Shown here: positions 1 through 64,000 of the stretch, piece by piece | Position numbering within the stretch: position 1 is the first letter of the stretch | Layout: every line of letters starts with the position of its first letter | Origin: Cycas panzhihuaensis | Lineage: Eukaryota > Plantae > Cycadophyta | Length of the DNA: 64,000 bases | Assembly: GCA_023213395.1 (NCBI GenBank) | Contig: CM041465.1 | Coordinates: 227,051,741-227,115,740 of the forward strand | Direction of reading: 5' to 3' | Notes under the pieces: model-generated | Told to the model about the DNA's origin: nothing | Database searches by the model: none | The model's input: only the letters and a program-made list of their open reading frames with translations | Program-made: the position numbers and the translations under genes

Positions 1-1884
1 TTCCCAGGAAAAGTAAATGCGATCAAGGAAGGAAAGAAACGCTAACTAGCAAATGAGATAGCATAAAATATGACACATGCAAGGGACGCTTCTGGGTGGA
101 AGGGGCAACAGGCAACGTTCTCTGGCGTCCGAGTACACAGTAAGCAATAAAGGTCTCCCTCCGAGGGGAGACACCTATATGCAACACAAAGATCTAGCAA
201 TATCTGTCTAACAACATAAACGAGAGTCTAAATGTACATGCGTCGTTGTTAGTCCAATAAGGAAAATACCAAAGAAGAACGATCTAAATGAAAGGAAACA
301 ACAAGGTAAGCCTCGAGTGGCCTCACCGCGCAAATGGTACCCAAACCTCTCCCCAAGAGCCACGGGCGAGGAGAAAGTCAAGACTCAAGGGTGGAAAACT
401 AGTGCAAGAAGGGGCAAGAAAGACCCAAAGACACCCACGGGGAACCGGATGCTACGGGAGCAAACCAACCGGGAGCAAAGGTGGAGCAAGAACCCGTTGG
501 GGCCTATGGATGGCACCCAAACTGAATAAAGGGTCCCAAATCGTGCGCAACTTGTGACAACAGTGGTTTGGGCAACCAAGGGAGCCTTGAACCCTTGTTT
601 GCAAGCCAAGAGTAGCAGGCGAGAGGGAGGCTTTGGAGGGCTTTGAGCCGCTTAGGGAGCGTGGCGGTGGTGCTAATCCACCAGCTCCTCTCCAAAGCCT
701 ATGCAACCTCAACGCCGCCTTGGACAAAGAACGCAGAAGCGGAGGGAGAGTGGCATGCAGCCCCAAGAGGGAAGAAAACCACCTCTCAAGCAACAAATGA
801 GAACAAATAAGCTGAAGTGTAAATATCACCAAAAACAAATACAAAGTGAAGAATACCTGGAAAGGGAGGCAAGGGATTTGCCCCAACCAAAAGATAATAA
901 GAAGGGCCGGAACAAATGCCCAGATCTGAATAGAGCAGCCGGGGGCCCCTGCTATGGAGGTGGAACGGAAACACTGCAAACGGGAGCTCGTGGATCGCCT
1001 GGTAGAAAAGCTGAAACGCCAAAGGAGCCCTCTCAGGCGTTTGAGGGGTCAGAGAATGTCTCACCAAGCCAAAGGAGAGTCAAGGCAGATGAAGAGTGCA
1101 GTCCAGCTTGTCAGCAGCAATGTAAGAGAGCGAGCAGGAGAGTGTTCCTCTTGAGAGTAAATCCAAAAGTGAGCCAAAAAGATCAAAAGAGAGAGAGCTT
1201 CAAAACGAGCCAAAAGATGTTTAAGTACTAAAGCAAAACCCTAAAGTACGCCGAATAGGGCACTACCGGGAGGAGAAAAGGCGCGAACCACGTGGCGGTT
1301 TCGCAATGCGAAATTGCCACATGATTTTAAAAACAAACAGAGACAGTCGTCTGGAAACTTTAGCAGATCATGAATATTCCAAATGATCATGAACATTCCC
1401 GGCAGATCACAAGATTACGGCAGACTGAAGATTACGGCAGATGCACCAGAGACACAAATGGGGCCCACCAACCGGTCAGTGAGGGCAAACGAAAAGGCTA
1501 AAGGACAACTAAAACACCCACCCGGAGCAAACAAGCCAAGAAACGGCCCACGGGAGCGTAAATAGGCCCCCAAATGAGGTGGCAAGCTAACCAAGCGACG
1601 ATGAGGCATCACACGGTGGAGGTGGCGCAAACTCGGTGGATCCGGAGAGAGGAGGCGGATGCGAAGTAATACGGTCACCAAGGTGCCACACTCGCTAAGA
1701 GTGTGCCCCTGTTATAGTCGTCATAGGCTAAACATAGGTGTGGACGACGACCAGGCCGCCCACAAAGTCATACGCATGCAAATATGTAAGCATACAATCA
1801 GTACATAAAAGTGATGATAATGCTAGAGACATACCTGCACTTACCTGAGTCGGTGATTCCGTATCCATTCCCGGAAGCCGAAAC
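1..1884 (-). repeat. 3' LTR of the Tat-like element (partial, at least 1.88 kb)
   Basis: Colinear with 8444-10324; AT-rich stretches are essentially identical. The left boundary is outside the window. Confidence 0.85.
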
Positions 1885-2213
1885 ATCGCCTCGGCAGTGA
1901 GCCTCGCCGCTCGGAAGCCTGATGCGATGGCGAATGCTGGCAACACAACTGTCAGTAGCACATGTGTATATAGATATATCAATCAAGATCGGATCGAGGC
2001 AAGGGTGCCGCGAGTGTCGTGGCGAACGCTGGATACGAAGCGGTGGAGACAACATAGGGGCTACCTATGAGCCACCGAAACCGATCGAGAAAGAGACAGT
2101 AGGGGTCGCCCCACCACAATGAATGCAAAGGAGCATGCAGACCACGTGGGGAACAAATGGTGGGTACCATAGTTTTACCTCGTTAGCAACCCGATTTCGG
2201 AGGTGCGAGCAGA

Positions 2214-2663
2214 TCATGGCGGTTTAGCGACCAATGGCCCCGAGGCTTGGGCGGCAGGAAGGCCAAGCAAGACTCGTGGACGGCCAGGCGAGACAAAGCG
2301 CTCAAGGATGAGGCGAACAAGGCTATCTCCTCGGCATTGAGAGCCCGAGGGATATCGGATATCAACAAGAGAAACGCCAGAGGGATCCGCGGAAGCAAGA
2401 GTCCTCAAGTGAGGGCATCGCACTGTAGACCGGGTGAGATGAGACACCACAACTTGAGAGTCGCAGAGCAAAACAATGGGTCCGCGATGGAAACGAAGGG
2501 CATCGGTAAGGGCTTCGATGACACCAGATACTCGGCTTCATTGTTGGTAGCCTCCGGAGGAAGATCCCGAGCGAGGAGATCATAACGTAAGGGTCATGAG
2601 AATCCACGCAGTGAAGGTTCAGGGTTACCGCGCTCCGCCTGGGTAGAAGATGTAGATGCACAT
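2214..2663 (-). CDS. Archaeal-type RNase HI (aRH / RVT_3-like), separate ORF downstream of pol, frameshifted as assembled
   Basis: Motifs read across frames: RGNP (~2620), ISSLGIFL, ATNNEAEY (2528-2551), LCDSQVVVSHL (ORF 2214-2471), IPRALNAE and DSLVRLIL. Confidence 0.8.
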
Positions 2664-2827
2664 AGGTGACACAAAATCCAAGCGGATGATCGGATGAAGG
2701 CAACACTTAGAAAATGCAGACAATGTGGCCATCAAGGGTAGGAGGACCTAGAATGAGGCGCCCAGAGCGGGCCACAGCAGATGAACATGGATGGATAGTT
2801 TGGCGAGGAAAGCACGGGCCTGTGGGG

Positions 2828-2838
2828 TCATATATAGG
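2828..2838 (-). promoter_or_regulatory. Candidate internal TATA box upstream of the aRH ORF
   Basis: CCTATATATGA on minus, ~165 bp upstream of ATG 2663 and followed by a pyrimidine-rich leader. Motif only. Confidence 0.3.
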
Positions 2839-3356
2839 ACCATATGATTGTACCCCCCGCAAGGACACCGCTTCCGTGATGTATGATGACATGATTTTGA
2901 TATGTATATATGCATGGGGTGAGTGTTATGTTGTGTAGTAGGTGATTCATGTTATGAACATTTTATTGTATGATGCACACGTTTCCTTCCATGTATAACC
3001 ACACACCTAACAGGGGCACACACACACGCCGTGAGCGGGACGACATGGAGGTGTGAGGTTAGGAAGCAGGGTGGCATACATGTCTGCAGGAGAGCATAAC
3101 GGGATATGCGAAGGAAACGCCAGACAGGAAAGAGGGGCAACAATGCCCCCAAGCGTCCTCCCGGTTGGGAGATGCCCAAGCGAGAGGACCAAGGTTCCCG
3201 AGAGGATACGGGAACGCGGGTTCCACGGACGGAACTAGAGAGACAAAGCGGGGTCCATCTTAAATAGCCATTCTACACGCGGCTGGGAAGAATGGGGACA
3301 ACCTAAGATGGTAGTTTAGGCTCGTTTCGGAGAAGGGCGAGGGGATCGCCGAAGGG

Positions 3357-6300
3357 TCAAGCGTAAAACTTCTTAAGGAACATCCCATTAATCTTTCTCA
3401 AATTCGAGCCTCCGTGGTGGCTATCCTATAGGCACCATTATCGAGAGATTCGATAATGACAAAGGACCGACCCACCGGGTTGGAATTTGGTCAAACGGTC
3501 ATGGAGATATTCGAGCTTGAGGACATAGTCCCCGGAAACAAAGGCGGGAACGCAGTGTTTATCGTGGAAATCGACAAGATATGCGGATTGCCCGCTCTTT
3601 TTGGCAACGGAACAATATTAGAGACCCACTTAGGGTAATCAATAGAAGTAACAAGCCCAAGATCCGTAAGCTTTTCAACCTCCATCTTCGACGGCAGAGC
3701 TTGGTGAAGAGGATCGCCGCGCACAGACAGGCGCCAGAAGGGTGGTGAGGTTATGGGTGACAATCGAGGGTCGATTCCCTTCATGTCAAGATAATCCCAC
3801 GCGAAAATGTCTCGAAATTCACGGAGCAGAAGGAATATTCCCTAATCTCATCAGAGAGCATTCGCCCCAACCCTAATGACCTTGCTCGGGGCCAAGACTA
3901 CGTCTTGAATTCCCCCCATGCACATGGCATTGCCCTCTTCAAAGTGAAGAGGGGCAAGATCAACAGGAGGAGGAGGAATAGGAGGGATCGGATCGGCGTG
4001 GATCCGATCGCAAGGATCTTCCTGTGGACCGAGTGGTGACCGAAGGCGATTAGGTGCAAGGCCCGGGTGCTCCAATAGGCTTCATCATCCTCGAAATAGT
4101 CCACCCATGGATGACCCTATTTCGAGTAGAAGAAGCGCTAGAAGGGAAAGGAGCAACGGACCGGGTGATCATCGGATCGCTCAACTCCTTCATGGAAACC
4201 AAGGAAAACTGAAAGAGGCTCCTCGAGAGGAGCGAAGGCAATTCCTCAAAACCATCACTGCGGGGTAATGAAAAGAAGAACTGACGGCAAGTGTCAAGAC
4301 GAGCGATGGTGTGTGACACGACGAGGGCTAGTCTCACCAACGAGAGAGGTTCCAAACGAGGGTCTAGAGCGAGACAGTGCACTATGGCGCGAAGGAAAGA
4401 AATGGGGTGGAGACAACCTCGTCTCGTCAGCGATTCATCATCGAACGGGCAAGGTACCCATGACTCCCGACGCCAATAGGGGCAAAAGCGTCGAGACTAG
4501 GAAGGGAAGATGTGGGATCTTCTTCGACGGATTGGGTATACCAATTGAACAAGCCGAGGCGTGAGTGGGTGAACCTTGGTTTCTTAGAATTGGCATAACG
4601 AGTTTGTTTGGCAAAGGACGTTCACGGGAACCACTCTCATTCGTCCGTCATGGACGAATTTAAGTCCCAAAGGGTCGAACACACGGCTCCCATTTGGTCG
4701 AGCCATGGGCGACCTAGAAGGAGGTTGTAATCCACGTCAACGTCGAGGACTACAACATCGGCAAGAACGGTTTTGCCCCCAAGGGTGAGCGGAATCGCGG
4801 CAGGTCCGAGAGGGGTCTTCTCACTACCGTCATACCCTTGGCATCGCCAGGGAACGGGTTCCAAGGCGGAGATACCAAGCTCTTGCATAACACGCAAGGG
4901 CATGGCATTGACGGAAGAGCCGTTGTCGACAACAGTTCTTCGGAGGGTACAATCAGCGACGATCGTGATGGTGAATGGGAAGTTCCACCGACGTTCCTGC
5001 TCACCGTGAGGAAGATCCTTAGGATCGAAGGAAATAGTGGGTCCGCCACCTTGGGCGACGCCCAAAGCGTGGGCAGCACATCTCCCGATCCTAAAGCTTC
5101 CAGGAGGAGGGCCGTTACTCGGGACAACTCCTCGGCGTCCATCAAGGACATTCTGCGGCAATGACGTATGGAGCTCGTCCACGACAGAGAAGGGTTTACC
5201 CTTCCCGGTGGGTTGGGTAAGTGCCCTTGAAAGTCGTAACGACCGCCACGTGAATAGCCTTGGGGAAAGAGGGATTTCGAGGAAGGGTCTCCTAAGGGGA
5301 TCGGAAGGACGGAAGAACCGCAGCCTCCGCCGCTTCCTTAGCAGCTTGAGATCGCGTAGGGCGAAAGTCGAGTTGCTTCAAGCAACCGAATCACCTTCTT
5401 CCCCTATTCCGGTCGTGAAGGCGACGAGTACGGCCAGGAGAACGAGAAGAGGAAGAAGAGTTAAGGCCCCTTCCCTTTGTCGCGGAAGGGCGGGGATCAG
5501 GTGATCTTCCTCGGTTACGGTTGTTCTTGGTTTGGGGGTTGCGATCACGTTCCCCATGTTTAGGGAACGGATCCTTGTGAACAGGTTGGTCTAGATTAGG
5601 CCTTGAGGCCCGTTTGGGAGAGGAATCGCGTCAAGGGGCATCCTTTGGATGCTGGGCCCTACAACGTGAATCGTCATGGAAGCAATCCCCATGAATGGAA
5701 CACCACTTCTTCTCAAGCGGAGGGTCAGACCTTCTCGCTTGGGAGGGCTGCGTTCCCATTCACAGGAAGAGGAGCTTGGGTAGTTTGTTGGACTTGTTTG
5801 TTTGAAGTAGGAGACGAAGGACCTTGAAGCTTGAGCTCCTTCATCGTGCCTTCGAGCAGGCGTATTGATGAGGGGATCTAAGGTCCTCTCGGTAGGATGA
5901 GAGGAAGACCGCGTCGGCTGAGAAGGTTTAGCGTCTTTGGTAAGGGTGGTGCCTCACGTTGTGAGGGCTTAAGAGGTTTCTTGAGACCGCCTTGGATCTC
6001 AATAGCCTCCAACGCCAAGCACTTGGCGATCATGGAATCACACGTGGTCGCCCCATCTTGAGGACTTCCACGTGGACTTGGACGGTGCATTGACAAACAG
6101 TCCCGCCTTGACTCCTCGCAAAGTCGCCTTGGTGGAGTGAAGCGGATCGTGGAATCGCCGCACAAAGTCACGATTCATCTCATCGTGACCTTGTTTGAGC
6201 GAGAGAAGGGATTTCATCCCGCCTCGAATGGGCGAAGCTACATCAAAGTAATTGATGAACTCGCCCACCAATTCTTTGGAATGAATAGGATCGAGTGGGC

Positions 6301-7900
6301 GGGGAGACGATAAAACCATTTAAGGGCGTCACCACCGCAAGGATCGAGGAAAGAGTTTCATCAAAATATGGTCGTAAGCCCGATGTCGATGCATGCCATA
6401 GAGAAACTACGGACATGCTCATTGGGTCTTCTGACGAAGTCCCATCGAATCTAGGAACTTCGTGAGGATGAGGCGCAAGTTGGTTCGCAACGCCTCGAGA
6501 GAGGGTTGACCTAAAGTCCACGAAGGCGCCCTTGCACGAACCGTAGGATCAACGAACGTCGGTAGGTGGCGCGCAAGGAGGCGGATGGGGTAGGACACCC
6601 ATCCCTCCTTGAGGAACCACCCTGGCGACAAGGCGGGAAAAGGGCGCCTTGGAAGGGAGTCGATTCCCTTGCGAAGGCACAACTGGATGGAACCGCATTG
6701 GATGGCGGACAAGAGGGATGCGGGCAGGTTACGCCCATATGGGCCACCCGTAGGTGGGGCCATTCCGTATGGGTGTAGCGGATCCACCCCATAAACAGAA
6801 GACGGCTTCTACCCGCCCCTTTGGTGAGAAGTATACCGGGGAACGTAGAAAGAAGCACCAACGCTACTGGTTGGGTTGGAGGATGCGTGGAACAGATCCC
6901 ACCGACCGGCGGTGGAAGGCTAGCAGGCGACTAGGCCTCTTAGGAGCGAGATGTGCCAGATTAGGGGACGACACATTAGTTGGATCGGGAACGGGTATGC
7001 TAACCCCCAGCTGAGGGACAGACACACCGTGAGAAGGCCTTAAGGCATTAGGGCCTTGACAAGGGATGGAAGGTGCCACACGTGCCCCCACTGCAGGAAA
7101 CGAATGGGGCGTACGCGTAGGCACGAAAGGGTTTGTTGTCACAGGAAAGGCGGACGAGGATGAAGCGTGAGGGGGAAGAGCAGGGGAGGAAGAGGCTCCG
7201 TCGCGGGACACCCTCAAGCCATTCGGGACGTGGTTGAGAGCATCTTGCCGCGGCATCCGTCAAGAGCCTCAAGCACGTCAACAGAGGAGTCCCCACATAC
7301 CCATAAGAGGTGATCGGGACCTCGAACAAGGCATGTCCATCGAAGGTTCCTCATAAAATCGCCCCGCGTGGCAATCCTCAGGAGGAACGGATCCCTCTAC
7401 AGCGTGGGTAGAAGGATGGGGAGCACAAGAAAGGTGTTGATCGATCGGGTAGTAAAGGAGTCACCCTCTTGGGTGGACTCGAATGATGTAAGGAAGAGCT
7501 TGGGTTTCCATAACCGAAGCGTGGTAGGTCCAATCGGAAGAGTACCCTTCCATAGTCGGATCGGGATCCGACGAGGCAAGAAGGCTATACTCGGGGTCTT
7601 CTAACAAAGGAGGTAAGCAGTACGACGAGAGAAACGGGCGCATGCAAGGTCGACCAACGATGTCGAAAAGAGAAGGAACCAGTATAACACGCTGCGTTGG
7701 GGTCGCCCAACGTGGAGGTCAAGACAGTATAGAAAGGATCACACAGAGTAGCGAAACCAACCAAGAGGCGAGACTAGCTCCCTTCTTGGCGGTCCCAGTA
7801 TGGTTGCTGTGGACGCCTGCTACGGGATAACCGACCGATAAGGCGCGGGAGAGATGGTGACGAAACGGTAGGAAGTGGAACCTACAAGGCAAGCAACTAC
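3357..7900 (-). pseudogene. Frameshifted gag-protease-(RT N-term/INT C-term fusion) polyprotein; start approximate
   Basis: Gag core PRFDG..DP and SLKQGHDE (6100-6500). Protease VVDNGSSVNAMP..YNLLLGRPWL (ORF 4637-5182). RT start FAWDYLDMKGIDP..YPKWVSNIVP (3600-3840). INT tail GPFVIIESLDNGAY..INGMFLKKFYA* ending at 3357. Confidence 0.85.
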
Positions 7901-8443
7901 CACGCAGGCGCCCTGCGGGAGCGCGAGTTCGGGATCCGCAATGGAGTATGGCTACTCTTGGGTGACCCTTCACCGCCTTGAGCGAAGGGCGAAGATACGT
8001 GGGGCAACCCGGGTTGACACAGGAGTAGGCCCTCCCACCCTTGGGTGGCCGGAAGGAGAGAGAAAGAACCTAACAAGGATAGGCCAAGAACAATCCTATG
8101 CAATCTAACTGTATACGACGATGCGGAAGCAAGCTCGTGCGGTTAGGAAGAGGAGGAAGGGTAAGGGGAAGAAGACTCCTACAACCTTTCCTACGAATAA
8201 CAAAAGTACATGCAACAAGGCAAACAAATCGCAAACCAATACGAAAAGGCAATTTTCCCTTTTAATCTTTCGATGTTCTAATTACTAGGAAAAGAATAAA
8301 AGAAGGAAAAAGACCAGTGCGAAGGGGAACAAAGCGTGCACCGGGCCAAGGCGTGAGAGATGGCGTAGCCTTCAGAAGAGCACCCAACCACTCACGCAGT
8401 CTGGGATGTGAAATGTAGCGGCAAACGAAGGGGCTTCCTTACC

Positions 8444-10324
8444 TTCCCGGGAAAAGTAAATGCGATATCAAGGAAGGAAAGAAACGCTAACTAGCAAATG
8501 AGATAGCATAAAATATGACACATGCAAGGGACGCTTCACGGTGGAAGGGGCACCGCAACGCTCTCCGCGTCCGAGTACCATAAGCAACAAAGGTCTCCCT
8601 CCTGCCGAGGAGAGACACCTATATGCAACACAAAGATCTAGCAATATATGTCTAACAACATAAACGAGAGTCTAAATGTACATGCGGTGTTAGTCCAATA
8701 AGGAAAATACCAAAGAAGAACGATCTAAATGAAAGGAAACAACAAGGTAAGCCTCGAGTGGCTCACCGCCCGCAAATGGTACCCAAACCTCTCCCCAAGA
8801 GCCACAGGCGTGAGGAGAAAGTCAAGACTCAAGGCCGGAAAACTACCGCAAGAAGGGGCAAGAAAGACCCAAAGACACCCACGGGAACCGGATGCTACGG
8901 GAGCAAACCGCAACCGGGAGCAAAGGTGGAGCAAGAACCCGCGGTTGGGGCCTATGGATGGCACCCAAACTGAATAAAGGGTCCCAAATCAGCGCAACTT
9001 GTGGCAGTGGTTTGGGCAACCAAGGAGCCTTCAACCCTTGTTTGCAAGCCAAGAGTAGCACGGGCGAGAGGGAGGCTTTGGAGGGCTTTGAGCCGCTTAG
9101 GGAGGCGTGGCGGTGGTGCGAATCCACCCGGCTCCTCTCCAAAGCCTATGCAACCCTCAACGCCGCCTTGGGCCAAAGAACGCAGTAAGAAGCGGAGGGA
9201 GAGTGGTATGCCAGCCCCCAAGAGGGAAGAAACCACCTCTCAAGCAACAAATGAGAACAAATAAGTCAAGTGTAAATATCACCAAAACAAATACAAAGTG
9301 AAGAATACGGAAAGGGAGGCAAGGGATTTGCCCGACCAAAGATGAAGAAGGGCCGGAACAAATGCAGAGACTGAATAGAGCAGCCGGGGCCCCTGTATGG
9401 AGGTGGAACGGAAACACCTGCAAACGGGAGCTCGTGGATCGCCTGGTAGAAAAGCAGTGAAACCGCTTCAAAGGAGCCCTCTCAAGGCGTTTGAGGGTGA
9501 GAGAATGTCTCGGCCAAGCCAAAGGAGAGTCGGCGCCAGATAAGAGTGCAGGTCCAGTTGTTGCAGCAAACAGCAGAAGAGAGCAGAGCAGGAGAGTGTT
9601 CCTCTTGAGAGTAAATCCAAAAGTGAGCCAAAAAGATCAAAAGAGAGAGAGCTTCAAAACGAGCCAAAAGATGTTTAAGTACTAAAGCAAAACCCTAAAG
9701 TACGCGAATAGGGCACTACCGAGGGAGAAAAGGCGAACCACGTGGCGGTTTAACAATGCGAAATTGCCACATGGATTTTAAAAACAAACAGAGACAGTCG
9801 TACCGCGGAAACTTTAGCGAAATCAAGCAGATCACAAGAAACCGTGCAGATCACAAGATTACGGGCAGATGCACCAGAGACACAAAGGGGGCCCACCAAC
9901 CGTCCAGTCGGGGCAAACGGCGAAAAGGCTAAAGGACAACTAAAACACCCACCCGGGAGCAAACAAGCCAAGAAACGGGCCCACGGGAGCAGAAATAGGC
10001 CCCCAAATGAGGTGGCAAGCTAACCAAGCGACGATGAGGCATCACACGGGTGGAGGTGGCGCAAACCCGGTGGATCCAAGAGAGAGGAGGGCAGATGCGA
10101 AGTAATGTCGGTCACCAAGGTGCCACACTCGCTAAGAGTGTGCCCCTGCTATAGTCGTCATAGGCTAAACATAGGTGTGGACGACGACCAGGCCACCCAC
10201 AAAGTCATACGCATGCAAATATGTAAGCAGACAATCAGTACATAAAAGTGATGATAATGCTAGAGACATACCTGCACTTACCTGAGTCGGTGATTCCGTA
10301 TCCATTCCCGGAAGCCGGGAAACA
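8444..10324 (-). repeat. 5' LTR of the Tat-like element (inner boundary not resolved)
   Basis: Match to 1-1884. Minus strand starts TGTTTCCCGG. TATA-like TACTTAAA near 9674-9681 is followed by a CT-rich tract. No clear PBS found. Confidence 0.8.
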
Positions 10325-11888
10325 TAATCCTTTCCAAAATCATCACAATAATGTTTACAACATTTATTTACAAATTCTTGGAAGTGTATCTTGATGGCTA
10401 GAGCATATTTAGATTGTTGAAGGATTATGTAGTTAGCTTAGGGCTTATCCTTCAAAGATGTGATGAAGTAGGAATATCTTTAAATCTAGACAAATGCTAA
10501 TTTTTGGTTCCTTTTAACATCTTATTGGGACATTTTATTTGTAAGGAAAGATTGTTGATTGATCTAGAAAGGTCCAAGTTATTCTAAATTTAAAACCACC
10601 TACAAACCCAATGATGGTCAAGTAATTCTTAGGATACAAAGGGTATCGTAGAAACTTTATTAAGGGGTATATAACCATTGTTACCCCCATGGAGAAGTTG
10701 ATTCATAAAGATATACCTTTTATTTAGTCAAAGGAATGCCATACAATGTTTGAAATATTAAAACAAAATCTTGTCGATGCACCCATTTTAAACTTTTCAA
10801 ATTGGAATAAGATTTTTCATGTTCATGTTGATGCATTAGGAATAATTATAGGTGAAATCCTTGCACAACCCAATAAAATAGTCATTGATCATTCAGTCAT
10901 ATTTTTTAATAGAGGATTAACCTAAGCAGAGAGGAATTATATAATAATAAAATAAGAAAGGTTGACCTTGATGTATATGCTTTAAAAGTTTCAACATTCT
11001 TTATTGGTTAATTTCTTTCATTTTTACACAGGGCATCATCAAGGTTTAACATACTTAGTTAATAAACCTATTCTCCAAGGTCAAATAAATAAATAGGCCT
11101 TATTATTCTAGTAGTATAACTTCTAAATCTTCTTGAAGCCTAGCAAGGCATATGTAGCTCTTGATTATTTATCTAGGATCATTATAGGAGAAGCACCTAT
11201 TGACATTGAAGATAATATTCTAAATATAAGGATTTATAAATTTGATGTGCTCTAAATGAATTTCAATACATCATAATTTTTGTTTACAGACATGACCAAT
11301 ACCCTCAACTTTATCAATAAATAAGAAGAAAGCTTTAGTAATAAAGAGTACCACTAGTAGTTGGTAGAATTATAACAGTATAAACTTAGTCCAAATTTGA
11401 TATTATAACAATGCATTCTATAGTAGGAATGAAAGATGATTTTAATCCTATCACATAAGGGTTTGTTAAGGTAACACCTCATTAGAGAATCACTTGCCCA
11501 ATTTTTTTGTAATTTGATCTTTAGTGGCATATGGTATTTAATCACTATCATATGTAGTCTCAAAGGTGTGATATTAGCTAATGAGTTGGCTAATCTCATA
11601 ATACCAATTTTCCCCCAATTAATTCCATCACTAAAGCCACACCATTTACAAAATAGGGAATAAACTTTGTTGGTCCCATAAGTCCAATAGCAATAAGAGT
11701 CAAACCTTGATATATCATTATAGCTACAAACTATATGACCAACTAGATAGAAGCTAAGGTAACATGAGATTACACATCATCGACTATAGCTAATTTCTTA
11801 TTTAAATTTATTTTTGTAAGATTTGGATGCCCATTAGAGTTAGTGAGTGATTATGGCATTCATTTTATTAATCAAATTAACAAGCATA
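10325..11888 (+). pseudogene. Host non-chromovirus Gypsy pol, piece 1 (RT C-half, RNase H, INT N-half), heavily decayed
   Basis: KFLEVYLD (RT), FHVHVDA..AERNY..YLVNKP..DYLSR (RH), and INFVGPI..RFGCPLELVSD (INT), with many stops. Confidence 0.85.
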
Positions 11889-12458
11889 TGTTACATAACA
11901 ATTACACCTAATAGAATATGAGTATTTATGCATATGATCAAGGTGGATAAAGGATAATGTTAATTATTAATATGTGTGCACAAGTTGCAAAAGTCTACTA
12001 GTGGGATTTAAGGCTAAATGACTTGCTAATAGAATTCTATAGGAAGTGGCCACTTTGCCTATTTAAGGTTGAATATTTATAAGGGGAGTTTTATATTTTT
12101 AAGTTCATTTATATTATTATACCTTGTATGACTTTGGTGTCTATTTTGATGCTCTTAAAAGTGTCCTTTATCCTCTTGTAATTTCTTCTTGAATAAAATC
12201 TATTAATAGAAAAAATTATTGGCTACTCTATTATGATTATTTTTGAGCTCCTTATTACAAGTTGGTGTAAAATTACTAGTTGTAACCACTCCAAGTGATA
12301 TTAGAGCTAAGTTTATATCCACCCAAAGAAGTTAATTAATAGGAGGAGCATAAAAATTAAGATTTTTTATTTTCCTCTTAGTGAACTTCTAAAAACCCTC
12401 TCCCACTTTCATTTTTATTTTTTGTGCTACTATTATTTTTTTAAATCTTATAATCAAC

Positions 12459-13365
12459 TATAAGTGGGCAACAAGATTCCTCTCTTATATATCCCCTAAT
12501 TATTAGGTAAAGACCCTATGTTAGGGGTCTTTAAACATCATAATGATCTATCATTTTTGACCAAGCATATGTAGGTATACATTTGTATGTGAAGTTAAGT
12601 AGGGTAATACTACTTACATAGGCCTTAGAATTAAGCCTCCATGTATCTTTGGGTATATTGGAGGACCCTTATAGGTTCCCCTTGACTTACCTAGTTTATG
12701 AAAACTATCAACAACCTATCCTCTATAATACATGAATTAACAGTTAGCATTGAGAAGTTACTCCTCATGAATACCCCAACATAACTATTAAAACTACAAG
12801 AATGAATTTCCTTCATAGTTGGTGCCTTAAGAGACTAGGTTGAGTAGTAGTAATGACTAGAAAGTTTATTGAGGGGCTTGTAGAATCAAGTACACCCTAT
12901 TTATTAAATCCTAGGTACTTCTAAATATAATACAAAATTGCTAAGACTATTGTACATCTAAATGCAATACAAAATTGTTAAGACTATTGTACATCCAAAT
13001 GTAATATACAATTATTGAGACTACTATACATCCAAACATAATATAAAATTACTAAGACTATTATACATTTAAATATAAATTGTTAATACTACTCCATTTA
13101 CTGATAATCCTATAATATAGTAAATAACACAATCTTGAAATATAATAATAGCACCATCTTACAATACAACAACAACGCAGTTGTATAACATAATAATAAT
13201 AATACAAGCCTAAAATACAAATACCAAAGTTTAAATACTACCTATACAAATATTTAATGTAATTCTCTAAGTCTAATACCTAGTTAAGTCTGACCTTCAG
13301 TCTAGAATCCACCTTCCCCCCCACCAAAAAGAATATAGAAAGAAAAAGAAGTATGTAGCGTCACT
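12459..13365 (-). mobile_element. Possible decayed solo LTR in the chromovirus 5' leader
   Basis: Ends resemble mutated TGTGACG...TTACA; flanks TCAAC/TTAAT differ only by C>T. No second copy in the window. Confidence 0.3.
12921..13078. repeat. 37-bp tandem repeat, ~4.3 copies
   Basis: Unit ~CTAAATATAATACAAAATTGCTAAGACTATTGTACAT, head to tail with no spacers. Confidence 0.9.
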
Positions 13366-16300
13366 TTAATAAATACTTCTCCAATTTAGATGAAACCTAT
13401 ACCAGTAGACTCAAGATAAAAAAGAAAGAAAAGACCATGGCTTATAAATTACCATTAGATAATCATACATCTTATTTTGATTAGCACAACATACTAATCA
13501 TTTTTTACTAGGTCAATTTCAATGGTTATTTTTGCAAAAAAATGGCCTATAGGCATCCCATGGGTCCCACAACCTAATTTTTTATATAAAACTCACTTAT
13601 CTAATTTTGAAAAGCACTTTGAGCTTATCTATATGCACTAGGTGATTTCATTATTTAGTTTTTAGGGTCAACAAGCTATAAACACCTTGCCCCCATCCTT
13701 TTCCCCTCTTCTCCCTTATATCATCTCTCGATTCTATAATCTTATTTTTTTTGTTTAATCCCTAACTCATTGATCATATTCTTTTTGTTTAATCCCTAAC
13801 TCATTCAGTCCATTCTCTCTTCTTCATCCCCATTCACTAAATCCCTTTTTCCTTCTATATAAATTATGGCACTAACCCAAGCAGATCATATCTCTATATT
13901 AGAAAACCAACTCACCAGTATGTAAGATGCACATAAAGATGGCATAGCCAAGATTATAACAAATATAATAAATTTAGTCACCTAGAATAATTTTGATAAA
14001 ATAATGAATGAGATGGCAATTATAAATGCTCAATTTTCTAATATCACATCTATATCCAAATCCACTAGTAACTCATATGGCAGTGGTATCCCACCTCCTC
14101 AATCACCTTATTAGTAAACATTTAATTACAAAATTAACATACTAATTTTTTATCCAAATGTTAACAAAGATTTTTCTCATATTTAGATCAATAAATTAGA
14201 CTCTTATTTTTCTCTTAATCCTATCACTAAAGTTGATCAATTAACATTTACATCCATCCACTTAGAAAGTAAGGCCCATTACTAGTACTAATGGTGGAAT
14301 CATGAATATATGAATAACCAAATATTGGACCAATTTTATAAATGTTCCTTTGAACAATATGAAGAAACTTAGAATTAGACCTTCTTTAGGTAACTTACTC
14401 AAATAAAATAATCATCATATAAAGAATCTTACACTGACGAGTTTTAAGCTCTTCAGAATTAAATCAGCCAAAATCTTGATCAACAAATAATTATGGAAAC
14501 ATATGTATCCAGACTCAAGGAACACATCTGGATGAAAATGAAGACCAATGCACCACCTACTCTAAGAGAATCCATAAACAAAACCAAAGTAATTGACGCC
14601 AAATTTATAGCAGAATAAGCACTTGGTTTTCAAAGTGTTTCTACATGGTACAATCATCCTCGACTAACAAACCCATGCTATCCAATATAATTTTGAGCAA
14701 ATAATACCTAATGGCCTGTATTCAAATTTCCAATAGTAGAATTAGTGTTAGGCTTAGAATGAGTACCATATAAAAAAGTACACAAGTGTAGAGAAGCTAA
14801 CCTATGCATTTAGTACATAGAAAAATGGACCCCCGATCATGGTAAAGTTTGTAAAGCAAAATGAATGATATTCATCATTGATCCTACCATGTCCCTTGAG
14901 GAAGACACTAAAGATTTAAATGAACCTAAAGAAGAATGAACCTTGGAAGCCTTCCCCAACACTAAGCTATAAGTTTCCATATTAATTATTTCTGCTACCA
15001 CTTACCCTAAACCACTTCTGGTTAAAGGAACTCTAAGGAAGACACCCAGCACTATATTGATCAATGGTGGTGCATTGTTAAACTTTGTCAATATCTTGTT
15101 AGCCAAACAACTCAACCTATACACCAAACTAAAAATTGGTTTCACATGCTCCTTATTAGGTTGTCATACCCTTCACTCTGTAGAGACCATAAAGAATTTA
15201 TATGTCCAAATTGGCACTAACATATTGAAGTTTGAATTTTATGCCTTGTCTATTAAAGGATCTGATGTTATCTTAGTGGTCTAGTGGCTTCAAATACTTG
15301 GCACTTATAGCACTAATAACTCCATAAATAATACTTACATATCATTCAAAGAATAATTTGGCCAAACTCATAAACTTTATAGTCACTAATCACCACCCAA
15401 CAAGCTCATTTTTCCTAAACAAATGAGTAAACAATTGAATAATAACATCATATACATAGTTCATCTTTAAAATATTCAGCCTCATTAAGATATTCACCTA
15501 GACATATAAAGTATCCTCACCATATGTCAATCATTTTTACCCCCCTTCCTAATAACCCTCCTCTAGATTGTGGTTTTGACCATACCATCAGTCTTTAAAA
15601 GTTGCACAACCTCTTTAGCATATGCCCTTATCAAAATCTATATTTCTCAAAAAATAAAATAAAATGCATTACTAATGACCTCAATGATATGGAAATAATT
15701 TAACCTAGTGAAAGCCCTAATTTGGCCCCTATTGTCCTTGTCCAAAAGAAAGATGACACTTTTTGACTTTGTGTTGACTATTGAGAATTAAACAAACTCA
15801 TTATTAAGAATAAATTTTCAACCCCACGAATTGATTATATGTTAGATGAAATTCAAGGGGATACTATTTTCTTTAAGTTAGACCTTTAATCTAGATATTA
15901 TAAAATTTATATAGCTCTTGAAAATAGACATAAAATGTCCTTCTAAACACATCATGGCCATTTTGAGTTCTAGGTCATGCCATTTAGCCTTTGTAATGCT
16001 TTAGATAGTTTTCAATCTTTGATGAATAAGATCTTTGCATGTTATTTTTACAAATCTATTATTGTATTTTTTGATGATATTCTTACTTATAACTTTGACA
16101 TGTCTCAACATCTTTAATATTACCCTTTAAATCCTCTCTCAAAATTAACTCTGTGCCAAAGTGTCAAAGTGTAAATTTGGCAAGACCGAACTACAATACT
16201 TGGTCCACATCATCTCCTTATAAGGGGTATATGGTAACCCTAGTAAAATCTCTATCATTACTATTTGGCCCACCTCAAAGAATCTAACATAATTGCATGC

Positions 16301-16463
16301 CTTCCTCAAGTCAATTGGATTCAATCATTGGTTTTTAAAAAACTATGCCATCATCATAACCCCCTTAACTAATTTATTCTATAAGGAATCCTTTAAATGG
16401 TTGCTAAGTACTAATGATGCCTTTAATCATTTAAAGATATTTATACCCACTACTCTAATCCTT

Positions 16464-19400
16464 TGTTTTTTTATATGGTTTAAATAAATGTGGGGATTAA
16501 AAGGGGGGCCTAACCCCTTTATAAATTAGCCAATCAACATTTTGTTCTACTTTGACAAGCCTATGACCTAGCTACAGAATGCCAAAACATATCGATCGTG
16601 ACAAGATGATGACCTAGTTACAAAATACTAGATCTATCCCCACCAATCTACTAATCTTATCTTCCAATGACAAGCCCGATGGCTAGCTTAATGAGACAAG
16701 AAACTATCTACCACACATACTTAGTGGCTAGTACTAAGGTTAAACTATACCCACTTGATCTTTCCTAACCAAACCCAATGTCTCTTCAGGAAGTAAATCC
16801 CTCCAAGTCTCATTCCTTTTGAATTGGACCCTCTAGTTAGCTAGACTATCAGCTACTCAATTGCCTTCCTTGTATGTGTGTACCATCTGAATATTTTCTC
16901 TCCCTTGGAGAGACTACTTTGTGTCATTTATCATAACACTATGTTTCTAGCTTAGGTTCACCTCTCCTCTAATTAATTTGATTATGTTCAGTGAGTCCCC
17001 TTCCAAAATCACTCGTTGGTACCCCTCTTGAGATATCATATCCATAACTTTACACATTGCTTCTAACTTTGCTTGGTGATTATGTTGGATCCCATAATAG
17101 TTAGCAAAAGCCTAGATCACATTCCCCTCAGCATCTCTATAAACCCCTCCACCCCCAACCTCTCCTGGGTTACCTTTTACTGCATTACCAAAATTAACCT
17201 TAACCTAGCTCTCTCAAAGGGGATGTTAGCTATAATTACCTTTTTAATCTGGGATTTATCTTGGGGTTCCCAATGCCCCACATATCTAAGATCTTACTTT
17301 CCTCAAATTTTCTTCTACCTCCTTAAAGGTCCCTCTCAAAGATATAGAGATTAGATCAAAAAGCTTAAGGTTATCCATGTGTTTTAAGGTTATCCAATCC
17401 AAATCATTTAGGTAGAAGATCTTTAAAACATCTCTAATTTTTGGAGCTCCTATGAGTCTCCCAATAGTTCTCGACTTTATTGCTATAGCACCTCTTACAA
17501 ATATGTTGTAAAGGACCCAACCCTAGTCTCTTGTTAAGTTTGGGCTAACCACACTAGATCTCTTCCTAAAAATTTATCAAATCATCATCCCCCAGGCTCC
17601 AATGAGCCCTTGATGTAATCATCTTCCTTGTGAAAGTAAGAATTCTTCATATCGTTGATCTAAGCTTTCCCGAGATATTATCCTTAAGGAATCATTTGTC
17701 CCTAAGATATTTTTGGACTACAATTTTGTACCACAACCTCTCATCTTCCTTAGATAGATATCACCCCAACTTAGCCACCAAGGCCTTATTAAAATAGGTT
17801 ATATCTTTGATGTTTAGCCCACCTACCCATTTAGGGATGCAGACTTTTTCCTAGGACACTAGGTGAATTATGTCCCTTTCCTCTACTCCTAACAACAGAA
17901 ACCTTTTCTGAATGGACTCTATTATATTGATGACCTTTATAGGGCATTTGAATAGAGACATTATATAAGTAAGGATATTTTGGAGGGAAGCCACCAGTAA
18001 CTGAAGCTTTCCTACTTGGCTCAATAATGCTCCTTTCTAACTAGCTAACTTCATTTGGACTTAATTAATAATTGGGTTCCAAAGGTCCTTGTCCATTCTA
18101 CCCTCTAAAAGTGGCATACTAAGGTATAAAGTAAGAAGCTTCTAAATAGGTATTTCCTAAATCCTACCAATGTTTCTCTGAGTCTATTCCATGATATTTA
18201 GAAAGAAAATACTTCTCTTATTAAGGTTTACCTTCTGATTAGTCATGGCCCTGAACTTATTGAACTTAGATTTTATAGCCCTAACCTCCTTTATAATAGC
18301 CTTACTCATTAAGATGTTGTAATCCATAAAATGATGATGAGCCATAGTGTCCACTCCCATTATGGGTTTTAGGCTTATGATCTTCCCTAACTTCCTAGCC
18401 TCCTCAAGGGTCCTTCCTAGTAGTTCGACTATAATGATGAACAGGTATGGGGCTAGAATGTCCCCTTGCTGTAAACCTCTAAAATTAGGAAAGAAAGTTG
18501 ATGAAGTCCTATTAACCATCATAAAGAACTTTATCTTTAAGATACAACTATTTACCTAGTTTCCCCATCAGGCTTTAAATCCAAAGGCTCTAATGCACTC
18601 CTTCAGGCACTCCCATGAAACCCTATCGTAAGCCTTTGAAAGGTCAATCTTCATAACCATGCTGGGCTTCCTCCTCTAAATGGTCGAGTGGATAGTTTTA
18701 TGAACCATTATTATCCCATCCAGGATCTGCCTCCATTTAATGAATCCATCCTAACTAGGAGATATGATCAAAAGGAGTAATCTCTTAAGCTTGTTGGCAA
18801 GGATTTTAGCTAAATGTTTATACTTCATGTTATATAAATTAATAGGTCTATAATCCTCCATCTATTTTGCCTCTTATTTCTTTAGGATTAAGACCAAGAA
18901 GGTGGATTGCCACTCCCTAAGGACCTTAGCATTCTTAGGAAATCCCTTGACATCCTCTAAAAGGTCATCCTTGATGATGTCCTAGAATTCTTGGAAGAAA
19001 CTAGGAGGGAAGCCATCGGGGCCTAGAGCTTTCTCCTTCTTCATGCCAAACACAACACTTCTAACCTCCTCCCTTGAGAAAGGATCCTTAAGAATTCTAT
19101 TCATATCATCCCCAATAATCTTGGGGATCAAGACCAATAGCTTTCTCCTGGCCTCAATATCTATGCACCCATGTTTTAAAAAAAGATCCCTAAAGTAGTC
19201 CACCATCACACCCTTGATGGCTTTATGCTTCATAACTTCCTCACCATCGTTATTGATCATGACCTTAATTTGATTACAAGTACAATGTTTTAGAGTAGTC
19301 ATGTAAAACGATTTTGTGTTTTTATCTCCCTTGGCCAACAATAGAGCCTTGGATTTCTGCCTCCAACAGATTTCCTCCTTTAATAGGATTCCCTCCAAAT

Positions 19401-22376
19401 TTGAGAGAAGGCTTCTCTCTAACTAATCCAAGGGTTAGGAACTCCCTTACTCTTGTATTCTAGTCTCTAAAACCTTAAGCTCCCCTAGGATCTAGTTCTT
19501 TATTTCAAATATATTCCTATGGGATTTCTCATTCCATTCTTTTAGCTGTCACTTTAACTAATTTAATTTTTTAGAAAACCTAAGCATCGTGTATCCTTCA
19601 ACCATAATCTTCTACTAGTCTTCAAGTATCTCCCATAAGCATGGTTCTTTTGTCCATATTAGCTCCAAACAAAAGGGGGCTCCTATATGACCCTTGTTGT
19701 CGACAAATCCCAACACTAAATAGGAGTGGTCTAAGACCAACTTAAGCAAAGCTTCCAAAGAGATGTTACTGTATTATCTAGCCCATGCATAATTTATTAA
19801 GACTTTGTTGAGTCTAACTTGAATATGATGAACTATTATCCTTCTGTTAGACCATGTGACCTTTGGACCCCTTAGGGGGACATCCATCATACCCTCTTTC
19901 TACATGAATTCCCCTAGATCTTCCATGCTTTTTATCTAGCCCCCCTGCCCCCCTCTCTTTTCCTTAGGGGATAGGCCCATGTTGAAGTCTCTAGTTATCA
20001 ACCAAGGACCCCCCCATTCTTTATGGGGACCCAAAATCTTGTCCCATAGAGATTTCCTCCCTTCCTGAGTTAAGGGTGCATACACATTTGAGACCATCCA
20101 TTTGAGATTAGAGCTTTTACAAGTCAACCAACTAGAAATAAAATGGTCCTCTAAGATACAAACCTCTCCCTCCCATCTTATGGGATTCCATAAGATATCC
20201 AAAACACCCAAGCCTCTACACCCATCTGAAGTAAGCATCTTAACTCCTCTCCATACTTTCAACTTTATTTTATCTTTATTGTCTACTTCTAGTTTAGTTT
20301 CCTTGAGTAATAGGATATCTAGATCTAGGTGAGATTAGAGATCTCTAACTAGTCTATATTTTTATATGGTATTTATACCCCAAATATTCCAAGAGGCAAG
20401 TTTCATAAGGTTTCCCCCTTCTCCCTCCAACCTTTTCATCTTTTACTCCTTAATTTGGGGCCCTACCCTCCTATATCCCTAAGGGTGCATTGACTACCCT
20501 GATCAACCTATAATGCTGCCTCCCTCTCTCACAACATCTTATGTAAGGGTCTCCTAAGACTCTTTTCACTTCCAAAATTAGCTCCTTTAACATGTTCTTC
20601 CTTTTACTCCTCCTAGTCCCATTTCCCTCTCACTTTCCAAACCTTTTAAGGTCTTCCCAACTCCTTATGACTCTCTAGGATAGCCTATTCTTCTAGAAGG
20701 GGAACCTCCTTCTCCCCTGATCGGATCTCCTTAACCTGGTTGATAAGAATGATCTCTCCTCTTTGGAACTAGTTGTGGTATAGGGGAGTACTCATCTTAA
20801 GCTCCTCCCTACCTCCTACCTCCCCTTCTTCTAGAATGGTGTCTTTATTTTCTAAGTCCAGCTCTTGGATAGCTTTGATTAAGTCTTCTTCCACCCTCTT
20901 TGCCTCTTTTGAAACTTCTAAGAGGCCAAGCTACTTGTCGCCTCCCACATCCTCCTCCTCCTCATGAGCCACTTAAGGCTCCTTCTTAGGTTCTCCTAGA
21001 TAGTTTTGGGGAAGGTGGCCCAGACTCTTATAGGCTAGGCATCTCATATTTTCAAGCTCATAAGCTAATTTTTTATCTTTACTTCATCCTTCTCCCTCTA
21101 TTTTTAACCATTTGGGAAGGGGTTTATCTGTTCTAGTAAGAGCACAGAATTTAGCATTCACCATTCTACTCTTATTCTTGGTAGCCAAGTCAACTACCAA
21201 AAGGGGGCCTATAACCTTAGCTATCCCTTTTATCACATCGAGGTCTCATGCTTGGAGTGGGAGGCCTAGGAGTTAAACCCAAATCGGGAGTTATTTTAAT
21301 GAACCCTCTACCAAATTAAAATCCCTATGCTATTTCTCCATAAGGATTGCTTTCTTCCCCATCATCTAGGGTGACTTTAAAAGGACATTTACTAGGTCTT
21401 CTTTGCATGAGGATTTAAAGAGAACACATCCATTAGGGAGTGTTATAACCTCCACTGCCCCTTTTAATTTCCATCTCTATCCAACCCATTTTTTTATGGG
21501 ATCTACCCCTAGTCTGGGCCTAGAGAATTGCTCAACTAAGGAATTCTCTCAATATCTCTCCATACAGTCTTACAGTCTCTTAGGGATAGGGATTCTAATC
21601 GATTCCTTATTTTTGATAGGATTTATGTCAAAAACTTTAGCTTCTTCATTTCTCAAGGTATCTAAATATGATTTTCCTTAGTTTACGCTTTGGGTCTCAT
21701 TAGGGTTTTGAATCTAACTATGAGTCTAGTTTAAGTTATTATACACATTCACTTGTTCCTCTATTATTCTAAATACAACCAAACATACAAAACTTCCATC
21801 AAACTAGTGGTTACAGAATAGCCTCGCCTAGCTAAACAACTGTAGGGAGTCTATGATCCTCTCTATCTCGTTCATCTAGATCAGGCACCCTCTTCTCCTT
21901 TTGCATGAAGTAATCAACTCCTTTCCACTTGTATAACTCTCCTCTATCTTCCTTACATGATAGTCCTCTATCTGTCAGTTAACCCCTTTAGCATCCTCTC
22001 TACATCCTTTTCCAAATGTACTTAATCTCCTCTAGACCGATCAAGGTACCTCTTGGTATTTTCTCACTACTCCAATTGCCCTTTGACCGCCAAAAAAGAG
22101 AGGTTGTGCCTCCTTAAATCCATCCTTAAGGGTATACTCCTCCCCCACTCTCCTTCATCTAGCTTCTATCTCCTCCACAGTGCTCATAGGAGCCTGCAAT
22201 GGAGCTATTACCATTGCCACTAACCTTAGATTTGTCATTTTGTAGGTCATTATTTGTCTCATAAGTCACCATTCTAAATTTTTCCTATTCTAATTAGTTT
22301 TTAAGTTATACACATTATCATAAATACTAAGTTATCAATGCAATTAGTGTTGGATATTGTGTAATGTTTAATTCAC
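16464..22376 (-). mobile_element. Full-length (~5.9 kb) decayed L1-clade LINE inserted between chromovirus RT and RH
   Basis: TSD ACCCACTACTCTA(A/G)TCCTT at 16445-16463 and 22377-22395; residual poly(T) at 16464-16472. ORF2 starts MKLASWNI at 20406, with EN (SNVYAP, RDFN) and RT (KALGPDGFP, RGLQQGD). ORF1 has a degenerate zinc knuckle near 21005-21045. Confidence 0.93.
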
Positions 22377-24313
22377 ACCCACTACTCTAGTCCTTACTAC
22401 CCTCAACCTTTCCCAATTATTTTAGTTAAAATATGATGCTTTTAGAGTTAGGTTAGGATTTGTACTCATATAGATTTTCTATCCAAGTATGTTTGAAAGT
22501 TGAAAAGTCAAAGATCATGAATGTTGGCTATCAATATACCAAAAGGAAATGAAAGCCATTCTACACACTATAGTTAAGTGGCATTAATATCTACCTAGAT
22601 CAAAATCCATAATCCTAGTATAGCATCATAACCCTCATTACCTCCTAGACCAACCTATTTTATCAAAAGAACAAGCAAAATAGGTCAACTAATTATAAGT
22701 ATTTGACTTTACTATTTCTTATAAAAAATGAAAAGATAATATGGTTGCAAATATTCTCTCTTACCTACCCTTTGAATCCACAATCCAATCTATTTCTACA
22801 CCTCAACTATTATGGTTGTAAAAGCTCATAGATGATAATCAAACTCAACCTAATTTTGCTTTATAGGTTGAAAAGGTTCAAAACCATAAGAACTAGACCC
22901 TATATAATGATTACCTCCTCTATCAAAATTATATTTTTATTCACCCAATATCCCCCTTCATTTCCCATATCTTGTTAGAATATTATACCACCCATTTAGG
23001 TGGACATTTAGGGTTTGATAAAACTTATCATTTCATTTGATCAGATTTTTATTGGTCTTATATAAAGGCATTAATCCTTATATATATACCAAAATATATC
23101 ACTTGCCAATGTAATAAGGCAAATACCAAGGCTCAATTGAGCCTTCTTTATCCCTTAAAAATCTCTCAAGAAAAATGATAAGAAATTTCCATGAACTTTA
23201 TTATTGACCTTCTATCTTCTACTTGGTATGATTCTATCTAGCTAATTATTGATCAATTAACCAAATGTGCCTATTTTCTAGTAGTCCACATAACCGATAA
23301 AGGGCATGCTTAGATAACTTATACATCCACTTTATTTTTTTCCTACATGGATTCCCTTCAATATTTGTGTTTGACAAAGATCCTAAATTCATGAGTTTAT
23401 TTTGGAAAGAGCTCTTCCATATATTAGGAACTTCCTTTAACATGAGTTCCTCATACCATCCACAAATGGGTGTTCAATATAAAATTCTTACCAAAACATT
23501 GGAGAATACTTATGTTGCTTTACCTTTGAATATTAGAATCGATAGACCTCTTGGTTAGCCCTAATAAAATATTGATAGAATTTAGCCCATCATTCTACCA
23601 TTGGAATGGCTCCATTTATGGCCCTTTATGACTATCCCCATCCATATCACCATACATTAGCCACCAATCTTTAAACTACTAAAGTCTAACAAATATTACG
23701 AGATATAGGCCAAATCTTACATACTCTTAACCAAACCTAGCCTCTACCCAAAATTGCATGAATTAATTAGCTAACTATTAATATTTCAATTAATTATTTT
23801 TTATTAGTAATTTAGTCTTCCCTTCTTTCAACCATACAAATAACAATCACCATGTAATAAGAAAACTCATAAGATCAATCTTGAGTACTATGGTCCCTAT
23901 GAAGTTACCCAATGCATTGGTGAAGTTACTTATGTTCTTAAAATTTCCCCTAACACTAAGATCTATAATTTCTTCTATGTTTCCTATATTGAAAATCACC
24001 TTGAAAAATCTTTGTCCCTTAGTCTACCCTCCCAATCCTTAACAAAGAAGAAATACTCATAGTTCCTCTCAAACACATCTTAGACAATCGATAGTATTAT
24101 CTCTAGAATAGGACCATTTATGAATATCTGGTACAATGGGTTAGTTGTGAACCTAATAAAGTAACATAGGAGTCATCTAATTCTATGAAGCAACATCCAC
24201 ACATACAGTTTGGGGACTTAGCATCTCAAGGGGGTGACTTATTACATAACTATTACAACTAGTAGAATATGAGTATCTATGCATATGACTAAGGTGGATA
24301 AAGTTTAATGTTA

Positions 24314-24316
<3 letters not shown>

Positions 24317-24354
<38 letters not shown>
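24317..24354. repeat. (TA)n expansion in the chromovirus 3' LTR, absent from the 5' LTR
   Basis: The 5' LTR has TAATTATTAATATGTG at the equivalent site (~11961). Confidence 0.9.
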
Positions 24355-24357
<3 letters not shown>

Positions 24358-24663
24358 AGCTACAGAAGTCTATTAGTAGGATTAAAGGCTAAATGCCCTA
24401 CCAATAAGATTCTATAGGAAGCAACTATTTTTTCTTATTTAAGGATGAATGTTTATAAAGAGAATTTTATATTTTTAAGTTCATTTATAATATCATACCT
24501 TGTACAAATTTGGTATCCATTTTAGTGCTCTTACATATATCCTTTTTCCTCTTGTAATCTTTTTTATGAATAAAATCTATCAATAAAAAATTCTATTAGA
24601 TACTCATTTGTGATTCTTTTTGGGCTCCTTATTGGTGCATAGTTATTAGTTAGAATCATTCCA

Positions 24664-24837
24664 ATATCTCTTGGATAGTTTTATAATTTAACACTTTAAA
24701 TTAACTCCATATTGTCCTAAATATAATTTATTAGTTGAGAGTTCAAACAAGATTATATATTGAGCCCTAACAAAGATGTGTAATATTAGACATTCAAACT
24801 AGGTCAATAAATTTCATGCTATATTATGGGTATATAA
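24664..24837 (+). pseudogene. Host Gypsy integrase, piece 2
   Basis: LTPYCP..LVESSNKII..LTKMC..HAILW continues the INT interrupted at 11888. Confidence 0.8.
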
Positions 24838-25071
24838 TAAGAGATCTTGAGGATAGAGTAGAGCAGGAAAAATATTCAACCCATTTTAAAAATCATTAAC
24901 AAACTTCAAATTTTGGTGGTGTTGATAAATACCGGGGACTTTGCCCTTGAAATATATAATTTGGAAGGTAGGCAGGAGCCTACCTCAACTGACATAATTT
25001 AAAATAATAAAATAATAATAAAACATAAATAAAATAAAGCTACCTTAGATATAGTCAGCTTGCATTCTTCC

Positions 25072-28000
25072 TATTAATGTGGTAATTGATTGTTAAGCCA
25101 CTATATTAATGTTAATATGGTTTAACTATGGTAATTAAGCAAAAAGGTATGACTTATTCAGAGGGTCACATCCCTAATTGTGTGATATCTCTTGGAAGAG
25201 GATAAAAGCCTTAAGGCATTGTGTACTCAATGTATTAAGCAATTATGAAATAATCAATCTAATTAAGAAGGATCTTTTATGGTGGGTTTTTTCCTAAAAG
25301 GGTTTTCCCACATAAATCACATATATTATACATGTACTTTTTGTGTGTATTTTAATTTACTTATTATGTATGGTTAAAGATAATATGGATGGGAACATAC
25401 CTATATGATTTCATGTTCTCAAATATGGTATTAGAGCTATAGGGTACTATACAACTGAAGCCTGATGTTGAGCATAATAGTAAGATCATTGGTTTCTGGG
25501 TAAAGCTGTCAAACTTAGGACTTATCCTAAGGGTCCATCATCTCTAGTAACATGTAGAAGTAGGCACAGTAGATCATTGGCGGTTGAAGTAGTGAAAATC
25601 ACTATTTAACGGAGCATAAATGTTTATTGGAGTCAATATTCAAGCATGAAGGTCATGCTTGTGGTTAATGTTGGCTTGTTGGAGGCCATATGAAGCTAGT
25701 TGATGATCTATTGTGGTGATTCAAGCTAGCAAAGTATGTATTGATAGTAATTCAGTGACTATAAGCACAACCATTTATGTACACAAGTAAGTCAGTTATT
25801 TACCCATTTAAAACACTATAACATTAAAAAAGGAGTAAGCTTGTTCTAGTAGTACCTATATCTAGTCTATATAAGGGAGAGATTAGTGTTAATTTGGAAC
25901 ATTTTTAGCTCTCTATACTAAGATTAGCCTACGTATATAGCAATACAAAGTATCACTCATTGTATTTTTGAGTTGTAGTGCTTTTTATTTGGGAGTGTAA
26001 CCCTATATCTCTATCGTAAGTACATTTTTCAACCAGCATCTTAGTGTTGAGAGGTAGTTGGGCTAATTGTGCACTATTTTGGAGACTTATGTACTTAAAT
26101 TAAGCATGGTACAACTGAATTAAGGCTGGTCATGTGCTATCCATGGTGGTTGGGCACTATTCACACTCGTTGGGTTCCTATTTGTGTTGGCTGAGTACTT
26201 CTTTGCATTAGTTGAGTGTCTTTGAAGAGAGCTAAGCATTGTTCAGGCTCATTACGAGTTGCACAAGTGTACAGAGACCTATTTCAATTGCTTACTAGTC
26301 TCTTTATGAAGTGCACATCCATGGCTATCTCACTTCCTATCTGGTTGTCACAAATCCTGTGGAAATTGCATATGTCTATTTGATTTTTTTGTCCAAGGTT
26401 TAAACTTTGGAAAGATTTAATTACATTTTTGTTAGATATTTGGCATGTGACTTAAGTGACAGATGGATGTGGGATTCTAAAAGGTCACACCTTTTGGAAT
26501 ATGCCTTTTGGCATATTCCTCCCATAATATAACTTTATAAAAGGCCCTTAGACCATTGACACTTTATCATATTTACCTATTATGAAGTACTCTAAAGTTA
26601 TTCAAAGCATCCTTAACTCATTTTAAATGTAGATCAAGGAGTTTTTTGGTGTTGTTTAACTTGGAGACTATGTTGTCTACCTTGTGGAGCCATCCTTTAT
26701 TCTTGGAACACCATTTTAAGTGCCTTAAGGTTCGTTCTTGACAACTTTTAAGGTTATTTAAGGGTGTTTGTTGTCTAATTGTGAGGGAAAATAATCAATA
26801 ACTCACTCAACACATGTATAAATAGTATTTAGTACACTCTAGAGTGTGCCCTTGAGATAAAGGAGGACACAAGGGTTATCTTTATCCTAAAGACACTCAT
26901 TTTGGTGTTGTTTAATGCATATTGAAGCTTGTTTCTTGAGATGGAGCACCTTATACCCAAGATTATCTTTAATGGTAATAATTTTAGTGAGTGGAAGACC
27001 AATATAGAGCTCATTTTGATGGTGAATCAACTCTGGGGGATCACTAAGGCCAAGGTGGACACGATTCCACTAGATCATAAAGAGCATGTTCATCTTAAAG
27101 AGAAGAAATTTATGGCTATGGGACTATTGAAACTGTCATTGGCACTAGACTATAAAGCTTTATTTTACAATCTAGACAAACTAGATAAAATATAGACAAA
27201 ACTATATGAAACATTTGAAAAGAAGAAGACAAATAGACATCTTGCCCTGATGTTGGAGTCACTTAATTCACATGTGGAAGATGAGAATAGCATCAACTCC
27301 TACCTTAACAAAATCATAGACTTAAATAATAATCTAGAAGAACTAAAGTAAAACTCGATTGATGATGCCATGTTATTCTCTATAATCATGTCAAAGCTAC
27401 TAGCTGCATTTGCCACCTTCTAGACCATTTATGGCAAAGATGAGGTGATGGAGGCAAAAACATTTAATAGGCTTAAAAACCTAATTTTAGTGGAGGATGC
27501 CAAGCTTAAACATCATGGTATACTTGGATGTTCTGATTCAAGTCAAGTCCTAGCCATAAAGATTTAGAGGAAGGAGGCCATTAAGGAGGAGAAGATCACA
27601 TGAAGATAAGGAGAAAGTTCATAAGACAAGAAGAAGTTTAATGGAAAATGTAATTACTACAAGAAGGATGTTCATTGAGAGAAGAACTATTGGTTCAAAA
27701 GATATGACAAGTGTAAAGTAAGTCAGGATGATAAAGGAAAGAGTATTATTGCTTATTGTATTAGAGCACAAACCTTATCAGCTGAGTTAGATTAGAGAGA
27801 TTATTGGGTGCTTGACTATGGAGCATAGAAGTATATCTCCTACCAAAAGTGCAACTTTGATACGATGAATGAAAATCATAGTAGTACAGAGATTATCCTT
27901 GGATTTACTTGCATTTTACTAGTGGAAGGTATTAGTGAAGTATCCATTGTAGGAGGTAAATTTATCAGGGTATATTATGTACCCAAGATGCAACTAAACC

Positions 28001-31000
28001 TTCTTTCAACTCAAGAAATCTACAAATAAGGCTTGAAAGTGGAGTTTTACAATGATAAATGCCTAATTAAGGATCCAAAATAGAACTTCCTAGTCATTGC
28101 TATCAGAAGAAGTCATGCCTTTATTACCAGTGCTAGTGATATGAACAAACTTTGGCATAATCACCTAGGACATCTTAACTACAAGAGTATTGTACTATTG
28201 AAGAGGTTGAAGATGGTGGAAGGATTGCCATTGGTTTCCTACTTATGTATGCATGGCAAGCATCATTGCTAATCTTTTGCTCAAGAGAATGCCTGAAGAG
28301 TTAAGGAGAAGTTAGAACTTGTACATTTAGATATAATGGATCCTCTTCCTAGACCTTCTATATCAAGAGTTCAATACACCCTTGTATTTGTAGATGATTA
28401 TACTAGGAAGGCCTAAGTTTATTTTCTCAAAAATAACTCAGACGTATTTGATCACTTCTATGACTAGAAAGTGATAGTAGAAAATGAAATTGATAAGAGG
28501 ATTAAGCCATTAAGAAGTGACAATGGCAAGGAATATGACAACCATACATTTAATCAGTTCTGTCATGATCATGGTATAAAGTAGGAACTTACAGTCCCAT
28601 TTATCCCACAATAGAATGGAGTTGTTGAATGAAAGAATTGTACCATAATAGAAATAGTGAGGTGTATGGTACATTCTAAAACCTTACCATTAATGTTTTA
28701 GGCAAAGGCCGTGGCAACTACTATGTGTATTCTAAATAGGTTACCCACTCAAGAAGTTAAAAGCATAACCCTTGAAGAAAAATAGACTAGTCTAAAACCT
28801 GTCATTAGCCATTGAAGAACTTTTAGGTGTATTACACACACCCATATCCTAAATAATACTCATAAGAAGCTAGATTAAAAGAGTCTAGAGTGGATATTCA
28901 TAGGGTATTACAATAAGTATAAAGCCTACAAACTATAGGATCCATAAGGGAAGAAGATTGTGGTTAGTCAAGATGTAAAATTTGATGAGTTACTGATGTA
29001 TCATATTGAAAGATCATTAAAGGAGCCTTTTTAACCCCCAATTCTCTCATTCCTAGATTCATCAAGCAAAGAGTATGATGAGCTAATCATTGGAACACCT
29101 GAGGAAGTAGGACTAAGTGGGATGCATAATAGTGAGGAGTCACCATAAGAAGAAGTACCTCTAATAATAGGTTCTTCTATACCTTTATAGGTAAGGAAGA
29201 CTATTAAAGATTCTAGTGTGGCAATGTAAACCCTAAATGATGGTAAAATAACTAGAAGTCAACATGCTAATTGAATTATATTGGTAGACATCGACGACTC
29301 TAATGATCCTAATTTGTTTGATGAGGTAAAATGAGATCCATGTTAGAGAGTTATGATGGAGGAAGAGTATGGTTCTCTACTAAAGAATAATATGTGGCAT
29401 TTGGTTCAACTCCCTTTAATGAAGAACCTTGCTAGATGCAAGTGGGTCTATAAGACAAAGTTTCACTTCAATAGAAATGTGGACAATGGTATGGCTAACT
29501 AAACCTTACCAATATTTTGATTCAAGGATTAAAGAAAAAGCAAGGAATTGACTATAAAAAGACATTTGCACTAGTCTCTAGAATGACAATGGTCTACTTG
29601 GATATTTCCTTAGCAGCTACTTATGGTTGGGAGTTACACTAGATGGATATCAAGTATGCATTTCCTAATAGAGATCTAAAGGAGGAGATTTACATATCAT
29701 AGCCTTTGGGATTCATTAAGGATGGCTAAGAGTATCTTGTTTTCCAATTAAAGAAATCAATTTATGGCCAGAAACAAGCACCCCATGCTTGGTATGAAAA
29801 TATGAATGCTAAGTTGAAAGCTAAAGGTTTCGAGTTTTTAGAACTTAACCTAAACCTGTATATGAAAAGAAGAGGGACTTCAATAATTACTTGTATGGTA
29901 TATATAGGTGATTTCATCATCGATGATAACTAAGGCAAGGTTATAGCTGAAGTCAAGCCAAATTTAGAAGCTTTATTTAACATGACAGACCTCAAGAGAC
30001 TTCATTATTTCTTGGTCATTCAGATCAGGCAGATGGATGATCAGATTGCATTGTTGTAGTTAGAATATATAAAAAACCTATTGGATAAGTTTAGGATGCA
30101 AAATTATAAACCTATTATAACACCATATGTAAAGGGTGTAAGGTTGCAAAAGGATATGACCAAGCCCTTTATAGATGGAATGAAGTATCGCCAATCATTA
30201 GGAAATCTGACCTACCTGACTCATATTAGACCAGATGTCACATATGATGTTGGATTAGTTTCCCACTACATGTAGAATCCCCATGAGTCTCATTTTATTA
30301 TAGAAAAGTAGATTATAAAATATTTAAAGGGGACAATCAATCTTTCTCTTGAATACTATTGAGGTAAAGAGATAAGGTTGTATAGCTATACGAATATTGA
30401 TAAGGGAGAAGACTCTAATTATCGAAAGTCCACTACTGGATACCTATTTGGTATTGGTAATGGATTTATTTCATGGTAGTCAAAGAAGAAATAGACATTA
30501 GCATTATCTTCTATAGGGGTAGAATATCAAGGACTTAATGCTGGTGTAAAGGAAACGATATGGTTGCAAGGTCTCTTGGAGTTTCTTAGAGTTTCCAATG
30601 GACATCTAGTTATCTTTATTGATAATCAGAGTAACATTCACCTATCAAAGAATCCAGAGTTTCATGTGCATATGAAGCATATCAAGATTTAGCACCACTA
30701 CATCCCTGAACAAATAAAGTCAGGTAAGCTATCGATCGACTACTATCTGAGTGAATTCTAGCTTGTAGGAATGTTCATTAAGCCACTCATTGAAGATCAT
30801 TTCACGAAGGTGCATACCAAATTAGGACTCACCAATGTTATCCTTAAGGGGGGGGTGTATCGACAAGGATAAAGAAATTGTAGGATAGTCCTAACCTTTA
30901 TGATAACATAGCTGTTGTAGTTGGCAGACTTTCCACATGCACATTAAGAGGGGATGTTAACATGACAGTTGATTATTAAGCCACTATGTTAATATTAATG

Positions 31001-31309
31001 TGGTTTAACTAAGGTGATTAAGTGAAAAGGTATAACTTATTTAAAGTATCACAACCTCAACCAAGTGACACCTCTTAAAAGAGAATAAAAGCCTTGAGGC
31101 CTTGTGTATTCGATTTATCAAGCAATTGCAAAATAGTTAGTCTAATCCAGAAGGATCTTTTGTGGTGGGTTTTTATCCAAAAGGGTTTTCCCGTATAAAT
31201 CCTATGTATTGTATATATATTTTCCATGTGTATTTTTGTTTGCTTGCTATGTATGGTTAAAGATTCTATAGATGGGAATATACCTGTATAATTTCATATT
31301 CCTAAAAAA
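25072..31309 (+). mobile_element. Copia element C1, complete but decayed, inserted in the 3' LTR of X
   Basis: LTRs 25072-25425 and 30955-~31309; PBS TGGTATTAGAGC at 25426. Gag FNGNNFSEWK (ATG 26941), zinc knuckle ~27650, protease WVLDYGA ~27805, LWHNHLGHLN, INT IRSDNGKEY, then RT and RH to ~30840. Confidence 0.92.
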
Positions 31310-34300
31310 CCCCAATGTAGACTTTAATATAGAGTAATGAACATTAAACCTAATATTCTCCCTCATAATGTTTATTACATGAAATTCCAAGTTTTTTTTT
31401 AAATTTGTGGAACTTATACTTTAGAAAAACTTTAGGAAAGAGATATGTCACTTGTTCTTTTGTTTTGTAGTAGACTAATTCCATATCACCATCCCTTATT
31501 GATGCCTTAATAATGATAGACTCTTTAAGAATATAAGACATGTGGTTGCTAAACTTGAGTAGGTTTGGCTTCATTAGGATCTTTATCTTCTTTATCTTTT
31601 ATCTTGGAGTGATCATCAACTTTGTTGGAGTCATCAATGGTACATACAACATTATCAAACATATCATTATTATCTTACTCTAATATGTGTCTCACATATA
31701 AAACATTATCAATATATTTATTTTCTTTTAGTTTTGTATTGGCTCCCTCATAAAGTAATTCTAAAATATCCCATGCATTCTTTGATGTGGTTATCTTACT
31801 TATTCTAGAGAATGTGTGGTCACCAAATACATAAAATATTAAAGTTAAGGCTTCATTGTCTCTTTTCACATTTTCTTTAAAGTTTTGTTCATCTTCATTA
31901 TAACCATCATTCATAAATTTCCAAAGATTATTAATAATAAAATATGATTTTATTAAATTTCTCCAAAGTTAAAAGTTTGTTCTATCAAATATAGGTATAC
32001 TTTATTGGATTAATGTTCATTACATTTATTTATTTGTGCAAATGTCTTGGGACCATGTAAGGCTCCCACAGTTGTCACTTGGATAAGATAATGTTATTTT
32101 ATTTTAAGTTGTTTATTATTTTATTATATTTTAAATTTGGATATTAAGGTAGGCTCTTGCTTACCTCCCGAATATGTATTTTAGGCCCTAATATCCCTAG
32201 TGTTCTTTAACACTAGCAATCTATATAAAATTTGTTAACAATATAAAAAATAGATTGATAATGGATTTGAATATGGTTTTGAATATGGCTTGAATACTAT
32301 TGCACCTGCTCCACTATGTCCTCATTGCATTTTTCATTTGGTATCAGAGATCATAAAACCTTACAGAAGTATTATGACAAAGTTTGAATATTTGTTGGTC
32401 TTACATTAACAAATCAGTGTAGCATTGAATGGGTTGTTCTAAATATACACCTAACATTCCATTTTTAACAATATATATTTATTTTAAAATGTTTTTCATT
32501 ATTTTACTAATCTCTTTATTTCTAGATTCTAGCTCATTATTCATCCAATGAAAGCCAAGTATATGATTTCTCATTAGATTCCTAACAGCCTCATCTTCCC
32601 AGTGAAAAAATTGGTTTGAAATTTCATCTCCTTTTGAAAGGAGATCCTACTCCTGGAAATCATAGTATCCTCTCTATTCCTCACAAATCCATCAATGTTA
32701 AATTTGTTGGTTTTGATATTTTCATCAATTGTTGAATCATCTATTCAAGTTTAGGTTGCTCCTATTCATTGGTATTTCTATGTCCATTGGTAAGAATTCT
32801 CCATTGGTACCATGCTCGATGGAAAATCTTCCCCATTAGCACTCTACTCTTATGTTAGGGTTCTGGTCAGTGTTCTAATTAATAATTCAATGGTTCATTC
32901 TCATGGAATGTTATAATCTTCTATGGATATATTTGATATGGGTCTATAAGATCTAGTCTATGTGAAGGTAAATCCAAGGAGCCTATTAGAGCATTGTAGG
33001 CAGTTTCAAGTAGCATATATCTAGCACTTTCATTTCGTCTCAGTGGTTATCCCCATTACTGTCATCATGACCCTATTCACTGATATCTAGTAAGCAATGA
33101 TTTGCACTCATAATTTGTCTATTTTGTGGATTGGTTCCCATCTTCTAATATAGAGTGGCTACTTCGTATGTTGTTACCACCTATGTATAGTCATGTGCAC
33201 ACTCCATTGTGAATCATGAGTGCTACATGAAGACCATAACCTCTAGGCAAATTTTACTTCAGCTATAGCTCTTTTTTAATAAGTTATATATATATATATT
33301 TTTAAGTTATTAATATATAAATATATATTTCTAAAATATTTCTTATTTTAGATTGTTGCACCCTTGTTCATGTTAGATTCAATCTTTTTGATCATTTTTA
33401 GATCGTCTTTAAATTAAATTTTTCTCCTGCGCAGGTTGCCCGTTAATGTCTAGGAAAATCATTTGATAATTTATATATTTTTTCTAAAGTTTGATTTTAA
33501 TTTAATTAAAATAGATAAAATTTCAAGTTTGGACATGTGGTTTAGGCATTAGCCCCCTTCTCCATTAGCTTTTAGTCATGTTGAGTTCCCATGTGACCTT
33601 TTTTTTTTTATTAAGGGGCAGATTTCAAAATTTTATTAGTTGTTTTTTATAATTTTAGTTTTTAAGAGGGTTTAATTATATTCTATAATATTTCAAATCT
33701 GCTAGCCCCATTTGGACCTTAGTGGGAGGTCATATTATCCCTTTAGGTAACCAAGGGCCTTAACTCAAAGGGACTTAACCCCCCCCCCCTCTTTTTCTAT
33801 TTGATTGCTAAAAAGAGGTCTTTCACTATTTTCACTATAACGTTTCATCTAGGAGTCTATTTTTTGAATGACTAGATCCATTGAAAATGCATTTTGAATA
33901 TCTACATACTGAAGTGGTTTTCATAAGATTTGAAGCTATTTTATAGGGTTTTGAGTCTAATAAAGTTAGCTCTCCTAGTTTGATCATTTTCCAGCCATTT
34001 TAAACTAATTTTTTATTCAATCTTGGTATATTTATATATTATTAGATTACTAATCTATATTTGATTATTTTTACTTGATTTTATGAGCTTAAAATTGATA
34101 TTTTATAGTTTTTTTAGTCATATTTAAGCCTCTTAAAGAAGAGGGAGACTTTGAAAGTTAAATTTTCAAATCGATGCTCTCTAACTTTTAATAACTTTAT
34201 TTTTAAATTTGTTGTTTCATTTTATAGTTCATTTACTTTAAGTTTAAACTATTTTCAAGCCTATTTCACTTATTTTTTAAGCTATTTTACTTTTATAAAG

Positions 34301-35780
34301 GATACTTTTAAAGTGTATTCAAGGTCAAATAAAAGTACATATTTCAAAGATATATTTAAAAGCATATTTTACATCTTTTTGCAACTTGAAAGAGGCTCAT
34401 ATAAAAGTATATTTATTGCTCATTTATTTTTAGTTCATTCATTTATATATTGAAGCTTAATTTAGCTCATTTTTTTCTCATTTAAGAGTTACTTTTGCTT
34501 CATTAGTAAAGCATTTTAAAAGTTGATTTAATGCCATTTTCATTGCACTTAAAAGTTCAAATAAGGTATATTCTATTGGATAATTATAAGCTCACTCAAA
34601 GGCCTTTACTTTCCTTTTATTTTATACTATTTTAAGGTTTACTTATATCATTTTAAAAAGATTATTGATTGTATATATTTGTTTCATTTTAAAAGTAGAA
34701 CATTTATCTTGCATTATTTTATTTAAAAAGAGATATACTTTTCAGCTCATTATCTAGTTACCTGCTTTTATATGTTAAGAAGGAATCTAGTTAGTATCCA
34801 TTTGAAATTTCATTTGAAAAAATGTTTTATTGCATGTCAATCTTAAGTTATTTCCTCATTAGAGGTTAAAAGGATTCTTATTTATTCATTGAGACCATAC
34901 TTTTTAGATTATGTATTAAAATATTTATAATGGCAGTTTATCTAAATGACATTACAACTCCCATATTTGATAGAACTAATTTTCATATTTAGACTAAAGT
35001 AATGAAATTATATTTTATTACAAATGATCTTTGAAAGTTTGTAAAAGATGGTTACAATGATGTAGGTGTTAATACTACCTTAGAAGATAAATAAGTTTTT
35101 AAAGAAAATATGAGAAAAGATAATGAGGCTTTAGCTTTAATTTTTTATACATTAGATGACACCACATTCTCTAGCGTAAGTAAGACAACCACATCTAAAA
35201 ATACATGGGAAACCTTGGAATTAGTTTATGAGGGAGACACTATAGAACTAGAAGAAACTAATTATATTGATGATATTTTACATGTGGAATAGATATTAGA
35301 ACATGATTACATTATTGAATTAGCTAATGTTGTGTGTACCATTAATGATACCAACCAATTGATGATCACATTGTTGAATTTGATAATTATATGTATATAT
35401 ATATCATTAACCCAATTGGCTCTAACAAATTAAAATATGAAGACAAAGATCTTAATGTAGCCACACCTACTCAAGTCAACCTCATCCTACTAAGATTAGC
35501 TTGGAAGCCACTTGAACCATACATTATTAAAGAGGACTACATTGCAAGGATAATAATATATGATGGTGATAAAGCAAAGGAATAAGCACTTGATCTCTCT
35601 CTTAAAGTTTTCTTAAAGTACAAGTACCACAAATTAAAAGAAAAGTTTGAAGATATATGTAATAAACATTATGGGGGAGAATGTTGGATTAATGTTCATT
35701 ACATTTATTTATTTGTGAAAATGTCTTGGGACCATATGAGCTGCCTCCATACATCACTTGGATAAGGTAATATTATTTGA
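29154..35780 (+). repeat. Arm A of the large inverted duplication (partner 48908-55593)
   Basis: Colinear reverse-complement match; ORF pairs 30081/54472, 31350/53173, 31675/52833, 34151/50239 and 35110/49400. Confidence 0.95.
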
Positions 35781-38660
35781 CTCCACTAGATTGAAGACTT
35801 CTAAGCAAGTTTTTATAATCAGGGACATGTAAACATGACTGGATCAAAAATGCCCAAGTGATGTATTGGGTCTTAAAGTCTTTATCAATTGCCTGTTTGA
35901 TTGGTCGAAGGAGATTTATTATCTCATGAGCTCATCCCTTTTACATTTTTAATTTGTTCATTTTCAAAATAAGATGAATAAATCTAAATCTGACTTTGTA
36001 TCAAAGTTCTTTCTAAGAACTTCTAGGACCTTCCAAGCTGTATCATGTTCCTCTTCATTTATCAAGTTGTGCAAGGAGTGATCAATGACCAACAAAATTC
36101 CTACATGAATCTTTTCATCATCTATCCCCCATTGTAGTTTAGCTACAGTATCTGTAGGAGTTGTTAGGGCAGATCCACTAGAAGCAGTTGTTATAGCCAT
36201 TGCTGGTATGCTGGATGTGGGCTGCAGTGGGCTCTCCAAAGGCCTTCACACTTTGTAGCATTTTTAATTACAATGTACCATATATCCTAATTTTCTTTGC
36301 CTTTCAATATGTAGTTAACATTTTGCTTGAATTGAGATGACATGGTGATGATGAAGAAGTAGAAGAGATGATAGAAATATGTGCCACTGACACATGTGGC
36401 TAGTACACCTCGCACAGTAGGGATGTAGAAATGATTGTTATGATGAGAAACAAAAAATGATTAACTATTTTTCAATAATTATATAAAAAATGAATATAAG
36501 TAATGATGCAAGAATGAGGCCTAATATAGAGCTAGCAAAGAGTGGTGATGTGTCATACCACTAACCTCTCACTTATGTCCAAATGTAGGTGAGGTTTCAA
36601 TGCCTAAGGCTTCTAGTATACAATTAGGACCTTTACTTGTGATACCCACACCTCTGCTTGGTGATGAAATCCAAGTCACAGTGGAGCCTAGGTACTCCTA
36701 GTCCTCACCCAGTTCACCAATGAGCAGCTATATACCTCCTCCAAAGAGTCAAATGGTACTACATATCCCACGAATATGATAGATATTGGACTGGGTTAAT
36801 TTTAATTTTGCATTAAGGTTTTCAATTTTCCCAGGTGGTTATCAGGATTATCCTTGATTGGAGGCTATAAGTATGGCTAACCTATCCTTCCATCACTATT
36901 CCAGTTAAGACCAGACCCTGTATGAAACTCACACCTCCCTTAGGGCCTCGACTTCAACTAACCTTGGTCTATTTCAACCAAGGTGAGTGTGCACATAAGT
37001 CAAGAACTGGCGATATAGATCGTATGGATGAGATTCATTTTAGGAATAGTGTAAGATGTTTCTGTATAATTGAAAACTAAAATAGAAACTTGCCAAATGT
37101 GCTTGCTTGCTTTTCGTGCTTGCTTTGTTATTATTGCTACTTTTGTGATGCTTTGTTCTTGTTATTGCTTTTGTGATGCTTTATTGTTGTTGTTGCTTTT
37201 GTGATGCTTTATGCTATGTGTGTAAATAGAAAAGCATGCTAGATTTAGTAGGGGAACCAGATGTTGCTTCTGATCCAAGGTTTCCCTTGCTTTAGTACAA
37301 TATTTCCAAATATGATTTTGGAAGTTTTAATATAAAAGCTACAATGGGCTAAAAATCAAATCAACTTGTCGCTAAAATGATGATTCTCCTAAATCTATAT
37401 GCATGTTATTTTGCCCTATTTTGTGATTTTTTCACAAAATTTATAAATAATGGTAAATGGGCAAATTTTTAAAAATTACAAATATGAAGGCCTAAATGAT
37501 GAAATTTGAATTTATGACAAAAGGAAAAAGTGTTCATAATGTCATTTTTGATAGATTTGTGAAGTCATATTTCAGAAAAGGCACAAAGCATTTTCTGCCT
37601 GAAAAAATAACAAAGTAAAATCATGTCAGATCAACTATCTCAGAATCTGAACTTCAATATGTCAAAAGTTATATTTTGACATGTACATTAACTTTCCCTT
37701 CTGCGCCATCTACAAAATCTACCAAAAAATTACATGAAATGCCCTTGCAAGGTCCTTTGTGGGGTCGAGTAGGCAAAATCAGTAACCGTGAGAAAACTGC
37801 ATAAATCTCACTAACCAATGGATGAAATTTGATGAGATGTTTCTTAAACTAATCTTAAGACATAAATCTACCAGATCCCTTAATAAAACTTTCAGATCTT
37901 CAGCTTATAATTAAAGGATTTCATTAAGAAAAGTGCTTTAAATCACTTATCCATAAAATTTACCCTTTTGTCATAGCCAAAACTCACTGTTTCAGGCTGA
38001 ATCTGAAGTTTCTCCAGAAGACAAACATGATCCTATAGTCAAGAAAACCTTGCATTCCAAATTTCATCAAATCCTGAGATGGTCAATTTTTTATGAAATT
38101 TTGGGTCTTTACTGCTTCTGAGACTGTTTTGGCAGCTGAACGGCTTCAAAAACCTATATTCTTTACCTCTGAATTTCTACACACATGGACAAAGTAGCAA
38201 CATGAAAATACTATAATTTTAATCTCTCAAAATGTTAAAAAATAATGAATGCACTCTCAATACTTCACATTGAAGGTGAAGGAGAGGCAAAATGACTCTA
38301 TGCAAGTGGAATGGAGTGAATAGATCCTCTTCTAGTTCTGATACCACATGAAGGAAGGATGGATCTAGGAGATAAAGCACTCACATGCATATAATTGCAA
38401 TGGAGAATGAAAAAGAAGATGAAACAAGATATGAGAGCAAGCTTGGAGGTGAGAATGAATAATAACTCCCTCCTTGAGGTTTCACATTTTATTATTGAGG
38501 GTGAGCATTAGGGTTATGATTTTCTTGCCTAATGACATGAACCTGAAATTACATCTAAATGCACATAAAGTATATTTCATTAAGAGACTAATGTTAATAA
38601 TATATCCTAAGCTCACATAATTAATCTACACAAATGACCTTGATACATTAACCTCTTTCA
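35781..38660 (-). mobile_element. Copia element D, 5' part only (LTR, ~2-kb leader, start of gag), cut at the duplication breakpoint
   Basis: LTR 38349-38660 (TGAAAG...CCTTCA on minus); PBS TGGTATCAGAAC at 38335-38346; UBN2-like gag TAWKVLEVLRKNF (ORF 35964-36239). Confidence 0.75.
37118..37213. repeat. 28-bp tandem repeat, ~3 copies, in the leader of D
   Basis: TTTTGTGATGCTTT recurs at 28-bp spacing from 37141. Confidence 0.8.
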
Positions 38661-41600
38661 CTATCAATATGAATAGTCTGATAGAGGTGAAGCCTTATTA
38701 AGAGATGATTAACCATACAAGATTATGGGTTGTGGAAAGGTCAAAGTAAGGTTCAAGAATGGAAGGACTAAAACTATGCCTAATGTTAATCATATTTCAT
38801 TTTTATGATGATTTGTTATCTCTTAGATAATTAGGTGATGTATGGAAGTGGTCTTCAATAAAGAAAGTTATATAATTATTTAAGGAGATTTGGTGTTGGG
38901 GAAGGGGTCTAATTTGAAATGCTCTATAAGATTAATACAAGCACTATATATGCTAAGAATAGTAGTCCAATTATTATAGAATGTAGCAACGGTACAGGTA
39001 GGATCTAGATGTTGCTGACCATGAATAATATATTATGGCATGTCTTTAGAATTGATTTCTCCTTTGATTTTGATTTATGAGCATTGTGCTTATGGAAACT
39101 AGAATCATGGAAGGTTTTTCTCTATTGCAAAAAGGGTAAAATGGATTCTATAGTTGATTCATAGTGATATGTTTAGATTGGTTAATCTCCCCTATTAAGG
39201 TGGGTCTGGGTATTTTGTCACTTTTATACATAATTACTTTCTTAGGAAAAAATATAAGGTTTTTAGTAGATTCAAGGAGTTTAAAGCCTTGGTGGAGAAT
39301 GAAATGGATAGGAAGATCAAGATTCTAAGATTTAATAATGGAGGTGAGTTTTTCTCAAATGATTTTGAGTAGTTCCATGAGTACTATGGAATAATAAGGT
39401 AGAAATCAACTCCCCATAGGTGAAGAGAATGAACAAGTTGACAAGGTGGTTCAACCTTAAAAGACTTCCACCTTGAGGAGATCACTTAGCTTAACAAGTA
39501 TACTCTTAAAAACTCTTGTCATGCTTCTTTTATTCTAGTTACTATAAATGATGATCCAATAATTATTCAAGAGGTTCTTGTATCAAAAGAGAGTAAGTTA
39601 TAGAAGAAGGCCATAGGAGATGAAGACTTAGATAAGAATAAAATATAAGACCTAGTGAGGTTTCCAAATGGCATAAAGCCTACTTAGAATAAATGTCTCT
39701 TTGAGAAAAAGTTTAGGTAGATGATACAGTGGAAAAGTATAAGGCTCTATTGGAGGCAAAAGGCTATTCCTAAGTAAAGAGAATAGATTTTGGTGAGGTA
39801 TTTTTTGATATTGGAAATTTATATTTAATTAGATTTTTATTGGTTGTAACAATTACTTATGATCTTGAGTTGGAGTAAATGGATATGAAGACAATATTTC
39901 TTAATGGTGACATTGAAGAAAAGAATTATGTATTCTAGCCTAAAGGCTTTAGAGTTATAAGCAAGGTGAATTTGTTATATAAATTGATGAAGTTATTATA
40001 TGGCTTGAAGAAGCCACCAAGTATGTGGTACCAAAAATTTAATACACATATGTTGGGGGTTGGGTTTTAGTACAACAAAGCTAATTATTGTATTTATTAC
40101 AAATAAGTTAATGATCCTTTGACTATCTTGGTTTTATATATTAATGACATTTTATTAATAGGTAATAGTAAAAGAATAATTAATTTTATGGAAGCCCGAT
40201 TGGCATCTCATTTTGAGATGAAGGATCTTGGTACATCATACTTTATTTTAGGCATTGAAATTAAGAGAGATAAACATAATAGAAAACTTTAGCTTAACTA
40301 AAGGAGATACAATGAATTGATACTATAGAGGTTTAGGTTATAACACTACAAGCTTATCAATATGCTTATCCATGTTAGAACTAATCTTTTAGTCAAGTAG
40401 TACCTAAATACTTATTAAGTTGTTGAGGGCATGTCTTTTTTCCTCTATATAAGTGTAGTTAGAAGTATGATATATGTTATGGTCTATACTCAACTAGACA
40501 TTACCCATGCAATAGGAGTTATGAGTAGATATATGTCAAATCTAAGCAAACAACATTAGGTTACAACAAAGAGAGTTTTTAGGTATCTATGATTAATATC
40601 ATATTATAAAATTTGCCACTAGGTACATTTCGCACAAAATAAAATAGTTGATCTAAAAGGTTTTATTGATGCTAATTGGGCTAGAAATTTTGATACTAAA
40701 TCTACAAGTGGCTATGTATTTAACTTATTTGGTAGTATAATTAGTTAAATGAGTAAGTGATAGCTAGTTATGTCACTCTCAAGCATAGAAGTTGAGTATA
40801 TGGCAACTACTCATGCATACAAGGAAGTTGTTTAGCTATAGAGATTACGTATAGATATTGGCTTTACACATAATGCAATGAGAATAGATTGTGATAGTCA
40901 AAATATAATTTATTTAGTAAAGAACCCTATATTTCATGCTTAGTCAAAGCATATTAATATGTAGTTGTATTTTTTAGAGACATGGTAGAAAGTCATAAAG
41001 TGGATTTGTAAAAGTATGATACACTAGTGAATGCAACAAACTTATTGACCAAGGTAATTAGAAGTTTACTTGGTGTAATAAAGTAATGGGTATTTATGAT
41101 TTTGGCATTCATTAGTTTATGTATGCAAGTTCTTTACAAAGTATTCAATAAGTAGGAGTATGTTAGATATGTTGAACACTTTGCAAGGTGTTACATAGGT
41201 ATTGGTGTTATACCTGAACTCCTTTTTGAGGTTTGTAGGGCCAAGAAGGCCCCCTGGCTGAGGGATATATGGGGCTAGTAGCCCCTCTAAATGGGGATTT
41301 ATAGGAAAGAGCTTCTAAGAAAAGTTTTTTGTGGTCTTATGGGGTATTTCTAGCACATGGTTTTATACCCATTCTATTGTAATGTTTTTAATCAATTTCA
41401 TATAAAATTATGTCGTCATATACTTCTATATTGGTATATATGAAAAGGTTTGATATGATTGTGAGATGGTGTTTATTGTATATTCTTTAGTAAATTGCTA
41501 AATTTAATAAAAGTGGTCTATCATTAGACTTGTATCTCTAGTTATTCTTATTGATATGCTTGGAATATCTATTTGTTTGATATTTTCATTGTTTAAGTTT

Positions 41601-41698
41601 TATTTCATATAACTCCTCTATTTTATATTTTTTAATAGATGTTGGCACCTCATACACTAAAAATTATTATTAATTTTCTCAAATCATCACTCTCAACA
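38661..41698 (+). mobile_element. Copia element E (Tork-like), 3' part: decayed PR-INT-RT-RH and 3' LTR
   Basis: KIMGCGKVKV; KIKILRFNNGGEF; YGLKKPPSMWY; EMKDLG; KSTSGYVF. PPT AAGTAGGAG at 41150; LTR 41161-41698 (TG...CA). Confidence 0.85.
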
Positions 41699-44600
41699 TT
41701 AATGTGTAATAGATTTTCCACATCCAACTTATCAACTCCATGTAAACATGTCATGTATATATATACCTAACCTATGTGTTGTTTATATGATGAAATTTAG
41801 TGGAAATATTCATTATATCTATGTAATATGTGTCATTAAGACTTATTTCTCCATGTGACTATTAAAAAATGAGAGAACACTAAAAAATATTACTCTAATA
41901 TTTTTTTAAATAAAAAAATGATAAGTAATAAAGCATGAAATAGGCTTAATGCATTCATAATCAATGTGATTGGGCTAATATCGAAAGGAGCTACTAGAAT
42001 CCAAATCATATGAATTTCACTTTAATTACAAGGTGACTCTAGTAATTTAAAAAGATATTTTAATACCTCTATTTTTTATTTTGTTCTGCATTTTCATTGC
42101 AACTTATCCTTGATGATTTGGTGATGAAATTTAAGTGATTTGGTAGATCTTAATCAAGTGTCTTTGTTACAATTGATACACACAATACTTAATTTCTTTA
42201 TCATTATTATTTCTCTCTGATTAGCCATCTCTTTCTTGGGTTCTTCTCATCAATTCATGTTATATCGATGATCTTGTTTGTCCTTAACCATAATGCACAC
42301 AGTTCTTGATTTCTTTACCATTAATTTTCATCCTACTTGGATATCTCTTACTTGGGTTCTTCTCATCGACTCATGCTATATATGTGACATCACCTATCCT
42401 TAATCATAATTATGCTATGGTCTATAAATTCAATGGCACTTGTTTTCTTTGTACTTGGCCCATCTCTTATGATCTTATGATGCTTGGATTTGCAGTCGAG
42501 CATATACTAACCCATAATCTATCAAAATCTCATCCAACCACCTATATCTTAACTTTTTAATGTTGTCTTATACAATGGTTATGTACTTATGCCCTACTAT
42601 GTTTGTCTTAAATCCATACTCTATCTACCCATAAATGTTTGTATCTAAATGATCTCCACCCTCTTTAAAGCCTACTAAAGACCAAAGAGTTACATAGATC
42701 ATTATTCAAAGTGAATGTTGACTATTTATATCAACTTTATTATGAGGAAGGGCAGGCTTATATACAGAGGGCAAAGATCACTTGGGTAAAGATGGCCATG
42801 GGTAGATAGAGCATGGACCTAAGATAGCCATAACAAGACATAAGAATATAGTCATTGTGTGAGATGACATAAAAAATTGAGTCATATATAACTAGATGAG
42901 AGTTTGGTAAAATGTGGATTGGTTTAGGTTGGACTACAAACCTAAGCATCATAGGGTCTTGACAGAAGGGTTGAGTGTAAAGAAAATAAGCACCATTAAG
43001 TTCTCAAATTTAGGAAAGTAATTAAGAGAACCATTGTTATTATTTTTGTTTTGTGTTTGAGGTTATCTCTTCCTATCATTATTATTATTATGATTAAGAA
43101 AGGGATTTTTATAGATGGATAAGTTTAAATTACTTTTAGACTGAGTTTGAGCACAAGCTTAAAACTTCATCTTATGTAAAGCCCAAACCCATCACTCAAT
43201 ACAAGTTGTTAGACACATTCACTTCAACCCTCCACAACTTAGAATATAAATTAGGTGTCTCCCCTCAAATTAATATTGGAAAGAATACATAAGAAGAGGT
43301 ATCACCTAAAACCATTACACTTGTTAAGAAATGCATCCCTCCATCTAAAGGTTATACTAAATTGTGGTGTTCTCTACATGGAATAAAGGGTCATTTTGGT
43401 GATGGGTTTTGGACTTTGTGTAAGATAAAGTTTTAAACTCATATTCAAACTCATTCTAAATCTAATTGAGACCAACCCATCTATAAAAATCCTTTCTTGA
43501 CCACAATAATAACACTAATAGGAAGAGACAACCTAAACCATAAAATAAAAGTAATAACAATGGTTCTCCTAATTAATCTCCTAAATCTAAGAACTCAATT
43601 CATTTATTTTCTTTGCACTCAACCCTTCTTATGATCTTATGATTCTGAAGTCTATAGTCTAGCCTAATCCAACCTAAACTAGTCTATGGTTTATCAAACT
43701 CTCATCTAATTTCTCAAATCTCAACTTATTAATGTCATCTCACATAATGACTATGTGATTATGCCCTACTATGCCTACCTTAGTTCCATGTTTTATTTAC
43801 CTATTGACATATACACCTAAATGATCTTTGCCCTCTATAAATGAACTACCTCATACTCATAATAAAGTCTATGCAAATAATTGGTAGTCACTTTAAATTA
43901 TGATCTTTATGGCTCTTTAACCATTAGTAGGATTTGATCTTCTCTTTTACCCTACATAATGGTCTAATTTTGCATGTCTCTACTATTTTTACATTCTCAT
44001 CTAGTGACTTTATAAACTGCTACTATAAACCATATTTCTCAAATCTAAAATTTCTAATTATCCCCCTTTAGATCCTTCAACTAATCTACTATGGGCTCAT
44101 GAGTTATACATATCTTAGCTTTGATTTGATTTTAGCATTGATATCCCAATAGTATGTTTATAAGTCTACTATTAATTGTTGGTTCTATTTAAGACCTACT
44201 TTTTGGGCATGTTCAACATGCACACTTCATGACTTCCAAGGCCATACTAGCCTGATAGAGAAGGCATGCTTTGTCCATCAATGATGTTTCTTTTCTTTTT
44301 TCTTTTAGAAGTGTTGGTGTCCTCTTAAAGTAGGGATAGCCAGCATGTGTATTCCTGCCATTATGCCTTGTGTGAGGATAATTCTTTATCTATAATATTG
44401 TTTAGATTGAATATTAATTGAGGCCTTTCTTGATGCTATTACATAGTCTCAACTTGCTCTTATGACTCTCATCCTCTTCCTCATAAATCATCTATTTCTT
44501 TAGACATATTGAGGTGAAGAGTTTACCTAGTGTTGAAAGAGGTTGAGTGCTTAAAATCTTCAAAAGTGAGGAGCCAACACTCTTTATATTAAATGTAATC

Positions 44601-44893
44601 ACTCTATGATTTTCAAAATGAAGAATACAAATTAAAGATTATAGGACTCACTTAAGGTGGTGTTGATCCTACTAATGGTGTATGTCTTATGTTAATAAGA
44701 AAATCTTGAAAAGGATGATACACATAATTAATGTACCTACTATATTTAAAGTGTCAACTAATCAGTCACCACTGTGTCAACTAATTAGTTACCACTGACT
44801 ATGTATCAATGCATGCTAATTAACTCGTTGAAATAATAATCAATGTCAAATTAATCATAATTGCCTTAGGAGAAGTGATCTTTGACATCAACA
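41699..44893 (+). mobile_element. Element F: very decayed Copia-like internal region and 3' LTR (mirror at 59280-62472, -)
   Basis: Zinc-knuckle-like LWCSLHGIKGHF near 43361. PPT-like CACTTAAGGTGG at 44649-44660. 233-bp LTR TGTTGAT...ATCAACA at 44661-44893. Confidence 0.55.
42667..43935. repeat. Old inverted repeat: arms 42667-43195 and 43399-43935, ~200-bp spacer; third partial direct copy at ~42410-42666
   Basis: The reverse complement aligns by eye along the whole arm, e.g. GAAGGGTTGAGTG/CACTCAACCCTTC and GAGAACCATTGTTATTA/TAATAACAATGGTTCTC. Confidence 0.85.
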
Positions 44894-46412
44894 CCAACTT
44901 TCCAACTTAATGAAAGTTTCCTTTTTAATAGAAAGTAAGTCACCAAGCCCAATGTTGACCTTTATTGTCAAACTTTTTGTGTAGGTTTTTCTTGTTGAAT
45001 TTTTATTATTGATTTTTCCTTATCTAGCTTTTTCTAGTTGTCTTTTCTTTATCAAGCTTTTCGTTGTTAAACTTTTCTTGTCAACCTTTTTTTGTGTTGA
45101 ATTTATACTTCATTGGTTTTTTTGATAACTCCCAAACTTAATACTAGATCCAAATATTACAAAAAAAGGGGACTATTTTTTTTTTATTTTATACTTTTTT
45201 TTTTAAACATTACTCCCTGTATAGTTTAATTTGACTTATATTGATTTAGTTAGGAAGTGATTCACCATCAATGGTCTTTAATGAAACTGAACCATTTGGC
45301 CATATGTTGTCTATAATATAAGGGCCATTCTAATGTGTCTTTAACTTTCCTAGTTTGTCTTTAAATTTACTATCAAATACCAACATTAAGTCACCCACTT
45401 AGAATGCATTAACTTTAAGTTACTTGTCATGTCAATTCTTTTGGTAATGTTTAGTAACTTTATGATGGATTTTGGTAATAATATAATTTTATCAAGCTTC
45501 AATAACTATTATAGTCTTTTATCTAGGTCCTTCAGGCCTCTCCATTAATCTAGTATGCCTCATAGAGGCTTGGGATAATAAACTTAGTGGGCATGACTAT
45601 TTCAAAATTATATACTAATTGAAATGGTATTTGTTCTTTGGGTTTCATATATGATGTCTTATATATTAGGTTTAATACTTGTTACCCTATATTAAAGTAT
45701 GCATTTGGAGCACGCAAGCCAATTATAGCCAAGGTAAGTTTATTTTATGTATGTTTTATTATTATTTTATTTTTGAATTGTGTCAGTTGAGGCAGGCTCC
45801 TACCCACCTCCTAAACTATATATTTCAAGGGTAAAGTCCCTGATGTTTATCAACACCACCAGAATTTGAAGTTTGTTAATGATTTTCAAAATGGGTTGAA
45901 TATTTTTCTTGCTCTGCTCTATTCTCAAGATCTCTCATTTGGTATTAGAGCACCTTGAGTGAGGTTTGGGACTTAAAGCATACCTATATAAATGTAATTT
46001 ATATTATTTAATAAGTAAGATCATTTATATAGTTTTTTAAATTAAATTTATCAAAATACATTATTTTGCATCTTTATTTAATGCTAGCATACCTTTATTT
46101 GCCATACAAATTGTTGGCTACTCCCATGATCTACAAACTAACATTTTTAATAGATATCTTAATCATATTCAGCCCAAGTATGATTTGGAGTAGGTTTGTT
46201 AAGATTTTAGAAGAATTTTTTAATTTTTCTCAATGTTTTTCTCAAGTTTCAGGTTGAATTAGCTTACCTAGACTTTAATGGGTTGTTGCATATCAACAAA
46301 TAATCAAAACTATTGCATATGATTGATCACTACATTTATCTTTGAGTCCACTTTATAATAGAGAAGATGACAAGTAATTTTATTAATTGGTTAAAGAAAA
46401 ATCTCTCCTAAA

Positions 46413-46579
46413 AGTCAAGTCACTCTATGAATTTGTGAAAAACTTGTCGCCCATCTATATTTTCACTTTTAAAATTCAATTTTCATTATTTTTAAGAGAG
46501 TCAAGTCACTCTATGAATTTGTGAAAAACTTGTCACTTGTCTATATTTTCACTTTTTTAATTCAATTTTCATTATTTTT
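46413..46579. repeat. 86-bp tandem duplication in the X leader (mirror ~57597-57763)
   Basis: AGTCAAGTCACTCTATGAATTTGTGAAAAACTTGTC at 46413 and 46499. Confidence 0.9.
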
Positions 46580-46897
46580 CTCTCAATTTTTTTTACAAAT
46601 TAGGGTGCTTAGATCGTGCACCTGAGATAGTGTGATTTTTAGTGCTCCACTTGATCGATTAGATCGATTGTTTGACCTCTGTTTGCCCTCATCGACTTGC
46701 TTAGCTTCAACTACTTCATTCTCAGACTGTGGGCCTCTATTCATGATGAAAATTGATAGGCACTAAGTTAAATATTAGATCTATCCACCCCTAAAATTTC
46801 ATGGCGATTCGTGGTCTCTATAAATAGAACAAGCTTCTTGAATCCACCTTATGCATGCATGCAGAATGTGTAGATTTTATATTTAAAAAATTATTTG

Positions 46898-46899
<2 letters not shown>

Positions 46900-46978
<79 letters not shown>

Positions 46979-47031
46979 CATATATATATATATATGTATG
47001 TATGTGTATACATATATATATATATATATAC

Positions 47032-47094
<63 letters not shown>

Positions 47095-47259
47095 TACATA
47101 TATATGTACATATATACACATATATGTACATATATACACATATATGTACATATATACATATATATGTACATATATATATATATATATATACATATATACA
47201 TATATATATATATACATATACATATATATATATATATACATATATACATATATATATAC

Positions 47260-47303
<44 letters not shown>
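46900..47303. repeat. Compound (TA)n/(TACA) microsatellite, ~400 bp
   Basis: Direct inspection. Confidence 0.98.
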
Positions 47304-47307
<4 letters not shown>

Positions 47308-48907
47308 TATAGTTTAAATTTAATTTAATTTGATTATATAAATATTTAAATCCAGTTGTTAGCTCCCCAGTTATCCCTAGTAGGTGGCTTTATTCTATTC
47401 CACAAGACCCTAGTTTAGTAAAAAAGGGGCTCAATTTTGAAATTCTATAAGCTATTTTTAATTAATTTGGTTGTTAAAAGATTTAAGTCTTTTTAATATT
47501 TTTTTAAATCCATTGGCCCCCTTGTGACCTTAGTTGTTGGTCTTATTAAGGTCCCATATGACCTTAGTTTTTAAATCTGAGGGCAGACTTAAAAACCCAT
47601 TGGGGCATATTTCATAATTTTGGATTTTAAACAATTTTATAATTTTTAATAATTTTTCAAGTCTATACCCCCCTAATTTAGTTTTTTACCTTAAAGAAGT
47701 CTTCTCACCATTTTGGCTATAACTTTTGATTTAAGAGTCTATTTTTCAAATGGTTGGATTAATTGGAAAGATAATTTAATGATCTATATATTAAAGCTAC
47801 TTATATTATGATTTGAAGTTATTTTGTAGGAATTTAAGGCTAGTAAATTTAGCCCTTCTATTTGATTTAAGTTTGAGCATTTTTCAACATTTTTGAGCTA
47901 TTTTATTACTTCATTTAAGCATATTTGTATGTTATTGAGTTACTAATCCATCTTTGACTATTTTCACTTATTTTATAGAGGCTCACACATATTTTTAATA
48001 AGTTTTTAGTCAATTTTGGCCTCTTGAAAGAAAACAAGACCTTTGGATGCTTATCTTACAAACTAATACTTTCTAAACCTTAAATATTTTAAAGTTGTTA
48101 TTTTAGTTTATAACTCATTCACTTTATGTTAAAGCTCATATCAAACCTAGTTTACTCATTTAAGGGTTAACGTGCTTTATTTTAAAGGCATATTTCAAGT
48201 ACATTCAAGGTTATCTTCTTACATCTAGAAAGGGATAATATAAAAGTGTATTTGTTGCTCATTTATTTTTAGTTTATTCATCTATATATTGAAACTCATA
48301 ATAGAGTTATTTTACTCATCATTAATCATTTTATCTCTTTATTAAAGTTTATTTTTAAAATATCAACTAAGATTCCTTTATTGCATCTAAAAGTTCATTT
48401 AGAGTGTATCCTATTACATGTTTATAAGCTTATTCAAAGGCTATCTTATTTCCTTTAATTACATACTATTTTAAAGCTTATTTGAATTATTTTTAAAAAC
48501 TTACTTGTTTCATATATTAATTTTATTTAAAGAAGATATATTTCATTTTATTGTCAAGTTATTTTTTATTTTATGTTAAAAGGATTCTTACTTCATTAAT
48601 AAGACCACACATTTTTCTCTAGATTATGTATTAAAGTGTTTATAATGGTAACAAATCTTAGTGATATATGTATGAAGAATGTAATGAGGATAGAGCAGAG
48701 CAGGTGCAATAGTATTCAAGCTATGTTCAAAACCATATTCAAATCCATTATCAATACATTTTATACATTGTAAACAAATTTCACATAGATTGGTAATATT
48801 GAAGAACATTGAGGATATTAAGCCCCAAAAGACATATTCGAGAGGTGGGTGGGAGCCTACCTCAATCTCTAAATTTAAAATATAATAAAATAATAAACAA
48901 CTTAAAA

Positions 48908-51391
48908 TCAAATAATATTACCTTATCCAAGTGATATATGGAGGCAGCTCATATGGTCCCAAGACATTTGCACAAATAAATAAATGTAATGAACATTAAT
49001 CCAACATTCTCCCCCATAATGTTTATCACATATATCTTCAAACTTTTCTTTTAATTTGTGGTACTTGTACTTTTAGAAAACTTTAAGAGAGAGATCAAGT
49101 GCTTATTCCTTTACTTTATCACCATCATATATTATTATCCTTATAATGTAGTCCTCTTTATTAATGTATGGTTCAAGTGGCTTCTAAGCTAATCTTAGTA
49201 GGATGAGGTTGACTTGAGTAGGTGTGGCTACATTAAGATCTTTGTCTTTATATTTTAATTTGTTAGAGCCAATTGGATTAATGATATATATATATATATA
49301 TATAATTATCAAATTCAACAATGTGATTATTAATTAGTTGGCATCATTAATGGTACATACAACATTAGCTAATTTAATAATGTAATCATGTTATAATATC
49401 TATTCCACATGTAAAATACCATCAATATAATTAGTTTCTTCTAGTTCTATAGTGTCTCCCCCATAAACTAATTCCAAGGTTTCCCATGTATTTTTAGATG
49501 TGGTTGTCTTACTTACGCTAGAGAATGTGGTGTCATCTAATGCATAAAAAATTAAAGCTAAAGCCTCATTATCTTTTCTCATATTTTCTTTAAAAAGTTA
49601 TTTATCTTCTAAGGTAGTATTAACACCTACATAATTGTAACCATATTTTACAAACTTTCAAAGACCATTTATAATAAAATATGATTTCATTACTTTAGTC
49701 TAAATTTGAAAATTAGTTCTATCAAATATGGGAGTTGTAATATCATCTAGATAAACTGCCATTATAAATACTTTAATACATAATCTAAAAAGTATGGTCT
49801 TAATGAATAAATAAGAATCCTTTTAACCTCTAATGAGGAAATAACTTGAGATTGACATACAATAAAACTTTTTTTCAAATGAAATTTCAAATGGATACTA
49901 ACAAGATTCCTTCTTAACACATAAAAGTAGGTAACTAAATAATGAGCTGAAAAGCATATCTCTTTTTAAATAAAATAATACAAGATAAATGTTCTACTTT
50001 TGAAATGAAACAAATATATACAACCAATAATCTTTTTAAAATGATATAAGTAAACATTAAAATAGTATAAAATAAAAGGAAAGTAAAGGCCTTTGAGTGA
50101 GCTTATAATTATCCAATAGAATGTACCTTATTTGAACTCTTAAGTGCAATGAAAATGGCCTTAAATCAACTTTAAAAATGCTTTGCTAATGAAGCAAAAG
50201 TAACTCTTAAATGAGAAAAAAATGAGCTAAATTGAGCTTCAATATATAAATGAATGAACTGAAAATAAATGAGCAATAAATATGCTTTTATATGAGCCTA
50301 TTTCAAGTTGTAAAAAGATGTAAAGTATGCTTTTAAATATATCTTTGAAATATGCACTTTTATTTGACCTTGAATGCACTTTAAAAGTAAATTGGCTTAA
50401 AAAATAAGTGAAATAGGCTTGAAAATAGTTTAAACTTAAAGTAAATGAACTATAAAATGAAACAACAAATTTAAAAATAAAGTTATTAAGAGTTAGAGAG
50501 CACCGATTTGAAAATTTAACTTTCAAAGCCTCCCTCTTCTTTAAGAGGCTTAAATATGACTAAAAACTATAAAATATCAATTGTAAGCTCATAAAATCAA
50601 GTAAAAATAATCAAATATAGATTAGTAATCTAATAATATATAAATATACCAAGATTGAATAAAAAATTAGTTCAAAATGGCTAAAAAATGATCAAACTAG
50701 GGTCAACTAGGAGAGCTAACTTTACTAGACTCAAAACCCTATAAAATAGCTTCAAATCTTATTAAAAACCACTTTAGTATGTAGATATTCAAAATGCATT
50801 TCCAATGGATCCAGTCATTCAAAAAATATACTCCTAGATGAAATGTTATAGTGAAAACACTGAAAGACCTCTTTTTAGCAATCAAATGAAAAAAGGAGGA
50901 GGGGGGGGGGGGGTTTAAGTCCCTTTGAGCTAAGGCCCTTGGTTACCTAAAGGGATAATATGACCTCCCACTAAGGTCCAAATGGGGCTAGCAGATTTGA
51001 AATATTATAGAATATAATTAAACCCTCTTAAAAACTAAAATTATAAAAAATAACTAATAAAATTTTGAAATCTACCCCTTAATATAAAAAAAAAAAAGGT
51101 CACATGGGAACTCAACATGACTAAAAGCTAATGGAGAAGGGGGCTAATGCCTAAACCACATGTCCAAACTTGAAATTTTATCTATTTTAATTAAATTAAA
51201 ATCAAACTTTAGAAAAAATATATAAATTATCAAATGATTTTCCCAGACATTAACGGGCAACCTGCGCAGGAGAAAAATTTAATTTAAAGACGATCTAAAA
51301 ATGGTCAAAAAGATCGAATCTAACACAAACAAGGGTGCAACAATCTAAAATAAGAAATATTTTAGAAATATATATTCATATATTAATAACT

Positions 51392-51461
<70 letters not shown>

Positions 51462-54400
51462 TAACTTATTAAAAAAGAGCTATAGTTGAAGTAAAATTTA
51501 CCTAGAGGTTATGGTCTTCATGTAGCACTCAGGATTCACAATGGAGTATGCACATGACTATACATAGGTGGTAACAACATAGGAAGTAGCCACTCTATAT
51601 TAGAAGATGGGGACCAATCCATAAAATAGACAAATTATGAGTGCAAATCATTGCTTACTAGATATCAGTGAATAGGGTCATGATGATAGTAATGGGGATA
51701 ACCACTGAGACGAAATGAAAGTGCTAGATATATGCTACTTGAAACTGCCTATGATGCTCTAATAGGCTCCTTAGATTTACCTTCACATAGACTAGATCTT
51801 ATAGACCCACATCAAATATAGCCATAGAAGATTATAACATTCCATGAGAATGAACCATTGAATTATTAATTAGAACACTGACAAGAACCCCAACATAAGA
51901 GCAGAGTGCTAATGGGGAAGATTTGCCATCAAGCATGGTACCAATGGAGAATTCTCACCAATGGACATAGGGACACCAATGAATAGGAGCAACCTGAACT
52001 TGAATAGATGATTCAACAATTAATAAAAATATCAAAACCAACAAATTTAACATTGATAGATTTGTGAGGAATAGAGAGGATACTATGATTTCCAGGAGTA
52101 AGATCTCCTTTCAAAGGAGATGAAATTTCAAACTAATTTTTTCACTGGGAACATAAGGCTGTCAGGAATCCAATGAGAGATCATATGCTTGGCTTTCATT
52201 GGATGAATAATGAGCTAGAAGCTAGAAATAAAGAGATTAGTAAAATAATGAAAAACATTTTAAAATAAATATATATTATTAAAAATGGAATGCTAGGTGT
52301 ATATTCAGAACAACCCATTCAATGCTGCACCGATTTGTTAATATAAGACCAACAAATATTCAAACTTTGTCATAATACTTCTGTAAGGTTTTGTGAGCTC
52401 TGTTACCAAATGAAGAATGCAATGAGGACAGAGTGGAGCAAGTGCAATAGTATTCAAGCCATGTTCAAAACCATATTCAAATCCATTATCAATCTATTTT
52501 TTATATTGTTAACAAATTTTATATAGATTGCTAGTGTTAAAGAACACTAGGGATATTAGGGCCTAAAATATATATTCGGGAGGTAAGCAAGAGCCTACCT
52601 CAATATCCAAATTTAAAATATAATAAAATAATAAACAACTTAAAATAAAATAACATTATCTTATCCAAGTGACAACTGTGGGAGCCTTACATGGTCCCAA
52701 GATATTTGCACAAATAAATAAATGTAATGAACATTAATCCAATAAAGTATACCTATATTTGATAGAACAAACTTTTAACTTTGGAGAAATTTAATAAAAT
52801 CATATTTTATTATTAATAATCTTTAGAAATTTATGAATGATGGTTATAATGAAGATGAACAAAACTTTAAAGAAAATGTGAAAAGAGACAACGAAGCCTT
52901 AGCTTTAATATTTTATGCATTAGGTGACCACACATTCTCTAGAATAAGTAAGATAACCACATCAAAGAATGCATGGGATATTTTAGAATTGCTTTATGAA
53001 GGAGCCAATACAAAACTAAAAGAAAATAAATATATTGATGATGTTTTATATGTGGGACAAATATTAGAGTAAGATAATAATGATATGTTTGATAATGTTA
53101 TATATACCATTGATGACTCCAACGAAGTTGATGATCACTCCAAGATAAAAGATAAAGAAGATAAAAATCCTAATGAAGCTAGACCTACTCAAGTTTAGCA
53201 ACCACATGTCTTATATTCTTAAAGAGTCTATCATTATTAAGGCATCAATAAGGGATGGTGACATGGAATTGGTCTACTACAAAATAAAAGAACAAGTGAC
53301 ATATCTCTTTCCTAAAGTTTTTCTAAAGTATAAGTTCCACAAATTCAAAAAGCAACTTGGAATTTCATGTAATAAACATTATGAGGGAGAATATTAGGTT
53401 TAATGTTCATTACTCTATATTAAAGTCTACATTAGGAGTTTTTAGGAATATGAAATTATATAGGTATATTCCCATCTATAGAATCTTTAACCATACATAG
53501 CAAGCAAACAAAAATACACATAGAAAATATGTATACAATACATAGGATTTATATGGGAAAACCCTTTTGGATAAAAATCCACCACAAAAGATCCTTCTGG
53601 ATCAGATTAATTATTTTGCAATTGCTTGATACATTGAATATACAAGGCTTCAAGGTTTTTATCCTCTTCTAAGAGGTGTCACCTGGTTGAGGTTGTGATA
53701 CTCTAAATAAGTTATACCTTTTCACTTAATCACCTTAGTTAAACCACATTAATATTAACATAGTGGCTTAATAATCAACTGTCATGTTAACATCCCCCCT
53801 TAATGTGCATGTGGAAAGTCTGCCAACTACAATAGCTATGTTATCATAAAGGTTGGGACTATCCTACAATTTCTTTATCCTTGTCGATACACCCCCCCCT
53901 TAAGGATAACATTAGTGAGTCCTAATTTGGTATGCACCTTCGTGAAATGATCTTCAATGAGTGGCTTGATGAACATGCCTACAAGCTAGAATTCACTCAA
54001 ATAATAGTCAACCGATAGCTTACCTGACTTTATCTTTTCACAGATGTAGTGGTGCTAAATCTCGATATGCTTCATATGCACATGAAACTCTAGATTCTTT
54101 GATAGGTGAATGTTACTCTGATTATCAACAAAGATAACTAGATGTCCATTAGAAACTCTAAGAAACTCTAGGAGACCTTGTAACCATACCGTTTCCTTTA
54201 TACCAGCATTAAGTCCTTAATATTCTACCTCTATAGAAGATAATACTAATGTCTATTTCTTCTTTAACTACCATGAAATAAATCCATTACCAATACCAAA
54301 TAGGTATCCAGTAGTGGACTTTCGATCATTGGAGTCTTCTCCCTTATCAATATTCGTATAGTTATACAACCTTATCTCTTTACCTCAATAGTACTCAAGA

Positions 54401-55593
54401 CCAAGATTGATTGTCCCCTTTAAATATTTTAGAATCTACTTTGCTATAATAAAATGAGACTCCTGGGGATTCTACATGTAGTGGGAAACTAATCCAACAT
54501 CATATGCAACATCTAGTCTAGTATGAGTCAAGTAGATCAGATTCCCTAATGACTGGCGATACTTCATTCCATCTATAAAGGGCTTGGTCATATCCTTTTG
54601 CAACCTTACACCCTTTACATATGGTGTTACAATAGGTTTATAATTTTGCATCCTAAACTTATCCGATAGGTTTTTCATATATTCTGACTACAACAATGCA
54701 ATCTGATCATCCATCTGCCTGATCTGAATGACCAAGAAATAATGAAGTCTCCTGAGGTCTGTCATGTTAAATGAAGCTCCTAAATTAGACTTGACTTCAG
54801 CTATAACCTTTCCGTAGTTATCACCGATGATGAAATCACCTATATATACCATACAAGTAATTATTGAAGTCCCTTTTCTTTTCATATACACGTTTAGGTT
54901 AAGTTCTAAAAACTCGAAACCTTTAGCTTTCAACTTAGCATTCATATTTTTATACCAAGCATGGGGTGCTTGTTTCAGGCCATAAATTGATTTCTTTAAT
55001 TGGAAAACAAGATACTCTTAGCCATCCTTAATGAATCCCAAAGGCTGTGATATGTAAATCTCCTCCTTTAGATCTCTATTAAGTAATGCAGACTTGATAT
55101 CCATCTACTGTAACTCCCAACCATAAGTAGCTACTAAGGAAATGTACAAGTAGACCATTGTCATTCTAGAGACTAGTGCAAATGTCTTTTTATAGTCAAT
55201 TCCTTACTTTTTCTTTAATCCTTGAATCAAAATATTGGTGAGGTTTAGTTATCCATACCATTGTCCACATCTCCATTGAAGTGAAACTTTATCTTATAGA
55301 CCCACTTGCATCTAGTAAGGTTCTTCATTGGAGGGAGTGGAACCAAATCCCACATATTATTCTTTAGTAGAGAACTATACTCTTCCTCCATCATAACTCT
55401 CTAATATGGATCTCATTTTACCTCATCAAATAAATTAGGATCATTAGAGTCGTTGATGTCTACCAACATAGTTCAATTAGCATGTTGACTTCTAGTTATT
55501 TTACCATCATTTAGGGTTTACATTGCCATACTAGAATCTTTAATAGTCTTCCTTGCCCATAAAGGTATAGAAGAACCTGTTGTTAGAGGTACT
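48908..55593 (-). repeat. Arm A' (inverted copy of 29154-35780)
   Basis: See arm A. Spot check: 4 mismatches in 120 bp, all transitions. Confidence 0.95.
51395..51458. repeat. (TA)n microsatellite in the Y leader
   Basis: Direct inspection. Confidence 0.95.
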
Positions 55594-58509
55594 CCTTGCC
55601 CATAAAGTTGTTTATTATTTTATTATATTTTAAATTTAGAGATTGAGGCAAGCTCCCACCCACCTCCCGAATATGTATTTTAGGGCTTAATATCCCCGGT
55701 GTTCTTCAACATTACCAATCTATGTGAAATTTGTTTACAATGTATAAAATGGATTGATAATGGATTTGAATATGGTTTTGAACATAGCTTGAATACTATT
55801 GCACCTATTCTCCTCTATCCTCATTACGTTCTTCATACTTATATTACTAAGATTTATTACCATTATAAACACTTTAATACATAATCCAAAGAAAAATGTG
55901 TGGTCTTATTAATGAAGTAAGAATCCTTTTAACATAAAATAAAAAATAATTTAACAATAAAATGAAATATATCTTCTTTAAATAAAATCACTGTATGAAA
56001 TAAGTAAGCTTTTAAAAATAATTCAAATAAGCTCTAAAATAGTATGCAATTAAAGGAAATAAGATAGCCTTTAGATGAGCTTATAAACATGCAATAGAAT
56101 ACACTCTAAATGAACTTTTAGATGCAATAAAGGAATCTTAGTTGATATTTTAAAAATAAACTTTAATAAAGAGATAAAATAATTAATGATGAGTAAAATA
56201 ACTCTATTATGAGTTTCAATATATAGATGAATAAACTAAAAATAAATGAGCAACAAATATACTTTTATATGATCCCTTTCTAGATGCAAGAAGATAACCT
56301 TGAATGTACTTGAATTATGCCTTTAAAATGAAGCGCGTTAACCCTTAAATGAGTAAAATAGGCTTGATATGAGCTTTAACATAAAGTGAATGAGTTATAA
56401 ACTAAAATAACAACTTTAAAATATTTAAGGTTTAGAAAGTATTAGTTTGTAGGATAAGCATCCAAAGGTCTTATTTTCTTTCAAGAGGCCAAAATTAACT
56501 AAAAACCTATTAAAAATATGTGTGAGCCTCTATAAAATAAGTGAAAATAGTCAAAGATGGATTAGTAACTCAATAACATACAAATATGCTTAAATGAAGT
56601 AATAAAATAGCTCAAAAATGTTGAAAAATGCTCAAACTTAAATCAAATAGAAGGGCTAAATTTACTAGCCTTAAACTCCTACAAAATAACTTCAAATCAT
56701 AATATAAGTAGCTTTAATATATAGATCATTAAATTATCTTTCCAATTAATCCAACCATTTAAAAAGTAGACTCCTAGATCAAAAGTTATAGCCAAAATGG
56801 TGAGAAGACCTCTTTAAGGCAAAAAACTAAATTAGGGGGGTACAGACTTGAAAATTTATTAAAAATTATAAAATTGTTTAAAATCCAAAATTATGAAATA
56901 TGCCCTAATGGGTTTTCAAATCTGCCCTCATATTTAAAAACTGAGGTCATATGGGACCTTAATAAGACCAACAACTAAGGTCATAGGGGGGCTAATGGAT
57001 TTGAAAAAAATATTAAAAAGACTTAAATCTTTTAACAACCAAATTAATTAAAAATAGCTTATAGAATTTCAAAATTGAGCCCCTTTTTTACTAAACTAGG
57101 GTCTCATGGGATAGAATAAAGCCACCTGCTAGGGATAACTGGGGAGCTAACAACTGGATTTAAATATTTATACAATCAAATTAAATTAAATTTAAACTAT
57201 ACTATATATATATATATATATATATATAGATATATATATAGATATAGATATATATAGATATAAATATATAGATATAAATCAAATATTTTTTTAAATGTAA
57301 AACCTACACATTCTGCATGCATGCATAAGGTGGATTTGAGAAGCTTGTTATGTTTATAGAGACCACGAATTGCCATGAAATTTTAGGGGTGGATAGATCT
57401 AATATTTAACTTAGTGCCTATCAATTTTCATCATGAATAGAGACCCACAGTCTGAGAATGAAGTAGTTGAAGCTAAGCAAGTCGATGAGGGTAAACAGAG
57501 GTCAAACAATCGATCTAATCGATCAAGTGGAGCACTAAAAATCACACTATCTCAGGTGCACGATCTAGGAACCCTAATTTGTAAAAAACTTTGAGAGAAA
57601 AATAATGAAAATTGAATTAAAAAAGTGAAAATATAGATGAGTGACAAGTTTTTCACAAATTCGTAGAGTGACTTGACTCTCTTAAAAATAATGAAAATTG
57701 AATTTAAAAAGTGAAAATATAGATGGGCGATAAGCTTTTCACAAATTCATAGAGTGACTTGTCTTTTAGGAGAGATTTCTCTTTAACCAATTAATAAAAT
57801 TACTTGTCATCTTCTCTATTATAAAGTGGACTCAAAGATAAATGTAGTGATCAATCAAATGCAATAGTTTTGATTATTTGTTGATATGTAACAATCCACT
57901 AAAGTCTAGGTAAGCTAACTCAACCTAAAACTTGAGAAAAACATTGAGAAAAATTAAAAAATTCTTCTAAAATCTTAACAAACCTACTCCAAATCATACT
58001 TGGACTGAATATAATTAAGATATCTATTAAAAAATGTTAGTTTGTAGATCGTGGGAGTAGCCAACAATTTGTATGGCAAACAAAGGTATGCCAGTGTTAA
58101 ATAAAGATGCAAAACATTGTATTTTGATAAATTTAATTAAAAAAGCTATATAAATGATCTTACTTATTAAATAATATAAATTACATTTATATAGGTATGT
58201 TTTAAGTCCCAAACCTCACTCAAGGCACTCTAATACCAAATGAGAGATCTTGAGGATAGAGCAGAGCAAGAAAAATATTCAACCCATTTTGAAAATCATT
58301 AACAAACTTCAAATTTTGGTGGTGTTGATAAACATCAGGGACTTTACCCTTAAAATATATAGTTTAGGAGGTGGGCAGGAGCCTACCTCACACAATTCGA
58401 AAATAAAATAATAATAAAACATACATAAAATAAACTTACCTTGGCTATAGTTGGCTTGCGTGCTCCAAATGCATACTTTAATATAGGGTAATGAGTATTA
58501 AACCTAACA

Positions 58510-59279
58510 TATAAGACATCATATACGAAACCCAAAGGACAAATACCATTTCAATTAGTATATAATTTTGAAATAGTCATGCCCACTAAGTTTATTATCC
58601 CAAGCCTCTATGAGGCATACTAGTTTAATGGAGAGGCCTAAAGGACCTAGATAAAAGACTATAATAGTTATTGAAGTTTGATAAAATTATATTATTACCA
58701 AAATCCATCATAAAGTTACTAAACATTGCCAAAAGAATTGACATGACAAGTAACTTAAAGTTAATGCATTCTAAGTGGGTGACTTAATGTTGGTATTTGA
58801 TAGTAAATTTAAAGACAAACTAGGAAAGTTAAAGACACATTAGAATGGCCCTTATATTATAGACAACATATGGCCAAATGGTTCAATTTCATTAAAGACC
58901 ATTGATGGTGAATCACTTCCTAACTAAAACAATATAAGTCAAATTAAACTATACAAGGAGTAATGTTTTTAAAAAAAAGTATTAAAAAAAAAAAAAATAG
59001 TCCCCTTTTTTTGTAATATTTGGATCTAGTATTAAGTTTGGGAGTTATCAAAAAATCCAATGAAGTATAAATTCAACACAAAAAAAGGTTGACAAGAAAA
59101 GTTTGACAAAGAAAAGCTTGATAAAGAAAAGACAACTAGAAAAAGCTAGATAAGGAAAAATCAATAATAAAAATTCAACAAGAAAAACCTACACAAAAAG
59201 TTTGACAATAAAGGTCAACATTGGGCTTGGTGACTTACTTTCTATTAAAAAGGAAACTTTCATTAAGTTGGAAAGTTGG
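58510..59279 (+). pseudogene. Host Gypsy integrase C-terminus and 3' UTR, piece 3 (inverted copy at 44894-45663)
   Basis: YKTSYTKPKGQIPFQLVY..EIVMP resumes after TSD TATAA, followed by a GKLKTH..PYI tail and an A-rich repeat UTR. Confidence 0.8.
59081..59220 (+). repeat. Degenerate ~14-bp A-rich tandem array in the host Gypsy 3' UTR (mirror ~44953-45092)
   Basis: About ten units resembling AAAAGTTTGACAAG. Confidence 0.7.
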
Positions 59280-62200
59280 TGTTGATGTCAAAGATCACTT
59301 CTCCTAAGGCAAATATGATTAATTTGACATTGATTATTATTTCAACGAGTTAATTAGCATGCATTAATATATAGTCAATGGTAACTAATTAGTTGACACA
59401 GTGGTGAATAATTAGTTGACACTTTAAATATAGTAGGTACATTAATTATGTGTATCATCCTTTTCAAGATTTTTTTATTAACATAAGAGATACACCATTA
59501 GTAGGATCAACACCACCTTAAGTGAGTCCTATAATCTTTAATTTGTATTCTTCATTTTGAAAATCATAGAGTGATTACATTTAATATGAAGAGTGTTGGC
59601 TCCTCACTTTTGAAGATTTTAAGCACTCAACCTCTTTCAACACTAGGTAAACTCTTCACCTCAATATGTCTAAAGAAATAGATGATTTATGAGGAAGAGG
59701 ATGAGAGTCATAAGAGCAAGTTGAGACTATGTAATAGCATCAAGAAAGGCCTCAATTAATATTCAATATGAACAAGATTATAGATAAAGAATTATCCTCA
59801 CATAATGCATAATGGCTGGAATACACATGCTGGCTATCCTTACTTCAAGAGGACACAAACACTTCTAAAAGAAAAAAGAAAAGAAACATCATTGATGGAC
59901 AAAGCATGCCTTCTCTATCAGGCTAGTATGGCCTTGGAAGTCATGAAGTGTGCATGTTGAACATGCCCAAAAAGTAGGTCTAAAATAGAACCAACAATTA
60001 ATAGTAGACTTATGAACATACTATTCAGATATTAATGCTAAAATCAATTCAAAGCTAAGATATGTATAACTCATGAGCCCATAGTAGATTAGTTGAAGGA
60101 TCTAGAGGGGGATAATTTGAAATTTTAGATTTGAGAAATATGGTTTATAGTAGCAGTTTATAAAGTCACTAGATGAGAATGTAAAAATAGTAGAGACATG
60201 CAAAATTAGACCATTATGTAGGGTAAAAGAGAAGATCAAGTCCTACTAATGGTTAAAGAGCCACAAAGATTATAATTTAAAGTGACTACCAATTATTTGC
60301 ATAAACTTTATTATGAGTATGAGGTAGTTCATTTATAGAGGGCAAAGATCATTTAGGTGTATATGTCAATAGGTAAATAAAACATGGAACTAAGTTAGGC
60401 ATAGTAGGGCATAATCACATAGTCATTATGTGAGATGGCATTAATAAGTTGAGATTTGAGAAATTAGATAAGAGTTTGATAAACCATACACTAGTCTAGG
60501 TTGGATTAGGCTAGACTATAGACTTCAGAATCATAAGATCATAAGAAGGGTTGAGTGCAAAGAAAATAAATGAATTGAGTTCTTAGATTTAGGAGATAAA
60601 TTAGGAGAACCATTGTTATTACTTTTATTTTATGGTTTAGGTTGTCTCTTCCTATTAGTGTTATTATTGTGGTTAAGAAAGGGATTTTTATAGATGGGTT
60701 GGTCTAAATTAGATTTAGAATGAGTTTGAATATGAGTTTAAAACTTTATCTTACATAAAGTCCAAAACTCATCATCAAAATGACTCTTTATTCCATGTAG
60801 AGAACACCACAATTTAGTATAACCTTTAGGTGGAGGGATGCATTTCTCAACAAGTGTAATGGTTTTAGGTGATACCTCTTCTTATGTATTCTTTCCAATA
60901 TTAATTTGAGGGGAGACACCTAATTTATATTCTAAGTTGTGGAGGGTTGAAGTGAATGTGTCAAACAACTTGTATTGAGTGATGGGTTTGGGCTTTACAT
61001 AAGATGAAGTTTTAAGCTTGTGCTCAAACTCAGTCTAAAAGTAATTTAAACTTATCCATCTATAAAAATCCATTTCTTAATCATAATAATAATAATGATA
61101 GGAAGAGATAACCTCAAACACAAAACAAAAATAATAGCAATGGTTCTCTTAATTAATTTCCTAAATTTGAGAACTTAATGGTGCTTATTTTCTTTACACT
61201 TAACCCTTCTCTCAAGACCCTATGATGCTTAGGTTTGTAGTCCAACCTAAACCAACCCACATTGTACCAAACTCTCATCTAGTCATCTATGAGTCATTTT
61301 TTTATGTCATCTCACACAATGGCTATATTCTTATGTCTTGTTATGGCTATCTTAGGTCCATGCTCTATCTACCCATGGCCATTTTTACCCAAGTGATCTT
61401 TGCCCTCTGTATATAAGCCTACCCTTCCTCATAATAAAGTTGATATAAATAGTCAACAATCACTTTGAATAATGATCTATGTAACTCTTTGGTCTTTAGT
61501 AGGCTTTAAAGAGGGTGGAGATCATTTAGATACAAATGTTTATGGGTAGATAGAGTATGGATTTAAGACAAACATAGTAGGGCATAAGTACATAACCATT
61601 GTATAAGACAACATTAAAAAGTTAAGATATAGGTGGTTGGATGGATGTTTGATAGATTATGGGTTAGTCTATGCTCGACTACAAATCCAAGCATCATAAG
61701 ATCATAAGAGAAGGGCCAAGTACAAAGAAAACAAGTGCCATTGAATTTATAGACCATAGCATAATTATGATTAAGGATAGGTGATGTCACATATATAGCA
61801 TGAGTCGATGAGAAGAACCCAAGTAAGAGATATCCAAGTAGGATGAAAATTAATGGTAAAGAAATCAAGAACTGTGTGCATTATGGTTAAGGACAAACAA
61901 GATCATCGATATAACATGAATTGATGAGAAGAACCCAAGAAAGAGATGGCTAATCAGAGAGAAATAATAATGATAAAGAAATTAAGTATTGCGTGTATCA
62001 ATTGTAACAAAGACACTTGATTAAGATCTACCAAATCACTTAAATTTCATCACCAAATCATCAAGGATAAGTTGCAATGAAAATGCAGAACAAAATAAAA
62101 AATGGTATTGAAATAATTTTTTAAATTACTATAGTCACCTTTTAATTAAAGTGAAATTCATATGACTTGGATTCTAGTAGCTCCTTTCAATATTAGCCTA

Positions 62201-62845
62201 ATCACATTGATTATGAATGCATTAAGCCTATTTCATGCTTTATTATTTGTTATTTTTTTATTTTAAAAAATATTAGAGTAATATTTTTTAGTGTTCTCTC
62301 ATTTTTTAATAGTCACGTGGAGAAATAAGTCTTAATGACACATATTACATAGATATAATGAATATTTCCACCAAATTTCATCATATAAACAACACATAGG
62401 TTAGGTATATATATACATGACATGTTTACATGGAGTTGATAAGTTGGATGTGGAAAATCTATTACACATTAATGTTGAGAGTGATGATTTGAGAAAATTA
62501 ATAATAATTTTTAGTGTATGAGGTGCCAACATCTATTAAAAAATATAAAATAGAGTTATATGAAATAAAACTTAAACAATGAAAATATTAAACAAATAGA
62601 TATTCCAAGCATATCAATAAGAACAACTAGAGATACAAGTCTAATGATATACCACTTTTATTAAATTTAGCAATTTACTAAAGAATATACAATAAACACC
62701 ATCTCACAATCATATCAAACCTTTTCATATATACTAATATAGAAGTATATGACGACATAATTTTATATGAAATTGATTAAGAACATTACAATAGAATGGG
62801 TATAAAACCATGTGTTAGAAATACCCCATAAGACCACCAAAAACT

Positions 62846-64000
62846 TGATGGAGCCGGAGGAGCAGAGCAGGACATCATAACGTTCACATCTTAAGTACAA
62901 TGGCAATTTCCAATAGAATGGCGATGTTGATAAACACCATGGAGGTATTCCCAACCCTTAAATAGAGAATTCGGGGAGGCGTCGGGTGCCATCACCCTAG
63001 CTGCACAACAATTAAGGTTAGTTTAAAAAACATTAAAATAAATAACGGTGATACGTACCTCAAATGAGTGGTCTGTCCGGGTGGCTGTTGAACGGCTCAA
63101 GGTGCCCTAGGGGCCCTCAAAGGTGGCTTTGAGGGGCCCTAAGTGATCTGGCGCATGTACATTGGGATTATTCCCAACATTCTCCCCCATAAGCCCAATG
63201 TGTATGACTCCTAAATCATCTCTGAATTTCTCAAATTTGATTTTTCCCAAGGCCTTTGTAAAAATATCCGTTGTTTGATCTTCGGTGCTATAATAAGTCA
63301 ACTCTATCTCTTCTGCTTGTATAAGTTCCCGAATGAAGTGGTATTGAGTTTTAATATGCTTTGTTCTGCCATGGAATACTAGATTTTTTGTCATTTGTAT
63401 AGCGCTCTAATTGTCACACCAAATTCTAGTGGGACCTTGCTGTTTAATTTGAAAATCCTGTAAGAGTCTTCTTAACCAGATTGATTCACAGGCTCCTAAC
63501 ACTGCAGCTTTATATTATGCTTCAGCTGTGGATAAGGAAACAGTATTTTGTTTCTTTGTACTCCAAGCTACTGCTATTGATCCCATACTAAATGCATAAC
63601 CTGAGGTAGATTTTCTATCATCAACATCACCATTAATCAATCAGATAACCGGATTAAGCGAAACTCGGATGCAGGTTTGTAGTATAACCCAAAGTCTGGA
63701 ATCCCTTTAAGGTATCTGAGGATTCTTTTAGCAGCTTGCCAATGAGATGTCTTTGGATCCTGCATAAATCTAGATACAACACTTATAGAATATGTTATAT
63801 CCGGTTGAGTAGAGGTTAAATAAAGTAGGCTGCCAATCAGTTGTCTATAGTGAGTGGGATCAATTGAAGTTGAGTCATCTGTCTTAGAGAGTTTAATTCC
63901 AATTTCACGGTATTGACAATGGTTTACAGTTTGTCATATTAAATCTTTGTAGAAGGTCTAATATATATTTACGTTGAGAGATAAATATTCCTTGTTTATC
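62846..64000 (-). mobile_element. Young Copia element G: 3' LTR and RT/RNase H end; runs off the right edge
   Basis: LTR 62846-63179 (TG...CA). PPT GGGCTTATGGGGGAGAA at 63180-63196. RH VFHGRTKHI..DIFTKAL (ORF 63107-63394) and RT YRQLIGSLLYLT. Confidence 0.92.

Follow-up and report, generated by a model that had tools for sequence, protein, structure and literature searches.

The 64-kb window, by which we mean the whole stretch of 64,000 nucleotides that was analysed, contains a nest of old LTR retrotransposons that has been partially duplicated into itself. Self-BLAST and global alignment divided the affected region into five consecutive segments in the order A-[Z-B-A']-B'. The insert comprises Z, B, A', and a short filler, and amounts to ~19.8 kb in total, of which 14.3 kb is verified by homology as copy. 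The features of the locus are as follows.

24838-58509, minus strand: LTR element X, with the TSD TATAA at 24833-24837 and 58510-58514
29154-35780, plus strand: arm A, the native left half (3' part of Copia C, part of X, and most of Y)
32003-55835, plus strand: LTR element Y, with the TSD TACTT at 31998-32002 and 55836-55840
35781-41322, plus strand: Z, the first 5.5 kb of the insert, unique in the window and carrying the degraded Copia E
41323-48903, plus strand: arm B, an inverted copy of B' that starts at the Copia G empty site
48904-48907, no strand assigned: TTTT on the native strand (AAAA on the plus strand), present in the inner copy but not at 35780/55605 in the native path
48908-55593, plus strand: arm A', an inverted copy of A that ends within Copia C pol
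55550-55564, plus strand: filler template, within A' and 43 nt upstream of the filler
55594-55604, plus strand: 11-nt filler CCTTGCCCATA at the right junction
55605-62845, plus strand: arm B', the native right half (remainder of the Y 3' LTR, remainder of X, and more old repeats)
62846-64000, minus strand: Copia G, with a 3' LTR at 62846-63179 (TG...CA), a PPT complement at 63180-63190, and then an RT/RNase H region

Self-BLAST of the window matched 29150-35780 to the reverse complement of 55597-48908 and 41322-48903 to the reverse complement of 62846-55605. After refinement, the homology of A' stops at 55593, which corresponds to native 29154, while that of B/B' stops at 41323/62845. Two neighbouring segments are each doubled in colinear fashion with the extra copies inverted (A/A', 6.6 kb; B/B', 7.2-7.6 kb), and the new junctions seen within the window, 35780/35781 and 55593/55605, are both of the inverted type. 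This is the arrangement proposed in the initial annotation, which had also read B+A' as an uninterrupted reverse complement of A+B'. Indeed, A+B' and the reverse complement of B+A' were colinear throughout in a MAFFT alignment, with 509 substitutions in 13,852 aligned bases (385 transitions and 124 transversions; p = 0.0367 or 3.7%; K2P 0.038), a value inside the ~3-5% of mainly transitional divergence that had been estimated. The private indels between the arms were found as well, and those of at least 5 nt measure only 5-52 nt, apart from one of 332 nt in an AT-rich satellite. Similarly, the expectation of two interleaved ~7-kb inverted repeats that duplicate an entire TE nest agrees with the sizes obtained, 6.6 kb and 7.6 kb.

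The nested LTR elements X and Y indicate which of the two paths is ancestral. The 5' LTR of Y starts at 32003 and is followed by the PBS TGGTATCAGAG, while the insert interrupts its 3' LTR at 35780/55605 (35682-35780 and 55605-55835), such that arm A reaches up to base ~99 of this LTR. The initial annotation had placed the split at this same position and had further claimed that TACTT and TATAA close solely across the insert. Both pairs of TSDs were located and they close only if A joins B', therefore A-B' is the native path. Arm A is also continuous leftwards with the rest of Copia C (gag_pre-integrase at 28084-28269 and RVT_2 from 29499). The corresponding RVT_2 of arm A' is at 54691-55017 on the minus strand, and the Copia C pol is truncated in this inner copy, whereas it runs on normally in the native copy. 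Among ~30 stop-free pieces, Pfam matches were limited to Copia gag, pre-integrase, and RVT_2 pieces. Written out, the pre-event order is P-A-TTTT-B'-(Z')-Q, and the sequence is an old LTR retrotransposon nest, in which the bracketed Z', the presumed partner of Z, would have served as part of the template.

The insert itself has none of the hallmarks of a mobile element. No TSD, TIR, LTR, poly-A, or Helitron ends were found at 35781 or 55604, no 5'-TC...CTRR-3' ends were found at the insert limits, and self-comparison of the window detected no terminal repeats between the insert ends (35781... and ...55604). Furthermore, the right end of the insert falls within Copia C pol, rather than at an element terminus. 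On these grounds, the duplication was non-transpositional, as had been claimed. A transposon-mediated origin (i.e., giant composite self-insertion, alternative transposition, Helitron/Pack-type capture, or a retro-copy) could explain why the outer limits match in both copies, since this is expected of an element inserted into its own copy. However, it would have to place one limit inside a pol gene whose native copy runs on normally past that point, lose bases instead of generating a TSD, and operate without TIRs, end LTRs, poly-A, or Helitron-type ends. We consider transposon movement to be largely refuted and its probability close to nil.

Both the target site and the right junction carry scars. 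The target site is short of four ancestral bases and has no duplicated ones, and its flanks read ...TTTGA and AAGTTG.... The missing TTTT is ancestral, because it is carried by the 5' LTR of Y as well as by the inner copy, and the earlier observation of a TTTT loss without TSD is therefore upheld. The right junction contains the 11-nt filler, which belongs to an exact 15-mer found at 55550-55564 and repeated at 55593-55607. Microhomologies border the filler on both sides, namely a shared T (55593; 1 nt) and AAG (55605-55607; 3 nt), while the native copy of the filler template (29183-29197) differs by two transitions. Direct repeat motifs of this kind are what SD-MMEJ and theta-mediated joining have been described to leave at a junction (PMC7407515). 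The right junction thus has both microhomology and a templated insertion. For the left junction, the native end of Z', from which any microhomology would be read, lies beyond the window. The locus also has the characteristics of filler from plant double-strand break repair: there is no TSD, TTTT was lost at the target, and the native donor is retained save for the break.

Two further explanations were considered. In the first, the assembly would be at fault, with an alternative-haplotype contig or chimeric reads set in reverse inside the allelic region, and if the plant were very heterozygous, the 3.7% divergence between the arms might in principle separate two alleles. Yet, the window contains no N, the two junctions are non-homologous and meet at one native point only 4 nt apart, and one of them has a templated 11-nt filler, while misjoins caused by repeats change over inside homologous sequence and leave no scars of this kind. 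An artefact is accordingly very improbable. The second is an isochromatid staggered-nick "inversion" of a 4-bp core, giving P-alpha-rc(alpha-TTTT-beta)-beta-Q once the overhangs are filled in, with alpha of 6.6 kb and beta of 7.2 kb or more. Such a model has been described (PMC7584159) and would account for a TTTT present solely in the middle without any deletion. On the other hand, single strands of 6.6 kb and 7-13 kb would have to be unwound and filled in, when the length of unwinding is already a problem at much smaller sizes (PMC7584159), and the filler would be left unexplained. We regard this scenario as extremely improbable.

The relative age of the two arms could be judged from their substitutions. 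Transversion density is equal (~8.5 per kb in A and ~9.1 per kb in B') and we found no convincing evidence of arm-to-arm gene conversion and no conversion tracts, the longest identical run being 280 nt (expected maximum ~192; 95th percentile 258; 99th percentile 307). Therefore, both arms date from one event. When arm divergence was compared with LTR-pair divergence, as the initial annotation had recommended, the arm K2P of 0.038 was far below the 0.16-0.25 obtained for the LTR pairs of X, Y, and C, and it follows that the nest was copied as a finished stack. By this measure, the duplication would have about one quarter of the age of the surrounding TEs, or be roughly 1-2 million years old at an assumed rate of 1.3e-8 substitutions per site per year. 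Derived C-to-T changes are symmetric between the copies (193 vs 192) and give no sign of extra mutagenesis in the copy, although this would be undetectable at this size anyway. The C-to-T excess at CpA looked RIP-like, but RIP was ruled out by the rates in trinucleotide context (CG 0.28, CAG 0.39, CCG 0.71, CTG 0.18, CAA 0.15, and others ~0.05), which instead fit the decay of plant CG/CHG/CHH-methylated cytosines.

Segment Z has no partner or self-similarity within the 64-kb window by self-BLAST, and its first ~3 kb are without annotation after the Pfam search of the ~30 stop-free pieces. Copia E lies in Z on the plus strand, with integrase at ~39235-39366, RT at 39972-40289, and an RNase H region at 40665-40954, followed by a PPT-like run at the Z/B boundary (41303-41324). 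The start of arm B is also the putative start of the E 3' LTR (TGTGG at 41330). The initial annotation had linked Z to B through an E LTR spanning this boundary. This claim could not be sustained: no E LTR pair was found in the window using BLAST with a word size of 7 or Smith-Waterman alignment of 35701-36900 to 40901-42400, the latter yielding a best local score of 68 vs a shuffle maximum of 69, and a boundary-spanning E LTR is therefore not demonstrable. The continuity of Z with B as part of one copy is instead suggested by the domain order of Copia E and by the Copia G empty site. The LTR terminus of Copia G coincides exactly with the end of homology, while the inner copy shows an empty site. 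Thus, Copia G arrived in the native copy later than the duplication and masks any further homology, which is why homology ends at 62845. The empty site also argues against 41322/41323 being a third junction. Given this position of Copia G, a mirror of Z is likely to exist beyond base 64000, outside of the window.

If Z were instead a separate filler from elsewhere, or if successive rearrangements were responsible, a multi-step or three-template origin would be required. The lack of a partner for Z in the window and of an E LTR pair linking Z to B are both compatible with such an origin. It is countered by the precise termination of homology at a Copia LTR with an empty site in the inner copy, by the integrase-RT-RNase H order of Copia E, which is followed directly by a PPT-like run and then, in B, by a TG start, and by the equal transversion divergence of both arms. 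Recombination flipping A/A' or B/B' was considered as a source of simpler intermediates and rejected, as by our reasoning a flip of either arm pair yields more complex intermediates with more junction types. Overall, a multi-step origin seems improbable.

We propose that one non-transpositional copy-and-paste event, during either repair or replication, probably made the whole structure. A break or stalled fork would have occurred at TTTT within the 3' LTR of Y, after which the left 3' end could have switched to the opposite strand of a sister chromatid or homologue that was still intact, priming new synthesis from the distal end of Z' (~13 kb beyond the break). Backward copying would then have passed through Z', B', the break site, and A, and into Copia C pol (native 29154), where a backward slip of 43 nt may have led the nascent end to copy 11 nt a second time before AAG paired it with the other broken end, with closure resembling theta-type or SD-MMEJ end joining. 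The predicted outcome is P-A / Z-B-A' / filler / B'-Z'-Q, with adjoining duplicated segments and two inverted junctions. The copied tract includes the break site, which means that the template would have to be the intact sister or homologue, unless the event occurred at a replication fork.

In its explanation of the locus, the initial annotation had invoked break repair by long-tract synthesis. The single inverted insertion with its 4-nt loss, the templated filler, and the microhomology all support break repair, whereas the preference for synthesis over the capture of an excised fragment does not follow from the data, since the two predict identical sequence. In the capture scenario, which corresponds to the "chromatid" form of the staggered-break model, breaks at two points, native 29154 and the distal end of Z', would free a ~19.8-kb fragment from the sister or homologue, and end joining would ligate it in reverse at the TTTT break without long synthesis. 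Capture would equally be expected to lose 4 nt and to leave a theta-type filler at one of the junctions. For Drosophila inversions, the chromatid model is an established account of inverted duplications (PMC7584159), and a yeast study reports linear fragments captured at breaks (PMC1976456). Template-switch mosaics, which would have counted against capture, were not seen within the insert. However, capture would entail three near-simultaneous breaks in ~26 kb on two chromatids, vs one lesion and two switches, and the authors of the largest catalogue of such geometry prefer copy-and-paste. We consider fragment capture to be rather unlikely, and favor the copy-and-paste event outlined above.

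Retrotransposon bursts receive nearly all of the credit for the expansion of large plant genomes. At this locus, a finished TE nest would instead have been doubled by the repair or replication machinery, with both junctions and the pre-event path still readable. Documented plant fillers are mostly under 1 kb, and the locus offers a natural long-tract case for how far templated repair runs in plants. Whether long-tract (14-20 kb) copy-and-paste by replication or repair acts in the plant germline and recurs in the genome is a more speculative matter, and we are inclined to doubt it. If true, it would represent a so far unquantified, transposase-independent route of DNA gain in large plant genomes, and one that creates multi-kilobase inverted repeats, which could seed hairpin siRNAs and later inversions. 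The interleaved inverted repeats of 6.6 kb and 7.6 kb described here are themselves candidates for flip-flop inversion and hairpin small RNAs.

Filler DNA and SDSA patches at plant double-strand breaks were reportedly described by Wicker, Buchmann and Keller (2010, Genome Res 20:1229; cited in PMC6097286). Like the patches in a barley CNV study (PMC3706897), the locus has genomic DNA copied into a break without a TSD, together with a small target loss, short homologies or filler at the borders, and a retained donor. The barley fillers are short, with indels averaging 492 bp and a maximum above 7 kb (PMC3706897), whereas the patch examined here measures 14.3 kb by verified homology and 19.8 kb in total, and its donor is the broken region itself, in reverse.

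Fold-back inversions and palindromic inverted duplications similarly give rise to an inverted copy at a break, but in these (PMC10622511, PMC3907307) the copy lies at or near the break with a short spacer, and the chromosome usually suffers a terminal deletion or becomes dicentric. At this locus, the inverted copy begins with Z and starts ~13 kb past the break, the break-proximal partner being 13 kb off at 48903/48908, and the chromosome goes on normally. The inverted duplications at inversion breakpoints that are explained by staggered-break models (Ranz 2007 and others, PMC7584159) share the form alpha...rc(alpha), rc(beta)...beta around an inverted core. The proportions are reversed, however, as the core of the locus is 4 bp and its duplications are 6.6 kb and 7-13 kb.

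The closest counterparts are the paired inverted-junction duplications of the human germline and cancer, a class of rearrangement that is already well described and of which the locus is a new plant example. Consequently, what it contributes is an example and the prospect of a genome-wide count, rather than a new mechanism. Both involve two neighbouring duplicated segments on one phased chromosome, low-level copy gain, microhomology, and a templated insertion at a junction. Unlike that class, the locus is germline and fixed in a plant reference, what it duplicates is a methylated TE nest instead of genes, and its segments abut within 4 nt with the copy inside its own source.

Self-BLAST of the window returned two long inverted matches that interleave, pairing 29150-35780 with 55597-48908 and 41322-48903 with 62846-55605. 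Thus, the segment map of the initial annotation, A (29154-35780), Z (35781-41322), B (41323-48903), A' (48908-55593), and B' (55605-62845), was right to within a few bases. Only AAAA (48904-48907) lies between the contiguous B and A', and in a MAFFT alignment the reverse complement of B+A' was colinear over its full length with the sequence obtained by joining A to B'. Self-BLAST found no counterpart of Z within the window.

The original arrangement can be read from the nested LTR retrotransposons X and Y, each of which closes only when A is joined directly to B'.

LTR features at the locus
32003, start of the Y 5' LTR, followed by a tRNA-Met-type primer-binding site
35682-35780 plus 55605-55835, Y 3' LTR of the native copy, split by the insert
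31998-32002 and 55836-55840, TACTT, 5-bp duplication of Y
24838-58509, minus strand, X, flanked on both sides by TATAA
62846-63179 (334 bp), minus strand, LTR of Copia G, with TG...CA ends and an adjoining polypurine tract complement

X encloses both Y and Copia C (25086-31301). In the inner copy, as had been claimed, the Y 3' LTR is unbroken (48673-49006), but this copy terminates within the pol gene of Copia C, its final homologous base (55593) corresponding to native position 29154, which is flanked by an integrase-like fragment (28420-28551) and by RVT_2 (from 29499). Past 29154, the native copy continues normally into the gag and pre-integrase domains of Copia C and is colinear with a second Copia across this point. 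Since X and Y close only via A-B' and the inner copy is truncated in pol, A-B' is the original path. The insert is therefore Z-B-A' plus a short filler (35781-55604; 19,824 bp), confirming the proposal of an inverted copy inside its own template.

Several other features of the window were observed. X and Y, both derived from Copia and ~4 kb long, are related to each other (31334-31995 versus 34960-35702), and Y inserted into X in inverse orientation; the minus strand carries a gag fragment (Retrotran_gag_2) at 31678-31968. Positions 1-10325 are occupied by an LTR element of high GC content (50-56%), whose 1.9-kb LTRs share 90.8% identity, in surroundings of roughly 30% GC. A weak direct repeat (74% identity; 11891-12294 and 24242-24664, about 12.4 kb apart) encloses sequence of strongly negative GC skew and probably represents the two LTRs of a large, ancient element on the minus strand.

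The insert boundaries carry none of the marks of a mobile element. There is no target-site duplication, nor any terminal repeat, LTR, poly-A, or Helitron-type end common to both insert ends (35781 and 55604). Transposition is excluded by the missing duplication together with the insert end inside a pol gene. Four bases (TTTT) are missing at the target site, in agreement with the earlier reading; both the inner copy and the equivalent position of the Y 5' LTR retain them, and they are thus ancestral. The left junction reads TTTGA/CTCCAC (35780/35781), the native partner of the first Z base lying outside the window. At the right junction, A' is followed by 11 extra bases (55594-55604) before B' begins; with the T ahead of them and the AAG behind them, these bases make up a 15-mer that has an exact match 43 nt upstream (55550-55564). 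The native copy differs from this 15-mer by two transitions, best read as later decay. Such a direct-repeat motif with microhomology at both sides is a described signature of synthesis-dependent MMEJ and of polymerase-theta joining (PMC7407515). An assembly error would be an unlikely source of this structure, as the window contains no N, both junctions join non-homologous sequence at a single point of the native path, and one of them has templated filler.

The initial annotation also had an LTR of Copia E, an element in Z, spanning the Z/B boundary, which was not reproduced, as no second E LTR was detectable in the window. Other features nevertheless make it likely that Z is continuous with B and hence part of the copy. 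The B/B' homology ends exactly at the start of Copia G, which has RT/RNase H remnants farther on from its LTR, while the inner copy has an uninterrupted empty site. LTR insertion leaves flanks undeleted, so the native sequence is expected to resume past G as the complement of the Z end. In addition, Z contains the integrase, RT, and RNase H regions of Copia E in order toward B, stopping ~350 nt short of a purine run and TG start at 41330 in B. The integrase-RT interval of Copia E (39366-39490) is ~570 bp shorter than in Copia C, the colinearity offset shifting from -10815 to -10236.

Across 13,852 aligned positions, A+B' and the inverted copy differ by 385 transitions and 124 transversions (p = 0.0367; K2P 0.038), in line with the 3-5%, mostly transitional divergence estimated earlier. 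The LTR pairs of Y, X, and C are far more diverged (K2P 0.16-0.25), indicating that an old, finished TE nest was duplicated as a block. If we assume 1.3e-8 changes per site per year, a rate in common use, the event took place about 1.5 million years ago. Although Copia C sits within the left LTR of X, its LTR-pair K2P is 0.25 versus 0.16 for X; this suggests rate heterogeneity, probably methylation-driven, and LTR dating at this locus is accordingly rough.

Transversion density is alike in A (~8.5 per kb) and B' (~9.1 per kb), as expected if both arms were duplicated in a single event, and total divergence in 1-kb windows ranges from 2.5% to 5.6% through transitions only. The transitions are even between copies (193 versus 192) and match the rates expected for plant-methylated cytosines, with CCG (0.71), CAG (0.39), and CG (0.28) at the top, then CTG (0.18) and CAA (0.15), and the others lower (~0.05). 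Only 78 CG sites remain in 13.8 kb of the arms (29150-35780 and 55605-62846). The region 58994-62846 carries half the transition load of the remainder. No long identical tracts pointing to conversion between the arms were found. Indels of ≥5 nt within the arms span only 5-52 nt, plus one 332-nt length difference, and the only sizeable ones are in satellite tracts: for an AT-rich, self-complementary tract (46873-47352; also 57203-57299), the B copy exceeds the B' copy by 332 nt, and the A' and A copies of a related tract (51368-51463/33285) differ in length by 52 nt. Arm B also has an internal fold-back or tandem structure lacking known annotation (42176-43935; mirror 60242-61998), with 116-nt tandem units (42176-42410) and a 67% identical palindrome (42432-42997).

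Because the tract that was copied in inverse orientation includes the insertion point, the broken duplex itself could not have been the template; this was a sister chromatid or homologue, or the event occurred at a replication fork. Most simply, the structure would stem from a single lesion at TTTT and two subsequent template switches. In the first, the end would jump forward to the opposite strand where Z', the presumed native mirror of Z, has its far end, with synthesis running back past the break position as far as 29154; the second would be a slip that recopied 11 nt, with AAG annealing to the other end. MM-BIR has been described (PMC7407515). The main rival, capture at the break of a piece released from the sister chromatid by breakage (the 'chromatid' staggered-break model; PMC7584159), predicts an identical sequence but involves three breaks instead of a single one. 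The same form would result if the 4-bp core had undergone 'inversion' and the overhangs had been filled in, but this is physically unattractive, as the single strands would have to measure 6.6 kb and 7-13 kb. Overall, the proposed non-transpositional origin by break repair is well supported, while we infer that the copy was made by long-tract synthesis.

The rearrangement belongs to a class that is already known; this locus adds a plant case that is clean and can be dated, and its tract is unusually long. Larger patches were reportedly described by Wicker et al. in 2010. SDSA-copied filler DNA at plant breaks is documented at a much smaller scale than that of the present tract (PMC3706897).
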